Translations under genes and position numbers: made by a program
Notes under the pieces: generated by a model
Seen by the model: only the letters and a program-made list of their open reading frames with translations
What the model was told of the DNA's origin: nothing
Databases searched by the model: none
Part shown: in pieces, positions 1 through 64,000 of the stretch
How positions within the stretch are numbered: the first letter of the stretch is position 1
Layout: every line of letters begins with the position of its first letter
Source of the DNA: Stenomitos rutilans HA7619-LM2
GTDB taxonomy: Bacteria; Cyanobacteriota; Cyanobacteriia; Leptolyngbyales; Leptolyngbyaceae
DNA: 64,000 nt
NCBI GenBank assembly: GCA_019358945.1
Contig: JAHHIE010000027.1
Span: 2,994 to 66,993, forward strand
Direction: 5' to 3'

Positions 1-1401
1 CCACCCGCTTCAGAGCTAGAACACCAGGTGTTTCGGCAGAAGATAGCCTTTCTCAATCGGTATCCGCATGAATTGTCCGGCGGACAGATGCAACGTGTGA
101 TGATTGCAATGGCGATCGCCTGTGACCCTGCTCTCTTGATAGCAGACGAACCGACAACAGCGCTAGATGTCACCGTTCAAGCAACCATTCTGGATCTCCT
201 GCGAGACTTGCGCGATCGCCGGGGCATGTCCATGATGTTCATCACCCATGACTTGGGCTTGATTGCTGAAATTGCCGACACCGTTGCCGTCATGTATCAA
301 GGCAAAATTGTCGAAGCAGGTCCCGTGCTGGACATTTACGCCAATCCCCAACATCCCTATACCAAAGGGCTGTTGACCTGCCGACCCCGACCCGATCGTC
401 GCCTGCATCTACTGCCCACCGTATCGGACTTTATGCAGGTCAGCACCTCTCCATCGGGCGAACTGCTGATTGAAGAACGCGAAACCAATGTTGATCGTAC
501 CCTCGAACTTGCCCGCGAAGTCAGCCCAGAAGAACTGGAGCAGCGCTTGGCAACCCTGCATCAGGCAGCGCCCTTACTCTCCGTGCAAAACCTGCGTGTC
601 ACCTTTCCCGTTCGCGGCATGTTTGGACAAACCAAACGCTACTTTATGGCAGTCAACGATGTATCGTTCGAGGTCTATCCGGGTGAAACGCTGGGACTGG
701 TAGGCGAGTCTGGCTGTGGCAAATCCACGTTGGCACGCACCATTTTGCAACTGATCAAACCCGCCAGTGGTTCTGTACGCTTCGAAAATCAAGAAGTCAC
801 CACGCTCTTACCCAACGAGATGCGACGGTTGCGGCGCGAGATGCAAATCATTTTCCAAAATCCCTTTGGCTCGCTGGATTCGCGCATGACGGTGGGCAAA
901 GCCGTGATGGAACCCATGCAAATCCACGCCAAGCCCAGAGAACGGCAGGAACAGCGGCAACGCGCCGTCTACTTATTAGAACGAGTGGGCTTGAGTGCCG
1001 ATGCCATGAACCGCTATCCTCACGAGTTTTCCGGCGGACAACGCCAGCGGATCTGCATTGCCCGATCGCTCGCCCTCAACCCCAAATTTATCATCTGCGA
1101 CGAATCCGTTTCAGCACTGGATGTCTCGGTGCAAGCGCAAGTCCTCAACCTGCTCAAAGAACTCCAAAGCGAATTTAACCTCACCTACATCTTCATCTCC
1201 CACGATCTGAGCGTCGTGAAGTTCATGAGCGATCGCATTATGGTGATGAACAAAGGCGCGATCGAAGAAATCGGTCCCTCCGAAAGCATCTACCGCGCAC
1301 CGCAAACAGCATACACGCGCCAACTCATTTCAGCCATTCCTGTCAGCAGTTTGGAGAGAATTCGCGATCGTCAAGCCGATCGTGGTCTCTCAGTCGGATA
1401 A
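1..1401 (+). CDS. Oligopeptide/dipeptide-type ABC transporter ATP-binding protein with two fused NBDs (5' truncated by window edge)
   Basis: Frame open from base 1. [16 protein letters not shown], then a second NBD with [16 protein letters not shown] and DESVSALD; HPYT motif. Confidence 0.92.
212..219. repeat. HIP1 octamer GCGATCGC (example site; recurs throughout the window)
   Basis: Palindrome seen repeatedly in coding and intergenic DNA; not seen in the AT-rich segments 1982-2800 and 8014-9700. Confidence 0.95.
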
Positions 1402-1446
1402 GTAATCCTTCGCACTCAAGGCATTTGATGTAATCAGTGCTTTCCT

Positions 1447-1722
1447 ATGAAATTCGAGTGGAACCCATATAAAGCAGAATCAAACGCTAAAAAGCATGGG
1501 GTTAAATTTGAAGAAGCATCTACGGTATTCAACGATTCGTTATCTGTCACCTTTCCCGATCCAGATCATTCAGTGGGAGAGAATCGCTACGTTATCATCG
1601 GTGTATCAAGGTTCGGACAGCTTCTAATCGTTGCCCATACCGATCGAGGCGAAAAAGTACGAATCACTAGCGCTCGCAAAGCCAATCGTCAGGAGAGAAG
1701 GTTTTATGAACGGAGAAATTAA
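1447..1722 (+). CDS. brnT: BrnT-family type II toxin
   Basis: MKFEWNPYKAESNAKKHGVKFEEASTVFND...HSVGENRY...ITSARKA pattern; overlaps downstream partner gene. Confidence 0.9.
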   Translation: MKFEWNPYKAESNAKKHGVKFEEASTVFNDSLSVTFPDPDHSVGENRYVIIGVSRFGQLLIVAHTDRGEKVRITSARKANRQERRFYERRN

Positions 1723-1948
1723 TGCCGAAATGGACGATGAATTGCGTCCTGAATATGACTTTTCTCAGATGGAAGGCGGAGTCAGAGGCAAGTACGTTGA
1801 GCGTTACCGGGCAGGTACAAACCTGGTGCTTCTCGATCATGATGTTGCTCAAGCGTTTCCAACTGAGGACGCTGTAAACGAAGCATTGCGGTTGCTAATG
1901 CAAATTGCCCAACGGCAGACAGCCAATAATCCGGTTGGAGTGGAATGA
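1706..1948 (+). CDS. Putative BrnA-like antitoxin
   Basis: ATG 1706 overlaps the brnT 3' end; DELRPEYDFS...VRGKY...LDHDVAQAFP..EAVNEALRLL is typical of BrnT partners. Confidence 0.75.
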   Translation: MNGEINAEMDDELRPEYDFSQMEGGVRGKYVERYRAGTNLVLLDHDVAQAFPTEDAVNEALRLLMQIAQRQTANNPVGVE

Positions 1949-1999
1949 AGAAAGTCTATCTATTTCATTGTCTCTTGCTGCTTGAGGGCAGTAACCCTA

Positions 2000-2800
2000 A
2001 TGAAAAATAAGGATAAATTAGAACAAGACTTTTTAGAATTAAGTGTCGATGGAGCAGATATTGCAATTGACCTGTTGACTGAAAGTGAGCTTCTTAGAGA
2101 TATACCAGTTGCAGGCTTAATTTATAAGCTTGGCAAAACTTTAAGCTCAATCCCAGATGTGATTTTCTTGCATAAAGTTGGGGAATTCATCAAAACAATT
2201 AATGAGAAAACAACAGAGAATCAGAGAGTCGCTTTTACTGAAGAACTTAAAAAAGATAAGGAAAAAAGAGATAAGCTCTATAATACTATCTTCCTAAAAA
2301 TTGACAAATTTGATGACCTGTATAAATCTAATTTGTTTGCAAAAATATTTTCCTGCTTCATCACAAACAAAATAAGAAAAGAAGAATTCAGCGCTCTTTC
2401 ATCTGCTCTTAACTCGGCACCTATTGAAGAGCTGAAGACCTTCTCTACGTCCTACTGAAAGGACAGAAATCGTTTCATTAGAAATACATACGGATCATCC
2501 AATAAAAATTATGGAAGCCTTTTATCAACTTGCTTGGTTGCCATTGATCTTAATAGTAGGAATCAAAGCCTGAATCGAGGCCTGAGAAGCCTGATGCTTT
2601 ATGATTTAGATTTTATGATTACAGAATTAGGCTGTTTGTATGCTTATGTTGCGGAAGATTTTGAAGCTTACTTCTCTCTTGTAAAAGAACTAGAAGGAGT
2701 TGATCAAAGAAACAAGAATAAAATGTATGTGTTTGAAAAGCCTTCTTCTTGCGAAAAGCTTAGGTTAGAGGTTCAGCAAAAATTTCCGCCAAACAAATAG
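2000..2800 (+). pseudogene. AT-rich hypothetical gene interrupted by one in-frame TGA (2456-2458)
   Basis: ORFs 1982-2458 and 2534-2800 share a frame; the 25 codons between them (KDRNRFIRNTYGSSNKNYGSLLSTC) are stop-free. About 32% GC in a sampled 60-nt line. Confidence 0.7.
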
Positions 2801-3043
2801 CTGTATACTGCACGCTCTAAATAATTCTTTAAAGCGAACTACTTAAAGTCACTGCTGGAGGGACAAAAGTTATTGACAATCGTTAGCTAGGAACATTAGT
2901 ACGATCGCTCCTCTTCAAAATCCAATCAAGCACCACGAAACTCGACAGAGGCTCTGAAATGAGCGACTGTCCTTCAGCTAAAATCAAAGGATGAAATCAT
3001 AACGAGTTCAAGCAAACGGACGTTGCTAGAGGATAAGAGGCAC

Positions 3044-3253
3044 ATGGAAAATCGTGAGCAACTAATTCAAGAAATCGAACAGGCTCCTGATGATTTAGTA
3101 CAACCAGTGCTGGATTTTTTACATCGGCTGAAAGCTGTACGCCAAAATCATCCGCTTGCAAAGTTTGCAGGCATTTTGAGTGACGCAGAGGCGGAAGAGC
3201 TACAGCGAACCATTGCAACCGACTGCCGACAGGTCGATGTGAATGAGTGGTGA
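3044..3253 (+). CDS. Putative antitoxin (DUF2281-like) upstream of PIN toxin
   Basis: MENREQLIQEIEQAPDDLVQPVLDFLHRLK; overlaps the vapC start. Confidence 0.7.
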   Translation: MENREQLIQEIEQAPDDLVQPVLDFLHRLKAVRQNHPLAKFAGILSDAEAEELQRTIATDCRQVDVNEW

Positions 3254-3632
3254 AATTGCACTGGATACGTCTGCCGCCGTTCGTTTCTTGAATGGAGATA
3301 TAGCTATCGCCGCAAGAGTTCTGGCTTTGCCGGAAATAATACTACCGATAGTCGTTGTCGGAGAATTGCTGTTTGGAGCCGAAAACTCGACACGTCCGCT
3401 GCAGAATTTGCCACGCTATCTAGAGTTTTTAGAAGCTTGTGTTGCAGTGCCTTTAGGGAAGGAAACAGCAGTCGCTTATGCTCAAACTCGGTTGATGTTG
3501 AAGCGCAAAGGGCGACCCATCCCAATGAACGATGTATGGATTGCTGCTCAGTGCCTAGAACATCGCTGGGTGCTGGTCACAGATGATACAGACTTTGATT
3601 ATGTGGATGGACTGGTTTTGGAGCACTGGTAG
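3243..3632 (+). CDS. vapC: VapC PIN-domain toxin
   Basis: LDTS, GELLFG, NDVWIAA and TDDTDF acidic PIN residues. Confidence 0.9.
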   Translation: MSGEIALDTSAAVRFLNGDIAIAARVLALPEIILPIVVVGELLFGAENSTRPLQNLPRYLEFLEACVAVPLGKETAVAYAQTRLMLKRKGRPIPMNDVWIAAQCLEHRWVLVTDDTDFDYVDGLVLEHW

Positions 3633-3825
3633 CACGATCGCCCCTCTCCCAAATTTTCTAGAGCATCGCAAAACCCAACACATGCTCTGAAGTGGGCGAT
3701 CGACCACCGTATCTCTTGTTGCCCTAATCAATAGCCTTCGTACACGCCGTGACGAAATTAGTCGTAAAGTGCTGCTATAAGTAGGGTCATTGCATACTTA
3801 ACAGCGTCGATCGAAATTAAGCTCT

Positions 3826-4197
3826 ATGTCTACCTTGATGGTTCAACTGTTGCTCATTGGTTTGGCTGCTGGCATTGCTGGTGGCATGTTTGGCATCGGG
3901 GGTGGCGCGATTATGGTGCCTGCAATGGTGCTGCTGTTGGGAATGGATCAGAAGTTTGCGACCGGAACCTCGATCGCGGCTCAAATTCTGCCGATCGGTC
4001 TTCTCGGTGCTGTTGTGTACTACAAAGAAGGCAACCTCAGCATTCGAGATGCCCTTTTCATTGCCGCAGGTCTGTTTGTCGGCTTTTTGTTTGGCGCGAT
4101 CTTTGCCAATCAACCGTTTATCACCAGCACTTTAATGAAAAAGCTCTACGGCATTTTTCTGTTCGTCATTGGCGCGCGGTATCTCTTTTTTCGATAA
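3826..4197 (+). CDS. Half-size TauE/SafE (TSUP) family membrane protein
   Basis: GIAGGMFGIGGGAIMVP and ATGTS motifs; about 4 TM helices, 123 aa. Confidence 0.82.
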   Translation: MSTLMVQLLLIGLAAGIAGGMFGIGGGAIMVPAMVLLLGMDQKFATGTSIAAQILPIGLLGAVVYYKEGNLSIRDALFIAAGLFVGFLFGAIFANQPFITSTLMKKLYGIFLFVIGARYLFFR

Positions 4198-4201
4198 GAA
4201 A

Positions 4202-4642
4202 TCAGTCCAAAATGGATGTAACTTGGTGCCCAAACGCTTCTATGAGTGCTTGCATACATCCTGTGCCGCCGTAAGGTGAACTGTAGGAGCTAAACTCCAA
4301 ACGTGCTATCTGGTGCGAAAGGCGGCGGCGACCCAGTAACTCGTACTCGCCATTCTCAAACGCCTCAATCATAGAACCAAAATCCCACGGCGTTTTAAGC
4401 GCTAAATCGTTCCATCGTTGCTCAACAGGTGTCGCAAACCATCGTTGCGCTCAATCCTGCTGTTCCGCTTCAGTTGGGTGCCAGAAATGAGATTGTGCTT
4501 CTGCGTCAAAGAATGCCAGCCAGTAATCATCAGGCGGAAACGTATTTGTACGCTTTGCTTCACATAAGGCTAAAATCACTGCTTCGAGCTGTCTAAACTG
4601 CGCCTCGTTCCCGATCGCAAATTCAACAAAAAAGCTGTTCAT
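4202..4642 (-). pseudogene. Hypothetical gene interrupted by one in-frame TGA (4451-4453)
   Basis: After the ORF-track stop the same frame continues 82 codons (AQRWFATPVEQRWNDLALKTPWDFGSMIEAFENGEYELL...PYGGTGCMQALIEAFGHQVTSILD) to TGA at 4202-4204. Confidence 0.72.
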
Positions 4643-4662
4643 TGCTTTTAGACGTTGAAGAA

Positions 4663-5190
4663 CTAGCCTGTGACAATCCGCTGGTATTCGCGTTCGGTGA
4701 TCATGTCCTGGGTGCTTTCCAGGCGATCGACGAAGACGATGCCATTCAGATGGTCGAGTTCATGCTGGAAAATACGCGCTACAAAGTCAGTCAGTTCTTG
4801 TTTGTGCCGTCTGCCGTTGCGGTCTGTGTATGCAACTTCGATCGCCTGGTAACGAGGGACGTGGCCCCGAATGCCCGGAATGCTGAGGCACCCTTCCCAG
4901 CCTTTGACAGTTTCATCAGAGTGAGCCAGAATGCTTGGATTAATCATCGCAGTCGGCTCCATCGTTGGCGCGTTGGGATAGCGTAAATTAGGACGCGATG
5001 CCACGATAAAGAGGCGATCGGACTGGGCCACTTGCGGTGCGGCAATGCCAACCCCATTTGCCTCTTTAACCGTTACCAGTAAATTGTCAATCAGGGTTTG
5101 AATGCGATCGGACTGCACATCCTCTACGAACTGCGCCGTCTGGCGCAAGATGAGATTCCCTAACTCAATCACTTCAAGCAATTCAGGCAT
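4663..5190 (-). CDS. def: Peptide deformylase
   Basis: GVGIAAPQ, EGCLS and HELDH motifs; likely start MPELLEV at 5190. Confidence 0.95.
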   Translation of the reverse strand: MPELLEVIELGNLILRQTAQFVEDVQSDRIQTLIDNLLVTVKEANGVGIAAPQVAQSDRLFIVASRPNLRYPNAPTMEPTAMINPSILAHSDETVKGWEGCLSIPGIRGHVPRYQAIEVAYTDRNGRRHKQELTDFVARIFQHELDHLNGIVFVDRLESTQDMITEREYQRIVTG

Positions 5191-5674
5191 ATAAGGACAC
5201 GCTAAATAGACATCTTTAATATAGGCGTGCAACAGGCGGTAGAGCAATTTTTCCCCGCCTGTCCCTACCTGTACTGGCACGAGAGGTTGTTCCCCTCAAT
5301 TGGTTAAGGTGGAGAGGCGCAAGCCTCCCGTAAGGCCATAAAATTGCGCGTTAACGCCGCTCTAACGGTTAGGCAGCGCCGAGAAATTCAAAGCCGCTAC
5401 AATCAAGACCACACCCCAAGGCTCAGCTAGACCGAGAGATTCATCCCAGTTGCCAAACGATTCGCAACTGGGTGCATCGTGAGCGCGCGCGTGATCGGAT
5501 CAGTGCGCCTCAGCCCCCATCGGGTAGTCAGTGCTACCTCTAAGCCAGCCGTCGTGCATTACCACCAGCGGCCTCCCGACCAGAACCCGCTGTGGATGGC
5601 TTCTGCACTCAAGCCCCAGTCTTCTCAAGCCAACCGAGACATGGTGCTCCGGCTGCTCCAATACGCAAAGTTGA

Positions 5675-6074
5675 CGAGTGCGTCCACAACGAGTGGCAGA
5701 AGACAAAGCCTATACAGGGCGACGGATTCGCCGCTACTTGCAGCGACGAGGCATTGGAGCCGTCATTCCCCGTTTGATACCGATTTAAAGAATGACGGCT
5801 ACAGATCAATCGGTGGGTAGGGGCAAGGCATTGCCTTGCCCCTACAGGATGTGTCGCATTTTCAATTCAAATCGATATGAGCAATGAACCGCGTCGAGGT
5901 ACACGCGCTTTGACAGTCAAGCTTATCAGCAGCGCAACCGCATTGAACGCACCTTCAATTGGTTGAAGCAGTTTCGTCGCATTGCCACTCGCGATGAGAA
6001 ACGAGGCGAGAATTAGCTTGCCATGCTCACCCTTGCTGCCATACTTCTTTGGCTTTAGGTTTTAAAGCACACCC
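5675..6074 (+). mobile_element. IS5-family transposase C-terminal relic with right end, disrupted by a MITE, a frameshift and a stop
   Basis: RVRPQRVAEDKAYTGRRIRRYLQRRGIGAVIPR, then FDSQAYQQRNRIERTFNWLKQFRRIATRDEKRGEN*LAMLTLAAILLWL*; terminal TTTAAAGCACACCC followed by TA. Confidence 0.85.
5778..5877 (+). mobile_element. 100-bp MITE with 3-bp target duplication (TGA) and internal GTAG hairpin
   Basis: TGA at 5775-5777 and 5878-5880; imperfect TIRs TACCGATTT / TATCGATTT; palindrome GTAGGGGCAAGGCA-T-TGCCTTGCCCCTAC at 5817-5845; near-identical copy at 49206-49305. Confidence 0.88.
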
Positions 6075-6096
6075 TAACCCCTAACCCCTTCTCCCC

Positions 6097-7047
6097 ATGT
6101 CCTTCACTCTTTTCCTTCAAAACATCCTCAACGGCCTGTCGATCGGCAGTGTCTACGCCATCTTCGCCCTGGGCTACACGCTCGTCTTCTCCATCCTGGG
6201 GATTATCAACTTTGCTCATGGGGCCATCTTTACGCTGGGTGCCTATTTCACCTACGTGTTGATCGGCGGCGCGTTTGGGTTTAATGGCTTGCTAGCTAAT
6301 GCGATGTTGCCGATGAAGATGCCGTTTTGGGCAGCGATCGTCCTTAGTGGTATCCTCTCCGGCCTTGTCAGCGTACTGGTGGAACGGCTGGCCTTTCGAC
6401 CGTTGCGACAGAGAAGAGCCGATCCATTGCTAACTGTGGTATCTAGCCTGGGGGTGGCATTTGTGATTGTCAACCTGATTCAGTATCTCGTCGGTGCCGA
6501 AAGCTATACCTTTCCCGCTGATACCTATGGCACCTTACCGCCTGCGATTAACTTCGGTACCGCAGACAACCCGATTCCCATTCGCAGTGTGCAGATTGTG
6601 ATCTTTGCCGTCTCAGCCGTCATTTTGACGCTTCTCACGTACCTGATTAATGCCACTAAGTACGGCAAGGCGATGCGAGCTGTGGCAGAAGACGCGACTA
6701 CTGCGAGCCTGTTGGGGATTGATACCGATCGCTTCATCGTCCTGACCTTCTTTGTCAGCGGCTTTCTGGGCAGTCTGGCAGGCACCCTCGTTGGCTCCAG
6801 CGTCAGCATTGCTGGCCCTTACTTTGGCATTGGCTTTGGGTTAAAAGGGTTGGCAGTGATCGTGCTGGGTGGGCTGGGCAGCATTCCCGGTGCAGTGGTG
6901 GGAGGGCTGGTCATTGGACTCATCGAAGCGTTTGTGCCAGGAGAATTTTCTGCTTATAAAGATGCCGTTGCCTTTGGGCTGTTGTTCATCATGCTCATGG
7001 TGCGCCCACAGGGCTTACTGGGACGATCGTTCGTGCAAAAGGTTTAG
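6097..7047 (+). CDS. livH: Branched-chain/neutral amino acid ABC transporter permease (LivH/NatD type)
   Basis: NGLSIGSVYAIFALGYTLVFSILGIINFAHG and GKAMRAVAED motifs. Confidence 0.9.
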   Translation: MSFTLFLQNILNGLSIGSVYAIFALGYTLVFSILGIINFAHGAIFTLGAYFTYVLIGGAFGFNGLLANAMLPMKMPFWAAIVLSGILSGLVSVLVERLAFRPLRQRRADPLLTVVSSLGVAFVIVNLIQYLVGAESYTFPADTYGTLPPAINFGTADNPIPIRSVQIVIFAVSAVILTLLTYLINATKYGKAMRAVAEDATTASLLGIDTDRFIVLTFFVSGFLGSLAGTLVGSSVSIAGPYFGIGFGLKGLAVIVLGGLGSIPGAVVGGLVIGLIEAFVPGEFSAYKDAVAFGLLFIMLMVRPQGLLGRSFVQKV

Positions 7048-7078
7048 GATGTGCAGAGCATTGAGGTTGCGTCTCTGA

Positions 7079-7293
7079 AACTTGCTGAAGAGCGATCGAG
7101 ACTCGTCAGTGAGAAGCCAAGACTCGTCCGAGAGTCGTCAACACTTGTGGGTGAGTATCAAAGACTCGTCCGAGAGTGATCAACACTTGTGAGTGAGTAG
7201 TAAAGACTCGTGGGAGAGCGATCAACACTCGTTAGCGAGTAGTAAAGACTCGTCGGAGAGCAGTAAAGACTCGTCAGTGAGTATCGAAGACTC
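7079..7293. repeat. Degenerate 21-bp tandem array (~10 units), consensus [G/C]ACT[C/T]GTNNNNGAGNNNNNAA
   Basis: Units start at 7100, 7121, 7142, 7163, 7184, 7205, 7226, 7247, 7268 and 7289 (e.g. GACTCGTCCGAGAGTGATCAA, CACTTGTGAGTGAGTAGTAAA). Confidence 0.92.
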
Positions 7294-7356
7294 AAGCCGA
7301 TCGTGGTTTTGATTGCGGCTGCAACGCGATCGCTCACCAGCGAAACTTAATACACC

Positions 7357-7833
7357 TCAAGCAGCAGTTGTTTCCTTTGGCGCTTTTGTCCGCATCGCTT
7401 TGAAGCGTTCACCCAACTGCTCTGCGATCACTTTCAGTCCGGGAGTCTTTTTTGCTGCCGTCTTCACGTAGTCATACACCGTCAGGCTGCTGCTCATTGC
7501 CTCACTGCTGACAGCGATCAGCGTATCGTCTACCTTTTCAGTCAACTGCTGCAACCCCAAATGGATATCGCTCAGGGTCGCCGCAAGCTGATAGTCACTC
7601 GCAAACTCATCCACATCAAAACTGGCAGGCAGAATGCCACGATTAGACTGAGCAGCGGTGAGGCTATTGCTGACGAAGGCAAGACTTTTGTTGCCCATCT
7701 TGAACAGTTTGCGACGCTCTTCGACGGTGAGGTTCACTAGAAAAGGGAGCTTGGCTTCAATGGTGGCAAGGGCATCTTTGATGTCCTGCACATCAGTTTC
7801 AGTGAGCTTCGCAGAAATGTTTTGGTACGGCAT
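7357..7833 (-). CDS. Hypothetical all-alpha protein (158 aa) immediately upstream of the 21-bp array
   Basis: Clean ATG-start ORF with amphipathic helical pattern (LPFLVNLTVEERRKLFKMG...ILPASFDVDEF...YDYVKTAAKKTPGL); no known motif recognised. Confidence 0.8.
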   Translation of the reverse strand: MPYQNISAKLTETDVQDIKDALATIEAKLPFLVNLTVEERRKLFKMGNKSLAFVSNSLTAAQSNRGILPASFDVDEFASDYQLAATLSDIHLGLQQLTEKVDDTLIAVSSEAMSSSLTVYDYVKTAAKKTPGLKVIAEQLGERFKAMRTKAPKETTAA

Positions 7834-8013
7834 AGGGTCGATACTCCTGTCGTTAAGTAAGGGTCATTGCTCTAGAAGAAGAATTCCCTTGAATGGGGGC
7901 GATCGCGCATCTCTCTTATCTTTTCATTGATTTAGTCTTCTTGGCATCAACTCCTCTAGCATTTCCGTGCTATATCTCTTTCCCTTCGGCTACAGTATGA
8001 AACAACCTACTAG

Positions 8014-10854
8014 ATGCCAGCGATGACAGACGAAGAACTGCTTCAATTAATCAAACAAACTGCAGAGCAAGGGGTTGCTAATTTTGATCTCTCCTTCAAA
8101 AGGCTAACATCACTGCCGATGGAGATTGGCTGTTTACAGAATCTAGCTAAGCTGTCGATCAACCGCAACAAATTGAGTGCGTTACCGCCAGAAATCGGTC
8201 AATTGCGAAATCTAGCTACACTTGATCTTCAAGTCAACCTACTCAATGTCCTAATACCAGAAATTGGTGAATTACAAAATCTAACTACGCTTCGCCTTAA
8301 TAACAATCTACTAAACGAATTGCCGTCAGAAATTAGACAGTTGAGAAATTTGATATTTTTTGATCTTAGTCGTAACTCACTAAACACTCTACCACCAGCT
8401 ATTGGGCAGTTAGAGAGTCTCACTATACTTGATCTACATAACAATCAATTAAACAAACTACCTTTTCAAATTGGACAGTTAAAGAACCTGGCAACGTTTG
8501 ATCTTAGTCGCAATTTACTAAATACGCTGCCATCAACGATTGGACAGTTAGAGAATCTCACGTCACTTGACCTCAGTAATAATCAAATAAGCTTCCTTCC
8601 AGCAGAAATTGGGCAGTTGAAGAATCTCACGTCACTTGACCTCAGTAATAATCAAATAAGCTTCCTTCCAGCAGAAATTGGGCAGTTGAAGAACTTGGTA
8701 ACACTCAATCTTACCAATAATTTGTTGAATATTCTTCCACCAGAGATCGAGCGTCTACAGAACCTGCAAAGCCTTAGCATTAGCTACAACCAATTGCATG
8801 CACTGCCACCAGAAATCGGACAGTTGCGTAATCTGACTACATTGAATTTTAATGAAAACCCTTTAGAATCACCTCCACCAGAAATTTTAAAGAAAGATAT
8901 TCGAGCGATTAAAAGATATCTTAAGCAACTGAAGGTAGAAGGAAAAGATTTTCTCTACGAAGCTAAAATGCTCATACTTGGTGAACCAGGTGCTGGAAAG
9001 ACTTCTTTAGCTAAGAAAATTGAACATCCAGATTATTTGTTACAGGAAAATGAACGTTCCACCGAAGGTATCGAAGTTATTCAGTGGTGTTTTCTTCTGA
9101 TGAATGGCAAAGAGTTTCGGGTTAATATATGGGACTTTGGTGGTCAAGAGATCTACCATGCAACTCACCAATTTTTTCTCACTAAGCGCTCTCTCTATAC
9201 CTTAGTAGCTGATACTCGAAAAGAAGATACTGATTTTTACTACTGGCTTAATATAGTGGAATTATTGAGTGATAATAGTCCATTATTGATCATTAAAAAT
9301 GAGAAGCAGGATCGTAAACGAGAGATCAATGAGCGTCAACTACGTCAGTTCACAAACTTGAAAGAAACCCTAGCAACTAATCTCAAGACAAATCGTGGAA
9401 TACCTGAAATTCTCAACAAAATTCAGCATCACATTAGTACATTGCCGCATGTTGGTGCAGAGCTACCCAAAACGTGGGTCAAAGTACGAAAAACTTTGGA
9501 GCGCAAACGTCGCAACTACATCTCTTTAAAGGAGTATCTCGCAATTTGTCGTAAAAATAGTTTCATAGCAGAGGATGCTCTCCAACTTTGCGGATACCTA
9601 CACGATTTAGGCGTTTGCCTCCATTTCCAAGCAGACGAACTGTTAAGACGAATCGTAATTCTCAAACCAGCTTGGGGTACTGCTGCTGCCTACAAGGTAC
9701 TAGACAATCCCCAGGTAGTTCAAAACCTGGGCAGATTTACCCGTACCGACTTAGCCCATATCTGGCACGAAGACCAGTATGCCGACATGCGAGCAGAGTT
9801 GTTGAAGCTCATGATGAACTTCAAGCTGTGCTACGAAATTCCTGGCGCTCCCGGCACCTACATTGCGCCTCAACTCCTCACCGAGAACCAGCCCGACTAT
9901 ACCTGGGATGCCTCCAACAACCTGATGTTGCGCTATGAATACGAGTTCATGCCCAAAGGGATTCTCACTCGCTTCATTGTGGAGACCCATTCGCTCATTG
10001 ATTCCCAGTCCTATGTTTGGCGCAGCGGTGTCGTGCTCAAACAAGACCAGGCAAGAGCAGAAGTCATTGAACACTATCGCTATCACAAAGGCGAAATCTG
10101 GGTGCGGGTATCGGGCAAACGCAAGAAAGAGTTAATGGCTATTGTCCGGCACGAACTGAAGCAAATTCATGCTTCCTACGGCGATCGTCTTAGAAAAAGC
10201 GAACTTGTACCCTGCAATTGCTCCACCTGCAAAGATAGCCAAACGCCTCACTTCTACCGCCTTGAAGATCTCAACCGTCGCCTCGATAACAAGCGATACC
10301 AGGTTGAATGCGAGCAAAGCTACAAGTCTGTTGAAGTCCGCAGTCTAATTGATGAAGTGATTACCAGAAATTCTGACGACAACAAACCACTGTCCATGCC
10401 ACAACCCACTGTCCGCGATCAAGTTTTCATTAGCTATAGCCATAAAGATCAACAATGGCTGGAAGCACTACAGATTCACCTCAGGCCCATGATCCGCAAT
10501 CAAACGCTCAAACCCTGGGATGATACCCAAATCAAGCCCGGTGCCGAATGGCGCAAAGAAATTACCGCTGCACTCGCCGCTGCCAAAGTTGCAGTCTTGC
10601 TCGTCAGCCCTGACTTTCTCGCATCCGATTTCATTGACAAGAATGAACTACCACCCCTGCTTGATGCGGCAGAAAATGAAGGGCTAACAATTATCTGGAT
10701 ACCTATCAGAGCCAGCGCTTATAAAGTTACCGCGATCGAAAAGTACCAGTCTGCTCATCCTCCCAACCAGCCTTTAGCAAGATTGAACAATGACGATCGT
10801 GATCAAGCCTGGGTAGACATTTGTGAGAAAATTCAAGCTGCTGCTAACTCCTAA
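8014..10854 (+). CDS. Roco-family protein: ~11 LRRs + Roc GTPase + COR + C-terminal TIR domain
   Basis: 23-aa LRRs (LPxEIGQLxNL); GEPGAGKTS, STEGI, IWDFGGQ; COR region; VFISYSH...VSPDFLASDFI..NEL TIR motif. Confidence 0.92.
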   Translation: MPAMTDEELLQLIKQTAEQGVANFDLSFKRLTSLPMEIGCLQNLAKLSINRNKLSALPPEIGQLRNLATLDLQVNLLNVLIPEIGELQNLTTLRLNNNLLNELPSEIRQLRNLIFFDLSRNSLNTLPPAIGQLESLTILDLHNNQLNKLPFQIGQLKNLATFDLSRNLLNTLPSTIGQLENLTSLDLSNNQISFLPAEIGQLKNLTSLDLSNNQISFLPAEIGQLKNLVTLNLTNNLLNILPPEIERLQNLQSLSISYNQLHALPPEIGQLRNLTTLNFNENPLESPPPEILKKDIRAIKRYLKQLKVEGKDFLYEAKMLILGEPGAGKTSLAKKIEHPDYLLQENERSTEGIEVIQWCFLLMNGKEFRVNIWDFGGQEIYHATHQFFLTKRSLYTLVADTRKEDTDFYYWLNIVELLSDNSPLLIIKNEKQDRKREINERQLRQFTNLKETLATNLKTNRGIPEILNKIQHHISTLPHVGAELPKTWVKVRKTLERKRRNYISLKEYLAICRKNSFIAEDALQLCGYLHDLGVCLHFQADELLRRIVILKPAWGTAAAYKVLDNPQVVQNLGRFTRTDLAHIWHEDQYADMRAELLKLMMNFKLCYEIPGAPGTYIAPQLLTENQPDYTWDASNNLMLRYEYEFMPKGILTRFIVETHSLIDSQSYVWRSGVVLKQDQARAEVIEHYRYHKGEIWVRVSGKRKKELMAIVRHELKQIHASYGDRLRKSELVPCNCSTCKDSQTPHFYRLEDLNRRLDNKRYQVECEQSYKSVEVRSLIDEVITRNSDDNKPLSMPQPTVRDQVFISYSHKDQQWLEALQIHLRPMIRNQTLKPWDDTQIKPGAEWRKEITAALAAAKVAVLLVSPDFLASDFIDKNELPPLLDAAENEGLTIIWIPIRASAYKVTAIEKYQSAHPPNQPLARLNNDDRDQAWVDICEKIQAAANS
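8552..8689 (+). repeat. Perfect 69-bp tandem duplication of one LRR unit
   Basis: 8552-8620 is identical to 8621-8689 (AGAATCTCACGTCACTTGACCTCAGTAATAATC...). Confidence 0.92.
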
Positions 10855-10993
10855 CAATGGAACGATCGCCCTTGAGCCAATCATGCAGGGGCGATCGTTA
10901 ATAGCCGTTAAGGGCGATCGTCATACTGTGAAAGGGCGATCGCTATTCCATTTTGGTGGCGGCGATTGTTGAGGCGCGATCGCTTTATGTAAT

Positions 10994-11212
10994 CTAAGCC
11001 GCACTACAGACTGTTGGCTCAGGCAAGGGATCACCAACCGCTTCGTAGGCAATCGTCAAAGATTCTAATGCCTCAATGCCATTGGTGACGGCTGCCTCAT
11101 ACGTATCTCCATGCGTCCGCCACTGCTGCCCAGGAAAATCAGGAAAGCCAACCAGAAAGCAATCGTCTTCGTCAGACCACTGAATTACCATTTGATATTT
11201 GAGTTTAGTCAT
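10994..11212 (-). CDS. hicB: HicB-family antitoxin (short form)
   Basis: YQMVIQWSDEDDCFLVGFPDFPG..THGDTYEAAV..G.EALE; ATG at 11212 overlaps the hicA end. Confidence 0.88.
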   Translation of the reverse strand: MTKLKYQMVIQWSDEDDCFLVGFPDFPGQQWRTHGDTYEAAVTNGIEALESLTIAYEAVGDPLPEPTVCSAA

Positions 11213-11418
11213 CTTGCTCCCTCTCCTTGACTGCCTCAATGGCTGCTTGCACTTCCTTCTCCTGGTAACGTTTTGCGTCCGCTCCATCCCTACCAGAAAC
11301 CGTGGATTTTCCCAGCATACAAAGAATGTACCCAGTTCGTATGACTTCCTTTGCCTGGACGTTCGCTAAAACCAGCTTGTCGCAGCAGTTGCTTTAGCTC
11401 TCGAATCTTTTTGGGCAT
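11205..11418 (-). pseudogene. hicA: HicA toxin, frameshifted (+1)
   Basis: MPKKIRELKQLLRQAGFSERPGKGSHTNWVH... stops early (FW*). Removing one base near 11303 restores ITVSGRDGADAKRYQEKEVQAAIEAVKEREQDD*. Length is 214 nt. Confidence 0.85.
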
Positions 11419-11634
11419 TGCTAAAGTCTAGCGCTTCTCTAATAGCGAGAGAAGTCTAGCATCCGCAGGGACGATCGATCTTGCGCTCCAATCATGCAGG
11501 GGCGATCGTGCATGCAAAAGGTTTAGGCTAAAACTATTTGCAAGGTTACGGATAGGGCAATGGTGCGGATCGGCGATCGTCGGCTCCAGCAGTGTATCCT
11601 GGGATGAGCAACCCGCTTAGAATGAGAACGATCT

Positions 11635-12915
11635 GTGCTTGACCTGAAGCTAATCCGCGAAAAGCCCGACTTGGTGCGCGAGAAACTCAACGCTCGCAAT
11701 GGTATCTATGACCTTCAGCCGCTGTTGCAGTTAGACGAACAACGCCGATCGCTGGAGCAGGAGCGATCGCAGCTTCAGGCGCGGGGCAACGAAATCGGCA
11801 AACAGGTCGGGCAACAGATGAAAGCGGGCGTAAAGCCGGATGATCCAGCCCTACAGTTGCTCAAGGACGAAGGCAACCAGGTTAAAGCCAAATTGAGCGA
11901 TCTGGAACCCCAGGAAAAAGACCTGAAAGCGCAGATCGAAGCACTGTTGCTGACATTTCCAAATTTGCCTGGTGACACCACGCCGATCGGCAAAAACGAA
12001 ACCGAAAATGTGGAAGTGCGTCGCTGGGGCGATGAATATAAACCGCAGCAGGAAGGTATCTTGCCTCATTGGGAAATTGCCGAAAAACTTGGCATTCTTA
12101 ACACCGAACGGGCAACGAAACTGGCTCAAACCCGGTTTGTCGCGCTACTGGGTGCAGGTGCAGCCCTAGAGCGATCGCTGATTAGCTTTATGCTCGATCG
12201 CCAAACCGCCGCAGGCTACCTCGAAGTGCTGCCACCGCTTCTGGTCAATACTCAATCGCTGACGGCCACCGGGCAGTTACCCAAGTTTGCCGAAGAAAGC
12301 TTTCAGTGTAAAGATGATGACCTCTGGCTAATTCCTACAGCCGAAGTGCCCGTTACCAACCTTTACCGGGACGAAATTCTCACAGCCGATGATCTTCCCA
12401 TTCATCACTGTGCCTATACTCCGTGCTTTCGTCGTGAGGCTGGCAGCTATGGGCGCGATACGCGTGGACTTATTCGGCTACACCAATTCAACAAAGTGGA
12501 ATTGGTCAAACTTGTGCGCCCCGAAACCTCTGAGCAAGAGCATCAAACCCTGGTACAAAACGCAGAGGCTATTCTGCAAGCCCTAAAGTTGCCGTATCGC
12601 GTGGTTGAACTTTGCACAGGCGATTTAGGCTTTGGTGCGGCCAAATGCTACGACCTGGAAGTGTGGCTTCCTGCTGCCGGAACCTACCGCGAAATCTCAA
12701 GCTGCTCCAACTTTGGTGACTTCCAGGCGCGACGCGGCAACATTCGCTTTAAAGAAGCAGGCAAAAAGGGCACAGAGTTTGTCCATACGCTAAACGGCTC
12801 TGGTTTAGCCGTCGGTCGCACAATGGCAGCCCTTTTAGAGAACTATCAGCAGCCAGATGGCACTGTTAGCATTCCAGAGGTTTTGCAGCCGTTTTTGGGG
12901 CGATCGGTGCTGTAG
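11635..12915 (+). CDS. serS: Serine--tRNA ligase
   Basis: N-terminal coiled coil; [22 protein letters not shown] and [11 protein letters not shown] motifs. Confidence 0.98.
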
Positions 12916-12943
12916 AGAAGGCCGAGGGCAGGAGGCAGAAGGT

Positions 12944-13332
12944 AATCCTCTCAACTCGACTCTTTGACGTGTAAGCTTGACCGTTCAACCGTTCAACTTG
13001 GCTCTCCGAGTTCAAACCTCAATGCTTCGAGTTCAGTCCTCACGCTTTCAACCTCCAGACTCAACTTTCCGAGTTCCAAGCTCCATCTTTCGACCTCCAA
13101 GCTCGACCTTTCGAGTTCAGAGCTTCGTCTTCCGAGTTTTAAGCTCCATCTTTCAAGCTCCAAGCTCTACTTTCCGAGTTCAGAGCCTCACGCTCCGAGT
13201 TCAGAACGCCATCTTTCGCCCTCCGAACTTGACTGTTCAACCTCTGCACCCCATCTTTCAAGCTCTAAGCTCGACACCTCGATCGCCAAACTAGACACTC
13301 CAAAGTTAAAGCCTGCTTCCCGAACTCAAAGC
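12944..13332 (+). repeat. Degenerate 21-bp tandem array A (~18 units), consensus TCAAAGCTCCATCTTCCGAGT
   Basis: Period 21; reads as SKLHLPS-like heptads in the track ORF 12964-13374. Confidence 0.9.
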
Positions 13333-13340
13333 TTCATCCC

Positions 13341-14810
13341 TCACCCATCCGTTCCCTTCGTCACGTTTGCATGAGCACTACGCTCGACCATCTGGGTATA
13401 GACCGCTTTAGAAATAGCAGGCAGAATCTCGGAGTTCTGGCTGTAGGTGGGATCGGTGCCAAACACGGCAAGGATGTAAGCCACGCTGCCGTCTTTTGAT
13501 TCGATGAAGGCGACTTCGTGGCGGACTTTGGTGGTCATGCCCACTTTGGAGGCAAAGCGCACATCAGCAGGGAGGGGTTCGCCCAAAAAGCCCGCGATCG
13601 CATTATCTGCCTGCTTCTTCCACGATTCTGGATTCAGGTCTCGCGTGAGCAAGCCCATCATTTCCTGGCTGCGGCTGGCGGATACGGCTTTGCCCGCATA
13701 GATTTCGCTCATCAGCCGTGCGGCCTGATCGCTGGTGACCAGGCTCCGAATGGGCTGTTGCTGCTCGTCGAGCATCTGGAGTTCGCGTCCGTTGGGACCA
13801 TCGAGCTTGAGTGAGTAGATGGGGTAGTTTTTCTGGCTGATGCTGAGTCCTTCGTAGCCTGCTGCGCGAAAGAACTGGTTGATCCGCAAACGGTTTTTGA
13901 GCCAGGTCTCGTACTCTGTACCGCCAAGTGAATTGCCAGAAGTTGTTTGGGTAATGCGATCGAAAATGCGGCTGGCTGCATCGTTATCAGAATGAACGAT
14001 CATCGCGATTAAATCGGCATTCAGATTAGCATCGGGCTGCAAAATGCCTTGGTCTAGCTGCGCTTCGCAAACAGCGAGCCAAAAGAGCTTCACCACACTG
14101 GCAGGATAACGGGGTGTGTCTTGCTGATAGCCTGCGATCGTGTTGCCCTTAAGATCGATCAGCGTGATAGATAGTGGCTGCGTATCCAGGGATTTACTTG
14201 CTGCCAGCGCTACAGCACCATCCACGATCGCCTGTAGCTCCTCACTGCGCGGCATAGGGGCCTCGGGCTGAACATTGTAAGCTAACGTCTCAAACGTCTG
14301 CTTTTGCTCGGTCGAAGGGGGATGAATGACTGCCGCTGCCGATGAAGGTTGCAGATTAGGTGAAGAGGATGGCGTTTGAGAAACCTCAGGCTGCGGACGT
14401 AACCGTTGCACACCCCAAAAACCTGCCCCAGCCAAACCAAGCATGGCACTTGCCAAAAGGGCAATCCGCGTTAAGCGCAGCAGACGTGGTGGTAATCGTC
14501 GTGAGGCTGCTTTGCCACGCGATCGCCTCGCCTGCGGGGATTGAGCGCGTTTGAGGCCTGTCTTGCTGCTATCTACGCTCGGTCGCTCAACGGTTGAACC
14601 AATTGCAAATGATCGGGGTTCCCCATGCGATCGCTGAGCCGTTGTGGGTGGCCCTGCTAAGTGCCGTTTCAAGTGTGCCACTTGAGCGCGGAGAGAGGCC
14701 GTTTCAGCCTCCAATCTGCCAATGATGCGATCGGCTCTGGCAAGTTTTGCCTTAAGCTGGGCATTCTGCTGCTGAAACGACTCCGGTTTGTTTTTAAGTA
14801 AGAGGGGCAC
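13341..14810 (-). CDS. Class A beta-lactamase-like serine hydrolase with N-terminal coiled coil and TM anchor
   Basis: SVVK (SxxK), SDN and SKVG motifs; TM segment IALLASAMLGLAGAGFW. Confidence 0.8.
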   Translation of the reverse strand: MPLLLKNKPESFQQQNAQLKAKLARADRIIGRLEAETASLRAQVAHLKRHLAGPPTTAQRSHGEPRSFAIGSTVERPSVDSSKTGLKRAQSPQARRSRGKAASRRLPPRLLRLTRIALLASAMLGLAGAGFWGVQRLRPQPEVSQTPSSSPNLQPSSAAAVIHPPSTEQKQTFETLAYNVQPEAPMPRSEELQAIVDGAVALAASKSLDTQPLSITLIDLKGNTIAGYQQDTPRYPASVVKLFWLAVCEAQLDQGILQPDANLNADLIAMIVHSDNDAASRIFDRITQTTSGNSLGGTEYETWLKNRLRINQFFRAAGYEGLSISQKNYPIYSLKLDGPNGRELQMLDEQQQPIRSLVTSDQAARLMSEIYAGKAVSASRSQEMMGLLTRDLNPESWKKQADNAIAGFLGEPLPADVRFASKVGMTTKVRHEVAFIESKDGSVAYILAVFGTDPTYSQNSEILPAISKAVYTQMVERSAHANVTKGTDG

Positions 14811-15141
14811 GGGAGCTTGGGGTTAGTTGACAGGATCTGGATACTGGTATACCGCAAGTCTTGGCTTCTGGTGCAACTATTTTGCGTCTACACCTTAAGG
14901 ACTAGTACAGCGCATCAAAAGTTCTGCAACGTCGGTTGAAAGATTACTGAGGACTGAGGACTGAGTAGCGCTCAAGCATGTTGCATCATTACCTGTTTCA
15001 AAACGCTAGCAGCAATCACGGCAGGGATTTTGTGCCAAACACCATTTACTGAGTGGTAGCTTCTAGAATAGGGATTACGCATGTTGCACAGGTGCCTTGC
15101 TCTTGCTGTAACTGCAAACCGCCGTTTTATGGGACTTTGGT

Positions 15142-16227
15142 ATGTCAGTTTTGGCTGCGATCGCCGTTTTGGCAATCCTCATTGTGGTTCACGAACTGGG
15201 GCACTTTACGGCTGCTCGTGCCCAGGGCATTTATGCCAACCGCTTCTCCATTGGGTTTGGGCCGATTTTGTGGAAGTACCAGGGGTCGCAGACCGAGTAT
15301 GCCCTGCGTGCGTTTCCCCTCGGTGGCTTTGTCGGGTTTCCTGATGATGATCCAGACAGCACCATTCCGCCAAACGACCCAAACTTATTGAAGAATCGTC
15401 CCGTCCTGGATCGGGCGATCGTCATCAGTGCGGGAGTCATTGCCAATCTGGTGTTTGCCTACTTCTTGCTCGTCACGCAGATCGGCATCGCAGGCACCCA
15501 GGACGTGAATTTTCAGCCTGGAGTTTTGGTGCCAGACGTAAAGACGGAGGTTAGTTCGGCAGCCGCGAAGGCAGGCGTGAAGCCGGGAGACATTGTTCTA
15601 GCCGCCGATGGCAAAGAGCTAGGAGCTTCCAAAGATGCCATCAAAACGCTGATGACAACGATCCAGAATCGGCCCAATCAACCGATCGCGCTCACCATTC
15701 AGCGCGACGGCAAGGTGCTGCCTAATCCGCTTGTGGTTACTCCCGATGCCAATGCCAAGATCGGCGTGCAGCTTTCGCCCAACGTGAAGATCGAACGTCG
15801 TCGTGTGGGCAACCCAATCGAGATTTTGACGATCGCAGCCAGCGAGTTCCAGCGCATTACTGTTCTAACGGTTCAAGGATTCGGTCAACTCATCACTAAC
15901 TTTGGTCAAGTTGCCGATCAAATTTCGGGGCCTGTGCGGATTGTGGATGAAGGAGCCAAACTCGCGCGATCGGATGCCTTCAATCTCTTTACCTTTGGCG
16001 CACTCATCAGCATTAACCTGGCAATCATCAACATCCTGCCGCTACCTGCGTTGGATGGTGGTCATCTCGCCTTCCTGCTCGTGGAAGGTTTACGTGGCAA
16101 ACCCCTCCCCTCCAAAATTCAAGACGGCGTGATGCAGACGGGCTTAATGCTGCTTTTGGGATTGGGCATTTTTCTCATCGTGCGCGATACCAGCCAGTTG
16201 GAGTCGGTGCAGAAGTTGTTCCGGTAG
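15142..16227 (+). CDS. rseP: RIP metalloprotease RseP
   Basis: HELGH, PDZ domain, NILPLPALDGG. Confidence 0.95.
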   Translation: MSVLAAIAVLAILIVVHELGHFTAARAQGIYANRFSIGFGPILWKYQGSQTEYALRAFPLGGFVGFPDDDPDSTIPPNDPNLLKNRPVLDRAIVISAGVIANLVFAYFLLVTQIGIAGTQDVNFQPGVLVPDVKTEVSSAAAKAGVKPGDIVLAADGKELGASKDAIKTLMTTIQNRPNQPIALTIQRDGKVLPNPLVVTPDANAKIGVQLSPNVKIERRRVGNPIEILTIAASEFQRITVLTVQGFGQLITNFGQVADQISGPVRIVDEGAKLARSDAFNLFTFGALISINLAIINILPLPALDGGHLAFLLVEGLRGKPLPSKIQDGVMQTGLMLLLGLGIFLIVRDTSQLESVQKLFR

Positions 16228-16235
16228 AGGTTAAA

Positions 16236-16455
16236 GATGAGGGATGAGGGATGAAATTTTGAATGAACTTAGCGGTCAGCGCTCAGCTATCAGCTTTACT
16301 TTATGATCCTTGTTCTACTGCCTGTCTCTTTCATCCTTTCTCACCCCGTTCTCTGCTTGCCATCACTTACTTTTTCATCCCTCATCCCTTCAGTTTCATC
16401 CCTCCCCTCTCATCCCTCATTCCTCCCCTCTTATCCTTCATCCTTTAGCCTTTCC
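16236..16455. repeat. 7-mer (STRR-type) purine/pyrimidine tract
   Basis: (GATGAGG)n followed by complementary (TCATCCC)n blocks. Similar tracts at ~18200-18280, 19490-19620, 21360-21475, 27517-27615, 29030-29170, 32180-32355, 47330-47390, 51000-51083 and 59860-60065. Confidence 0.85.
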
Positions 16456-16457
16456 CC

Positions 16458-17216
16458 ATGTGTGCAGCACGTAAATTGCCAGCAACGCAAAAGCGGGCGA
16501 TCGAACTCCTATTGCGACTCAAGCACCTCTACCCAGACGCAACCTGTTCGCTGGACTACGAAACCCCGATGCAGCTTTTGGTGGCGACCATTCTGTCTGC
16601 TCAATGTACTGATGTGCGGGTCAATATGGTCACGCCCGCACTCTTCCAGCGGTTTCCCGATGCTGCGGCGATGGCAGGTGCAGACTTGTCAGAGATTGAG
16701 GCACTGGTCAAATCCACTGGCTTCTACCGCAACAAGGCGAAAAATATTCAGGCAGCCTGCCGCATGATCATGACGGAGTATGGCGGCAACGTGTCCCAGG
16801 TGATGGAAGAGTTGCTGAAGCTGCCAGGAGTCGCGCGGAAGACGGCTAACGTGGTGCTAGCAAATGCCTTTGGCATCAATATGGGCGTGACGGTGGATAC
16901 GCACGTCAAGCGTTTGAGCTATCGACTGGGCTTGACGAAACATACCGATCCAATCCGCATTGAGCGCGATTTGATGAAGCTGTTGCCCCAGCCCGATTGG
17001 GAAAACTGGTCAATTCGGGTGATCTATCACGGACGCGCGGTTTGCATGGCACGAAAGCCCCAGTGCGATCGCTGTGACCTTGCCGACCTCTGCCCTTCTG
17101 CTACCCTCTCAGAGAAACCGTTGGCAACGCCAGAACCGGATGATTTAGCCATTACCCCTGAACATCCCACGCCTGCGATCGATCCCTTGACGACTTCAAA
17201 TTTAGTTGGCAAATAG
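16458..17216 (+). CDS. nth: Endonuclease III
   Basis: LVATILSAQCTD, HhH LPGVARKTANVV, VDTHV, Cx6Cx2Cx5C iron-sulfur motif. Confidence 0.96.
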   Translation: MCAARKLPATQKRAIELLLRLKHLYPDATCSLDYETPMQLLVATILSAQCTDVRVNMVTPALFQRFPDAAAMAGADLSEIEALVKSTGFYRNKAKNIQAACRMIMTEYGGNVSQVMEELLKLPGVARKTANVVLANAFGINMGVTVDTHVKRLSYRLGLTKHTDPIRIERDLMKLLPQPDWENWSIRVIYHGRAVCMARKPQCDRCDLADLCPSATLSEKPLATPEPDDLAITPEHPTPAIDPLTTSNLVGK

Positions 17217-17278
17217 CTCGTTGGATTTGGTAACATAGTAAGCTGTGTCTTAAACATCAAAGAGCATCGGAATGACTC

Positions 17279-17581
17279 ATGGCTAAAAAGAGCATGATTG
17301 AGCGCGAGAACAAGCGCAAGAAGCTGGTGGCAAAGTATGCCGAGAAGCGTGCAGACTTGCTGGAGCAGTTTGCAACGGCGACATCACAACAGCAAAAGCT
17401 AACCATTCACCGCCAAATTCAGCAGCTTCCTCGCAACAGCGCTCCCACCCGCGTTCGCAATCGTTGCTGGGTAACGGGTCGTTCTAGAGGCTACTACCGC
17501 GATTTTGGGTTGTCTCGCCACGTTTTGCGCGAAATGGCGCACCAGGGGCTTTTGCCCGGTGTGGTGAAGTCTAGCTGGTAG
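17279..17581 (+). CDS. rpsN: 30S ribosomal protein S14
   Basis: [10 protein letters not shown]...[22 protein letters not shown]. Confidence 0.98.
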
Positions 17582-17655
17582 TGCGGAAAAGAGTTTTGAG
17601 TATTGAGTTCGGTTTTTGCAAAGTTCACTTTGCATCAAGTATTTTTTTAATTTTC

Positions 17656-17768
17656 TAGGACTTACGCATTTGCCCCAAACCCCCAATTCTGGGAGCTTTA
17701 ATTGGCTCGTTTCCCCTAGAATCGGGGGCTAAGGGGGCGAAAGATTGACCGCTTTTGCGTAAGTCCTA
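17656..17768. mobile_element. MITE with perfect 13-bp terminal inverted repeats TAGGACTTACGCA
   Basis: TAGGACTTACGCA at 17656-17668 and TGCGTAAGTCCTA at 17756-17768; internal CCCCCAATTCTGGGAG and CCCCTAGAATCGGGG hairpin-like blocks. Confidence 0.85.
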
Positions 17769-17790
17769 AATTCAAAACTCAAAACTTCTG

Positions 17791-18192
17791 TCACTGTCCA
17801 CAACAGCGATCGATGCCCAGGCTGTCCAGCAGTAAGTCGCTGACGGCGTTGGCAACGGCAAATTCGCCAAAAAAGCTGTTTGAAAAATCAAAGGATTCCA
17901 TCTCGGTGACGATCGCCATTACCAGCGAACCGAGATCATTCTCTCCCTCCATGCGCTGCCGGACAAAGATCTGAGCAGCGCGTTTTGCGATGTGCTGGTT
18001 AGCGTCTTCAGGAATGAATTCTTGATTGAGCCAGCCCAATAGCGCAATTTTTAGCCATTCCCCTTCTTGCACAGGGTTTTGGGCAGGCGGTAAGGTAATC
18101 GGTGGAATTGGTTCAACCATCGGCGCGATCGCATCTCTCACACGGTTGCTGTTCCTAGTGTACGACTGGTGGGGACGTGTTTGGGCAGTCAA
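17791..18192 (-). CDS. Conserved hypothetical protein
   Basis: Clean 133-aa ORF (WLNQEFIPE...GENDLGSLV...FDFSNSFFGEFAVANAVSDLLL). Confidence 0.75.
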   Translation of the reverse strand: MTAQTRPHQSYTRNSNRVRDAIAPMVEPIPPITLPPAQNPVQEGEWLKIALLGWLNQEFIPEDANQHIAKRAAQIFVRQRMEGENDLGSLVMAIVTEMESFDFSNSFFGEFAVANAVSDLLLDSLGIDRCCGQ

Positions 18193-18268
18193 AGGGAGGA
18201 GGGGGTAGGGAACAGGGGGCAGGGGAAGCGGCGAGAGCGGGGCGAGGAAAGTAGGGAAAATTCAAAAC

Positions 18269-19384
18269 TCAAAACTCTTGAGAGCGGCTGGCTTTTTCTC
18301 TGGTCAGAAGCGCCTGTTTGCGATCGCGGCCCCACCGATAGCCTCTCAGGTTGCCGTCACTGCCCACGACTCGATGGCAGGGAATCACAACTGCAATCTG
18401 ATTGTTGGCACAGGCGTTTGCGACAGCTCGGACGGCTTTGGGTTTGCCGATGCGCTTTGCCAGGTCGCTGTAACTGATCGTTGTCCCCAGCGCGATCGCT
18501 TGTAGCGCCTGCCATACCTGCTGCTGAAAGGCGGTTCCTTGAATATCTAGTGGGAGATCAATGGCTTGCTGGGGTGTTTCAATCAAATGCAGCACCTGTT
18601 CGACCCAGCCTGCAAACGCCCGATCACCTTCGCACAATTGAGCGTTGGGAAAGGTTGTCTCAAGGTGCGCGCTTAGCGCTTCAGGGGTATCACCCAGGGC
18701 GATCGCGCAGATACCTTTTGCGGTCGCTGCGACGAGAACCCAGCCTAGCCAGCAGGGTTGCACCGTGTAATGAATGGCAACACCCTTTGCCCCTTGCTGA
18801 TATTGAGAAGGAGACATGCCTAGCAGCGTTGCTGATTGGTCGTAAAAATTGCTGCTGGTTTCAAAGCCAGCGTCGTACATTGCTTGTGTCACAGTGGGAT
18901 GCTCCTGCAGATGTTGGCGAAGGCGTTGAGCGCGATGGGCAGAGGCGTATTGCTTGGGGGTAACGCCCACAACGGCTTTGAAAACCCGATGGAAATGGTA
19001 AACACTGAGTCCTGCCCTTTGCGCCATTGCCTCTAATGACGGTGGTGTCTCTGCGGCTTCAATCTGCTGACAGATAGCGGCGATCGTCTCTGCCTGTTGT
19101 TGTTGCGGAGAGGCCGATCGCGGACGACACCGCTTGCAAGGGCGAAAGCCAGCCGCTTCAGCCTCGTCACAACTGACGAAAAAGCGCACATTTTCTCGCT
19201 TGGGTTGCCGCGAAGCGCAGGTAGGGCGGCAATAAACCCCCGTTGTTTGCACGGCGTAGAGAAAAGATCCTTCGGTGCTGGGATCACGGTGAACGATCGC
19301 GGCCCAGCACTCTGCTTCAGTCAGACCAGCGCTCAATGCTTCAGTGAGACCAGTGCTCATGTCCATTGCCATCAGCTTCATCAT
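18269..19384 (-). CDS. ada: Bifunctional Ada transcriptional activator / O6-methylguanine methyltransferase
   Basis: YCRPTC..CKRC zinc site, AraC HTH, IPCHRV active site. Confidence 0.95.
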   Translation of the reverse strand: MMKLMAMDMSTGLTEALSAGLTEAECWAAIVHRDPSTEGSFLYAVQTTGVYCRPTCASRQPKRENVRFFVSCDEAEAAGFRPCKRCRPRSASPQQQQAETIAAICQQIEAAETPPSLEAMAQRAGLSVYHFHRVFKAVVGVTPKQYASAHRAQRLRQHLQEHPTVTQAMYDAGFETSSNFYDQSATLLGMSPSQYQQGAKGVAIHYTVQPCWLGWVLVAATAKGICAIALGDTPEALSAHLETTFPNAQLCEGDRAFAGWVEQVLHLIETPQQAIDLPLDIQGTAFQQQVWQALQAIALGTTISYSDLAKRIGKPKAVRAVANACANNQIAVVIPCHRVVGSDGNLRGYRWGRDRKQALLTREKASRSQEF

Positions 19385-19626
19385 GGCGTTACCTGGAAAG
19401 TGCTACAGGTCTATTCTCGAAAAATTGCAGGGCAAGCACTATCGGTTTCTTGCGGTGTCATTCGGGAGCAGTATCTTGTACCAGTTATCAGTTTTGAGTT
19501 GGAAGAGAGGTGGGAGGTGTAAGAGCTTTGAATTTTCCCTACTCCCCACGCTCCATTCCCGCCGCTTCTCCTGCCCCCTCTGCCTCCCCTGCGCCTTGCC
19601 CCTGCACCCCAAACCTTGCCCTCGGT

Positions 19627-19971
19627 TCACGAATTTTCGGGAGGTGCGGCGTCCTTGGAGCGTTGAATGAGCAGTTGAATGCCTAACGCAAAGAGACCGA
19701 AGGCTGCCAGGGCAAAAATGCCAGTGCCCAGTGAACTTAGCCCAATAATTAACGTCCGAACGGCGGCAGAGATGCGTTGAGTGGTGAAATTGTCCGTTTG
19801 CAAAGGCTTGGATGCGAAGGCGATCGCGATGGAGGTGGTCAAGCGGTAGAGGACGATCGCAATGCCACCTGCTACCAGCGAACCACCCACACATCGTAGC
19901 GGGCTGGGTGCGGGTGCCCCTTCTTTAGAGACTTGAACAGCCGGATCAGTAAGGTTGGTGGGTTCACTCAT
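19627..19971 (-). CDS. DUF3082-like small membrane protein
   Basis: SPLRCVGGSLVAGGIA...ISAAVRTLIIGL; two TM segments. Confidence 0.75.
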   Translation of the reverse strand: MSEPTNLTDPAVQVSKEGAPAPSPLRCVGGSLVAGGIAIVLYRLTTSIAIAFASKPLQTDNFTTQRISAAVRTLIIGLSSLGTGIFALAAFGLFALGIQLLIQRSKDAAPPENS

Positions 19972-20046
19972 GGGAGTAGAAGGTAGAGGTCAGGAGGCGA
20001 AGTGAAAAGCAGGCTGCACGCGACAGGCTTGAACACGTCCATGCTT

Positions 20047-21015
20047 CTACTCTACTATTTGAATGCCAGACGGATTAAATTTTGCCAGCCAAAATTCCAG
20101 ATCGGTGTTGGCGATCGCTTGCTGTACTCCATCCTGTAAGGCTTCTGCCTGAGCCTGAGATTCTGCCAGCGCAAACACAGTGGGGCCAGAACCCGACATC
20201 ATCGTGCCGATCGGGTTGAGCCGCTGAAAGGCTTCTCGTAACTGCAACACCTGGGAATGTGCTGGCAACACCACTTTTTCTAAATCATTTCGCAACCGTT
20301 GACCAATTTTGGCGCTGTCTCGTTGGGCGATCGCGGCCATCATAGGGCTGGCGTGCACCTGCTGTCGGCGTTGCTCCAGGTCACCCCCACGACGTAAATA
20401 AGAGTCGCCAAACCATTGGCGGTAGGTAGTGTATGCCCACGCCGTCGAAACCGACAGACTGCGATACTTTGCCAGCACTACGTATAGGTCAGTCAACGCA
20501 GTTAACGCATCCAACTGTTCACCGCGTCCAGTCGCAAGGGCTGTGCCGCCCGCAATGCAAAACGGCACATCAGAGCCGAGCACTGCACCCAACTCCTGCA
20601 ACTCGTCACGGGTAAGACCCAGCTCCCACAGCAAATCTACCCCCACCAGCACCGCAGCAGCATTGCTCGACCCTCCCGCCAGCCCAGCCCCCACTGGAAT
20701 CTGCTTTTTGATCGTGATATCAACCCCACCGTAACGCGCAAAACAAGCGGGAAATTGCTTGCTCATCAAAGCTGCCGCTCGATAGGCCAAATTGGTCGCA
20801 TCATTCGGCACCTGGGGATGAGCGCAATGAACCCGAATGGCGTCCGTCCCGCTTGCCCGCACCTGAATGCGATCGGTCAAACTTACGCTTTGCAGCACCA
20901 TCACCATCTCGTGAAACCCAGAAGGCCGCGAATCGTCGCCCCCCGTCATGTGATCACCGAGGATTTCCAGATACAGGTTAATTTTGGCCGGAGCAAGAAG
21001 GGAGTAGGAGCGCAT
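20047..21015 (-). CDS. ispE: 4-diphosphocytidyl-2-C-methyl-D-erythritol kinase
   Basis: APAKINL, PVGAGLAGGSSNAA, GSDVPF and MSGSGPT motifs. Confidence 0.96.
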   Translation of the reverse strand: MRSYSLLAPAKINLYLEILGDHMTGGDDSRPSGFHEMVMVLQSVSLTDRIQVRASGTDAIRVHCAHPQVPNDATNLAYRAAALMSKQFPACFARYGGVDITIKKQIPVGAGLAGGSSNAAAVLVGVDLLWELGLTRDELQELGAVLGSDVPFCIAGGTALATGRGEQLDALTALTDLYVVLAKYRSLSVSTAWAYTTYRQWFGDSYLRRGGDLEQRRQQVHASPMMAAIAQRDSAKIGQRLRNDLEKVVLPAHSQVLQLREAFQRLNPIGTMMSGSGPTVFALAESQAQAEALQDGVQQAIANTDLEFWLAKFNPSGIQIVE

Positions 21016-21050
21016 GGGGAAGGGAGTGGGGAGTAGGGAGAGCAGTTTTG

Positions 21051-21357
21051 AGTTTTGAGTTTGAGAGGCCAGGGTTTGAACTCGAAGTGTCTAGTTTGAA
21101 GGTCGTGGTATCGAGTTTGGAACGCGGAAGATGGAGCCTGGAGGTCGAAAGGTCGAGCTTGAAGGTCGGAAGGTGAAGCTCTGAGCTCGCAAGATGAAGC
21201 TTGGAACGCGGAAGATGGAGCTTGGAGGTCGGAAGATGGAGCTTGGAGGTCGGAAGGTGAAGCTCTGAACGCGGAAGATGGAGCCTGGAACTCAAAAGAC
21301 GGAGCTTGGAGGTCGAAAGGTCGAGCTTGGAAGTCAAAAAGTCGAGTTTGAAGGATT
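21051..21357 (-). repeat. Degenerate 21-bp tandem array B (~14 units), same family as array A
   Basis: Minus strand reads TTCCAAGCTCCATCTTCCGAC-like units; leader and terminal units are homologous to array A. Confidence 0.9.
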
Positions 21358-21475
21358 CTTCTGCTCTCTACCCTCTGCTTTCTGCTTCATTTTTGAGCGA
21401 TCAGCCGTCAGCGGCCAGCGATTAGCTTTTAATTTTTACCCTACTCCCCACTCCCGCCCTTCTGCCTTCTACCTC

Positions 21476-22294
21476 CTACCCACTCCCCTGCAACTCATTG
21501 CTCAACGCAACCCATTGCTCGACGCTCAGGTCTTCGGCGCGGACTTGTGGGTTTACGTTTAATTGTTCCAGTAAGTGGGTGAGCCGATCGCCCTCGACGA
21601 GACTTTTCAAGTTGTTTCGCAACATTTTGCGCTTGCTGGCAAACCCAGCTTTGACGATCGTCTCCAGATGACGTGGGTTGTGGGCAGGGGTTGTGATAGG
21701 ACGTGGATGGAGACGAATGACGGCAGAATCAACTTTGGGCGGTGGCTGAAAGGCTTTGGCTGGGACATCGCAAATAAACTGGCACTCTGCGAGATACTGC
21801 ACCCGCACGGATAGCGCACCAAAATGGGTGGAACCGGGCTTGCTGCACAGGCGCAGGGCGACTTCTTTTTGCACGAGCAAGACGATCGCATCAAAGGGGT
21901 GGGGATTGGGGGCCGCGATCGTCCCCAATAGCTTCTCGATGATCGGGCCTGTAATGTTGTAGGGAATGTTGGCAACGACTTTATTAGGGTTTTGGAAGGC
22001 TGGAAACGGCACGAGTAGGGTATCAAGATCGAGTGTTAGGAAATCGCCCTGCAACAGCAGAAAGTGCTCGGTTTGACCCAGCTTTTGGGCGAGACGATCG
22101 CACAGATCGCGGTCAATTTCCACAGCTACTACGGCTTGGGCTAGCGGCAGCAATTGGCGGGTCAAAATGCCAGTACCGGGGCCAATTTCCAGGACACGAT
22201 CGTGCTCGTTCAACGTGGCGGCGTTCACGATACTATTGAGGGCTTTTTCGCTGCGAAGCCAATGTTGGGCAAACTTTTTACGCGGTTGGGGCAC
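21476..22294 (-). CDS. rsmA: 16S rRNA adenine dimethyltransferase KsgA
   Basis: KKFAQHWL, LEIGPGTG, VVANIPYNIT; likely GTG start at 22294. Confidence 0.96.
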   Translation of the reverse strand: MPQPRKKFAQHWLRSEKALNSIVNAATLNEHDRVLEIGPGTGILTRQLLPLAQAVVAVEIDRDLCDRLAQKLGQTEHFLLLQGDFLTLDLDTLLVPFPAFQNPNKVVANIPYNITGPIIEKLLGTIAAPNPHPFDAIVLLVQKEVALRLCSKPGSTHFGALSVRVQYLAECQFICDVPAKAFQPPPKVDSAVIRLHPRPITTPAHNPRHLETIVKAGFASKRKMLRNNLKSLVEGDRLTHLLEQLNVNPQVRAEDLSVEQWVALSNELQGSG

Positions 22295-22298
22295 AGGG

Positions 22299-23327
22299 TT
22301 ACTCCGGTAAACCCACAACGCCGCCGTTCCCAGCAATCACCTCGCCGATCGCAAAAGCAGCGATATTCTGATCGGCAAAGTACTGCATCGTGGTCGTGAC
22401 CTGAACGGCTGGCACCAATACCACAAAGCCAATGCCCATGTTGAAGGTGTGGAACATCGATCGGGGAGAAACATTCCCCTCAGCCGCTAACCACTGAAAA
22501 ACGGGCTGTACGTTCCAGGCAGACGATTCGACGGCGATTGATTGGCCTGCACCTAAACAGCGTGGCAGATTTTCTGGCAGTCCGCCTCCCGTGATATGCG
22601 CCATGCCGTGAATGGGAATGCCTTGCTTGAGCGCACCCAGAATTGGCTTTACGTAGATTTGCGTGGGTGTGAGCAATACGTCACCCAGGGTTTTGCCATC
22701 GAAGATCGCAGGACGATCGCCCCAGTCGTAGCCACGATCGCCCACAATCTTTCGCACCAAACTGAAGCCATTGCTGTGAACGCCTTGACTGGCAAGCCCG
22801 ATCGCCACATCGCCCACTTGCACCTGCGATCCATCCAGAAGGGCGCTTTTCTCCCCAATGCCAACGCAGAATCCGGCTAAATCGTATTCACCCGACTGGT
22901 AGAACCCAGGCATTTCTGCTGTTTCGCCCCCCAGCAGCGCACAGCCTGCCTGCTTACAGCCATCTGTAATGCCCGTTACTACCTGCGCCAGTTGCTCTGA
23001 GTTGAGTTTACCTGTGGCTAAATAATCCAAAAAAAACAGCGGCTCTGCGCCACAGGTCAACACATCGTTTACACACATAGCGACGAGATCAATGCCAACG
23101 GTGTCGTGGCGATCGAGGGTGTGGGCTAACTTAAGCTTTGTTCCCACTCCATCGGTACCGGACACCAATACAGGCTCCCGATACCCCACCGGAAGCTGAA
23201 ACAGTCCACTAAAGCCACCAACGTTGCCCAAAACTTCTGGTCGCGTAGTGCTGTCTACCATGCTGCGGATACGTTGCACAAACGCCCGTCCTGCTTCTAC
23301 GTCTACACCCGCTTCTCGATAATCCAT
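22299..23327 (-). CDS. purM: Phosphoribosylformylglycinamidine cyclo-ligase
   Basis: [38 protein letters not shown] and FNMGIG motifs. Confidence 0.98.
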
Positions 23328-23573
23328 GTCAACTGCCCTTGGGCGATCGTCGCAGGTTGTATTTTACTTGGCTTGGTGGCGAAAAGCGAGAGAGAGCGAT
23401 GCTCAATGGTTCCGTTTAGCCAACGACAGCAGGAGAGACTGATTCTGTCTTTCGAGCGCGTGGGAAACTCCGAACTCGTTTGGAGCGTACACTCGTCTAG
23501 GACGTACAATTTAGACGCAATCCGGTCAATTGCCCCGTTTAGGGATGCTTTGATCCAATCGCTTTAGTACCGT

Positions 23574-25091
23574 GTGAACCATCATTCTGAAAAACAACCC
23601 TGGTGGCCTTATATCCATGCTGTTGCTGCGATCGGGTTATTTTTGCGCCTGGTACTGGTCTTCTTCTCGGATCGGGGGTATCACCCAGATGAAATTTTTC
23701 AGTATTTAGAACAGGCCCATCGCATGGTCTTTGGGTACGGCTATATTCCCTGGGAATATCGCTTTGGTATCCGTAACCTGATCATTCCTATCACGTTATC
23801 TATACCTCTAAGGCTACTGAAAGCACTTCAGCTAGATAGTCCTGATATTTATATTCCATTCATCAAAGCAATTCTCTGTTTGCTTTCGCTTTCATTAATT
23901 TATGGGCTGTATGCTTTGGGCCGAACCGTTGTTTCTGAGCCTGTGGGACGCATTGCGGCGCTGATTGCCTGTTTTTGGTATGAATTGATGGTGTTTGCCC
24001 CCAAATCAACACCCGAATGTCTCGCTGCCTATCTGATGGTCGGGGCGCTAGTGTGTCTGGTTAGCTACCCTCGCTGGCAAACGGCACTGGGGCTGGGCGT
24101 GATGGGTGCAGGCACGATCGCCCTACGGTTACAATATGCGCCTGCAATCCTGGTTTTGAGCGTTGCCATGATCGTGCTTTGGCGATCGCATCTCAGCCAA
24201 ATGGCGATCGCGACAGCCGCGTTTATCGTCACTGTGGGCTTGGTGGGCTACATCGACTATTTGACCTGGGGATTATGGTTTGGCAGTTACTACCACAACT
24301 ACTTGTATAACCAGGTCTATGGTGTCAGCAATCTTTTTGGCAGAGATCCTCTTTTCTACTATTTTGAGCGGCTGACACTCTCTTCAGCAGGGATTTTCCC
24401 GCTGAGCATTGTCGTAGCAGTCAGAAAACGAGTCCCTCTACTGGCGTTATGGCTCAGCCTTTTAGCGAGTATTCTGGTCACCCATTCATTGATTGCTCAT
24501 AAAGAATATCGCTTTGTGTTTGCGGCTGTACCGCTTTGCCTGTTGCTGACCGCGATCGCCTATTGGTATCTCCAGCAGTTCTGCCAGAGATATCCTCGGA
24601 CGTATGCCCGCATTCCTCAAGCTTTAGCCGTGCTTTTGGTCGCTTATGCCTGCTTCAGCATTTTAGACACCACCGTTTTGACTAGCAGGAACCCATTACT
24701 GGAGGGGTATCTTTATCTCTCCAGGCAACCAAATGTGAGTGCCGTCCTGAACCTGAAATCTGAATGGTATGAAACCGGGGGCTATTATTACCTGCACCAT
24801 CCTGTTCCCATTTACTTTTCCAGGGATGTGAACGCGATCGGCCCAGAAGGCTACGGTCAGTACGTCAGTGATATTCTTTGCCAGCATCACCAGGCCACAA
24901 TTCCTGGCTTTGGCACGGTACGAACCTTTAAAGAGATTGATATTCGCCACAACAACCATCCCCCAAGTCACTATGCTCAACTGTCAGGAGATTTCTACCA
25001 GCCTCAGCAAGGCGGTGTCGATGGGGTCTTTCCCCAGCCAGTCTTTCACCCTCCTGTGCAGATTTTTCCGCCGCAAGGACACCAGCTTTGA
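23574..25091 (+). CDS. GT-C fold glycosyltransferase, Alg9/PIG-B (GT22)-like mannosyltransferase
   Basis: HPDEIFQYLEQAH...PWEY..GIR near the N-terminus; multiple TM helices; HKEYRF motif. Confidence 0.78.
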   Translation: MNHHSEKQPWWPYIHAVAAIGLFLRLVLVFFSDRGYHPDEIFQYLEQAHRMVFGYGYIPWEYRFGIRNLIIPITLSIPLRLLKALQLDSPDIYIPFIKAILCLLSLSLIYGLYALGRTVVSEPVGRIAALIACFWYELMVFAPKSTPECLAAYLMVGALVCLVSYPRWQTALGLGVMGAGTIALRLQYAPAILVLSVAMIVLWRSHLSQMAIATAAFIVTVGLVGYIDYLTWGLWFGSYYHNYLYNQVYGVSNLFGRDPLFYYFERLTLSSAGIFPLSIVVAVRKRVPLLALWLSLLASILVTHSLIAHKEYRFVFAAVPLCLLLTAIAYWYLQQFCQRYPRTYARIPQALAVLLVAYACFSILDTTVLTSRNPLLEGYLYLSRQPNVSAVLNLKSEWYETGGYYYLHHPVPIYFSRDVNAIGPEGYGQYVSDILCQHHQATIPGFGTVRTFKEIDIRHNNHPPSHYAQLSGDFYQPQQGGVDGVFPQPVFHPPVQIFPPQGHQL

Positions 25092-25230
25092 CCACTCGCC
25101 AATGCTGATGTTTCATATTCTTATCTCTAATACCGTTTCCCTTCCATTGAGCTACAGATGATGCACTCTAATCAGCGATGCCATGTAGGTTCGGGCACTC
25201 AAAACTCAAAACTCAAAACTGAGAATTAGT

Positions 25231-26277
25231 TTAAGCCCGGATCGCCTTTCGCAACACCTCACGATGGATCAACGCCCGATCGACCTGAAACTGGATTTGA
25301 TCGGTAGAGAGGGCTTCACCGTTGGCGTAGAGTTGCAGCCAGATTTGGCTAATGGTGTTGGGGTCAGTGGGGATGTCTGCGAGTGCCCAGCCTGGAAGTT
25401 CCAGGGCTTGCATCAGGTTGCTGACTTTGGGGTCATAGCTGAGGGCAAAGCAACGACAGCCTTCAGCCGCTGCCATAATCAGGCCGTGAAAGCGCATGGC
25501 GATCGTCATTTCAACGCCACGAAACACGCCTTTTAATTGCTGTGGGTCTTCCAGACGCAAAAGATGGCTGACGCTGGGAAGCTGGGACTGGATGGCTTCG
25601 GCGATCGCCAGATCTTGAGCAGCTTGAAAGGGCACCAGCAGAAGACAGGTCTGGGTGGCTTTTTGGAAGGCAATCAGCGCTTGAGTCAGGCTTTCTAGCC
25701 GTGCGGGCGTGAGTTGCGGATGGGAGCGTAAGTTGACCGCAACACGAGGGGCTGGCAGATCCCACAAGCCTTCTACGGGCAATGATTCAAGCGCCCAAAC
25801 AGGATCAGGAGCCAGCGTGAAGGGCAGTCCCCACTCCGCCAGCATGGCAGCCGAACCGTGATCGCGCACACTGATAGCATTGCACCCTGCAAAGGTTTGT
25901 CTCGCCATCCCTTGCGTGAGCGATCGCTGGAGCGGCCCAATGCCTTGTGCCCAGGCGATCGTGGTTAAGCCCATCTTTTGCGCGAGGGTCATCAGACCCG
26001 CATAGTAAACCGGACTCAGCGCACTGGTGGCATCCTGCATTAAACTACCGCCACCCCAAATGAAGACTTGGGACTTGCGGAGCGCTTGTAAGACGGCAAC
26101 CAGGCTCTTGCGATCGACCGCTTCCACCTGGTAGCGATCACGGGTTTGGGCAGGATTCCCCGACAGCACGATCGGCGTAACCTGCGCGGGCAGCATTTGC
26201 AGCAATGAGGCCAGCAAGGCTTCATCGCCACCATTGCCCTGACCGTAATACCCACACAAAACTGCCCGGATGCCCAT
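25231..26277 (-). CDS. csaB: Polysaccharide pyruvyl transferase CsaB
   Basis: GYYGQGNGGDEA, GGGSLMQD, AQGIGP, SVRD and MRFHG motifs. Confidence 0.93.
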   Translation of the reverse strand: MGIRAVLCGYYGQGNGGDEALLASLLQMLPAQVTPIVLSGNPAQTRDRYQVEAVDRKSLVAVLQALRKSQVFIWGGGSLMQDATSALSPVYYAGLMTLAQKMGLTTIAWAQGIGPLQRSLTQGMARQTFAGCNAISVRDHGSAAMLAEWGLPFTLAPDPVWALESLPVEGLWDLPAPRVAVNLRSHPQLTPARLESLTQALIAFQKATQTCLLLVPFQAAQDLAIAEAIQSQLPSVSHLLRLEDPQQLKGVFRGVEMTIAMRFHGLIMAAAEGCRCFALSYDPKVSNLMQALELPGWALADIPTDPNTISQIWLQLYANGEALSTDQIQFQVDRALIHREVLRKAIRA

Positions 26278-26619
26278 GTTGAAGTTTCAGCGTTGAATGT
26301 CTGCGTTTGGGTTGAATGGCGACCCATCGATTCGCTCTCCAATCATCCCTGATTTTGACACCCGGTCCGGTAAGAAAATCTACAGCAGCATCCGAGCTAT
26401 GCCTACCGTAGGAGAGATTCGCTACCGCCACGCACGGCATTAAATAAGCCTAGAAACAACCTGCCATCGGGGGAATGCTTTGATACCGTCTGCTGTGGTC
26501 TGGTCAAGCTACAACAGCCGTTGCAGAAATTGGGTGGACGGTGTAGACATCGTTCAACTAGATACCATTCAACCATGCGCCAGTTGTGGCTAATTAACCC
26601 GCTATATGAGTGTGGAGAT

Positions 26620-27516
26620 GTGGCTGTGAAAATTAATGGTGTGATCGAACGTCTATGTTTATCCTTAAGTCTTGCTGTTTCGGCGATCGTGTGTGGTCAG
26701 TTAGCCGTTCGCGCTGAAGCGACCAACCCAGTTTCCGATCTCCCAATGCTACAGATCGCTGATACGACTCAACTAGCCAGTCATCCAGTCTTGCCAGAGG
26801 CTGCTTCTTTTAACAGTCGTGCTGTGACACCCCAGGCGACAACTGCTGTCTTAGCCGCCGCACTAGAGCCAGCCACTCCGTCAGCCGTTCTGCCAACCCA
26901 AACAGCAGATCCCTCTCAGGCAGATGTATCAGCTAGCCCGATCGCGTCCACTGCTACAGCCTTAGCGGTTCCGTTGCCTGGTACCGTACCCACATCAGCC
27001 GCTGCGCTTGATCTCCAGGCATCTGCTCCAGCCATTGCCGAGCCACAGACTGCCGCCGAACCCTTGACAACCACTGTGGCCCAAATTCCATCGATCGAAC
27101 CCGGTCGGGCCACTCGCTCCGGTTCTAGCTATGTGGGTGTGGGCGCAAATATTGGCTCGATCGGCAGAACGCCTCTCGGTAGCTTTAGCGGCGCGATCCT
27201 GAGCAAAATTGGCTTAACCAGAACTATTTCTGTGCGTCCTGCCGTGCTAATTAATGGTGACGCAACCTTCCTCTTCCCCATCACACTTGACTTTCCCGTT
27301 GAGCGTGCGGGAAGTGTAAGCTTTGCACCGTATGTAGGGCTTGGCGCATCGTTTTCGACGGGCGATCGCAAAAATGCGGATCTCATCGTCTCTGGCGGTG
27401 TTGATATTCCCCTTTCCTCTCAGTTCACCATCACCGCAGGCGCAAATGCAGGCTTAATTAACGGGATTGAGCTGGGTGTGCTCGTTGGAATTGGTTATAA
27501 CTTCGCGGGTTTTTAG
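26620..27516 (+). CDS. Secreted protein with Ala/Pro/Thr-rich linker and C-terminal outer-membrane beta-barrel
   Basis: Signal-like N-terminus; SYVGVGANIG...APYVGLGA...GVLVGIGYNF beta strands ending in F. Confidence 0.75.
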   Translation: MAVKINGVIERLCLSLSLAVSAIVCGQLAVRAEATNPVSDLPMLQIADTTQLASHPVLPEAASFNSRAVTPQATTAVLAAALEPATPSAVLPTQTADPSQADVSASPIASTATALAVPLPGTVPTSAAALDLQASAPAIAEPQTAAEPLTTTVAQIPSIEPGRATRSGSSYVGVGANIGSIGRTPLGSFSGAILSKIGLTRTISVRPAVLINGDATFLFPITLDFPVERAGSVSFAPYVGLGASFSTGDRKNADLIVSGGVDIPLSSQFTITAGANAGLINGIELGVLVGIGYNFAGF

Positions 27517-27616
27517 AGAGGGGAGAGGAGAGGAGGCAGAAGTCAGGAGCCAGAATTTTCCTTGCTTCCCTGCTCCCCTTGCTCCCCCTCTACCCCAACT
27601 CCCGACTCCTGACTCC

Positions 27617-28966
27617 CTAGTTAATCACCGGACTCACCTTACTCACCGTCTTCAACTTGCCATCTGCTTCGACTTCCCATACGTCGTAGACTCCAGAGAC
27701 ATCGCCGCTATCATCAATATCGACATTGCCGCTAGCGCCCTGGTAGTTGATCTTTTCACCCTTGCTTAACAGCTTTAGCCCTTCGCAGACATCGCTGACA
27801 TCTTTACCAGGGCCATCTGCCACTTCCCGGATTGTGCTCTTGATGGCATCGCCTGTATTGGCTTTAGCCGCTTGAGCTGCAAGCACTACTAATGCTGCTG
27901 CATCCCAGGCTTGAGGAGCATAGGCAGCAGGGGCCTGGTTGTACTTTGCTTGCCAGAGTTTGGTGAGTGCATCCAGCGCTTTACCGTCCGCGCCAGGAAT
28001 AGTGCCAACCGCGCCTTGCAGAATAAATTTGCCATCGCTCGTTTTGCCCACCTGCGACGCAAACTGATCCGATTTAGACCCATCGGTTAGTAGAATCTGC
28101 ACGCCTTTGCTCAAGCCCTGCTGGTAAGCTGTTTTAAGCAACAGTGCGCCTGTTTCGGCGTAGGCAACCGCTGCGACCCCTTGAGGTTTACCGCCAAACG
28201 CTGCTTGCACTTCGGTTTCAAAGGTAGTAGCTTTGGGGTCATAACGAGCGGGCTTTGCCTCGTTGGTGACGGTACCGCCAAGCTTTTTGAAGGCTTGCAC
28301 AAATTCTTTCTCAAAGCCTCTGCCGTAATCATTGTTGATGACGATCGTCGCTGCCCGTCGAATCCCTCTTTCATAGGCTAACCTTGCCAAGGCGCGTGCC
28401 TGATAGGTATCTGGTGGAGCGGTGCGTGCCCAGTAACCTTGAAATTCACCCTTTTTGCCCCGCTCTGTAAAGACGGGACTGGTACTGCCAGGCGATACCA
28501 GCATGACCTTGTTGCGAATGGCGATCGGAATGGCGGCGGCCGAAACACTACTGCCAAACGACCCAATGACACCAGCCACTTTATCGACTTCAGCCAGCTT
28601 GGTCATACCATCGGCCCCGGCTGTGGGATCGGTTTGGTCATCGGTGTTGGGTAAAAGGTTGACGGGAGCACCATTCACGCCACCGCACTTGTTAACAGTT
28701 TCGACCAGCAAAGGCACGGCTGCCAGCATAGGTTGCCCGACAGAAGCCAAGTCACCCGTCGCGGGAAGCAACGTCCCGATTTTGAGACCGTTTCCACCAC
28801 CACTGGCTGAAACGCTGGGGGATGAAGCGCCTGCCGATGGGGTATTAGCAGGGGGTGCTGAGGCTTCTTGACAGGAAGCCGCGAGAAAGCCGATCGCCAG
28901 CGTAGCGAGTGCTAGCGAGACAGCTTTAGCAGGTTTAAGTTGATTCACGGAAGTGAGTGGTTTCAT
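27617..28966 (-). CDS. Branched-chain amino acid ABC transporter substrate-binding lipoprotein
   Basis: Lipobox LAASC; KIGTLLPATG, DDQTDP and SPGSTSP of the LivJ-like fold. Confidence 0.88.
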   Translation of the reverse strand: MKPLTSVNQLKPAKAVSLALATLAIGFLAASCQEASAPPANTPSAGASSPSVSASGGGNGLKIGTLLPATGDLASVGQPMLAAVPLLVETVNKCGGVNGAPVNLLPNTDDQTDPTAGADGMTKLAEVDKVAGVIGSFGSSVSAAAIPIAIRNKVMLVSPGSTSPVFTERGKKGEFQGYWARTAPPDTYQARALARLAYERGIRRAATIVINNDYGRGFEKEFVQAFKKLGGTVTNEAKPARYDPKATTFETEVQAAFGGKPQGVAAVAYAETGALLLKTAYQQGLSKGVQILLTDGSKSDQFASQVGKTSDGKFILQGAVGTIPGADGKALDALTKLWQAKYNQAPAAYAPQAWDAAALVVLAAQAAKANTGDAIKSTIREVADGPGKDVSDVCEGLKLLSKGEKINYQGASGNVDIDDSGDVSGVYDVWEVEADGKLKTVSKVSPVIN

Positions 28967-29186
28967 CGGTAAAGTTAAACTCCTCAACGTTTCCTAATAG
29001 TTTAGGGGCTATGGACGATCGGTGTAAGTCAGAAGGTAGAAGGTAGGGGGCAGGGAGGGGGAAATAGGGAAAATTCAAAACTCTTACACCTCTCACCTCT
29101 CACCTCTCTCTTCCAACTCAAAACTCTCTAGCTTGTCGGCGCAAAGCGCTACTCAAAACTCAAAACTTCTACGCTGACTGCTGCGT

Positions 29187-30962
29187 CTACGTTCGTTCTT
29201 CTGGCGTTTGGATGGGTTCAAATACCGGGCAGAAGCCATCTGGGGTCACTTTAAATTCAAATAGTGGTGAGAGTTGATTCCAGCAGCGCTGACTGCGATA
29301 GTGGCGACAGTTACCACAGCAGTTACGTAACGGCGAGTTCGCATCCATCCAGTCCAGCAGGCGATCGTTTGGTCGCAGCAGTTCTCGCTGGGGCAACCCG
29401 CGTAACACCAGTTCATCGCCTTGCCAGCGAGCTTCTATCAAGCCGGTATCAGCCAGTTGCTGCCAGCGTGGATCGACGGTAATCGCATCCGGCAGCGTAA
29501 TCGTCACGCTCATATTTAGCTCGGTCAGTTCGCCCTCATAGCTGGCTTCAGGAGCCGCTGCATGCAAAAACGTTTCCCCGATCGGCAGCTCGACCAGACT
29601 GTTAGCTGCTGGGGTATGCAGGTGGTAGCGGTTGTGCAGTTCTTCCAACCCAGTCAAATCTGCCAGATAGGTTGGCGAACCGTGCACAAACACAACGTGC
29701 TGTGGTCGCAAGTTATGAATCAATTGCGTTGTCCCAGGGCCATCGCAGTGTTGCGCAAGCAAGTACGTTTCAGTATGGGGTAGGGGATGTAGAAAAATCG
29801 AGCTAGGCTGCGTTGTCGCTGGAATGTTACGTCCGCGATCGCGTGATTCGGTATCTGTAGACGTTGGCCTCGCTGGCTTCTCCCCTGCCCCCTGTCCTCC
29901 ATCCCTTGCTTGATCCCTCCCATAGTGCGGTTCCTGCGGCTGTAACACCAGCCAGGCACCTGGATTATCTGCATAATATTGGCTCAGGTCAGCCGTAACA
30001 TCCGTTAGTACGATCGACGGACGTTGGGCCAGTAAAACCTGCCGACTGGCGTTGAGATGACGTACACGGGGACGCACGCGTTCATCCCAAAAGAGAGCCT
30101 GATGACGGGCAAAGTTTTGTACCGAGGTCGGCAAGTGAGGCAGAATTTCCAAATAAGCATCACAGCCTGCTGCCACAGAGCCATCGACCCAGATGTCGAT
30201 ATCCCGACCTGTAAAGTGGTGGTGGCTGCGCAGTAGCATCAATAGCTCTTGCCCTAACCCCAGCGCTGGAGCGGGAAGAAGAATGGACTGCTTGTCTGCG
30301 ATCGCGCGCGCGATCCGTTCTGCCAACTGGTTTTCTTGCTGCCGACGGTGGGGATGTCGTGCCGTGCCATAGCTGCCCTCCACGATTAAAACATCTGGCT
30401 CAAGGCCACGTAACTCTTCTAGCGGCATTCCCTCCACCAGGCGGGCATTCGATAAAAAGAAATCACCCGTATATAGAACGGTGTAAGCACGAGGGGAGCG
30501 ATCGTCCTCTGGTAGGGGTGTATAGGTGAGCAAAAACGAAGTCGCTCCAGGTAAATGCCCTGAAGGATAAAGTTCAACATTCAGCCCGTCAAAGAACTCG
30601 ATTGAAGTGCGCCAAGGCAGTGCATGACATAGAGAGATGCTATGGCCGGGGTCAGCCTTCTCATAAGAACCGTTAGGGTTAACAGTAGGCCAGTTCAGCG
30701 GCAAAAACTGAGTGGTGACTTCACTCGCATAGATCGGTAGCTGAGGAAACGCCTGATGCAGTGCCAATAGCCCTCTTGCATGATCGGCATGCGCGTGGCT
30801 GCATAGCACCAAATCGGCTGGTGGCGACGCTTTTGTAGCTAAGAGTGTGGAAAGATCGGTCAAACCGCAGTCCAGCAAAACCCGATAACGCCCAAGCTTA
30901 AGCAGAAGACAAACCCCTTCATCTGCCCCAACACCATACGCTAAGCATTCCAGTTCACTCAC
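29187..30962 (-). CDS. MBL-fold metallo-hydrolase (beta-CASP RNase-like) with Cys-rich C-terminal domain
   Basis: SHAHADH, SGHLPG, YTGD, EGSYG and FVHG motifs; C-terminal CGNCRHY...C...CPVFE. Confidence 0.85.
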   Translation of the reverse strand: MSELECLAYGVGADEGVCLLLKLGRYRVLLDCGLTDLSTLLATKASPPADLVLCSHAHADHARGLLALHQAFPQLPIYASEVTTQFLPLNWPTVNPNGSYEKADPGHSISLCHALPWRTSIEFFDGLNVELYPSGHLPGATSFLLTYTPLPEDDRSPRAYTVLYTGDFFLSNARLVEGMPLEELRGLEPDVLIVEGSYGTARHPHRRQQENQLAERIARAIADKQSILLPAPALGLGQELLMLLRSHHHFTGRDIDIWVDGSVAAGCDAYLEILPHLPTSVQNFARHQALFWDERVRPRVRHLNASRQVLLAQRPSIVLTDVTADLSQYYADNPGAWLVLQPQEPHYGRDQARDGGQGAGEKPARPTSTDTESRDRGRNIPATTQPSSIFLHPLPHTETYLLAQHCDGPGTTQLIHNLRPQHVVFVHGSPTYLADLTGLEELHNRYHLHTPAANSLVELPIGETFLHAAAPEASYEGELTELNMSVTITLPDAITVDPRWQQLADTGLIEARWQGDELVLRGLPQRELLRPNDRLLDWMDANSPLRNCCGNCRHYRSQRCWNQLSPLFEFKVTPDGFCPVFEPIQTPEERT

Positions 30963-31319
30963 GATCGCGTCGCTTTCCCGCCCTGGGATTCACACAGCAT
31001 CTACGCCCAACAGCCTCATGCCTCTGTTGGCAAAGTATTGTGTTAGTCATCGCTCTCTAACCAGACTACGCTATAGAGTAACCACTCTGGCGATGCTCGA
31101 CGGTACTTGCAGGAAGCATCTGATTCTTATCCATCGATGCAAGCAGGAGCTTTTGCGCGTCGATCGCGCAGCCTGAAGCCTCCGTTTGAAAGAGCGTCAG
31201 CTAGCAAGGTATAGTTCTGCGGTTGCTAGGCTACATCCAGCGGGTGCATTCGGAGTGCTGCGTCCAGCATGTTGCATTCAGCAAAGCGGTTGCTCTGAAA
31301 TCACACATCCACCTCAAAA

Positions 31320-31442
31320 TTAATGAGCAGAGCCATTGCCGTGGTAATTATCAGTGTCGTAAAAGCCGTTTTTGGTGCCAAAAAACAAGCATGCCACTGT
31401 AAACACAGCCGTCAAAACCACTAGAACTAATTTGACATCCAT
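31320..31442 (-). CDS. ndhP: Photosynthetic NDH-1 complex subunit P (40 aa; below ORF-track cutoff)
   Basis: MDVKLVLVVLTAVFTVACLFFGTKNGFYDTDNYHGNGSAH*; the C-terminal FFGTxNGFYDTDxYHGNGSAH is the NdhP signature. Confidence 0.93.
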   Translation of the reverse strand: MDVKLVLVVLTAVFTVACLFFGTKNGFYDTDNYHGNGSAH

Positions 31443-31503
31443 TTTGAAGGGCCTCCAGGGCTACTATGAAAGTTATTGACATCAGTTGTGCTAGAGGGCG
31501 ATC

Positions 31504-32178
31504 GTGCCAGACTCTCAACCTCCGAAGATTGTAAAACGATCTTTTGCGAATCCTAGCGATCCACAGAATTTTGCAACAAGTTTGGTGCTGACACCCGGCT
31601 GGTTTGCTCGTCCCTCTACTGCCGTTGCCCCTGACCTTATCGGTTGCACCCTTGTCCGTCGTCTACCGGATGGCACAATTTGGCGCGGTCTCCTTGTGGA
31701 AACAGAAGCCTACATGCCGGATGATCCCGCCTGCCATGCCTATCGCCGCCGTACCGAGCGCAACGCAGTCATGTTTGGTGCGGCTGGAATGACCTACGTA
31801 TACCTCATCTACGGCATGTACCACTGTTTAAACGTCGTGACCGATTTGGATGGGGTGCCCAGTGCTGTTCTCATACGGGCACTCCAACTAGAGACCATTC
31901 CGCCCTGGATTGACCCGCAAAAAGAGCCAAAGCCTCATCGCATTGCGGCTGGTCCCGGCAAACTCTGCCGCGCACTCAAAATTGACCTCAGCCTGACGGC
32001 TCACCCTCTACAGCTTGGGCAACCCCTGTGGCTAGAACAGCGCAGTCCCAAATTTCAGCACATTCTAGAGCAGCAAGCGATCGCCCTCGTTCAAACCACC
32101 CGCATTGGCTTAACTCAAGGTGCTGATTTCCCCTGGCGCTGGTATCTGGCAAATTGCCCCGCTGTGTCGAAGAAATAG
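31504..32178 (+). CDS. mpg: 3-methyladenine DNA glycosylase (MPG/AAG family)
   Basis: VETEAY, ACHAY, YVYLIYGMY.C.N, AVLIRAL and GPGKLC motifs. Confidence 0.94.
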   Translation: MPDSQPPKIVKRSFANPSDPQNFATSLVLTPGWFARPSTAVAPDLIGCTLVRRLPDGTIWRGLLVETEAYMPDDPACHAYRRRTERNAVMFGAAGMTYVYLIYGMYHCLNVVTDLDGVPSAVLIRALQLETIPPWIDPQKEPKPHRIAAGPGKLCRALKIDLSLTAHPLQLGQPLWLEQRSPKFQHILEQQAIALVQTTRIGLTQGADFPWRWYLANCPAVSKK

Positions 32179-32357
32179 TTGTTGGTAAAAGGCAGAGGGC
32201 AGAAGGCAGAAGGCAGAGGGAGCAAGGGGTAGAGGAGGAAAGGGTTTTGAGCAGTTAGCGGTCAGCTATCAGTGGTCAACGGTTAGCGATTAGCTTTCAA
32301 TCTTTAACCTACTCCCTACTCCCAATTTAGCCTTTAGCCTTCATCCTTTATCCTTTC

Positions 32358-32942
32358 CTACAGCACAATCTCCTCTCCTTTCTCTGTGAACTGCACCGAT
32401 TTGATTCGCCACTGGACATTATCAATGAGCGTTTTGCGGATGCCGCCGAAGAGGGCGAGCTGTTCGCAGCTTGAGAGCGATCGAAACTGGCGTTTGGCAT
32501 TGGCAGGAAGACGAAGATCGATGATCGCCCGGTTCCCTTCGCGGCTGATCCGATAGCCTGCAATGGTAAAGTCGCCGCTGTCGGTTTCTTCTAGCACCTT
32601 GGCGATCGCGCCTTCAAGCGATTGGTTTGCCGCGATCGTCACTTTTTCAGGGGTTAGCGCAGCACAACGATTATCCACCTTGTAGAGATTGATTGTCGTC
32701 ATTTTGACAGAAGGTGTCGGTTTGATGGGCCCTAGAGATTGGGCGATCGCCGAGGGTGTTGTTGTAGGACTACTACCTGCAGAAGGGACACTCGCAGAAG
32801 GGACACTCGCAGAAGGGACACTCGCAGAAGGGACACTCGCAGAAGGGGTGCTTTCCGGGGGTGGCGCAACGCCACAACTGGTCAAACTAAGTAGGAGCAG
32901 GCCTACCATGCCTGTGATGAGGGAAGAAAGGGAGGCATTCAT
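32358..32942 (-). CDS. GerMN-like domain lipoprotein with (SASVP)n linker
   Basis: Lipobox LTSC; CEQLALFGGIRKTLIDNVQWRIKSVQFTEKGEEI. Confidence 0.72.
   Translation of the reverse strand: MNASLSSLITGMVGLLLLSLTSCGVAPPPESTPSASVPSASVPSASVPSASVPSAGSSPTTTPSAIAQSLGPIKPTPSVKMTTINLYKVDNRCAALTPEKVTIAANQSLEGAIAKVLEETDSGDFTIAGYRISREGNRAIIDLRLPANAKRQFRSLSSCEQLALFGGIRKTLIDNVQWRIKSVQFTEKGEEIVL
32779..32847. repeat. 15-bp perfect tandem repeat GCAGAAGGGACACTC x4.6
   Basis: Units at 32779, 32794, 32809 and 32824, partial at 32839; encodes a PSASV linker. Confidence 0.93.
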
Positions 32943-33163
32943 AACTCAGGAGTAATCCTATAGATCGATCTTTTAAAGAAGTGTCCTTCTTTACATTGTG
33001 TACTGGACTAAGAAGGGTTAGCATAAGCTCAGCGGTACTTATAGCTAGTACCGATGTCGCATTTTGTGGATTTCATGGACTCTAGTCCATCACCTTACAG
33101 TAATACCCTCCTCTAACCTGGTGAGCCTCCATCTCCCAGCGCGGGGGAGATTTAGGAGACGCT

Positions 33164-34513
33164 ATGCTAACCCAGGAAGGTCGTACTTCACTGTCGGATA
33201 TTGCCGACTTGAATCGTTTAAAGCTAGAGCTAAACCAGCTCCAGCCCGTTGATATCGGGGATTACATTGAAGATCTGCCACCCGAACGGCGTGCGATCAC
33301 CTTCCGTTTGCTCAACAAAGGTCAGGCAACTGAAGTTTTTGAATATCTTGACCAGGATGTCCGCGAGGAACTCATTGGCTATTTGCACGATGCTCAGGTG
33401 TGTCAGCTTGTAGAGGGGATGCGCCCGGACGATCGTGCTGAATTGTTCGATGAATTGCCCGCTGGCGTAGTTAGACGCTTGATCCAGCAGCTTAGTCCGG
33501 GTGAACGGCAAGCTACAGCAACCATTCTGGGCTATCCAGAAGGGACGGCTGGACGGGTGATGACCACCGAATATGTGCGGTTGCGGCAGGGCTTAACCGT
33601 TGCTCAAGCGCTGAGCAAGATTCGCTTGAATGACCAGGATAAGGAAACGGTCTACTACGCCTACGTCACTGATGACAACCGCAAGCTAGTACAGGTGGTA
33701 TCGCTGCGACAATTAGTCTTTTCGCTTCCAGAAGCGCTGATTGGTGACATTGCCAGCGATCGCGTGCTCAAGGTCTACACCGACACGCTTCAAGAAGAAG
33801 TGGCGCAATTGATGAAACGCTACGACTTGCTAGCGCTGCCTGTGGTCGATCACGAAGATCGCTTAGTGGGCATCATCACCATTGATGATGTGATCGACAT
33901 TCTAGAAGAAGAGGCCACTGAGGACATTCAGCGGTTAGCGGGTGTGGGCAACGGGGACGAATCCTCTCTGTCTCACCCATTGATCAAGCTGCGCAATCGG
34001 TTGCCTTGGCTGCTGGGTATTATGGCGCTATATATCGGAGCCTCAAGCGCGATCGCGCCCTTCCAAAAAACGATCGCGATGGTGCCTGTCTTGGCCGTGA
34101 TCATGCCCCTGTTCTCAAATACGGGCGGTACTGTTGGTATTCAGGCGCTCACCGTGACAATTCGATCGCTTGGGGTGGGTGAAGTGACTCCCCATGACAC
34201 GCTCAAAATTCTCCGGAAGGAACTGGTGGCAGGAGTCGGAGCCGCGATCACCCTTGGCTTAACCATGATTATGCTAGCGCTGATCTGGACTCCGCCAAAC
34301 GAGCGCTGGGTTGCACTGGTGGCAGGCTTTGTGATGGCAGCTAATACGCTCGTTGCCGTCACGTTGGGCACGCTATTGCCAATGGGCTTGAAGCGGCTCA
34401 AGCTCGATCCAGCGTTGGTTAGTGGGCCACTGGTCACAACGATGCTAGACACAATCGGGTTTATTCTGTTCCTAACGCTGATCACGATCGTGCTGCGGTT
34501 CGTTTCACCATAG
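33164..34513 (+). CDS. mgtE: Magnesium transporter MgtE
   Basis: N domain, tandem CBS domains (TAGRVMTTEY; LVGIITIDD), TM GGTVG.QA and PLVTTMLD. Confidence 0.96.
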   Translation: MLTQEGRTSLSDIADLNRLKLELNQLQPVDIGDYIEDLPPERRAITFRLLNKGQATEVFEYLDQDVREELIGYLHDAQVCQLVEGMRPDDRAELFDELPAGVVRRLIQQLSPGERQATATILGYPEGTAGRVMTTEYVRLRQGLTVAQALSKIRLNDQDKETVYYAYVTDDNRKLVQVVSLRQLVFSLPEALIGDIASDRVLKVYTDTLQEEVAQLMKRYDLLALPVVDHEDRLVGIITIDDVIDILEEEATEDIQRLAGVGNGDESSLSHPLIKLRNRLPWLLGIMALYIGASSAIAPFQKTIAMVPVLAVIMPLFSNTGGTVGIQALTVTIRSLGVGEVTPHDTLKILRKELVAGVGAAITLGLTMIMLALIWTPPNERWVALVAGFVMAANTLVAVTLGTLLPMGLKRLKLDPALVSGPLVTTMLDTIGFILFLTLITIVLRFVSP

Positions 34514-34523
34514 TCTGGGCAAT

Positions 34524-34850
34524 TCACGCTATCCCCTGGGACGGTTCCGCCCCACAGGTGTTTTGCTTCCAGTGCTTCATCTCTTCATCAGTAAAGTGAT
34601 TCACCAAATCCTGGTACATTTTTTCAATGGCATCAGCGTTTAAGCCTTCCGCTTCCGCCCAAAGGCGACGTTGTTTGAGCATCGCTTGCAAGCGATCGGG
34701 CGCTCTGACCGTTGTTTCACTGGTCTTAAATTTAGAAGCAGCTTTGACGTAGGCGAAACGCTGACCTAGCAAGGCAATCAATTGACGGTCTAGCCGATCG
34801 ATTTCAGCTCGAATCTCCGCCATATTTGCGCACTCATCTGGTACCTTCAT
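34524..34850 (-). CDS. AroQ-type chorismate mutase / isochorismate pyruvate-lyase (PchB-like)
   Basis: EIRAEIDRLDRQLIALLGQRFAYVKAASKFK; ATG at 34850. Confidence 0.85.
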   Translation of the reverse strand: MKVPDECANMAEIRAEIDRLDRQLIALLGQRFAYVKAASKFKTSETTVRAPDRLQAMLKQRRLWAEAEGLNADAIEKMYQDLVNHFTDEEMKHWKQNTCGAEPSQGIA

Positions 34851-35076
34851 AAGCCTGCACAGTTTGGTGGGTGGGGTTAGCTTGCGTCTGTTAACGAAGC
34901 GCCATAGCAAGAGTTTACCCTGATGGCACTTGTCAAGTGAGAAGTCTAAAGGATGTACCTTAGTGTGGGTGCGTTTGCACTCGATCGCCATGTATGTCCC
35001 CCAAATACGGGTGCAGGGCTTTGACATTCCTGCTGCATCAGCAGACTCGTCGCCATCACTCTCTTCTTCTTTTCTC

Positions 35077-36159
35077 ATGAGCGTTACCTGGAATCGGCAT
35101 CACATCCTATCCTTGGCGGACTTCACCCCCGATGAGTACGACACGGTTCTGCAAACAGCCAACAGCTTTCGTGAGGTGTTGTCACGTCGCACCAAGAAAG
35201 TACCGACCTTGCAGGGACAAGTGGTGGCGAATCTGTTTTTTGAGTCATCAACCCGCACTCGTAGCAGCTTTGAGTTGGCAGCCAAGCGCCTCTCTGCCGA
35301 TACGCTCAACTTTGCGCCGGGAACATCATCGTTGAGTAAAGGCGAAACCATCCTTGATACCGCCAAAACATACCTGGCAATGGGCACTGACATGATGGTG
35401 ATTCGCCACCGCGAAGCAGGCGTACCGCAAGCGATCGCCAACGAAATGGATCGTCTTGGCGTGAGAGTCGGAGTCCTCAATGCTGGCGATGGTCAGCACG
35501 AACATCCCTCCCAAGCGTTGCTGGATCTATTCACCATCACCACCCTGCTTGACCCTGACCATCCCAGGCTGGAGGTCTTGAAAGACAAAAAAATTGCGAT
35601 CGTTGGTGACATCCTCCACTCCCGCGTGGCTCGTTCTAACCTGTGGAGCCTCACTGCCAGCGGAGCCGAAGTGCATCTGGCGGGGCCACCGACGTTGTTG
35701 CCGCAGTTGTTTGCTGATTTTGTGAGGGAAGATAAGGCTAAAGGATTAGAGCTAAAGGATAAAAGTGAGCAGCCAAATTCATCCTTCATCCCACCGCAAA
35801 GCGGAAGCAAGCTACATCCTTCATCCTTTCCCCGAAAGCTCTTCCTCCACTGGTCACTGGAACCCGCCCTCCGCGATGCCGATTTTGTGATGACGTTGCG
35901 GTTGCAGAAAGAGCGCATGACTAGTCATTTGCTACCCAGCTTGCGGGAGTACCACCAGCAGTTTGGCCTGACGTGCGATCGCCTCAAACTGTGTAAACCC
36001 GATGTCAAAGTCCTCCATCCAGGGCCAGTGAATCGTGGGGTCGAAATTAGCTCGGAGCTGATGGATGATCCCCAGTGCAGCCTGATTTCGCAACAGGTAA
36101 CGAGCGGGGTCGCAGTCCGCATGGCGCTACTCTACCTCATGGGCAGCAGCAAACTTTAA
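35077..36159 (+). CDS. pyrB: Aspartate carbamoyltransferase catalytic subunit (with ~35-aa low-complexity insert)
   Basis: [33 protein letters not shown] and HPGPVNRG motifs. Confidence 0.97.
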
Positions 36160-36315
36160 AGGAGGTCTAAAGATTGCTCAAAAAGTCAAAATCTGCGTTC
36201 TTTTGCCACGGCATCACGTTAGGATTACCTACACTTTTTAAGTGGATGAAGGTTGAGAGGCTGCAATAACAAGCTCGCTGAATGATTTTGGCAAAAGGGC
36301 AGATTGATTAAATAA

Positions 36316-36656
36316 TTAGCCTTCTTCAGTTGATACCAATGGTTCAATATAGTTAAGCAAATGCGGTAAATCTTCATTAATCACTGCCCAAACTTCGTCG
36401 AGATCAACTTCATCGTAGTCATGGGTAAGAACATCTCGCATACCTGCAATCTGCTTCCAGGAAATATCTGGATGTTGTGCTTTGAAACCTGGCGATAGCC
36501 TTTTAGTTGCTTCGCCAATGATCATGATATGGCGAAGAATTGCATTTTGCTTTTCAATATTGCCCTCTAAAACGTCTGGTTAACTCCTTCAACATACTGA
36601 AAGATCAATTTGATGGCTTGTACGATATCGAGCAGAGCTTCTGGATCACGCAACAT
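36316..36656 (-). pseudogene. HepT/DUF86 HEPN toxin, frameshifted (-1)
   Basis: ATG at 36656 (MLRDPEALLDIVQAIKLIFQYVEGVN) goes out of frame near 36575; the other frame gives ...IIGEATKRLS...IAGMRDVLTHDYDEVD. Length is 341 nt. Confidence 0.85.
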
Positions 36657-36957
36657 AAATCACTTTTGCTGCATTCAGAATATTGCTGCGTCGAATCCAG
36701 TTACGGCTTTGCTCGATCGCGTTTTTGCTCACCAAATCGACCTTGCGATGTAAGAGTATTTGTAATTCTTCTTGCATCGTCATTTTTTCAACCAAACCTC
36801 GTTTTGAGGCTGGTTGGTAAGCCACTAACACATCTATATCGCTATCAGGGCGAAAGTCATCCCGAAGGATAGAACCAAAGAGCGCCAGTTCAGCAACCTG
36901 CCATCGTTCGCAAAACTCAACCAGCTGAGCTTGTGATACGCCCAGACGATCGTAGAG
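36646..36957 (-). pseudogene. MntA-like minimal nucleotidyltransferase antitoxin, apparently lacking a start codon
   Basis: LYDRLGVSQAQLVEFCERWQVAELALFGSILRDDFRPDSDIDVLV...KVDLV; in-frame TAA at 36958-36960 immediately upstream. Confidence 0.75.
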
Positions 36958-37025
36958 TTATCTCCACACTAATGATAAGTCACAGCCCTGCCATTGAGCG
37001 CAATGGTCTCCAGCATCTGCGTTGC

Positions 37026-37865
37026 TTATTGAGTTGATGATGAAATTGGGTTCCAACTTTCTCCTTGCCTTCTATCCGTCGATTCCCGTTCGCCAAAACG
37101 CCCCCGGATCACGTAACTGAGTAGGCCACCGTATTCTCTCACTGCAACTCCCAGTCGTTCGCGATAGCCCATCCCAAGTGGCAGGGCATTGGGGTGAGAA
37201 ATGACCTCAAACCCATAACTTTGAAACGTGAGCCGCGATCGCAACATGTGGGGATAATCCGTAACCAAAATAATCTGCTTGACACTTTGCGGTAACAGCA
37301 GGTTTGCCGTAAAGCGGGCGTTTTCTTCTGTGGTCAGGGAGCAGTTTTCACCCTCGATCGCAGTATCAGGAATGCCTTTTGCCAGCAACTGACGCACGAT
37401 CGGCTTGGAATCTCCCCGTCCGCTTACAAAGATGCGCGAGGCCCGGTTTGCTTGCCAGAGTGCGGCTGTGGCATCAATGCGATCGTACATGAACCGCGAA
37501 CCACGGCCGAGCACCACGATCGCGTCTGCCTTTGCGCCTGAATCGGGTGGAATTTGACTGGTTAACGCCTTTGTTACGAGCGCAAGGCCTGATGGCGAAG
37601 TCAACAGGAGACAGATCAGCGTTAATACCACAACACTCTGAGTCCGTCGGCGATTCCAGCGCCAATGCCGAAGCTGTCGCTGAAGCCATCGCCGTTGAGG
37701 TGGTTGCCACAGCATCCAGGCCGCCAAAGCCAGCAGCACCAGGAAGAAGGCTAGCAGCGTCAAACGAATGGATAAACTTAGAGGCTGAGTCAATCGGCCC
37801 GAAATCAACCAGGTCAGGCTGACCCAGCGGCTGTGTGACCGAGGACATGAAACAGAATCTAGCAT
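37026..37865 (-). CDS. YdcF/DUF218 family membrane protein (paralog 1)
   Basis: ADAIVVLGRG, TTEENARFT and VTDYPHMLRS motifs. Confidence 0.88.
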   Translation of the reverse strand: MLDSVSCPRSHSRWVSLTWLISGRLTQPLSLSIRLTLLAFFLVLLALAAWMLWQPPQRRWLQRQLRHWRWNRRRTQSVVVLTLICLLLTSPSGLALVTKALTSQIPPDSGAKADAIVVLGRGSRFMYDRIDATAALWQANRASRIFVSGRGDSKPIVRQLLAKGIPDTAIEGENCSLTTEENARFTANLLLPQSVKQIILVTDYPHMLRSRLTFQSYGFEVISHPNALPLGMGYRERLGVAVREYGGLLSYVIRGRFGERESTDRRQGESWNPISSSTQ

Positions 37866-38051
37866 TTACGGGTTCGTTGAGAAGGGCTGATCATGGCAAA
37901 AGACAGGGTGGATCGATCACAACCTGCTGTTCTTAACGCCAAGATAGGTGCAAAGCATCTAGGGTTGCTTAGCTAGCGCTATTCTAATTTGCCTGCCCTT
38001 GCGAACCTTGTCGCTCATGTGAAAATTACGGATAGCGACTGTGAACTTTTC

Positions 38052-38159
38052 ATGGATAACGAGCTGATTCTCTTCCTCAGCAGCGTGGGGTTGCTGATTC
38101 TTTATCTGGTGTGGTCTGCCAAAACAGAAATGGGCACCAAAAACCCCTGGAAGAAGTAG
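38052..38159 (+). CDS. 35-aa single-TM small protein (below ORF-track cutoff)
   Basis: MDNELILFLSSVGLLILYLVWSAKTEMGTKNPWKK*; hydrophobic helix plus basic tail. Confidence 0.62.
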   Translation: MDNELILFLSSVGLLILYLVWSAKTEMGTKNPWKK

Positions 38160-38173
38160 CGATCGCCCTGCTA

Positions 38174-38995
38174 CTAACTTGCAAGCACTGAAGCAATCGG
38201 TGCATCAGGCGGCATTACCTTCTGAGTAGGCGCGATCGCGGTGGGACTCACATCTGCGGCAGACGGCTCACGGGGCAGAAAGCGTCCCCGCAACCCATAA
38301 CCAACGAGTCCCAAATACTCTCGGAACACTAGAAAAGCCTTCTTCTTCGTATCTAAGCGCTGCGGTAGCGGGTTGATATGCGGTACGACCTCAAACCCAA
38401 GGCTCCGAAAGGTCAGAAGCGATCGCAACATATGGGGTGGATCGGTCACCAACAGAATGCGATGAATCTTTTGGGGCTGCAAAATAGCTGCCGTGAAACG
38501 GGCGTTTTCTTCTGTCGTGCGAGAACACGGTTCACCAGCGATCGCCGTACTCGGAATCCCCTTTTGTTCCAACAGGTCGGCAATTTGCTGCGCGTCACCC
38601 CAACCACTCGCAAAGATTAGGGGTGCGCGATGAGCCTCCCATAGACGAGCAGACACATCCACACGTTCCGATCGCATCGCCGTCCCCCGCCCCAGCACCA
38701 CGATCGCGTCTGCGGTTGTGCCGGGATCGGACGGAAGAAAACTAACCAAAACACGATTCCCGATCTTGATCATGGCAGGCGAGAGGGTCAGCAAGTACAC
38801 GCATAACAGCGTCGCTCCTAGCGCACTGATGCGCCGCCGCCAGCGCAACCGTCGCAAGACCATCGGCAGCAACGTTAAAAGCACTAAGGGCGGGATGATC
38901 AATGCAGGCGTTGTCAGCCAGCTAAAAATCTGCCAGGACAACGAAGTCCAGGAAGTTGTAAGAGTTTTTTGTAGGCACAGGGATGGGTCTAGCAT
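38174..38995 (-). CDS. YdcF/DUF218 family membrane protein (paralog 2)
   Basis: ADAIVVLGRG, TTEENARFT and VTDPPHMLRS motifs. Confidence 0.88.
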   Translation of the reverse strand: MLDPSLCLQKTLTTSWTSLSWQIFSWLTTPALIIPPLVLLTLLPMVLRRLRWRRRISALGATLLCVYLLTLSPAMIKIGNRVLVSFLPSDPGTTADAIVVLGRGTAMRSERVDVSARLWEAHRAPLIFASGWGDAQQIADLLEQKGIPSTAIAGEPCSRTTEENARFTAAILQPQKIHRILLVTDPPHMLRSLLTFRSLGFEVVPHINPLPQRLDTKKKAFLVFREYLGLVGYGLRGRFLPREPSAADVSPTAIAPTQKVMPPDAPIASVLAS

Positions 38996-39481
38996 TGCGT
39001 TACCTGATCAATCTCATTCTGTATGCAACGATGGTCGTCGGCAGTGCACCCAATGCGATCGTTACTACCTTAACCTCTTCAGTATTAACAAATGTTTATG
39101 CAGGAAGTCGCCCCTTGATCACAGACATTGATCAACAGTGATCACAGACAGCGCTCTAGCTCATTAACCGCTACACTGATCACTATTAAAGCCACACTCA
39201 TCCAACGTTGATGTATCGCTGAGACAACAGATTTACAGCCGTTTTCGTTTGGCTTCACCACATCTGCGACCCGTTCTCCTGCACCCGTCCTTAATAAGAC
39301 CGTAGTTGAATGACACTGACAGAATAATCCGAACCGCTCCCAACTCCCAAATCTGGGGGAGCCGAACCATAAAGTCCTTTGGGCGCACAAGAAAAGGGGC
39401 CTAGTTTCTGCTTATTTCAGTGCCATTCGACTGTAGTTTCCTTGATTGAGAACTGCTGTAAGCTGCCCTTGAAGTGTTTTT

Positions 39482-39970
39482 ATGCAAACCAAACTTCCCA
39501 TCGTCTCCACCCCGCAACACAGCCGCGATAGTTTGGTCATCACCTTTGCGCCGCTGTCGCTCACAGAGGCATATGCGCTGGCAGAAGATGATGCCAATGG
39601 CGCGATCGTGGTGATGAGTGGCACCGTCAGACATCAGACGGATGGTAAGCCAGTGGTCGCGCTGGAGTATCAGGCGTATGAGCCAATGGCACTGCAAATC
39701 TTCCGTCAAATTGCCCATGAAATCCGGCAGCGCTGGTCGGATGCCAATCGCGTTGTCATTCACCATCGCACGGGTCGGCTTGAAATTGGCGAAATCAGCG
39801 TGCTAGTGGCTGTCGGTTGTCCCCATCGGGCAGAAGCATTCGAGGCATGCCAGTACGCGATCGACACCCTCAAACACAACGCCCCCATTTGGAAGAAAGA
39901 GCACTGGGCAGACGGCTCCAGCAGTTGGGTCAGTATTGGTGCTTGTGAACAGCCGGGAGCAGTTTGCTAA
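39482..39970 (+). CDS. moaE: Molybdopterin synthase catalytic subunit
   Basis: SGTVR, LEYQAYEPMA, HHRTGRLEIGE and LKHNAPIWKKE motifs. Confidence 0.96.
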   Translation: MQTKLPIVSTPQHSRDSLVITFAPLSLTEAYALAEDDANGAIVVMSGTVRHQTDGKPVVALEYQAYEPMALQIFRQIAHEIRQRWSDANRVVIHHRTGRLEIGEISVLVAVGCPHRAEAFEACQYAIDTLKHNAPIWKKEHWADGSSSWVSIGACEQPGAVC

Positions 39971-40036
39971 TGATTCACCTGCCTGATGCCAGTGCGTGTC
40001 TGGCCGTTCGCTCAATCCATCAGCATCAGTAGGAGC

Positions 40037-41524
40037 TTAGCGTTTCACTGCTGTGGGTAAGGTCAGCCTGAAGGCAGTGTGGTCAGCGATCGCCAGGTCA
40101 AGGGTTAGTGAACCACCGTGAGCGCGGACAATTTCGCGTGCCAGGCTCAGCCCCAGCCCAATGCCTTCGACTTTGCGGGTACGGGCAGGATCACCGCGAT
40201 GGAAGCGATCGAAGATACGATCGCGATCGCTCACGGGGATGGGTTTAGAGGCATTGCCAATGGTTATGGTCACGGTCTTGTCCGTTTGGTGTGCGTCAAG
40301 CGTAATCCAACCATCGGGAAGATTGTATTTAATCGCATTGCTGAACAGGTTTTGCAGGACTTGCATCAGGAGATCGCGATCGCCCTCCACCCACAACCCT
40401 TTGGGAATGACAGTTTGCACCTTCAGATGGGGAGCCAGCAGTTCTAGATCTTCCAGCATTTCCTCCAACAAAATGGAAATTTCCACCGAAACTGTGTGCA
40501 AACTCATGTGTCCTGCGTCGGCTAGGGACAGCAGCAAAAGTTTCCGCATAATGCTACTCAGGCGACGTACCTCATCTAGCAGGTTGCTCAAGCGTTGCTG
40601 CACTTCAGAACCAGACGGTACTTGTTGAAGCGATCGCTCCAGTTCACCTTGCAGAATTGTTAGCGGCGTTTTAAGTTCATGGGCTGCGTCGGCGCTAAAG
40701 CGAGAAGCCTGGGTAAAGCTGCGCTCTAGACGTTCTAGCATCTGGTTAAACACCTGAATCAGTTCGATAAATTCACTGTCTGTTGTCCCCGTAGGAATGC
40801 GTTGGTCGAGTCCTTTAACGGTTACTTGTTGAATCACATCGGTTAATTGATGAATTGGACGTAACGCGCTGCCAGCAACCAACCAGGCACCACCCGCGAC
40901 CAATAAAAGCACACCGGGAATGGAAATCAGGAAGATACTGCGAATGGTACCCATCTCCTGATTGATGGTTTGGAGGTTGACGGCGATCGCAACGCTTAGT
41001 TCAGGAAAGTTTGCGGCCCCAATGCGCCAGTCTCCGGTGGTTGTTCGTTCAGTGACAAACTGCGGGCGAGGGGGTGATAGACGCGACGCTGGACGTGATG
41101 GATTGTTTGGTGAGTCCGATCGAGGGGGCAATGGTGGTGGTTGCCCCCTTAGCGGCGCTGGTGGTGCAAGTTTCAACTGTCGAATAAGCAATGAGTTCAC
41201 ACTCTGGTCAGCAGGCAGAGCGTTTGTTTGATATAGCGTGTTACCGTTCCCATCCAGCACCAGTAGCGCGATCGGTGTTTTGGTATTGGCTCCAAACGCA
41301 TAGGCTAAGGTGCTGCCGTAGAAATCCCAGCGTTCTGGCTCTCGCAAACGTGGTGCACGCAGCAATTGATTCACCAGTTCAGCATCCAGACGGCTAATCT
41401 TCGCGGTATAAATTTGAAACCAGGAGACTGCCGCAAACCCAATAAGGGCAGTACCTGCCAACATCGCGGACAGCAGCGCCACTCGTAACCGAAACGATTG
41501 CCATTGGAAGGAATGCCATTTCAT
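40037..41524 (-). CDS. HAMP-domain sensor histidine kinase (CusS/CzcS-like)
   Basis: Two TMs, HAMP, FSADAAHELKTPL, NLFSNAIKYN, GLGLSL; Pro-rich periplasmic insert. Confidence 0.92.
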   Translation of the reverse strand: MKWHSFQWQSFRLRVALLSAMLAGTALIGFAAVSWFQIYTAKISRLDAELVNQLLRAPRLREPERWDFYGSTLAYAFGANTKTPIALLVLDGNGNTLYQTNALPADQSVNSLLIRQLKLAPPAPLRGQPPPLPPRSDSPNNPSRPASRLSPPRPQFVTERTTTGDWRIGAANFPELSVAIAVNLQTINQEMGTIRSIFLISIPGVLLLVAGGAWLVAGSALRPIHQLTDVIQQVTVKGLDQRIPTGTTDSEFIELIQVFNQMLERLERSFTQASRFSADAAHELKTPLTILQGELERSLQQVPSGSEVQQRLSNLLDEVRRLSSIMRKLLLLSLADAGHMSLHTVSVEISILLEEMLEDLELLAPHLKVQTVIPKGLWVEGDRDLLMQVLQNLFSNAIKYNLPDGWITLDAHQTDKTVTITIGNASKPIPVSDRDRIFDRFHRGDPARTRKVEGIGLGLSLAREIVRAHGGSLTLDLAIADHTAFRLTLPTAVKR

Positions 41525-42201
41525 ACTAGGTCAGGCTTGCGAAACCGATAGCCAACCCCACGAATGCTTTCAATCCAGCCAGTGTCGTCAATGGGATCAA
41601 TTTTCTTGCGAATCCGTTGGATGCAAACATCGACCACATTGGTATTGGGGTTGAAGTCGTATCCCCAAACGTGTTCCAAAATTTGGGTGCGCGTGAACAC
41701 CCGTCCCGGCGATCGCATCAGGTATTCCAGCAAATTAAATTCCCGGCTGGTGAGTTCAATGGCCCGTTGCTGGCAGGTCACTTCGCGGGTGATGCGATCG
41801 AGCTTAAGCGAACCAACTGTGAGCAAATTTTGGCGTTCACCGATGCTACGACGCACCACTGCATGGATGCGAGCGGCTAACTCTTCCACAAAGAACGGTT
41901 TGGCAATGTAATCATCAGCGCCCAGATTCAACCCTTGCAGGCGATCGTCCAGTTCATTGCGGGCAGTCAACAAAATCACGGGCGCATTCCGACCTTCGCG
42001 CCGAAGCTGTTTCAAAATCGCCAAGCCATCTTTGCCGGGCACCATGATATCCAGCACGATCGCGTCGTAGTCGTGATCTAACGCTCTCAGATACCCATCG
42101 TCACCATTGTCGCAATAGTCTACGACAAAGCCCTGCTCCTTCAACCCCGCACGGACAAAGTCAGCTATTTTTGCTTCATCTTCGACAAACAGGACGTTCA
42201 C
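41521..42201 (-). CDS. OmpR-family response regulator (CusR/CzcR-like)
   Basis: VEDE, LDIMVP, LTAR, GADDYIAKPF; winged-helix TNVVDVCIQRIRKK...RGVGY. Confidence 0.94.
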   Translation of the reverse strand: MNVLFVEDEAKIADFVRAGLKEQGFVVDYCDNGDDGYLRALDHDYDAIVLDIMVPGKDGLAILKQLRREGRNAPVILLTARNELDDRLQGLNLGADDYIAKPFFVEELAARIHAVVRRSIGERQNLLTVGSLKLDRITREVTCQQRAIELTSREFNLLEYLMRSPGRVFTRTQILEHVWGYDFNPNTNVVDVCIQRIRKKIDPIDDTGWIESIRGVGYRFRKPDLV

Positions 42202-42254
42202 AAGTCACTTACTGCTTACCAACTGCTCCATTGTAGGGTCACCCTTCCTCAACT

Positions 42255-42276
42255 TAAATGACAAAACTGTAATTCA
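42255..42276 (+). promoter_or_regulatory. CusR/CopR-like box TAAATGACAAAACTGTAATTCA (copy 1)
   Basis: Identical 22-mer at 44060-44081; resembles the TGACA-N4-TGT[C/A]AT cop box; an extra inverted half-site TGTCATTTT follows at ~42291. Confidence 0.7.
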
Positions 42277-42449
42277 CACGCAGTGTTAGCTGTCATTTTG
42301 GGCAGGCTAGATGGAATTAACTACGGACTACACAACCATTTGGGCAGTGCCTTTGTAGTAGGTCATTGGTGACTGGTGAACCGACTGTTCTTCTATTATC
42401 CTGACCGCAGCACCGCTTCAGCTCTACTATCAACATCTAAAGGATTACT

Positions 42450-43082
42450 ATGAACGTGCGTCGAATCTTAATCGCAACAGCTATTCCCGTACTCATGGGT
42501 TCGTTTGGGTTAGCCGCTTCCAACCAAGTCAATGCCGCTAATTTAAAGACTCAAGTTGCTCAAGCATCGCAACCATCCAATCAACCGCCCGAAGGTCAAC
42601 GCAGACCGCCCCGTATCGACTTTGCCGCTGCTGCTGCCAAGCTCGGCGTGACGGAACAGCAGTTAAAAGATGCTTTGGGTGTGCCATCGCAGCCACCGAG
42701 CGATCGCAGTCAGCGTCCTCCTCGTCCTGATTTTGCTGCCGCTGCCGCGAAACTAGGCACAACCGAAGCCAAACTCAAGCAAGCGTTAGGAGTGCCTGCT
42801 AAGTCGCCTGGTCAACAGGGCCGCACGGGCGATCGCAGCCAACGTCCCCCTGGCCCTGATTTTGCTGCCGCTGCGGCCAAGCTCGGCGTTACAGAGCAAC
42901 AGCTAAAGGACGCTCTAGGTGTACCCGCTCAACCACCCAGCGATCCTAGTCAACGCCCCCCTCGCCCTGATTTTGCTGCCGCTGCGGCCAAGCTGGGTGT
43001 AACGGAACAACAGCTAAAGGATGCTCTGGGTGTACCTGCTCAACCACCCAGCGAGAACGGCGCACCACCTCCTAACTCCTAA
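42450..43082 (+). CDS. Secreted protein with four ~37-aa repeats (RPxxxDFAAAAAKLGxTExxLKxALGVP)
   Basis: Sec-type signal peptide; four near-identical repeats separated by Pro/Gln/Ser linkers. Confidence 0.88.
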   Translation: MNVRRILIATAIPVLMGSFGLAASNQVNAANLKTQVAQASQPSNQPPEGQRRPPRIDFAAAAAKLGVTEQQLKDALGVPSQPPSDRSQRPPRPDFAAAAAKLGTTEAKLKQALGVPAKSPGQQGRTGDRSQRPPGPDFAAAAAKLGVTEQQLKDALGVPAQPPSDPSQRPPRPDFAAAAAKLGVTEQQLKDALGVPAQPPSENGAPPPNS

Positions 43083-43191
43083 TCAGTAGGGAGCGCATTT
43101 CTCTGCCTTAAGGGTGAGATGTTGGCATAAATTAAACCTCCACATGCGCATAGATGTCTTAATTGAGTTCATATTGCAAGGATGTTTGGTG

Positions 43192-43533
43192 ATGAATCAT
43201 AAAATCGCAGTCACGCTACTTGCTTTGCCGATCGGTGCCTTATCGATCGGTGCATCTACCCTTCTATCTCAGTCCGCTACTGCCGCAGAAATTACACCTC
43301 TGGCAGTGCGTCAGACTCCTGTGATCGTTGCCCAGCGCTACGATGATAATCGTAGCGATCGCGACCGAGACAACGATCAACGTGACGCCATTCGACGCGA
43401 AGAAGCTCGACGGGAAGCCCTTCGCCGTGATGCAAATCGCCGCGAACGAAGAGTCTGGATACCCGGTCATTGGGAATCTGGTTTCCTGGGCATTGGTCGC
43501 AAATGGGTAGAAGGCCACTGGGAAACACGCTAA
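43192..43533 (+). CDS. Secreted Arg/Asp-rich protein with two W-x-x-G-H-W (YXWGXW-like) motifs
   Basis: Signal peptide; WIPGHWE...WVEGHWE at the C-terminus. Confidence 0.75.
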   Translation: MNHKIAVTLLALPIGALSIGASTLLSQSATAAEITPLAVRQTPVIVAQRYDDNRSDRDRDNDQRDAIRREEARREALRRDANRRERRVWIPGHWESGFLGIGRKWVEGHWETR

Positions 43534-43587
43534 CGCGACGTGGGTGTATCTGCCGTTGAGCATTAAGCGATTCATTTAAAGCAAGAT

Positions 43588-43617
43588 AACGGGCGATTGG
43601 CGATCGTCCGTTTTTTT
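43588..43617 (+). terminator. Rho-independent terminator
   Basis: AACGGGCGAT-loop-ATCGTCCGTT followed by a T tract. Confidence 0.7.
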
Positions 43618-43710
43618 AATGCAACGCTACTTGCAACAACGCTCTGCAATGAATTGCAGGTTAACAGAACAAAGCCTGTTGAAACGGACTGACGTGGGCT
43701 TCTCCTACTA

Positions 43711-43866
43711 GGCAGTGTTTTAAAACTTCAATCGTTTCATTGCTGATAGCTTCTGCCCCCTTTTCTTGTATGCCCAAAGGGCTTTAAGCCCCCAATGCTG
43801 AGGGACTTTGAAGCTGGTTTGTAAGCCCCCAAATTTGGGGGCTTCCGAGGGCTTTAAAGCACGCCC
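43711..43866. mobile_element. 156-bp MITE with IS5-like ends, flanked by TA
   Basis: Left end GGCAGTGTTTTAAAAC; right end GCTTTAAAGCACGCCC matches the IS relic end at 6061-6074; TA on both sides; internal AAGCCCCCAAATTTGGGGGCTT hairpin. Confidence 0.75.
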
Positions 43867-44059
43867 TAGCCCGTTCCCATCGCGTTGCCGAGGGCACTAC
43901 GTTTAGTTTTGAATAGAGCAATGCCATCGTCGAAAGGACTGAAAGATACCCTCTTGGAAATGCTGCAGGATTTGGATTTAACGCACTAATAGACCAACTA
44001 TACTCGCCTCCCCTGCCTCCCCCGCTTCCCCTTGCCTCCTCTACCCTCTGCCTTTCCCA

Positions 44060-44081
44060 TAAATGACAAAACTGTAATTCA
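44060..44081 (+). promoter_or_regulatory. CusR/CopR-like box (copy 2) upstream of the exporter operon
   Basis: Identical to 42255-42276; 92 bp upstream of the adaptor ATG. Confidence 0.7.
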
Positions 44082-44173
44082 AGGTGATGGGAAACGGTCA
44101 TATTAGGCTGCCGTAATGGAACTATCGAACAGCATCACTATGATTCGTTGTTGTTTCCAACAAATGCAGCGTT

Positions 44174-45574
44174 ATGACACTTGATTCCCCCCAAGCTATT
44201 CCATTCAATCCGTTGCCCAACCGTATCATGAGACAGCGGTGGACTAAATGGTTGATGGGCCTACTGCTCCTCAGCTCCCTGTCAGGTGGTGGCTATTTGG
44301 TTTATCGCCAAACCATTGCTTCCACCAGTCAGGCAGCAAGGGGCAAACAAATCACGGTTCCTGTCTCGCGTGAAACGATTCCCATCACGATCGCCGCCAA
44401 TGGTACGGTAGAAGCCAAACAATCCACCAACGTCAGCCCCAAAAGTTCTGGACGGCTCAAAAGTTTGATCGTCGATGAAGGCGACGTAGTGCAAGCAGGG
44501 CGACCCCTGGCCTACATGGATGACTCAGACCTGCAAGGGCAACTGATTCAAGCACAGGGTTCGCTGGCATCGGCTCAAGCAAACTTGCAGAAGCTCGAAG
44601 CTGGCAACCGCCCTGAAGATATTGCTCAGGCAGAGTCTACCGTGAGAAGCGCTCAAGTTACATTGAGTCAGTCACAGGCAGATCTTCAACGGTATGAGCA
44701 ACTGTATCAGTCAGGAGCCATTTCTGCCCAATCGGTGAGCCAATACCGCACCACGCGAGACACCAATCAGGCAGCAGTAGACAAAGCGCAACAGGCACTC
44801 AAGCTATTGCAAGTTGGCAATCGCACAGAAGATATTGCCCAGGCACGCGCTCAGGTGACGCAAGCAGAAGGCAGTTTGAAAACCATCCAAACGCAGATTG
44901 AAGATGCCGTTATCCGTGCTCCCTTTAGCGGTATTGTGACGGCAAAATATGCTGACCCCGGTGATTTCGTCACCCCCACCACCTCTGGAAGTTCGGTTTC
45001 ATCTGCCACTTCGTCGTCTATTTTGTCGCTGGCCTCCACCTATCAAGTTTCCGCAGATGTAGCTGAAACCGATATTGGCAAGATTAAGCTGGGGCAAACT
45101 GTCACCATCACCGCCGATGCCTATCCCGATCAAACCTTTCAGGGCAAAGTGTCTCAGGTGGCGGCAGAGGCAACCGTCACCTCGAACGTCACGAGCTTTA
45201 AGGTGAAAGTGGCGCTTACCGATCCTAAAAAGCTGTTGCATCCCGGTATGAATGTGGATGCCAAATTTGATGCAGGTAAGTTGGATAACGTTCTGACCGT
45301 ACCGACCGTCGCGATCGCCCGTCAGCAAAACGGCACCGCTGTCCGCGTACTCACCCCAGACGGGAAAGCCAAATTTATACCCGTTACCACTGGAGCCACC
45401 ATCAACAACAAGACCGAAGTCCGCTCTGGTTTGCAAGGCAATGAAAAAGTCTTAGTCAGCGCACCAGCCGGAGCTTCGGGGACAGGCGCTTCTAATCGAA
45501 GCGGTAATGCCAGTGGAAGGAGCGGGGCAGGGGGAATGAGCGGTGCTGGGATGGGAGGACCGCCGCCGTTTTAG
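44174..45574 (+). CDS. Periplasmic adaptor / membrane fusion protein (MacA/HlyD type)
   Basis: TM anchor, lipoyl halves (VSPKSSGRL..LIVDEGD; IRAPFSGIV), long alpha hairpin, Gly-rich tail. Confidence 0.92.
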   Translation: MTLDSPQAIPFNPLPNRIMRQRWTKWLMGLLLLSSLSGGGYLVYRQTIASTSQAARGKQITVPVSRETIPITIAANGTVEAKQSTNVSPKSSGRLKSLIVDEGDVVQAGRPLAYMDDSDLQGQLIQAQGSLASAQANLQKLEAGNRPEDIAQAESTVRSAQVTLSQSQADLQRYEQLYQSGAISAQSVSQYRTTRDTNQAAVDKAQQALKLLQVGNRTEDIAQARAQVTQAEGSLKTIQTQIEDAVIRAPFSGIVTAKYADPGDFVTPTTSGSSVSSATSSSILSLASTYQVSADVAETDIGKIKLGQTVTITADAYPDQTFQGKVSQVAAEATVTSNVTSFKVKVALTDPKKLLHPGMNVDAKFDAGKLDNVLTVPTVAIARQQNGTAVRVLTPDGKAKFIPVTTGATINNKTEVRSGLQGNEKVLVSAPAGASGTGASNRSGNASGRSGAGGMSGAGMGGPPPF

Positions 45575-45632
45575 ATGAAGACAGAGGCGGGGAGGCAGAG
45601 GAAGCGGGGGAGGCAGAAGGCAGAAGGTTAAG

Positions 45633-45975
45633 TTGACGCTCTAAGCTGCATCTTTCGACCCCTAGACTTGCCACTCCGAGTTCAAAGCTCCACTCTCCGG
45701 GTTCAAAGCTCCATCTTTCGACCTTTAAGCTCTACCTTCCAAGTTCAAAGCTCCATAGTCCAAGTTCAAAGCTCCACTCTCCGAGTTCAAAGCTCCACTC
45801 TCCGAGTTCAAAGCTCGACGTTTTGACTCTTAAACTTAATCATCCGAGTTCAAAGCTTGATCTTTCAAGCTCAAAGCCTCATCTTTCGAGTTCAGAGCTA
45901 AATCTTTTAAGTTCAGATCTCAACTTTTAACCTTAAAGGTTCAACATTTTAACCTTAAAGCTCCATCTTCCAACC
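45633..45975 (+). repeat. Degenerate 21-bp tandem array C (~16 units), same family as A and B
   Basis: Repeated TCAAAGCTCCACTCTCCGAGT units, including two exact adjacent copies at ~45766-45807. Confidence 0.9.
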
Positions 45976-46023
45976 TCACTCCTCATTCCTCATCCCTCAT
46001 CCCTTCTCCACCGAGGTTTCGGC

Positions 46024-47328
46024 ATGAAAACACACGATCGCAAACCACCCCTCAAACAAGCATCCATTCTGATGCAGCGGAGTACATCAATCTCGTTCGG
46101 CGAAATTCTGACGATGGCGATCGAGGCACTCTGGAGCAACAAACTTCGCACGGTGCTCACCATGCTGGGCATTGTTATTGGCATTACGGCGGTCATTGCG
46201 GTGACGGCGATCGGTCAGGGTACGCAGAAATCGACGGAGCAACGCTTGCAATCCCTTGGTACTGACATTTTGCAAGTGCAATCGGGTGCAGCCAGAAGTG
46301 GATCGGTGCAGCAGGGTGCGGGAAGTGCCACCACCCTAACGTTGGAAGATGCTCAGGCGATCGGGCAGCAGGTGATTGGCGTTGATCGTGTCTCGGCGTT
46401 CTTGCAGCAAAACGCGCAGGTGGTTTACGACCAAAACAACAACTCCATGACCATCATCGGCACGGATGTAAATTATCCCGATGTGCGAAATACACACCCA
46501 CAAACGGGCCGATTTTTCACGCAAGAAGAAGTGGATGCTGCCTCGCCTGTAGCAGTTCTGGGGCCTACTGCTCGTGATGAGTTGTTGGGGACAGGCAGCA
46601 CGGCTGAAGGTGCCCAAATCCGCATTCAAGGGCAAACCTATGATGTCATCGGCGTGATGGAAACGAAAGGTTCACAAGGCCCCCAAAGCCCAGATGAACA
46701 AATTTATCTGCCACTCACCAATATGTCTGCTCGCCTGGTGGGAAACAATGCGGTGAAAGGCATTGCCATTCGGGGCGTTTACGTCAAAGTCAAAAGTCAG
46801 GATCAGCTCGATGCAGCACAGTATCAAATTACAAATCTTCTGCGGGTACGGCACGGCATTTTTCCAGAGAAAGGCAATAAAGATGATTTTCGGATTATCA
46901 ATTCAGCCGATGTGATTGAAACGTTGACCAGCACCTCGAAGCTGCTTACGGTGATGGTTGTGGCGATCGCGGGTATATCCCTCATCGTTGGCGGCATTGG
47001 CATCGCGAATATCATGCTGGTGTCTGTGGTGGAACGCACGCGAGAGATTGGAGTTCGTAAAGCGATCGGTGCCACCAGCATCGCCGTTCTGAGCCAGTTC
47101 CTAGCCGAAGCGGTCGTGATTGCCGCATTGGGTGGCGTGATTGGCATTGGTCTGGGTGTGGCGATCGCCTTTGCTGCTGCCAATCTCTTCAGCTTCCCAT
47201 TCGTCTTATCAATCTGGGCAATCCTCCTTGGTTTTGGCTTAACCTTCGCGATCGGGCTGGTGGCAGGCGTGATTCCTGCACGGAATGCGGCGCAGTTAGA
47301 CCCGATTACGGCGTTGAGGAGCGATTGA
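46024..47328 (+). CDS. MacB/FtsX-type ABC exporter permease
   Basis: LRTVLTMLGIVIG, large periplasmic domain, VSVVERTREIGVRKAIGA, AAQLDPITALR. Confidence 0.93.
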   Translation: MKTHDRKPPLKQASILMQRSTSISFGEILTMAIEALWSNKLRTVLTMLGIVIGITAVIAVTAIGQGTQKSTEQRLQSLGTDILQVQSGAARSGSVQQGAGSATTLTLEDAQAIGQQVIGVDRVSAFLQQNAQVVYDQNNNSMTIIGTDVNYPDVRNTHPQTGRFFTQEEVDAASPVAVLGPTARDELLGTGSTAEGAQIRIQGQTYDVIGVMETKGSQGPQSPDEQIYLPLTNMSARLVGNNAVKGIAIRGVYVKVKSQDQLDAAQYQITNLLRVRHGIFPEKGNKDDFRIINSADVIETLTSTSKLLTVMVVAIAGISLIVGGIGIANIMLVSVVERTREIGVRKAIGATSIAVLSQFLAEAVVIAALGGVIGIGLGVAIAFAAANLFSFPFVLSIWAILLGFGLTFAIGLVAGVIPARNAAQLDPITALRSD

Positions 47329-47459
47329 GCTAGGGAGTAGGGAGTAGGGAAGCAGAGGGGGCAGGGGAAGCAGGGGAGGCGGTTGAGGAAGTGGGCTAGA
47401 GGTTTCGATATAGCGAGAGGTTTGTCGCTAGGGTTGATTGAAATTTGCATCATCGACCC

Positions 47460-47840
47460 ATGCCGAAACTGAAAAGGTTTGTAATTCCCCTGCTGCTTGC
47501 GTCTCCCTTAGTTTTGCTTCTCACTCACTGTAGTGTTGGCAACCCACTACCAATCCTAATTGGGAAAAAGATTTGGCTCAATAGAGACGACAGTCTTTTG
47601 AGAAATGAGGTGAGCCGCATGATTCCAATCGGTAGTTCCATCATGAATGCGAAATGGCTCTTGGAATTTAATGGATTTCAATGTGACTACAAGAAGGCTT
47701 CTGATCCGACAGATGGTTATCTTTCCTGTGAGCAAACACAATCTTACCTGGTATGCGCCATAACCTATAAAACTGCTGTTATGTCCGTCAAAAATGCAGT
47801 TTCACGTATTGAGTCATCAACTGGAAACTACTGTCTCTAG
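47460..47840 (+). CDS. Small Cys-containing putative lipoprotein
   Basis: MPKLKRFVIPLLLASPLVLLLTHC lipobox-like; four further Cys; lower GC than neighbours. Confidence 0.6.
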   Translation: MPKLKRFVIPLLLASPLVLLLTHCSVGNPLPILIGKKIWLNRDDSLLRNEVSRMIPIGSSIMNAKWLLEFNGFQCDYKKASDPTDGYLSCEQTQSYLVCAITYKTAVMSVKNAVSRIESSTGNYCL

Positions 47841-48005
47841 CTTCCCTACAGCACAAAACCTTTTGTCCGCATAGGTTACGCTCACCTTTTCTGATGTGTC
47901 AGAACAGCTTTACCCATCCTACAACTGCTTCCCCTGCCTTCTCCGCTCCCCCTGCTTCCCCTGCTCTCCTCATGTGCAAACTACTCATTAAAAGGATTAC
48001 TCAAC

Positions 48006-48695
48006 ATGGCAACCATGATTTGGATGGAAGACATTCGGAAAACCTATCGACTGGGTGAAGTAAATGTGCCTGTACTCAAGGGCATTGACCTATCCATTGA
48101 AGAAGGCGAATACGTCGCCATTATGGGCATGTCGGGTTCGGGAAAATCGACGCTGATGAACATTCTTGGCTGTCTCGATCGCCCCTCTGCTGGACATTAC
48201 CTTCTCGAAAACAGAGATTTAACCACGCTCACCAATGATGAACTGGCGTACATCCGCAATCGCCGGATTGGGTTTGTGTTTCAGCAATTCAACCTGCTGC
48301 CTCGTGCCACTGCGCTCGAAAATGTGATGCTGCCAATGGTGTACGCTGGTGTGCCCAAAGCCCAGCGGCGACGACGAGCGGCGGAAGCATTGGCGCACGT
48401 TGGTTTAGTCGATCGCATGAATAACCGCCCCAATCAACTTTCGGGAGGACAACAGCAGCGAGTCGCGATCGCTCGTGCCCTGGTCAACCGTCCTGCGCTG
48501 GTGCTGGCAGATGAACCCACAGGGGCTTTGGATACACAGACTTCTCAAGAAGTGATGGATTTAATGACGGAATTGAATCAACAGGGCATCACGATCGTCA
48601 TTGTGACGCACGAACTGGATGTGGCGAACCAAACCCATCGCACAATCTACGTCAAAGATGGTTTAGTCACCCGTCCCGCAGCCCTGGCACATTAA
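48006..48695 (+). CDS. MacB/LolD-type ABC ATPase
   Basis: [24 protein letters not shown] and DEPTGALD motifs. Confidence 0.95.
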
Positions 48696-48743
48696 CTACT
48701 GACCACTAACTAATCAATCCACTTCCATCACGTTCCCAAAGTT

Positions 48744-49148
48744 CTATAAATTCGTCGAAATCGCTTGCACGGGACAGGTAGGAATGCACTGCTCACACAC
48801 AATGCAGCGCGATCGCGTGAAGGTGAGCTTAAACGATTCTGAGTCAAGCTTCAGGGCCTCAGTCGGGCACACACCTGTGCAAAGCCCACAATGCACACAG
48901 GTTTCTTCATCAATCATGATCTCGCGGTTAGAAAACGAAACGCCAATGTCTTGCGATCGCATCCAGTCAAGGGCTGCATCCAGTTCGTCAATATCCCCAG
49001 ATAGCTCAACGACGAGCTTGCCCACCTGATTGGGCGCAACCTGAGCGCGAATGATATTCGCCGCCACATTAAAATCCTTTGCCAATCGATAGGTGACTGG
49101 CATTTGAACCGATCGCTTTGGAAAGGTGAGCGTAACTCGCTTTTTCAC
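48744..49148 (-). CDS. NIL domain + 2x[4Fe-4S] ferredoxin
   Basis: FNVAANIIRA (NIL); CVHCGLCTGVCP and CIVCEQCIPTCP. Confidence 0.9.
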   Translation of the reverse strand: MKKRVTLTFPKRSVQMPVTYRLAKDFNVAANIIRAQVAPNQVGKLVVELSGDIDELDAALDWMRSQDIGVSFSNREIMIDEETCVHCGLCTGVCPTEALKLDSESFKLTFTRSRCIVCEQCIPTCPVQAISTNL

Positions 49149-49205
49149 AGTCTCAAACGTAAAGTGACTCTATCTTATCGATTTCTACAGAAAAGCTGGG
49201 GATTA

Positions 49206-49305
49206 TACCGATTTAAAGAATGACGGCTACAGATCAATCGGTGGGTAGGGGCAAGGCATTGCCTTGCCCCTACAAGATGTGTCGCATTTTCAATTCAAAT
49301 TGGTA
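49206..49305 (+). mobile_element. 100-bp MITE, second copy, target duplication TTA
   Basis: TTA at 49203-49205 and 49306-49308; nearly identical to 5778-5877. Confidence 0.9.
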
Positions 49306-49398
49306 TTAGAGCGTTGATTTTTCAGTTGTGCCACTGAACCAGAGAGGTTTGAATTCCTCCCTCTGCTTCCTCCGCTCCCCCTGCCTCCCCAGCCCTTC

Positions 49399-50949
49399 CT
49401 ATTCAAAAACCTGCGGCGTAAAGCTGCCATGCAACCCATAAGGCACATGATGCTTGAGATGTAAACGGGCGATCGGCCCCCGATGCAAATCGCGTGCGTC
49501 TAGAATCACGACATCCGATCGCTCATGTGCCGAGTCATAAACCAGCGTGAGCAACCAGCCATCATCCTCTGCTCCAACCAGATCTGCTGACGGCAATCCA
49601 TCCTTAAACGCAGCAGAGGCGCGCGGCACAAAGATGGGTTCGCTGACGTAACCGTGTGGTGCTGCACTCCAAAGCTGTCGTTTGTCTGTTTCCACATCAA
49701 TCTTGGCGATCGCCTGTAGTGGTGCATTTCCTTCAGGTGCATGAGCTGCCCCCATGAAGACGTAATGGTGCGATCGACCCGCTTTCGCCGGATGCACGTA
49801 GGGAAACTCACAACAGCGGCTTTCCACCAATTCACGCTGCACTGCTTGAGTGGTCAGGTTCACGTGAAACCGCCAGAGTTGCCCTGGAGTTAAGGCTGCA
49901 AAATCTGTTTGTCTAAAATCAGCGTCAGCCTCCACAGCGGGTAACGAACCGTAGCAGACCGAATCGATTACGATTTCATCTCCTTGCTCAAACGCATTGG
50001 CATGGTGAAACACAAAGCCAGCGTGAGTCTCAAAGATTCGAGCCTTGAGTGCGTCGCGTTGAGCCGCTGATGCTGTGTGTCGTGGAATCACCACAATCCG
50101 CGTTGGTTTTTCAGGATTGAAGGTGATGCATTCGCCAGCACCGCGTTTGCCTAACAGAAACGGTAGTGGGTTAAAGCTGACGGGATTTTGAAAGAAGATG
50201 GCGTAATTGGGCGTAATGGCAAAATCGTGAATGAAGGCAAAGCCCGGTGTGGCATGGGAATGCTTTCGCAGCAATTTGCCATCAGGATGGAACTCAAACA
50301 GCGTAATGGTGGAAGATAATCCTGGCTTGATGGAAAAATTGACCAGACAAGGTGCACCGTCATCCTGATTGCAGGCAGGATCAATCCAGGGATGAGCTGC
50401 AAAGGCAGCACCAGGCTGCAACACGCCATTCAGGTGATCGAGTCCCAACGTCTCTAGTGTGGCAGGGTCAAGCCGATGCGGTTCAGCCGCTTCCCACAGT
50501 GCCAGCAGCTTTCCACCCCAGTAAAGAATGTTGGTGTTCGCAATGTTTTTGAGGCGAAAATCAAAGGCATTTGCCAGCCATCCACCCGGCTTTTGCGTCC
50601 CAAACACGCCACGATAGAGGATGCGTCCTGCGGCTTGTTCTGCAACATACCCCTCGGTGCGAACGAAGCGATTGCGAAAGTGGGCACGCCCGTTGTCGAA
50701 GGCGATCGCGCAAATCATCCCATCTCCATCAAAGGGATGATGAATCGTCTGCCCATTCACATCTAGCATCCCTGGCCCATTACGGAACAGGGTACCGTGC
50801 AGTTCAGGCGGAATTTTGCCTTCAACGTCATCGATCCAGTAGTCAAACTCTTGCTTGAGAGAACGGTAGCCCTTCTGCCATCCTTCGCGATTGTAGGAAA
50901 GCGTCGGCGGCACGGTCGATGCGCGTTCGTTGAGCTGGAAGCTTTGCAT
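49399..50949 (-). CDS. Carotenoid oxygenase (RPE65/ACO family)
   Basis: LFRNGPG, HPFDGDG, NIANT, FAAHP, FIHDF, EFP, EPIFVP and YGLHGSF motifs. Confidence 0.93.
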   Translation of the reverse strand: MQSFQLNERASTVPPTLSYNREGWQKGYRSLKQEFDYWIDDVEGKIPPELHGTLFRNGPGMLDVNGQTIHHPFDGDGMICAIAFDNGRAHFRNRFVRTEGYVAEQAAGRILYRGVFGTQKPGGWLANAFDFRLKNIANTNILYWGGKLLALWEAAEPHRLDPATLETLGLDHLNGVLQPGAAFAAHPWIDPACNQDDGAPCLVNFSIKPGLSSTITLFEFHPDGKLLRKHSHATPGFAFIHDFAITPNYAIFFQNPVSFNPLPFLLGKRGAGECITFNPEKPTRIVVIPRHTASAAQRDALKARIFETHAGFVFHHANAFEQGDEIVIDSVCYGSLPAVEADADFRQTDFAALTPGQLWRFHVNLTTQAVQRELVESRCCEFPYVHPAKAGRSHHYVFMGAAHAPEGNAPLQAIAKIDVETDKRQLWSAAPHGYVSEPIFVPRASAAFKDGLPSADLVGAEDDGWLLTLVYDSAHERSDVVILDARDLHRGPIARLHLKHHVPYGLHGSFTPQVFE

Positions 50950-51083
50950 AGAAACCAGGAAAGTTTTTAGATTTTGGTTTTTGGTTGTTGGCAAGCAGGA
51001 GCGAGGAGTCAGCTTTAACCTTATGCCCTTTGCTTTTAGCTTTTAGCCTTCATCCCTCATCCCTTATCCCTTATTCCTTCCCC

Positions 51084-52541
51084 TTACTCTTCCCCCACAG
51101 GTTCAATCTGTCGTGACTTCGGCATAAATTCAGTCATTAAATCAGGCAAAAACGGTTGCCCTAGATGCCTGGAAGCGGAAGAGTCGGCTTCGATGACGGG
51201 GACTGAATGTAGCGTTGTCGCTAATGCCGCTTCGGTGGTCTGCTCAGCGCGAGGTAGCCAACCCAAAAACGGTAGTGGCAAGAGTGTCGAGAGGTTGGTA
51301 ATGACGACCAAAAGCGCCAGATTGCTGAAGTTGTTTTCGGTGATGCCTAGCCAGTGCATCAGGAAAGCGCCCGATTCGTAAGACAGTAGCCCAGCCAGAT
51401 TGACTACCGACATTAGCAGCGCAAAAAAGGTTGCTTCAACACCAGGGGGACAAAGCCTTGCAGCCAAGACCAGAATCGGCATGTAGGCAATCTGACCCAT
51501 AACCGTCAAAATCAAATTGTCGCCCAGGCTAAACCAGCGATCGTCAATGCCCAGTGTCCGGTTCGCGTGCGTCACCAGCAGCAGGGTTGTCATACCTAAC
51601 GCCGCCGAAATCACCGTAGACCAGCCAAAGATGACCCGAAACGGCACGGTTTTCAAAAAGCGCTGAAAAAACCAGATGCCTAACAGCGAGGCTAAACTTG
51701 TGACGAGCCGCACGCGCCCTAAGAACTCTGGTTCAAACCCTAACTCATTCGTGGTGAAGAAAAAGAACGCAGATTCAGCGGTTGGCATGGCTTGCCAGAG
51801 GAAGAGAAATGCTGTTGGCATCCAGATCGATTTCTGGCTGACGGCCTGACGAAGTTGCACAAACTGCTCACACACCAGCGACCAATTCATCCGCTCTGTC
51901 ACACGCGTTTCGGTGATCAACCATGCCACCAGGGAAACAATCAGTGGAAAGGTTGCCGTAATCCCAAAAACCGTGCGAGTGCTAAAGTTTTGCAGTAAAG
52001 AGCCGCTGAAATAGGCTGTGAGAATGCCACCAAGCGCTGAGGTACCCCAGCAAAGCGACTGGAGTGAGCCAGCCTTACCAAGGGACTCGCCCCGCGCCCG
52101 TTCCACAACCAGGGAATCCACAATGACATCGCTAAAGGCAACGGAGAGCGAACCCAGCGCGATCGCCGCTGTTGCAGCCCAGGCAGAATGGACGATCGTT
52201 GACAAAGCCACCCAGGAAAGCACTCCTAGTAAGCCTGACAAAATTAAATATGGTCGTCGTCGGTAGCCAAGAATCGGTAAACCGTCCGAGATAAAGCCGA
52301 ACAATGGCTTCACCATCCACGGTAGAGCCGCAATCCCAGCCAAAGCAGACACCTCAGCCGGACTCAGCCCCAGTTCATCCTTCAAAAAGAAGCTGACCGC
52401 CAAACGCGCTAACCCCAGAATGCCCTGTACAAAATACACCAGCAAAATGGCAATCAGCTCGGCGCTTGGTTCATTCCCCAAAAAGATCTTCTCGGTGAAC
52501 GATGCTTTCAGTCTGGCTAAACCAGTTGTGGAAACAATCAT
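51084..52541 (-). CDS. Folate-biopterin transporter (FBT/BT1, MFS)
   Basis: PWMVKPLFGFISD, DVIVDSLVVE, ARLCPPGVEATFFALLMS. Confidence 0.92.
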   Translation of the reverse strand: MIVSTTGLARLKASFTEKIFLGNEPSAELIAILLVYFVQGILGLARLAVSFFLKDELGLSPAEVSALAGIAALPWMVKPLFGFISDGLPILGYRRRPYLILSGLLGVLSWVALSTIVHSAWAATAAIALGSLSVAFSDVIVDSLVVERARGESLGKAGSLQSLCWGTSALGGILTAYFSGSLLQNFSTRTVFGITATFPLIVSLVAWLITETRVTERMNWSLVCEQFVQLRQAVSQKSIWMPTAFLFLWQAMPTAESAFFFFTTNELGFEPEFLGRVRLVTSLASLLGIWFFQRFLKTVPFRVIFGWSTVISAALGMTTLLLVTHANRTLGIDDRWFSLGDNLILTVMGQIAYMPILVLAARLCPPGVEATFFALLMSVVNLAGLLSYESGAFLMHWLGITENNFSNLALLVVITNLSTLLPLPFLGWLPRAEQTTEAALATTLHSVPVIEADSSASRHLGQPFLPDLMTEFMPKSRQIEPVGEE

Positions 52542-52610
52542 TGATAATTTGTTACAAACGTTTATCAATTCAGCCCCTATCATAACGCTTGATTACAGGA
52601 GAGGCACTGT

Positions 52611-52736
52611 TTACTCTTTCAAGCTGCCCAATTTGCGTTCATGGTGATACATTTTCTTCTTGATTGCGTCAGCGTTGAGCATGCCAGCATTGACAAACAT
52701 CTCTAAGAGCCTTGCCAGTAAAGCTGATTTTTGCAT
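52611..52736 (-). CDS. Possible 41-aa small protein
   Basis: MQKSALLARLLEMFVNAGMLNADAIKKKMYHHERKLGSLKE*; no recognised motif. Confidence 0.3.
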   Translation of the reverse strand: MQKSALLARLLEMFVNAGMLNADAIKKKMYHHERKLGSLKE

Positions 52737-52816
52737 GACGGCTAAATTTGAAGAAGTGTGAACATCAAGAGCAACTATTACGTTATGTAAACGAAATTTG
52801 ACGAATGGCTCTTCAC

Positions 52817-53380
52817 TTACCTGTCTGAATGAACTTGCAAACAGGCACATTTTTCCAGAAATGATGCCGCCTTACGCTCTGCATCGGGATTGTGGGTATG
52901 GGCTGGAGTGGGTCGGATGATGCCGTTGAAGAGATCGTCCAAATCGTAGGGAGTGAAATAGTGCCACACCCCCTGAGCATTGCAGCGCACGCCGATCGCT
53001 GTTGCTGTATGAAGCCAGTCGGCAATGCCATCCTCAGTGCTTCTGTAGGGTCTGCGACCAGCACGCCAACGGGCAAAGCTGGCCTGGTTCTTGACATCAA
53101 ACACGTAGTCAGGAAAGTGCCCGGTCAGAATTGCTTTCGCTACCAATTCTTGATCACGGTTCCCCTGCGCGTCAAAAAACGCCAGATCAAAATCTTTAAT
53201 GGTCAAGGCACAGTTGCGTCCAAAGCGCGATCGCCACACCGTATTCCGCACAGCCCCTCCTGCCAACCACCAATCGGGTAAATGAAGCTGAGCCATTGCT
53301 GGCAGCACCATGCCAACAGGCGATGCAGCCAAAATCTGGTGGAGGCGATCGGATAAGGGATGAATTAAGGACTTAGGCAT
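52817..53380 (-). CDS. Nucleotidyltransferase family protein (DUF925/NTP_transf_6-like)
   Basis: WWLAGGAVRNTVW, DFDLAFFD, VKNQA and ATAIGVR motifs. Confidence 0.82.
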   Translation of the reverse strand: MPKSLIHPLSDRLHQILAASPVGMVLPAMAQLHLPDWWLAGGAVRNTVWRSRFGRNCALTIKDFDLAFFDAQGNRDQELVAKAILTGHFPDYVFDVKNQASFARWRAGRRPYRSTEDGIADWLHTATAIGVRCNAQGVWHYFTPYDLDDLFNGIIRPTPAHTHNPDAERKAASFLEKCACLQVHSDR

Positions 53381-53476
53381 TGATTAAAACTTCGGAGGTT
53401 TAGGCAACAACATTGGCTAGTTGCTTGTTTTTGGGTTCAATCCTTCGAGGTTCGGGTAAGCCCATAGGGCTTAAAT

Positions 53477-53520
53477 CTAGAGGCTGTTTTGCACTAGAGG
53501 CTGTTCTGCACTAGAGGATG
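53477..53520 (+). repeat. 17-bp tandem repeat CTAGAGGCTGTT[T/C]TGCA x2.5
   Basis: Copies at 53477 and 53494, partial at 53511. Confidence 0.85.
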
Positions 53521-53554
53521 CTAAGGCCGCATCACACCGATGCAAAAAATTCAT
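53518..53554 (+). promoter_or_regulatory. NtcB (LysR) binding sites
   Basis: ATGC-N7-GCAT at 53518-53532 (AT-N11-AT), centred ~51 bp upstream of the NtcA box; second AT-N11-AT at 53540-53554. Confidence 0.7.
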
Positions 53555-53569
53555 AAACAGAAATGTTTT

Positions 53570-53611
53570 GTGACTAAAGATACGAATTTTTGTGAATAGC
53601 CAGCTTACGTT
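53570..53611 (+). promoter_or_regulatory. NtcA-activated class II promoter of the nir operon
   Basis: GTG-N8-TAC (53570-53583), 22-nt spacer, TACGTT (TAN3T) at 53606-53611. Confidence 0.8.
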
Positions 53612-53744
53612 AACTTCAACAAGCGCATGCAAAGTAAATCAGTTGCTGAACAGAATTTGGTTGACGCTGAACAATCTGGTTTGTTTTTAGCTGATTTCAT
53701 AGGTACAAGCATAGCTTGAAGTGCAGACCCAAGGGACAAGTCTT

Positions 53745-55295
53745 ATGACCAGCACAGTGCCAGCAACGAGTCTCAATAAGTTTGAAAAACTCAAAGCTGA
53801 GAAAGATGGTTTGGCCGTCAAGGCAGAGCTAGAGCATTTTGCTCAAATTGGCTGGGAAGCGATGGATGAAACCGATCGCGACCACCGTTTGAAATGGATG
53901 GGTGTCTTTTTTCGTCCGGTGACTCCTGGCAAGTTTATGATGCGGTTGCGCCTGCCCTGCGGCATTCTGACCAGTGCCCAGATGCGTGTGCTGGCAGAGG
54001 TTGTGCAGCGCTACGGCGATGATGGGAATGCCGACATTACAACACGCCAAAACTTGCAGCTACGGGGCATTCGCATTGAAGATGTGCCGGATATTTTCCG
54101 TCGGTTTGAAGCCGTGGGGCTGACCAGCATTCAGTCTGGGATGGATAACGTGCGTAACATCACGGGTTCACCTGTAGCAGGTATTGATGCGGATGAACTG
54201 ATTGACACGCGCGATTTGATTCACCAGGTGCAAGACCTGATTACCAGCAAGGGGCAGGGCAATCCAACCTTTTCCAATCTGCCGCGCAAGTTCAATATTG
54301 CGATCGCAGGCTGTCGTGATAACTCCGTGCATGCGGAAATTAACGACATCGCCTTTGTCCCTGCCTATAAAGAGGGCAACCTGGGCTTCAATGTGCTGGT
54401 TGGGGGCTTCTTTTCGGGCAAACGATGTGAAGCCGCGATTCCTCTAAACGTATGGGTTTCACCCGATCAGGTCGTCGCGTTTTGCGAGGCCATTTTGATT
54501 GTCTATCGAGACCACGGCTTACGGGCCAATCGCCAAAAAGCGCGCCTCATGTGGCTCATTGACGAATGGGGCGTAGAAAAACTTCGTGCTGCCGTGGCAA
54601 CGCAGATGGGTCAAACGCTGCAAAGCGAGGCCGAAAAGGATGAAATTCTTTGGGAGAAACGCGACCACATTGGCGTGTATGCTCAGAAGCAACTGGGGCT
54701 GAACTATGTCGGACTCCATGTGCCGATCGGTCGCTTATTTGCCGCCGATATGTTTGACCTGGCGCGGTTGGCTGACGTGTATGGCAGCGGTGAGATTCGG
54801 CTCACGGTGGAACAGAATGTCATCTTGCCAAACGTGCCCGATTCTCGCCTAGAGTCACTGCTGCAAGAGCCTTTGCTGACCAAGTTTTCGATTAAACCTG
54901 CAACGCTTTCTCGATCGCTTGTTTCCTGCACGGGTAGCCAGTTTTGCAATTTTGCCCTGATTGAAACGAAGAATCGCGCCCTGGCCTTAATCAGCGAACT
55001 GGAAGCTGAGTTAGATACTCCCAACCACGTCCGGATTCATTGGACGGGCTGCCCCAACTCATGTGGACAACCTCAAGTTGCCGACATTGGTTTGATGGGC
55101 ACAAAGGTTCGCAAGGATGGGAAAACCGTTGAAGGCGTGGATATCTACATGGGTGGCAAAGTCGGCAAGGATGCTGTACTCGGCACCTGTGTCACCAAAG
55201 GTATCCCCTGTAGCGATCTCAAACCCGTACTGCGGGATTTGTTGATGCAACACTTTAGTGCCACACTGCGCCAGCAAGTGGGCGTTGGCAACTAA
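53745..55295 (+). CDS. nirA: Ferredoxin--nitrite reductase
   Basis: NKFEKLKAEKDG, TTRQNLQ, NLPRKFN; CTGSQFC and WTGCPNSCG siroheme/Fe-S ligands. Confidence 0.97.
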   Translation: MTSTVPATSLNKFEKLKAEKDGLAVKAELEHFAQIGWEAMDETDRDHRLKWMGVFFRPVTPGKFMMRLRLPCGILTSAQMRVLAEVVQRYGDDGNADITTRQNLQLRGIRIEDVPDIFRRFEAVGLTSIQSGMDNVRNITGSPVAGIDADELIDTRDLIHQVQDLITSKGQGNPTFSNLPRKFNIAIAGCRDNSVHAEINDIAFVPAYKEGNLGFNVLVGGFFSGKRCEAAIPLNVWVSPDQVVAFCEAILIVYRDHGLRANRQKARLMWLIDEWGVEKLRAAVATQMGQTLQSEAEKDEILWEKRDHIGVYAQKQLGLNYVGLHVPIGRLFAADMFDLARLADVYGSGEIRLTVEQNVILPNVPDSRLESLLQEPLLTKFSIKPATLSRSLVSCTGSQFCNFALIETKNRALALISELEAELDTPNHVRIHWTGCPNSCGQPQVADIGLMGTKVRKDGKTVEGVDIYMGGKVGKDAVLGTCVTKGIPCSDLKPVLRDLLMQHFSATLRQQVGVGN

Positions 55296-55420
55296 ATTTT
55301 GGTATTGCTTGCCGCGATCGTGCAGTCGTGAAGATATCTTCGCGCTGAAGCACCGACAGCGGTGACAAGCATAGGGTTCAATCAGAACTCAAGCGTTTAT
55401 TTAAGATATTAGGAGCATTG

Positions 55421-56743
55421 ATGATGGCCCGGTTCTCAAGAAGGAAGTTCATTCTCACGACAGGCGCAACGGCTGCGACTGCCCTGTTTGTCAACGGCTG
55501 CAAATCGTCTAAATCAGCCAAAAATGAAAGCACGTCGGCTGCCATTCCAGCCGTTAATATCAGTGCTGCCGATGCGCCCGAAGTCACCACAGCCAAATTG
55601 GGCTTTATTGCGCTGACGGACTCTGCACCGCTCATCGTCGCCAAAGAAAAGGGCTACTTTGAGAAATACGGCATGAAAGATGTCGAAGTGGTTAAGCAAG
55701 CCTCTTGGCCTGTCACCCGCGATAATCTGGTGCTTGGCTCTGCTGGCGGTGGGATTGACGGCGCACACATCCTGTCTCCCATGCCCTACCTGATCTCAAC
55801 AGGCAAGATAACGAAAGGCAATAAGGTGCCAATGTATATCCTGGCTCGTTTGAACGTTGATGGGCAGTGCATTTCCGTTGCTAATACCTACAAGGACACC
55901 AAGCTGGGCTTAGATAGCGCTCCCTTAAAAGATGCTTTCTCAAAAGCGAAGTCAACGGGTAAAGAAATTAAGGCCGCGATCACCTTTCCAGGTGGCACTC
56001 ATGACTTGTGGATGCGCTACTGGTTGGCAGCAGGTGGCATCAACCCTGACAAAGATATTTCCACCATCCCAGTCCCGCCACCGCAAATGGTTGCCAATAT
56101 GAAAGTTGGCAACATGGAAGCCTTTTGTGTGGGAGAACCGTGGAATGCCCAACTGGTCAACCAGGGCTTAGGTCTGACAGCATTAACCACTGGAGAACTC
56201 TGGAATAACCATCCCGAAAAAGCCTTTAGTATGCGGGCTGATTGGGTAGACAAAAATCCCAAAGCGGCCAAAGCGCTGTTAATGGCTGTACAGGAAGCGC
56301 AGATCTGGTGCGATAAGCCAGAGAACAAAGAGGAGATGTGCAAGATTATCTCCAAACGAGAATGGTTTAAGGTGCCTGCCAAAGACATTGTGGAACGGGC
56401 GCAAGGTAAGTTTGACTATGGCAATGGCAAGGTGGTTGAAAACAGCCCTCACCTGATGAAATTCTGGGCTGAGAATGCCTCCTACCCCTATAAGAGTCAC
56501 GATCTCTGGTTCTTAACCGAAGACATTCGCTGGGGCTACCTGCCTGCTGATACCGACACGCAAAAGCTGGTGGATGCGGTCAACCGCGAAGATTTGTGGA
56601 AAGAGGCGGCAAAGGCGATCGGGCAGACCGCCGCTATTCCCAAGAGCACCTCGCGCGGTGTGGAAACCTTCTTTGATGGAGTCAAGTTTGATCCGGAGAA
56701 CCCCGGCGCTTATCTCAAGAGCCTCAAAATCAAAAAGGCTTAG
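55421..56743 (+). CDS. nrtA: Nitrate/nitrite ABC transporter substrate-binding lipoprotein
   Basis: Twin-Arg-like signal with lipobox VNGC; LGFIALTD, TFPGGTH, CVGEPW; position in the nir operon. Confidence 0.93.
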   Translation: MMARFSRRKFILTTGATAATALFVNGCKSSKSAKNESTSAAIPAVNISAADAPEVTTAKLGFIALTDSAPLIVAKEKGYFEKYGMKDVEVVKQASWPVTRDNLVLGSAGGGIDGAHILSPMPYLISTGKITKGNKVPMYILARLNVDGQCISVANTYKDTKLGLDSAPLKDAFSKAKSTGKEIKAAITFPGGTHDLWMRYWLAAGGINPDKDISTIPVPPPQMVANMKVGNMEAFCVGEPWNAQLVNQGLGLTALTTGELWNNHPEKAFSMRADWVDKNPKAAKALLMAVQEAQIWCDKPENKEEMCKIISKREWFKVPAKDIVERAQGKFDYGNGKVVENSPHLMKFWAENASYPYKSHDLWFLTEDIRWGYLPADTDTQKLVDAVNREDLWKEAAKAIGQTAAIPKSTSRGVETFFDGVKFDPENPGAYLKSLKIKKA

Positions 56744-56752
56744 GGTATTAGA

Positions 56753-56787
56753 TTGCAGTCAGATTGTCTGTGAACGGCTGACTGCAA
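56753..56787. other. Intercistronic stem-loop after nrtA
   Basis: TTGCAGTCAG ... CTGACTGCAA perfect 10-bp inverted repeat. Confidence 0.65.
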
Positions 56788-56891
56788 CCCGTTTCCATCG
56801 TCCACCCGTTCAAGCCTCCCGCGTTTGAACTGCAAATTTCATCCTCTTCTACATCACAACACCTGCAACCCATTTGGAGTAGACCTGGAAC

Positions 56892-57734
56892 ATGGCAACA
56901 AGACTAGACTTTGGTACTGCCAGAAGCGCCTTTCCACAACGCCTTGCCACTCTTATTGGCAAGCAAGCAAAGGGGGTAATCCCATCGGTGATTGCGCTAG
57001 GCGTATTTCTGCTTGTGTGGCAACTCTTGACATCTGGAGAAGGTGCCAGTCTGCCTAGCCCGTTGAAAGTGTTAGAAGAAACCTGGGATCCACTGATTAT
57101 TGATCCCTTTTTTGATAGTGGTGGTTCAGACGTGGGGCTGTTCTGGCAGCTTGCCGCTAGCTTAAAGCGCGTGGCGATCGGCTATACCCTGGCAGCCGCC
57201 GTTGGCATTAGCGTTGGAATCTTAATTGGGGCGGTGGTGCTGCTTTACCAGGCCGTTGATCCCATCTTTCAGGTTTTGCGGACGATTCCACCGCTGGCAT
57301 GGCTACCCATTTCGCTGGCAGCGTTCCAACAGGCAAATCCATCTGCCATTTTCGTGATTTTCATTACGGCAATCTGGCCCATTATTATTAACACGGCGGT
57401 GGGCGTGCAGCAGATTCCACAGGACTACACAAACGTGGCGAAGGTGTTGCAACTCTCAAAAGTGGAATATTTCACCAAGATTTTGTTGCCTGCGACTGTG
57501 CCGTATATTTTCACCGGGTTGAAGATTGCGGTGGGGCTGTCGTGGCTGGCGATCGTCGCTGCCGAAATGCTCACAGGTGGCGTTGGCATTGGCTTCTTTA
57601 TTTGGGATTCCTACAACAGCGGCAACCTCAGTGAAGTGATTCTAGCCGTCATCTATGTCGGCATTGTGGGGTTGCTGTTGGATAAGTTGATCACGTTTAT
57701 CTCCTCACTGGTTGTTTCTGGAGAGCAGAAATAG
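56892..57734 (+). CDS. nrtB: Nitrate ABC transporter permease
   Basis: SLKRVAIGY, LRTIPPLAWLP and WLAIVAAEM motifs. Confidence 0.95.
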   Translation: MATRLDFGTARSAFPQRLATLIGKQAKGVIPSVIALGVFLLVWQLLTSGEGASLPSPLKVLEETWDPLIIDPFFDSGGSDVGLFWQLAASLKRVAIGYTLAAAVGISVGILIGAVVLLYQAVDPIFQVLRTIPPLAWLPISLAAFQQANPSAIFVIFITAIWPIIINTAVGVQQIPQDYTNVAKVLQLSKVEYFTKILLPATVPYIFTGLKIAVGLSWLAIVAAEMLTGGVGIGFFIWDSYNSGNLSEVILAVIYVGIVGLLLDKLITFISSLVVSGEQK

Positions 57735-57848
57735 CCGCAGTTAATGCTCAAGAATGGGACTCAATGAGTTTTCCTGCTTGAGCCATTCGTTTCGGCTGCA
57801 CGTTCTTGCCACCCTTCATCTTGTCACCCTTCACCTCCTCTAGTTGCC

Positions 57849-59855
57849 ATGTCTTCCTTTGTTGAAGTTGACCACGTTGATCAGGTTTTTCCGTTACCGA
57901 ACGGGCTGAAGTACATCGCGCTCAAAAACATTACGCTTGATATTACAAAGGGCGAATTTATTACGCTGCTAGGTCACTCTGGCTGTGGCAAATCGACCCT
58001 GTTGAATATCATTGCTGGGTTGAACAGTCCAACGCAGGGCGGGGTAGTGCTGGAGGGACGGCAGGTGTTAAAACCTGGCCCCGATCGCATGGTGGTGTTC
58101 CAAAACTATTCCCTTCTGCCCTGGCTGACTGTGCGAGAGAACATTTCGCTGGCCGTCAATCGAGTGCTGAAAGACTTACCAGCCGACGAGCGCAAAGATA
58201 TTATCGAACGCCACATTGATCTGGTGAAGCTTCGCCATGCGGCTGACAAAAAGCCAGGACAGTTGTCGGGTGGCATGAAACAACGGGTAGCGATCGCCCG
58301 CGCGTTGTCCATTCGCCCCAAATTGCTGTTGCTAGATGAACCCTTTGGAGCCTTGGATGCTCTGACCCGCAGCAGCTTGCAAGATCAGTTGATGCAGATT
58401 GCCGATGAGCATCAGTTGACCTGTGTGATGGTGACACACGATGTAGACGAAGCGCTGCTGCTGTCCGATCGCATCGTCATGCTCACCAACGGTCCTGAAT
58501 CTTACGTTGGGCAGGTGCTGGATGTGCCATTTACTCGTCCACGTGATCGCCTGAAAGTGGTCAACCATCCCAATTACTACGCGTTACGGGCAGAAGTGGT
58601 TTATTTTCTCAACCAGCAAAAGAAAGCGAAACAGCGTAAGGTTGTGCAAACTGCCGCGATCGCCCGTAATGGCTTGGAGAAAGTTAATCTGGAGCTTGGC
58701 TTTGTACCGCTAACTGACTGCGCGCCACTGGTGATTGCCAAAGAAAAAGGCTTCTTCCAGGCGCATGGGTTAGAGGAGGTGACGCTTTCACGGGAACCCA
58801 GTTGGAAAGCGATCGCCGAGGGCGTAGCCACTAAGCGTCTGGATGCTGCGCAAATGACAGCCGGAATGCCACTAGCCATGACGTTAGGGATGGGTGGCAA
58901 AACCCCGTTACCAACGGTGACGGGCTTAGTGCTCAGTCGCAACGGCAATGCCATTACGTTGAGCAAACAACTCTATGACGCTGGCGTGCGAACATTGCCT
59001 GACTTTAAGGAGGCGATCGCCGCTACACCTGATGAGGTGCGGACTCTGGCCGTGGTGCATCCCTCTTCTATGCACAACCTATTGTTACGCCACTGGCTAG
59101 CATCGGGTGGCATCGATCCAGATACGGATGTGAGCCTCACCGTCATTCCACCCGCTCAGATGGTCGCAACGATGAAGGCCGGTAGCATCGACGGCTACTG
59201 TGCAGGCGAACCCTGGAACTCCCACGCCGTTCGCGAAGGTCTGGGCTTTGTGGTTGCTACTGACCTCGACATCTGGGCAGGGCATCTAGAGAAAGTGCTG
59301 GGCGTGCGCGAAGATTGGGCCAATCAGTACCCACAAACCCATGTGGCGTTGGTGAAAGCACTCCTGGAAGCCTGCGAATACTGCGACGATCGCCGCAATC
59401 GCGAAGAACTGGTTGAACTTCTGAGCCGACCAGAATACGTTGGCACAGACCCAGCCTACATTCGCCCCGGTTTGCTTGATCCCTATCTTCGGAGTCTGGA
59501 CGCCGAACCAGAAAACCTCCCGCGCTTCAACCAGTTTTACGTCGATCAAACCAACTGCCCCTATCGCGTCGAAGGGCTGTGGATTATGACCCAATTTGCT
59601 CGTTGGGGCCTCACTCCCTTTCCTCGCAACTGGGTTGACGTGCTCGATCGCGTGCGCCGAGTCGATGTCTTTGGTGAAGCCGCACGCGACCTCGGTTTGT
59701 TAGATGTAGAACCCAATCGCGGCCCCATTCATTTCAGCGATGGGACGGTCTTTAATCCTGATGACCCCATCGGCTATCTCAATCACTTGACCATCAAACG
59801 TGACATCCGTATTGAAGAAATCGCGATCGATGCCCTAGCAACAGCGACGGTTTAG
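57849..59855 (+). CDS. nrtC: Nitrate ABC transporter ATP-binding protein with C-terminal NrtA-like regulatory domain
   Basis: GHSGCGKS, LSGGMKQR, DEPFGALD, followed by an LGFVPLTDCAP domain. Confidence 0.96.
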   Translation: MSSFVEVDHVDQVFPLPNGLKYIALKNITLDITKGEFITLLGHSGCGKSTLLNIIAGLNSPTQGGVVLEGRQVLKPGPDRMVVFQNYSLLPWLTVRENISLAVNRVLKDLPADERKDIIERHIDLVKLRHAADKKPGQLSGGMKQRVAIARALSIRPKLLLLDEPFGALDALTRSSLQDQLMQIADEHQLTCVMVTHDVDEALLLSDRIVMLTNGPESYVGQVLDVPFTRPRDRLKVVNHPNYYALRAEVVYFLNQQKKAKQRKVVQTAAIARNGLEKVNLELGFVPLTDCAPLVIAKEKGFFQAHGLEEVTLSREPSWKAIAEGVATKRLDAAQMTAGMPLAMTLGMGGKTPLPTVTGLVLSRNGNAITLSKQLYDAGVRTLPDFKEAIAATPDEVRTLAVVHPSSMHNLLLRHWLASGGIDPDTDVSLTVIPPAQMVATMKAGSIDGYCAGEPWNSHAVREGLGFVVATDLDIWAGHLEKVLGVREDWANQYPQTHVALVKALLEACEYCDDRRNREELVELLSRPEYVGTDPAYIRPGLLDPYLRSLDAEPENLPRFNQFYVDQTNCPYRVEGLWIMTQFARWGLTPFPRNWVDVLDRVRRVDVFGEAARDLGLLDVEPNRGPIHFSDGTVFNPDDPIGYLNHLTIKRDIRIEEIAIDALATATV

Positions 59856-60067
59856 GGCAAGAAAGAAGGCTGAAGGCTAAAAAGCTGACCGCTGTCCGCT
59901 CAAACCCTAAAGGTAGAAGGCAAGAAGGTTGTTGGTTTTGAGTTTTTAGAAGGATTCAGGAACAGTTCATGCACTAGCAACCAACAACTGGTTCAACTCA
60001 AAACTCAAAACTCAAAACTTTCATCCCTCACGCCTCTCCCCCACTCCTCCCCCCACTCTCCATCCCT

Positions 60068-60907
60068 ATGCAAACAATCAACAGCGCCCTCCTAGAACCG
60101 AAGCCACCGATTACGTCTGAACCGTTTTTGGTCATTGAAAACCTGACCAAAGCCTATCCCACCGCTGGTGACGACTATGTGGTGCTTGATGGGATTAATC
60201 TAACGGTGAATGAAGGTGAGTTTGTCTGCCTCATCGGTCATTCGGGCTGCGGCAAATCGACTTTGCTAGATATGGTATCGGGCTTCCGGGAGCCGACGAC
60301 GGGGGAAGTCCGGTTGCGCAACCAGCGGATCACAAAACCCGGCCCCGATCGCATGGTAGTGTTTCAAAACTACTCGCTTCTACCGTGGATGACAGCCTTT
60401 GAGAATATTTATTTGGGCGTTCATTCGGTTTGGCCTGATAAGCCCAGAGCGGAGAAAGAGAAGATTGCAAACGACCATTTAGCGCTGGTTGGGCTGACCG
60501 AAGCGGCCCACAAAAAGCCAGGACAGCTCTCTGGTGGCATGAAGCAGCGAGTTTGCATTGCCCGTGCGCTGGCGTTGCGCCCTCAGGTGCTGGTGCTAGA
60601 TGAACCCTTTGGCGCACTCGACCCGATTACGCGAGAAGAACTACAAGAGGAACTGCTCAAAATTTGGATGGAGTATCGTGTGACCGTCTTGATGATTACC
60701 CACGACATCGACGAGGCACTGCTGCTGAGCGATCGCCTGGTCATGATGACCAACGGCCCCGCAGCGAAAATTGGCGAGGTTTTGACCATTCCCTTCGCAC
60801 GTCCGCGCGATCGCACTCATGTGATGGAAGATCCCAAATACTACGAGCTACGCAACTATGCGCTGGACTTCTTGTATCACCGCTTTGCCCATGATGACGT
60901 AGAGTAG
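60068..60907 (+). CDS. nrtD: Nitrate ABC transporter ATP-binding protein
   Basis: GHSGCGKS, LSGGMKQR and DEPFGALD motifs. Confidence 0.95.
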   Translation: MQTINSALLEPKPPITSEPFLVIENLTKAYPTAGDDYVVLDGINLTVNEGEFVCLIGHSGCGKSTLLDMVSGFREPTTGEVRLRNQRITKPGPDRMVVFQNYSLLPWMTAFENIYLGVHSVWPDKPRAEKEKIANDHLALVGLTEAAHKKPGQLSGGMKQRVCIARALALRPQVLVLDEPFGALDPITREELQEELLKIWMEYRVTVLMITHDIDEALLLSDRLVMMTNGPAAKIGEVLTIPFARPRDRTHVMEDPKYYELRNYALDFLYHRFAHDDVE

Positions 60908-60993
60908 CGGCGATCGTTCTTGAGCGTGAGTGTTTGCGTGTGTTGCCTGTTTGCGGTTCAGCCCCCTCTAGAACAAATAAACAGCCATTAGCT

Positions 60994-61290
60994 ATGGTTC
61001 AGACCTCTTCCACACTGCCTGAAAACTTGCCCGATCGCATCCTTTGCTATTACGAGAACGCCACCAATCAAGTGCAAATTGCCCGCATCATTAATATTCC
61101 TAACTGGTTGTTTGAGCGCGTCGTGTTTCCCCGACAGCGCCTGCTGTTTGAGGCCCTGCCTGATGCACTCCTAGAAGTGCGGACTCACAGCAGCACCATA
61201 CCCCTGTTAGACCACATTCCATGTCTACGCTTGCAGGTGAGGGAATACACGCGTCCGCTGCTGAATCTCTCCGATGCAATCGATGGGTAG
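60994..61290 (+). CDS. DUF1830-like protein
   Basis: [47 protein letters not shown]. Confidence 0.8.
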
Positions 61291-61295
61291 CGCCG

Positions 61296-63587
61296 ATGAC
61301 TCACCCCATCCGAACCCTCTGTCCCTACTGTGGCGTTGGCTGCGGTCTCGAAGTATCGCCTCCAGCTGTACCAGGTAAGACTGTAAATCGCGATAAACAG
61401 GGCACTCCCATCTGGCAGGCGCGGGGCGATCGTGCGCATCCTTCCAGTCAGGGAATGGTCTGTGTTAAGGGTGCCACCATTACTGAGTCCTTGCACAAAG
61501 ATCGTCTGCTGCATCCAATGGTGCGTGACTCGCTAGAGGAGCCGTTTCGCCGTGCTACTTGGAATGAGGCGTTGGGGCGTGTGGTCGATCGCATCCAAAC
61601 CGTTCGCGCCACTCAAGGAGCCGATGGGCTTTGTATGTATGGCTCTGGGCAATTCCACACTGAAGACTATTACGTGGCGCAAAAGCTGATGAAAGGCTTT
61701 CTCGGCACTAATAACTTTGATGCCAACTCGCGCCTTTGCATGTCTTCAGCCGTCGCGGGCTACGTGCAAAGCTTTGGTGCCGATGGCCCACCCTGCTGCT
61801 ACGACGATTTAGACTTAACGGACTGTGCGTTTTTAATTGGCACCAATGCGGCAGAGTGCCATCCCATTGTGTTTAATCGCCTGCGGAAGCACCACAAGCA
61901 AAACAAGCACGTCAAGCTGATCGTGGTCGATCCCCGCAAAACCCAAACAGCGGAGGCGGCTGATTTACATCTGGCGATCGCACCCGGAACCGATATCGAT
62001 TTGCTGAACGGGCTGGCCTATTTACTGCTTTATCGGGGCTACCTGGATTCGGTTTTTGTGTCCAAGCACACCAACCATTTCACCGCGTTTGCAGAAGTCA
62101 TTGAAGACTACAAGCCAGAAACGGTCGCGAAGCGCTGCGGTATTTCAGTGGAGGATCTAGAAACCGCCGCACAGTATTGGGGCGAATCCAAACGGGTGCT
62201 TTCGATGTGGTCGATGGGGGTCAACCAGTCCAGCGAGGGGACGGCAAAGGTGCGATCGATCATCAACCTGCATCTTATGACGGGGCAAATTGGTAAACCA
62301 GGTGCTGGGCCATTTTCACTCACCGGACAACCCAATGCGATGGGTGGGCGCGAGGCAGGGGGCTTGTGTAACCTTTTACCGGGTTATCGACATGTGAAAA
62401 ACCCGCAGCACCGCGCCGAAGTGGAGCAATTTTGGGGTTTGAAGTCAGGACAAATCTCGGCTGAACAGGGACGCACCGCCTGGGAGATGATCACGGGGCT
62501 TGAAGACGGAGCCGTCGGCTTTCTCTGGATTGCGGCAACAAATCCAGTGGTGAGCCTGCCGGATCTGGAGCGCACTAAACGAGCGTTGTTGCGATCGCCC
62601 TTCACCGTTTATCAAGAAGCTTACTACCCCACCGAAACGTCAGCTTATGCCCATGTGCTGCTGCCTGCCGCTCAGTGGAGCGAAGCCCCCGGTACCATGA
62701 CCAACTCTGAACGGCGCGTGACGCTCTGCCCCCAGTTCCGCACACCACCGGGTGAAGCCCGTGCCGATTGGGTGATTTTTGCCGAAGTAGCACGGCGATT
62801 GGGCTTTGGTAAACCCTTTACGTTCAACGGGGCTGCCGATGTCCATGCTGAGTTTGTGCAGTTAACGCAGGGTCGCCCTTGCGATATGTCAGGGATGACC
62901 CACGATCGCCTGCGCCACGAAGGCCCGCTGCAATGGCCCTGCCCTCAAGGTGAGGAAGAAGAGGGGACACGGGATGAAAAAGGACGACTGCGCTTTCCCT
63001 CGTTTATTCGTAATCCCCATAAGCCAGCAGTCTCTCGCTTCGCGGCCAAGCGGCTCTATGGCGATCGTCAATTTCATACACCTGATGGTCGCGCCCGCTT
63101 TGCCGCCTGTCACTCACGCGGTTTGGCTGAACCCCCCGACGACACCTATCCCTATGTGCTGACAACGGGCAGGCTCTACGGTCACTGGCACACGCAAACA
63201 CGCACCGGACGGGTTGATAAGATTCGGCAGATGTACGATGGCCCGTTTCTTGAGATTCATCCCCGCGATGCCGCCGCGATCGGGGTTGAGAACGGCAACT
63301 GGCTGGAGGTACGATCGCGCCGAGGGACTGCCCGTTTTCCAGCCAAAGTCACTACGGCCATTGCGCCCAAAACCGTCTTTGTACCCATGCACTGGGGCGC
63401 ACTCTGGGCAACCAAGGCCGAAGCTAATGCCCTTACCCACCCCGAAGCCTGCCCAGACTCCTTTCAACCGGAGTTAAAAGCCTGTGCAGTGGAGTTGGTA
63501 GCGATCGACTCTAAAGGCGTCGCCTCAGAGACGGATGACACCACTGATCCGTTAAGTTCATTGCTGCCCCCGCTTTCTGTCTCATAG
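61296..63587 (+). CDS. narB: Ferredoxin-dependent assimilatory nitrate reductase
   Basis: CPYCGVGCG...[25 protein letters not shown] and [12 protein letters not shown] motifs. Confidence 0.97.
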
Positions 63588-63787
63588 CATCTGATGGATG
63601 CTGACGGGAGGCTGCGACAGATGAAGTCCGAAACCCGTTGTAGGCTTTGCTTTCTCGAAGGGTAACGGGTTGCAAGACTCTTGTAATCCTTTGAGGAGGA
63701 CTCCGTTCTATGAGACCACACGTTCAGGGCAGGGCGGGGTAAGCGATTGCTGAAAGATTTGTCAGTCAACCAGGCTAAAAGGTCTGT

Positions 63788-64000
63788 TTAAGCTTGTGGG
63801 CTTTGCTCCCACATTTTTTCTAGGAGTTTAATTTGCGCTTCCAGAGTGGCTACACGGTATGCCTGATAGCGATCGTGCAGAAAAAGCCCTAAACCAAAAC
63901 CAACGGGAAGGACAAAGTAGAGAATGCCAAGCAAAGCATTTGAAATTTGCTCCATTTGCGTTGCGCTTAAGCCATGACTAACCGTTGCTGAAGTGCTTAC
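63788..64000 (-). CDS. Small membrane protein, 5' truncated by window edge
   Basis: Frame open from 64000: ...MEQISNALLGILYFVLPVGFGLGLFLHDRYQAYRVATLEAQIKLLEKMWEQSPQA*. Confidence 0.6.
   Translation of the reverse strand, partial: VSTSATVSHGLSATQMEQISNALLGILYFVLPVGFGLGLFLHDRYQAYRVATLEAQIKLLEKMWEQSPQA

Follow-up and report, generated by a model that had tools for sequence, protein, structure and literature searches.

Three 21-nt tandem arrays in the intergenic spacers of Stenomitos rutilans, best read as a higher-order variant of the cyanobacterial heptanucleotide repeats

Heptamer repeats account for a visible share of the intergenic DNA of filamentous cyanobacteria, and we know of no function that has been established for them in 35 years. 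Cyanobacterial STRR heptanucleotide tandem repeats were reportedly described by Mazel et al. in 1990. Long heptamer simple-sequence repeats (SSRs) of cyanobacteria were treated by Mrazek et al. (2007), as summarised in PMC4679880 and PMC4692102. According to these summaries, the intergenic DNA of cyanobacteria is enriched in heptamer repeats, which lie just downstream of open reading frames (ORFs) and are ascribed to polymerase slippage (PMC4692102, PMC4679880). G-rich heptamers are also on record, GGGGA(T/C)T in Nostoc PCC 7120 and GGGAATC in Xanthomonas (PMC4692102). Here we describe three tandem arrays, A, B and C, in a window of 64,000 nt of S. rutilans HA7619-LM2, the whole stretch of DNA that was analysed. 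Like the STRR and the heptamer SSRs, the arrays are built on a 7-nt lattice, are intergenic, sit close behind an upstream ORF and are strongly enriched in filamentous cyanobacteria; as with the heptamer SSRs, length and sequence differ between close relatives and slippage is the proposed origin. Unlike the heptamer SSRs, the arrays have a unit of 21 nt made of three heptamers, and they are 300-380 nt long, degenerate and organised in higher-order periods. Their heptamers are not those of STRR1-3, GGGGA(T/C)T or TAACTGA. No description of the 21-nt family was found in the searchable literature. The best-supported assignment is that the arrays are a higher-order variant of the described cyanobacterial heptamer-repeat class. 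A first-pass annotation of this DNA had held membership in an already described class against its own proposal of a dispersed element, and in part this is how matters stand.

The three arrays share the unit consensus TCAAAGCTCCATCTTCCGAGT, as first proposed from the sequence: ten sites match it with three or fewer mismatches, against none in 100 dinucleotide shuffles, and the strong matches inside each array keep to a single phase. A unit weight matrix finds 45 matches in the window, one of them outside the arrays (shuffled windows give 1-6), and TRF recovers the arrays independently. Arrays A, B and C measure 378, 294 and 336 nt (Table 1). When stacked in rows of 21 nt, A and B remain in one register and are free of indels, and C contains a single small indel near 45934. 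The arrays begin shortly after the stop codon of an upstream gene, at ~30 nt for A, 119 nt for B and 60 nt for C, and the neighbours had been correctly named as serS, rsmA and an adaptor gene. Array A lies in the spacer between serS (11635-12915, +) and a convergent beta-lactamase2-like gene (13341-14810, -), array B between rsmA (21476-22336, -) and ispE (20047-21015, -), and array C between the genes for an HlyD-type adaptor (44174-45574, +) and a MacB-type permease (46024-47328, +), which form an ABC exporter operon. The claim that all three arrays run in the direction of transcription holds for B and C; because A is flanked by convergent genes, it is sense relative to serS only. As direct repeats of ~21 bp, or two helical turns, the units recall plasmid iterons; they differ from these in that the copies are degenerate and number 14-18, three arrays occur within 64 kb, the neighbours include no replication gene and cyanobacterial plasmids gave no match. 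Elsewhere in the window, TRF located a second 21/42-nt array, unrelated to A, B and C, at 7099-7293; it had escaped the first-pass annotation, as had the 7-nt sub-period described below. HIP1 (GCGATCGC) occurs 69 times in the 64-kb window.

Table 1. Arrays A, B and C and the tracts that frame them, in window coordinates
Feature	Position	Strand	Basis or remarks
Array A, 18 in-register 21-nt units	12949-13326	+	21-nt row stacking, TRF, unit comparison
Array B, 14 in-register 21-nt units	21059-21352	-	21-nt row stacking, TRF, unit comparison
Array C, 16 units, the final three degenerate, one indel	45640-45975	+	Row stacking, TRF
5' frame of A: purine tract (AGAAGGCCGAGGGCAGGAGGCAGAAGG) and TAATCC, immediately past the serS stop	12916-12948	+	Homologous tract in array-free L204
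3' frame of A: pyrimidine heptamers (TCATCCC TCACCCA ...), overlapping the 3' end of the beta-lactamase2-like gene	13327-13360	+	Also in L204
5' frame of B, past the rsmA stop	21353-21475	-	Purine/G-rich tract, GCTGACG-type heptamers, second purine tract ending AGAATCC
3' frame of B: (TCAAAAC)2 in 7-nt register, then pyrimidine tract CCCTACTCCCCACTCCCTTCCCC adjoining the ispE start	21016-21058	-	
5' frame of C: purine tract (GGAGGCAGAGGAAGCGGGGGAGGCAGAAGGCAGAAGG) past the HlyD-type adaptor stop	45575-45639	+	
3' frame of C: pyrimidine heptamers TCACTCC TCATTCC TCATCCC TCATCCC, in the register of C, up to the MacB-type permease start	45976-46023	+	

What is the internal anatomy of the arrays? 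The 21-nt unit consists of three related heptamers, TCAAAGC, TCCATCT and TCCGAGT, whose general form is T-C-n-R-A-n-Y. Matches to the consensus recur at 7-nt offsets; the three heptamers differ from one another and the true period is 21. Information content ranges from 0.56 to 1.35 bits per position when positions are sorted modulo 7, and from 0.80 to 0.99 when they are sorted modulo 3, a pattern which indicates that the constraint is heptameric and not codon-like. Units agree with the consensus at 16-20 of 21 positions in the centre of an array and at 10-13 of 21 at its edges; in array A the stretch nearest to the consensus is 13012-13221. Degenerate edges around a consensus-like centre are a product of unequal crossing-over in any tandem array. 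TRF detects higher-order periods of 63 nt in A, 84 nt in B (86% match) and 105 nt in C, and identical units are found 4 and 7 units apart in B and as two neighbours in C. Mean unit identity within the arrays (55%, 66% and 62%) is barely higher than that between them (58-62%). Positions 20 and 21 of the unit vary together, as GT or as CC (Fisher P=1e-4), and the choice goes with position 3 of the following unit (P=7e-5). These coupled positions mean that the arrays are mosaics of a few junction types, ...GAGT/TCA... and ...GACC/TCC..., and that their variation does not consist of independent point mutations. The earlier statement that this is no simple microsatellite finds support here: the family is dispersed, and a few unit variants make up its mosaic interiors. 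The units are contiguous and free of spacers, unlike a CRISPR array, in which repeats alternate with unique spacers.

In eukaryotic alpha satellite, monomers are arranged in higher-order periods with homogenised centres and diverged edges, and arrays draw on a shared monomer ‘library’. The cyanobacterial arrays have the same traits, namely longer periods, a homogeneous centre, decayed edges and variants that recur across arrays and species. They differ in being ~0.3 kb long, bacterial and intergenic, and probably transcribed as part of operons; the likeness is one of evolution, not of descent. On balance, we lean towards interpreting the arrays as a non-coding, higher-order heptanucleotide satellite (3 x 7 = 21 nt) that grows by slippage and unequal recombination and constitutes an inert transcribed spacer.

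The ends of the arrays invite a different interpretation, namely that of a dispersed element copied block-wise from spacer to spacer by a transposition-like process, by retro-copying or by targeted gene conversion, with the inverted tracts described below as its ends. We regard this as unlikely. Arrays A and B do begin with homologous leaders, identical at 31 of 39 positions (at 12944 on the plus strand and 21357 on the minus strand), and they share the late 12-mer AAACTAGACACT (at 13288, plus, and 21097, minus), both as previously reported. The 39-nt leader is made of the first two degenerate units and AATCC. The first two units of A and B are mutual best row matches (32 versus at most 27 of 42 positions), and so are the penultimate two (31 versus at most 24 of 42), which favours block copying; the in-register identity of the leader, 32/42, is ~1.5 sd above the A-B mean, yet the best in its row. 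That units are equally similar between and within arrays points the same way. Array C, however, has no ends of the A/B type, the interiors of the arrays are not colinear and the higher-order periods differ from one array to the next. The longest exact match between arrays inside the window is 19 nt. The proposal of defined ends, in the sense of a mobile element, is not supported: target-site duplications are missing, and among the genes near the arrays there was neither a transposase nor a reverse transcriptase nor any other family that recurs. Cyanobacterial MITEs and other small non-autonomous mobile elements resemble the arrays: both are dispersed, are missing at orthologous sites and have inverted sequences on either side. 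Unlike these elements, the arrays come without target duplication, unit-length copies or a colinear body, and their inverted tracts are generic and predate them.

Arrays A, B and C occupy the middle of a purine-to-pyrimidine frame (Table 1), and the purine tract said to precede them is seen at all three sites. The arrays extend the 7-nt lattice of their flanks, which consist of purine heptamers (GGCAGAA type) on the 5' side and of (TCAAAAC)n and pyrimidine heptamers (TCATCCC, CCCACTC) on the 3' side, (TCAAAAC)n being ACTCAAA read in another phase. Most tandem and convergent spacers of the window display the order stop, purine tract, optional GGTCAGC-type heptamers, ACTCAAA, pyrimidine tract and start; given this recurrent order, in convergent spacers a purine tract lies behind each gene on its own strand. 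When contigs of the ‘algae metagenome’ DNA run in which the window was found were aligned with array B, ~14 copies of its flanking heptamer tract emerged, the aligner being blind to arrays that are 60-75% alike. The framing purine tracts resemble GGGGA(T/C)T and GGGAATC in that they are G-rich, on the coding strand and just downstream of a stop codon. This likeness is confined to the flanks, as the 21-nt arrays themselves are G-poor on the sense strand. The purine tract at array B contains a G-quadruplex-type motif.

The spacer of array B is bracketed by a perfect 17-nt inverted pair (21022-21038 and 21439-21455) nested in a 38-nt pair that is 74% complementary, and the purine/G-rich tract of its 5' frame includes GGGCGGGAGTGGGGAGTAGGG, the reverse complement of 21439-21459. 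The first-pass annotation had recorded no target duplications, no inverted repeats and no associated gene; the first and last of these statements are right, but inverted repeats do bracket the arrays. The perfect pair argues for block copying. Against it, the right arm is ancestral 5'-UTR sequence that is present in array-free relatives, which have neither the left arm nor the array, and any purine tract pairs about equally well with any pyrimidine tract. In minimum-free-energy folds of all three spacers the array is closed by a long-range purine/pyrimidine stem. A spacer-specific, conserved closing hairpin was considered and rejected, since cognate tracts pair no better than non-cognate ones and the complementarity is generic. 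The stem is not conserved in the relative L125 (loci outside the window are given L numbers), which keeps the pyrimidine tract before ispE but has no purine tract complementary to it.

The stem enters into another interpretation, in which the array is a functional cis-acting repeat, either a phased DNA scaffold for a conserved cyanobacterial protein or an unstructured, pyrimidine-rich RNA platform in operon transcripts. An array placed between the two tracts would then modulate mRNA stability, mRNA processing or the coupling of the flanking genes. We allow this interpretation a small chance. Besides the closing stem, which is common to all three spacers and yet unspecific in its pairing, the composition of the sense strand is consistent with such a role: G makes up 13-15% of the array RNA, folding is weak (-0.17 to -0.20 kcal/mol per nt), and the strand carries 0-1 ATG, against 4-7 on the antisense strand, and no GGAG, GAGG or AGGA, against 9-17. 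Folding z-scores speak against it, being weak for whole spacers (-0.7 to -1.9) and inconsistent for the arrays taken alone (-3.9 to +0.4, favouring no consistent strand). No sigma-70-type promoter or intrinsic terminator was detected on the sense strand of any of the three spacers; nothing of this kind would separate B and C from their neighbours, with which they are, judging from the sequence, probably co-transcribed, as a cis-acting role in operon transcripts would demand. A search of Rfam returned nothing at the gathering threshold for the arrays. Two further candidates were discarded. The idea that arrays are oriented so as to keep ATG and Shine-Dalgarno-like motifs off the transcribed strand fits seven arrays and fails for three, which is not significant. 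A Rho-utilisation site in the C-rich, G-poor array RNA was rejected because cyanobacteria, to our knowledge, are without Rho. A 4-bp CGAG/CTCG hairpin in each unit is seen in the units of some species, and not in the window consensus.

Could the arrays code for small proteins of repetitive sequence, or be the reservoir of SKLHLPS-type heptad modules that the first-pass annotation had suggested? Stop-free frames do run through array A (136 aa, 12964-13374) and array B (119 aa, 20978-21337). Several array frames are open merely because the unit has few stop-prone triplets. Both ORFs begin with TTG, are not preceded by a Shine-Dalgarno-like motif and overlap the neighbouring genes, and array C has no start codon and stops in every frame. 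Pfam yielded no match for the stop-free frames of A and B, and a protein homologue search with the array-B ORF was equally negative. Conservation goes by heptamers and not by codons. The arrays are moreover missing in relatives, which adds to the case against a coding role. A start, a codon-position pattern and homologues, which would characterise protein-coding heptads, are wanting in the window arrays and are present only in two Nostoc loci, L041 and L048. In these two genomes an array lies in frame, read on the opposite strand as NSEVQAQ heptads, and forms a linker of ~85 residues that joins the HATPase_c domain of a hybrid histidine kinase to its Response_reg domain. In-frame translation in Nostoc speaks in favour of a coding role, which for the arrays of the window we hold to be very improbable; the proposed module reservoir is not borne out there. 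In the array-free locus L202, a called gene of 171 aa (1344-1859), for which Pfam gives no match, overlaps the adaptor gene in antisense.

Comparison with the nearest relatives bears on all of these interpretations. SerS is 96% identical in ‘Lyngbya sp. HA4199-MV5’, 92% in Leptolyngbya sp. BL-A-14 and 91% in Stenomitos frigidus. Empty orthologous sites, for which a search had been recommended, were found for all three arrays. At the site of array A, L204 (SerS 96%) has a 140-nt spacer that contains the purine tract, TTCAAACC and the pyrimidine tract and no array; from this make-up, array A is located exactly at the single TCAAACC heptamer of the relative. At the site of array B, L123-L125 (IspE 81-88% identical) have an rsmA-ispE spacer of 150-200 nt without a 21-nt array, and L122 (IspE 92%) has a different upstream gene; heptamer tracts are present and the 21-nt array is absent in all four of L122-L125, and the pyrimidine tract of the 3' frame of B is kept in L122 and L125. 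At the site of array C, the adaptor-permease spacer is ~137 nt long in L202 (permease 97%) and 27 nt in L203 (86%), in both cases without an array. Both tracts, purine and pyrimidine, are retained in array-free relatives, along with TCAAACC or ACTCAAA. The absence of all three arrays from these orthologous spacers would suit an element copied as a block, and it speaks against a cis-acting function, as the array is dispensable at each site in close relatives. The window and its nearest relatives are 59-65% identical at four-fold sites, that is, 35-41% of these sites differ, which is similar to the divergence of units within an array. Because neutral divergence equals the divergence among units, the empty sites do not demonstrate recent insertion; a divergence of 35-41% is enough for birth and decay in situ, and arrays that arose at these sites shortly after the lineages parted could have the present appearance. 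No 21-nt arrays were found in 479 kb of other, related cyanobacterial DNA, a further point against block copying.

The distribution of the family was surveyed with a skeleton pattern spanning two units, applied to one genome per prokaryotic species, and the matches, at least 120, were typed by TRF and by record titles; the pattern itself imposed part of the apparent conservation, and the scan is not a census. Among the matches listed, ~100 non-cyanobacterial loci are pure 7-nt repeats (AGCTTCG, GGCTCCG and others) in Halomonas, Streptomyces, Acidobacteriota and other taxa. At least 18 loci among these matches contain true three-heptamer arrays with periods of 21, 42, 63 or 84 nt, and all are cyanobacterial. 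The 21-nt family is present in at least 16 other cyanobacterial assemblies and, among the matches listed, there is one doubtful exception elsewhere; a locus in Dysgonamonadaceae proved to be an unrelated 21-mer. The carriers among these matches are Oscillatoria, Elainellaceae, Calothrix, several Nostoc, Anabaena, Roholtiella, Tildeniella, Stenomitos and Iphinoe. A core, TCCGAGT-TCnrAGC, is common from Nostocales to Leptolyngbya-like genera, and the middle heptamer varies by lineage. In Tildeniella (L069) and Stenomitos (L103) the order of elements is the same, with a purine tract, the array, TCAAAAC and a pyrimidine tract. Array B and a Stenomitos array have an exact 31-mer in common, which exceeds every exact match between arrays inside the window, although serS four-fold sites of the two genomes are only 53% identical; this match is one more argument for copying in blocks, against which it has to be set that viral contigs and cyanobacterial plasmids contained no copies of the arrays.

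A core conserved across cyanobacterial orders, together with the almost exclusively cyanobacterial occurrence of 21-nt arrays among the matches listed, is what a cis-acting function would predict, as is the strict 21-nt register despite many substitutions. The middle heptamer, however, is free to differ between species, and much of the apparent conservation was imposed by the search pattern. Orientation is equally ambiguous. In all five arrays of Leptolyngbya-like genomes (A, B, C, L069 and L103) the pyrimidine-rich strand is the sense strand. Relative to flanking ORFs across species, ~5-7 arrays are sense and 3 are antisense, by crude ORF calls outside the window, and one further array, in two Nostoc assemblies, lies inside an ORF. 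The mixed picture tells against a cis-acting role, and the orientation bias that was to be looked for is not uniform across cyanobacteria; nor was any co-occurring gene family found near the arrays.

Direct evidence on length change comes from Nostoc. Contigs from lichen metatranscriptomes span the Nostoc intergenic array at L060:1431-1710 and differ from it by exactly -21 and -126 nt; this array changes length by whole units, a kind of variation characteristic of heptamer repeats that was observed for the Nostoc member only. As the contigs derive from RNA libraries, they suggest that the Nostoc array is co-transcribed and lend some weight to a cis-acting role, although such libraries may contain carried-over DNA. 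In soil metatranscriptomes, the Stenomitos locus was covered over the downstream gene and the generic ACTCAAA/pyrimidine tract only, and not over the array.

Based on these observations, we propose the following sequence of events for a non-coding satellite. A heptamer tract of the TCAAACC or TCAAAAC type in a spacer would diverge into a three-heptamer unit; replication slippage and unequal recombination would then multiply that unit and alter the length of the array. Unit variants may be swapped between spacers by recombination through the common heptamer flanks, and such an exchange is proposed to explain why the interiors are mosaic and why A and B resemble each other at their ends. The array would be transcribed with its neighbours and, being G-poor, weakly folding and without ATG or Shine-Dalgarno-like motifs, would be tolerated as filler between the two tracts. 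The scheme assumes neither a dedicated mobility machinery nor an essential function.

Several features of the sequences sit uneasily with this satellite. The conservation of the core and of the 31-mer appears to exceed neutral expectation, unless some heptamers are intrinsically prone to expansion or are exchanged horizontally. The near-absence of indels in ~300-380 nt of units that are 55-66% identical would be hard to obtain by plain neutral decay. The fact that both ends are common to A and B, and the uniform orientation in the Leptolyngbya-like clade, may likewise call for more than slippage. Because the core and the 31-mer, the missing indels and the uniform orientation fit neutrality poorly, block-wise spread and cis-acting function are kept alive as rivals. 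The conservation of the core, like the 31-mer in common with Stenomitos, leaves room for a functional role. In its most specific form, which we judge improbable, the unit with its TCCGAGT-TCnrAGC core would be recognised, as a module, by a conserved cyanobacterial factor; the arrays would be phased binding platforms, on DNA at two helical turns per unit or on operon RNA, whose register is kept by selection and which spread between spacers and genomes.

What are the implications of the arrays for the heptamer repeats of cyanobacteria? These repeats can develop into higher-order arrays of a 21-nt unit, and the core motif of such arrays is common to genera from Nostoc to the Leptolyngbya-like cyanobacteria. 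The arrays hold a fixed place in a polar spacer made of stop, purine tract, array, ACTCAAA, pyrimidine tract and start. Since 21 is a multiple of three, the repeat can persist within a gene, where it forms a linker of heptads. In practical terms, such arrays break short-read assemblies and yield false ORF calls, of which the spurious ORFs of 119 and 136 aa in the window are examples. The arrays offer a testable system in which neutral products of slippage can be told from cis-acting elements of operon transcripts. If they are only satellites, they enlarge the catalogue of bacterial repeats modestly; if the recognition module were to prove true, they would be cis-acting repeats of a class new to bacteria rather than a junk satellite.

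The 21-nt family, intergenic in arrays A, B and C of the window, is also found within a coding sequence. In two Nostoc assemblies from lichen symbionts, it lies in frame in a hybrid histidine kinase gene (Table), where it encodes ~85 residues of NSEVQAQ-type heptads between the HATPase_c and Response_reg domains. Another Nostoc array (L060:1431-1710) is spanned by RNA-derived contigs from the lichen metatranscriptome runs X8, X10 and X12, and the length offsets between these contigs and the genomic array are exactly 21 nt and 126 nt, that is, one and six units. Array B (21059-21352, minus strand) has an exact 31-mer, TTCCAAGCTCGACCTTTCGACCTCCAAGCTC, in common with an array of Stenomitos frigidus ULC029 (L103:5091-5420), despite just 53% identity between the two genomes at four-fold sites of serS.

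Spacers of the window display a general polar order in which the stop codon is followed by purine heptamers, often by GGTCAGC-type and ACTCAAA heptamers, and then by pyrimidine heptamers leading to the next start. One of them, 27517-27616, consists of a purine tract opposite a pyrimidine tract and nothing else. Pairing of purine with pyrimidine tracts is about equally good for any combination of the two. The spacer that houses array B is flanked by a perfect inverted repeat, whose left arm, reading GGGCGGGAGTGGGGAGTAGGG on the minus strand (21439-21459), harbors a G-quadruplex-type motif. Its right arm is ispE 5'-UTR sequence that is also conserved among relatives without the left one.

The exporter operon with the MacB-type permease may, on sequence grounds, have been acquired by horizontal transfer. 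At a relative's adaptor-permease locus without an array (L202), a 171-aa gene is called at 1344-1859 (minus strand), opposite the adaptor gene and overlapping it. Neither this call nor the stop-free ORFs through the window arrays match Pfam, and all three are likely false gene predictions. The permease (46024-47328) shares 84-86% identity with many proteins of Nostoc but only ~72% with its counterpart in Leptolyngbya sp. FACHB-261. Inverted 9-mer arrays, GGGAAGCAG and CTGCTTCCC (47347-47394 and 47925-47964), lie on either side of a small ORF.

Table. Coordinates of ORFs, spacers and repeats (window positions unless a locus is named)
Feature	Position	Size	Context
Stop-free ORF through array	12964-13374 (+)	136 aa	
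Stop-free ORF through array	20978-21337 (-)	119 aa	
Polar spacers	16228-16457, 19385-19626, 27517-27616, 28988-29186, 32179-32357, 47329-48005, 49149-49398, 59856-60067		
Perfect inverted repeat	21022-21038, 21439-21455	17 nt	both ends of rsmA-ispE spacer
Small ORF	47445-47840	131 aa	between inverted 9-mer arrays
Repeats within ORF	8330-8693	69/138 nt	946-aa ORF 8014-10854
Perfect repeat within ORF	32779-32847	15 nt x 4.6	ORF 32358-32942 (-)
Repeat within ORF	42829-43054	111 nt x 2	ORF 42450-43082
Second 21-nt array	7099-7293		spacer 7048-7356, convergent genes either side
Hybrid histidine kinase	L041:1181-6118 (+)		Nostoc
Hybrid histidine kinase	L048:1403-5125 (-)		Nostoc

Repeats of other kinds are present in the window, including three within ORFs. 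HIP1 (GCGATCGC) occurs 69 times in the 64 kb against ~1 copy expected, and a single 139-nt spacer (10855-10993) contains five copies of GGGCGATCG. The second 21-nt array comprises ~9 units of the form AGACTCG TCnGnGA GTnnTnA, with a higher-order period of 42 nt. Because its sequence is unrelated to that of A, B and C, the 21-nt arrays of this genome belong to more than one sequence family.

Follow-up and report, generated by a model that had tools for sequence, protein, structure and literature searches.

The closest described relatives of the circuit reported here are the copper-responsive two-component systems E. coli CusRS-cusCFBA and Pseudomonas CopRS. Their OmpR-type regulators bind palindromic operators of 5-bp inverted half-sites separated by a 4-bp spacer, with a published CopR/CusR consensus of TGACA-N4-TGTCA (PMC12428095). 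The kinases CopS and CusS sense metal at a site in the dimer interface made by two invariant histidines and a Phe (PMC7763554). In these systems, the two-component operon and a target operon diverge from a shared region that contains the operator; a tripartite efflux pump and a small protein of the periplasm (CusF in CusRS) are among the targets. Autoregulated two-component systems that control an efflux pump along with a helical accessory protein of the periplasm also include BaeSR (spy, mdtABCD, acrD), CpxAR-CpxP and ZraSR-ZraP; the cpxP and zraP genes are divergent from their two-component operons. BaeR binding sites are found upstream of spy and of mdtABCD-baeSR (PMC7657598). MacAB-type pumps load from the periplasm, with Sec-exported peptides and small basic proteins among their substrates (PMC5985334). 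A two-component system also co-evolves with, and regulates, a MacB-fold ABC transporter in BceRS-BceAB (PMC5985334). Bce systems of Firmicutes serve peptide-antibiotic sensing, and their kinases, which have no sensor domain, sense via the transporter. To our knowledge, no MacAB-type exporter under a CopR-type two-component system has been described.

We analyzed a 64-kb stretch of cyanobacterial DNA (the window), represented in a single public sequencing run, a DNA metagenome. The first-pass annotation had reported a 22-bp box, TAAATGACAAAACTGTAATTCA, at two positions, and the count holds: it occurs exactly twice, at 42255–42276 (box 1) and 44060–44081 (box 2), both on the + strand, with no third match in the 64-kb window at ≤3 mismatches and 0 matches in 100 dinucleotide-preserving shuffles. 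The region with the boxes is rich in repeats. Box 1 lies inside the 248-bp divergent region between a response regulator gene and the gene of a secreted four-repeat protein (REP), an arrangement shared with CusRS and CopRS, and is predicted to be an operator serving both directions, the regulator operon leftwards and the REP operon rightwards. Box 2 precedes the exporter operon, and the end of its core is 96 nt from the ATG of the membrane-fusion protein gene. We propose, with a probability of about 0.72, that the box is the operator of the adjacent CopR/CusR-branch regulator, which would activate its own operon, the REP-P139 unit and the exporter operon in an envelope circuit conserved across cyanobacteria.

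The core of the box (TGACA-AAAC-TGTAA, 42259–42272 in box 1 and 44064–44077 in box 2) agrees with TGACA-N4-TGTCA at 9/10 positions and has the inverted-repeat form of CusRS/CopRS operators, in line with the resemblance noted earlier (PMC12428095). Unlike in those systems, the cyanobacterial consensus has TTACA as its half-site in place of TGACA (family consensus of the core, TTACA-AAAC-TGTAA). The full conserved operator reads AAA-T[G/T]ACA-AAA[C/T]-TGTAA-TTnA, and the 49 aligned sites are strongly conserved even at pattern-free positions (spacer AAA, flanks AAA and TTnA), which explains why the two boxes are identical over 22 nt.

Conservation of the box follows that of the genes. Among 18 cyanobacterial loci holding a regulator orthologue (72–93% identity), 14 have the exact core beside the regulator or repeat-protein gene: 13 of these place it ~40–115 nt ahead of the regulator gene, whereas L009 has it ahead of the repeat-protein gene. 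Two loci (L010 and L012) carry a one-mismatch variant. Outside cyanobacteria (59–71% identity), four loci (L020, L023, L024 and L025) have the box 47 nt ahead of the regulator gene; it stands immediately upstream of this gene even in Hydrogenedentota and Acidobacteriota, travelling with it. In the exporter loci with orthologous adaptors (L081–L087 and L089), the box precedes the exporter operon or its leading REP gene in 8/8 cases, including three (L081, L083 and L084) where it does so although the two-component system is not nearby. An exporter paralogue of 52% identity (L088) has no box. Synteny of the regulon genes recurs in L082, L085, L086 and L087. Other genomes also carry the box before genes for a TAT-signal dioxygenase-like protein, cytochrome b561, YHYH proteins and a PqqD-like protein. 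The recurrence of the box before orthologous regulator, REP and exporter genes supports the regulon suggested earlier from the window itself.

A repeat-rich region would suit a reading in which the boxes are chance copies, parts of a mobile element such as a MITE, or sites that another regulator binds, with the genes around them functionally unlinked. The comparative data contradict it, and we consider it highly improbable. Identity between the copies stops at 22 nt, with unrelated flanks. In >25 loci spanning different orders and phyla, the site recurs next to the same genes with its distance to them unchanged, and it accompanies the regulator gene as far as Hydrogenedentota and Acidobacteriota. 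The core pattern T[GT]ACA-N4-TGT[AC]A was rare in 814 kb of loci with unrelated regulators (2 matches, of which one lies shortly before another regulator gene).

Promoter geometry is regular. The distance from box core to predicted -10 is constant: 23 nt for the regulator promoter and 21 nt for those of REP and the exporter. The predicted -10 elements are TACAAT for the regulator-kinase operon (42230–42235, − strand; spacing shared with relatives), CATTTT for the REP operon (42294–42299, + strand; spacing and motif) and CATATT for the exporter operon (44099–44104, + strand; spacing to the box). TAnAAT-type hexamers are found 23 nt from the box in most aligned cyanobacterial regulator promoters, and cTGTcATTTTg at 21-nt spacing in 13/17 aligned REP, dioxygenase and exporter promoters; the 21-nt spacing of the exporter promoter is identical in L085, L081 and L083. 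The CATTTT of the REP operon is preceded by TGT, as in an extended -10, whereas the box-2 promoter of the window has GGT where others have TGT. Relative to the predicted start, the box centre lies near -41 (about -40.5 at the exporter promoter). No -35 element was detected at the box promoters, and no sigma-70 -35/-10 pair at the exporter promoter. Together, the fixed spacing, the centre near -41 and the missing -35 suggest activation rather than repression, judged by site position alone.

The two-component pair itself is encoded on the − strand by genes that overlap by 4 nt, which indicates one operon: an OmpR/PhoB-type response regulator of the CopR/CusR branch (41521–42201) and a sensor histidine kinase (40037–41524). 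The domains of a phospho-relay are present above Pfam cut-offs (Response_reg and Trans_reg_C in the regulator; HisKA and HATPase_c, along with HAMP, in the kinase). Judging from motifs read from the translations, both enzymes look intact, with receiver Asp and Lys (VEDE, VLDIMVPG and IAKPF) and the H, N and G boxes of the kinase (AAHELKTPL, NAIKYN and GIGLGLS). The kinase has two transmembrane helices and a PAS-like periplasmic domain of 153 aa, whose Pro-rich loop ends in PPRPQF and is probably a variable insertion site; HAMP, HisKA and HATPase_c complete it. The AF2 model of the sensor (pLDDT 86) has a PAS-like fold whose best PDB match is the WalK sensor; the CusS sensor was not among its top 50 fold matches.

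How CusS/CusR-like the pair is depends on the level of comparison. The earlier label stands for the broad family and the transmitter domains, but the scores are below the curated cut-offs and the sensor domain is unmatched; membership of the CusRS family is loose. The best NCBIfam match of the regulator is TIGR01387 (245.5 bits, cut-off 279.2), with the HprR and CusR equivalogs further below theirs (207 vs 353 and 204 vs 420); the kinase reaches 240.7 bits against TIGR01386 (cut-off 292.55) over residues 177–490 only, which cover TM2, HAMP and transmitter.

These matches nevertheless invite the view that the locus serves resistance to heavy metals (Cu/Ag/Zn) as a conventional CopRS/CusRS/CzcRS regulon, in which the kinase senses a periplasmic metal and the pump exports the metal or a chelate. 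Regulator and kinase both find their best family match among heavy-metal subfamilies, the box has the CusR/CopR form, and the closest solved kinase is HprS. Elsewhere, some accessory proteins point towards a metal cue, namely a Metal_resist/LTXXQ match in L011 and YHYH proteins with His/Cys motifs (CGGH/YHYH) in L086 and L089. Against this, both scores fall short of the cut-offs, and the kinase match does not reach the sensor. Unlike in CopS and CusS, invariant His ligands are missing from this sensor: its periplasmic part contains neither His nor Cys (1 Met, 19 Pro), and across 22 orthologues neither residue is conserved in any column. Mature REP likewise has no His, Cys or Met that could act as metal ligand. 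The targets in the window and about 30 related loci comprise REP, LTXXQ, EF-hand, dioxygenase-like, cytochrome b561 and YHYH proteins and the MacAB-type pump; no CopA, CusCBA, multicopper oxidase or CopM was seen among them, nor any P-type ATPase or other metal gene behind the box in loci with listed flanking genes (L001–L029 were read as ORF translations, without a Pfam scan). The metal view is therefore improbable, and, as the first-pass annotation had held, the circuit is probably not a classical copper system.

The second box-controlled unit encodes REP (42450–43082, + strand) and P139 (43192–43533, + strand), a small secreted basic protein that is probably co-transcribed with it; an intrinsic-terminator-like hairpin (43588–43620, + strand; 11 pairs and a T-run) ends the unit. 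REP has a Sec signal (cleavage ..VNA|AN) followed by four repeats of RPPRPDFAAAAAKLGVTEQQLKDALGVP; the mature protein (18.6 kDa, pI 9.9) also contains no Trp or Tyr. In AF2 models, each repeat is a two-helix hairpin (pLDDT >90) with 8-residue helix pairs; REP-type proteins form a string of 1–6 short hairpins with RPPRPDF linkers. The family comprises about 230 cyanobacterial proteins annotated as 'hypothetical proteins', whose genes usually precede the pump genes directly or diverge from the regulator gene. REP has no PDB match by sequence or fold (Foldseek against PDB, nothing at E≤0.001). P139 (Sec signal; 82 aa mature, pI 10.5) has a charged R/D/E stretch and a WxxGHW C-terminus, with a weak WXXGXW match; its 47 homologues are all hypothetical. 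The REP-P139 gene order is repeated in L097, and in the relative L099 P139 is found by itself, with no box.

The third unit (+ strand) encodes what appears from its domains to be a MacAB-type tripartite ABC pump. The periplasmic adaptor or membrane-fusion protein (44174–45574; HlyD_D23 and HlyD_3) scores 186.8 against TIGR01730 (cut-off 94.9), as an RND_mfp/HlyD adaptor encoded beside its permease, and has orthologues of 60–91% identity in many cyanobacteria. The permease (46024–47328) combines MacB_PCD (PF12704, 160.6 bits) and FtsX (PF02687, 72.8 bits) without a fused ATPase, matching residues 248–646 of E. coli MacB. The ATPase subunit (48006–48695; ABC_tran, 125.5 bits) is LolD/DevA-like and matches the N-terminal residues 1–223 of MacB. 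The adaptor, MacB_PCD/FtsX permease and ABC ATPase are shared with MacAB-TolC, PvdRT-OpmQ, the Aat dispersin exporter and the cyanobacterial DevBCA-HgdD glycolipid exporter, but the ATPase is a separate polypeptide, unlike in E. coli MacB and as in DevA. Unlike DevBCA itself, all three proteins score below the family cut-offs (DevB 85.9 vs 129; DevC 22.2 vs 290; DevA 201.6 vs 295.8), and unlike in MacAB-type relatives, no outer-membrane factor gene is present in the cluster or its immediate flanks (38174–39970 and 48744–50994). Between the permease and ATPase genes lies P131 (47445–47840, + strand), a small protein with an N-terminal signal or lipoprotein-like sequence and 26 relatives among 1.84 billion representatives; it is absent from this position in all other exporter loci examined, and permease and ATPase genes are adjacent in L081, L084, L086 and L087. 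The pump class separates the circuit from CusRS, whose pump is of the RND type. The pairing of a two-component system with a MacB-fold ABC transporter is shared with BceRS-BceAB, but here the organism is diderm, the pump has an adaptor, and the kinase carries its own 153-aa periplasmic domain.

Adjacency of secreted proteins and pump could also mean a dedicated protein-secretion system, in which REP, P139 and other small basic proteins are cargo that passes through Sec to the periplasm and then through the MacAB-type pump to coat the cell surface, with the two-component system only a switch. Such a system would be likened to the Aat system with dispersin and to MacAB-TolC with enterotoxin STII. 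Among the Sec-exported periplasmic substrates of MacB pumps are STII, positively charged dispersin and pyoverdine, and folded cargo has a likely upper bound of roughly 10 kDa (PMC5985334). REP and P139 are both basic and carry Sec signals; the REP gene adjoins the adaptor gene in the window and L085, and is directly upstream of it or in operon with it in L082, L083, L084 and L087. KR-rich 91-aa secreted proteins adjoin the pump in L086 and L089. However, many Nostoc loci have REP with the two-component system and no pump within 10 kb, and L081 has pump and box but no REP in 16 kb. Mature REP exceeds the size limit, though it is predicted to be a flexible hairpin string. In other loci, the REP position is taken by LTXXQ-type proteins (L011, scanned; L012 and L096, by eye). 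LTXXQ-type proteins of enterobacteria are periplasmic modulators and chaperones, not cargo. We regard the secretion view as possible but doubtful.

The accessory proteins at the divergent box-controlled position instead invite an analogy with the Bae, Cpx and Zra systems, where an autoregulated two-component system governs a periplasmic helical protein and an efflux pump, and where, as here, the accessory gene of cpxP/zraP type is divergent. In L011 this protein is a true LTXXQ/Metal_resist member (scanned), and those of L091 and L096 look alike by eye; L026 and L028 have EF-hand proteins there. REP is equivalent to the LTXXQ proteins by genomic position only (L011, scanned; L096, by eye): unlike the Bae/Cpx/Zra proteins, it has no LTXXQ match at E≤0.01 (Pfam) and no detectable sequence or fold similarity to CpxP/Spy, whose fold is a long, bent hairpin of helices. 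The CopR/CusR-branch regulator, the operator and the MacB-type pump also set the circuit apart from those systems.

We infer the following mechanism for the proposed CopR/CusR-branch regulon. The kinase would sense through its PAS-like periplasmic domain and phosphorylate the regulator, which would bind as a dimer to the palindrome AAT[G/T]ACA-N4-TGTAATT ~41 bp upstream of the transcription start. There it would stand in for a -35 element and activate three units: the regulator-kinase operon (positive autoregulation), secreted REP with P139, and the MacAB-type tripartite ABC exporter. The secreted protein of the regulon most likely partners the kinase in the periplasm, as co-sensor or feedback modulator; this part would fall to REP here and, in other lineages, to an LTXXQ, EF-hand or Cys-module protein. 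The pump would expel a periplasmic substrate across the outer membrane.

In other lineages, accessory modules are homologous to inserts of kinase loops. The L017 module shares 43–47% identity with the L024 kinase (E 1e-13), and the EF-hand protein of L026 shares 45–52% with the L026 and L027 kinases (E 1e-10 to 4e-13). For REP, likeness to the kinase loop is limited to the short PPRPxF motif (pairwise E about 0.01). An extension of the proposed regulon, which we consider rather unlikely as a whole, is a phylum-spanning two-component class with exchangeable, detachable co-sensor modules. Some kinase loops would hold a whole ligand-binding module (an EF-hand pair or Cys module), and elsewhere the same module would be a stand-alone secreted protein under the same regulator, with (R)PPRP motifs on either side. 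The cyanobacterial module would be REP, a multivalent hairpin string with RPPRPDF before each hairpin, echoing the PPRPQF at the end of the kinase's own loop. REP docking on the kinase would set kinase activity, and the pump would set the periplasmic level of REP or its ligand.

The box, its conservation, the fixed promoter geometry and the gene linkage are direct observations, and we conclude that the regulon is a real, previously uncharacterised envelope/periplasm signalling circuit. If its co-sensors are indeed detachable, the feedback loop would gauge export or the state of the envelope rather than metal.

Gene and domain calls bore out the content that the first-pass annotation had assigned to the cluster. 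A kinase gene (40037-41524, reverse strand; HAMP, HisKA and HATPase_c domains) overlaps by 4 nt the gene of an OmpR-type regulator (41521-42201, reverse strand). Divergent from the regulator gene lies the gene of REP, a Sec-signal protein with four repeats (42450-43082), followed by P139, a second small secreted protein (likely start 43192, end 43533) with a strong terminator-like hairpin on its 3' side (43588-43612). The adaptor (44174-45574), the MacB_PCD/FtsX permease (46024-47328) and the ABC ATPase (48006-48695) of a MacAB-type exporter follow the second copy of a 22-bp box. Between the permease and ATPase genes stands a small extra gene for a signal-peptide protein, P131 (47445-47840), which is missing from this position in all other pump loci and has 26 relatives, 13 of them at E ≤ 1e-10, among 1.84 billion representative proteins.

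The box, TAAATGACAAAACTGTAATTCA, occurs at 42255-42276 and 44060-44081; no third copy was found in the window with up to three mismatches allowed, and 100 dinucleotide-preserving shuffles yielded no match. The flanks of the two boxes are unrelated, and a recent duplication or a MITE as their origin was rejected since identity stops at 22 nt. Across 80 loci around relatives of the window regulator, the core T[GT]ACA-N4-TGT[AC]A was exact in 14 of 18 cyanobacterial loci, with the regulator gene ~40-115 nt downstream of it in 13 of the 14; in L009 it precedes the REP gene and not the regulator gene, and L010 and L012 carry a variant with one mismatch. Many loci hold a second core copy ~65-80 nt upstream of a REP gene, and in four loci from other phyla (L020, L023, L024 and L025) the core precedes the regulator gene by 47 nt. 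Loci around unrelated regulators, 814 kb in all, contained two occurrences of the pattern, one of which immediately precedes another regulator gene. Because positions left free in the search pattern are strongly conserved across 49 aligned sites (spacer AAA[C/T], flanks AAA and TTnA), the predicted functional site is ~22 bp long, AAA-T[T/G]ACA-AAA[C/T]-TGTAA-TTnA; a site of this length would account for the exact 22-nt identity of the two boxes and make a recent duplication needless. Scanning metagenome contigs with a 21-mer gave eight matches, six in the expected context (near the regulator, REP-P139, an LTXXQ-like gene or a dioxygenase-like gene) and two that are low-GC chance matches. The likeness to CusR and CopR boxes proposed from the sequence was judged sound; the texts of PMC7763554 and PMC4182526 give no CopR motif.

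Promoter-like elements lie at fixed distances from the box. On the regulator side, a TAnAAT-type hexamer begins 23 nt past the core (putative -10 TACAAT, 42235-42230, reverse strand). Towards REP and the pump, the element after the box is a conserved cTGTcATTTTg, whose hexamer starts 21 nt after the core (putative -10 elements CATTTT at 42294 and CATATT at 44099, both forward strand), often with TG before it as in extended -10 promoters. No sigma-70 -35/-10 pair was found at these predicted promoters. Given the 23- and 21-nt spacings, the box would be centred near -42.5 on the regulator side and -40.5 on the REP and pump side, with transcription starts predicted at about 42223 (reverse strand), 42306 and 44111 (both forward strand). 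OmpR/PhoB-type activators take the place of the -35 element from such a position, from which we infer that the regulator would activate these promoters, including its own (positive autoregulation). The one sequencing run found to contain this DNA is a DNA metagenome. The REP leader (42306-42449) is ~100 nt longer than those of orthologues (core to ATG, 177 nt vs 66-81 nt); an Rfam scan of 39900-48900, this leader included, returned no RNA family.

As none of the fetched regulator loci had a pump within 10 kb of the regulator relative, the association was approached from the pump side, and nine loci chosen from adaptor relatives were read with their flanks. Adaptor orthologues (60-91% identity) are widespread in cyanobacteria. 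The box was present in all eight orthologous pump loci, and the two-component system was adjacent in four of the eight as well as in the window. In a Myxacorys locus (L081) the box matches the consensus exactly and stands 67 nt ahead of the adaptor gene, with no two-component system in 16 kb. The order is kinase-regulator, box, dioxygenase-like gene, box, REP-adaptor-permease in Scytonema (L082); box, two-repeat REP lipoprotein, adaptor, permease in Nostoc (L083); box, REP, cytochrome b561, adaptor-permease-ATPase in L084; and kinase-regulator, box, REP, dioxygenase-like gene, box, adaptor-permease in L085, where the box lies 95 nt from the adaptor gene (vs 96 nt in the window). A Coleofasciculaceae locus (L087) reads kinase-regulator, box, REP-adaptor-permease-ATPase. 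Calothrix parasitica (L086) has kinase-regulator-YHYH-YHYH, two boxes, adaptor-permease-ATPase, a further box and a REP-like gene, an arrangement shared by Rivularia PCC 7116 (L089). The ninth adaptor, from Anabaena (L088, 52% identical), was rejected as an orthologue: its locus has no box and a different palindrome, TGAC-N4-GTCA, which marks it as a paralogue under other control. This palindrome (AGTGAC-TTTT-GTCACT, about 5290-5312) lies upstream of a gene that stands before the adaptor gene and encodes a small, secreted repeat protein rich in Arg, which hints at an identical operon layout controlled by a different regulator.

Several further features were seen in these loci. The two YHYH-domain proteins, which carry CGGH and YHYH motifs and are encoded in tandem (L086 3030-5479, L089 36-2306), are oriented divergently from the pump operon, and two boxes lie in the intervening region; the C-terminus of one of them, ...RPDRPPQGKRPPRPGKG, has the Pro/Arg motif also seen in REP. 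In Calothrix and Rivularia, a 91-aa secreted protein, extremely Lys/Arg-rich and with two Cys, is encoded on the reverse strand between the ATPase and REP-like genes (L086 9998-10273, L089 6732-7007) and shares with the REP-like gene a divergent region containing the box. The gap between adaptor and permease genes holds a 21-bp tandem array in the window (45674-45960) and in Nostoc (L083 11578-11733; 7.4 copies of CATTCACAATGCAAGCCAATG, 95% matches), with unrelated unit sequences; the other orthologous loci have no tandem array in this gap, which is 12-120 bp long.

The regulator-kinase pair is widespread among filamentous cyanobacteria. Regulator orthologues in cyanobacteria are 72-93% identical, and relatives at 59-71% occur in Gallionella, Methylococcaceae, Polaromonas, Hydrogenedentota, Acidobacteriota, Pontiella and others. 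The best family of the regulator is the heavy-metal subfamily, below its cut-off (245.5 vs 279.2), and the kinase likewise falls short of the heavy-metal family cut-off (240.7 vs 292.55), with a match limited to residues 177-490. In CopS and CusS, metal is sensed by a pair of invariant His residues in the dimer interface (PMC7763554). The periplasmic domain of the kinase (153 residues, about 44-196) contains no His, no Cys, one Met and 19 Pro, and no conserved His or Cys column was found in a sensor alignment of 22 orthologues. In the AF2 model of kinase residues 1-232 (pLDDT 86, pTM 0.74), the sensor is predicted to be PAS-like and flanked by a pair of long helices; its Pro-rich segment is modelled as a loop (residues about 120-155). 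CusS was absent from the top 50 fold matches of this model; the best solved fold was the WalK sensor in a WalK-YycH model (E 3.7e-4), and profilin/poly-proline complexes (E about 0.1, TM about 0.2-0.3) were set aside as too weak. In loci with flanking genes listed (those of L001-L029 judged from ORF translations and not by Pfam scan), no metal pump, oxidase or chaperone gene stood behind the box. By its defining features, the two-component system is probably not a copper system. Defence-system libraries returned nothing relevant. With all genes assigned by eye, loci of two cyanobacteria and one Gallionella MAG (L010 6098-6361 and upstream, L011 4889-7547, L016 7653-9034) encode a small PqqD-like protein next to the two-component system. 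Behind the PqqD-like gene come an ATP-grasp-like gene (L011, L016) and a PLP-decarboxylase-like gene (L010, L011), and in L010 and L011 it has a box or near-box in front.

The box-controlled position of REP is occupied by other proteins elsewhere: a true LTXXQ/Metal_resist protein above cut-offs in L011, LTXXQ look-alikes (by eye) in L012, L091 and L096, EF-hand proteins in Pontiella and Hydrogenedentota (L026, L028), and Cys-containing modules in L016 and L017. Some kinase sensor loops of the family hold such modules whole, either a Cys-containing module (L024 kinase, residues about 127-183) or an EF-hand pair (L026 and L027 kinases), and the same modules are encoded elsewhere as separate secreted proteins adjoining the two-component system (L017 9310-9789, L016 9220-9648), at 43-52% identity (E 1e-10 to 1e-13). 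The L017 module matches the L024 kinase at 43-47% (E 1e-13), and the L026 EF-hand protein matches the L026 and L027 kinases at 45-52% (E 1e-10 to 4e-13). As fusion-type evidence, these matches argue for joint action of the accessory proteins and the sensor domain. In the case of REP, only PPRPQF and RPPRPDF are alike between protein and kinase loop (pairwise E about 0.01), a likeness that is suggestive at best.

REP belongs to a family of ~230 cyanobacterial proteins, nearly all labelled hypothetical, and P139 to one of ~47 members. Mature REP (18.6 kDa, pI 9.9) lacks His, Cys, Met, Trp and Tyr; each unit is modelled by AF2 as a confident two-helix hairpin. REP matched nothing in the PDB by sequence or fold and no Pfam LTXXQ family, so homology to CpxP/Spy was rejected and the resemblance is a positional analogy only. 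Matches to Xre-like and other HTH Pfam families were weak, with no matched stretch passing alone, and stem from the short repeat of this secreted protein, which resembles a helix-turn-helix; they do not indicate DNA binding. By motif count, the 120 homologues listed have 0-4 units, and L005 and L037 have six, with RPPRPD the dominant motif in front of each unit; among orthologues read, copy number ranges from one to six. The repeats are also alike at the DNA level (117-bp unit, 90% identity, L082 9403-9791; 183-nt pair, 75% identity, window 42618-43040), which suggests concerted evolution and copy-number change.

MacB-type pumps take substrates from the periplasm, among them pyoverdine, the Sec-exported STII and dispersin, a basic protein of 10 kDa (PMC5985334). 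In four loci REP shares an operon with the adaptor, and REP, P139 and the small KR-rich proteins beside the pump are all basic and secreted, so REP as pump cargo is a live rival to its putative role as co-sensor. The closest regulatory analogy to the window regulon is the BaeR system, in which binding sites lie upstream of spy and mdtABCD-baeSR (PMC7657598).

Comparison with a relative (L099, 76-82% DNA identity) bears on how the cluster arose. Homology upstream begins at 43102, just after the REP stop codon. The NIL-ferredoxin and RPE65 genes, which flank the window's pump, directly adjoin P139 in L099, where P139 has no box in front of it; window 43534-48743 (MITE, box 2 and pump operon) has no counterpart there (5352-5565), a 5.2-kb indel. 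Because the pump block lacks an L099 counterpart and P139 stands there without a box, the window cluster is, on this genomic comparison, apparently assembled from movable modules, each with its own operator.

The initial interpretation, a regulon sharing a CusR/CopR-like box with targets other than CusCBA, is supported, and the finding is real: this is a probable two-component regulon of the CopR/CusR branch, in which a sensor of non-metal type is joined by new families of secreted partners and a MacAB-type pump. To our knowledge, little has been established about envelope-stress signalling in cyanobacteria, and we know of no Cpx, Bae or Zra counterpart defined there. The circuit is concrete and testable, with a 22-bp candidate operator, three predicted promoters and a widespread regulator-kinase pair, and it adds two uncharacterised secreted families (REP and P139) and a MacB-type pump. 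The homology between some loop inserts and accessory proteins opens a way to study how accessory proteins in the periplasm communicate with PAS-like sensors. In this circuit a CopR/CusR-type regulator and candidate operator were recruited to serve a sensor that lacks metal ligands and targets of a non-metal kind, which calls for caution against labelling such pairs copper systems.
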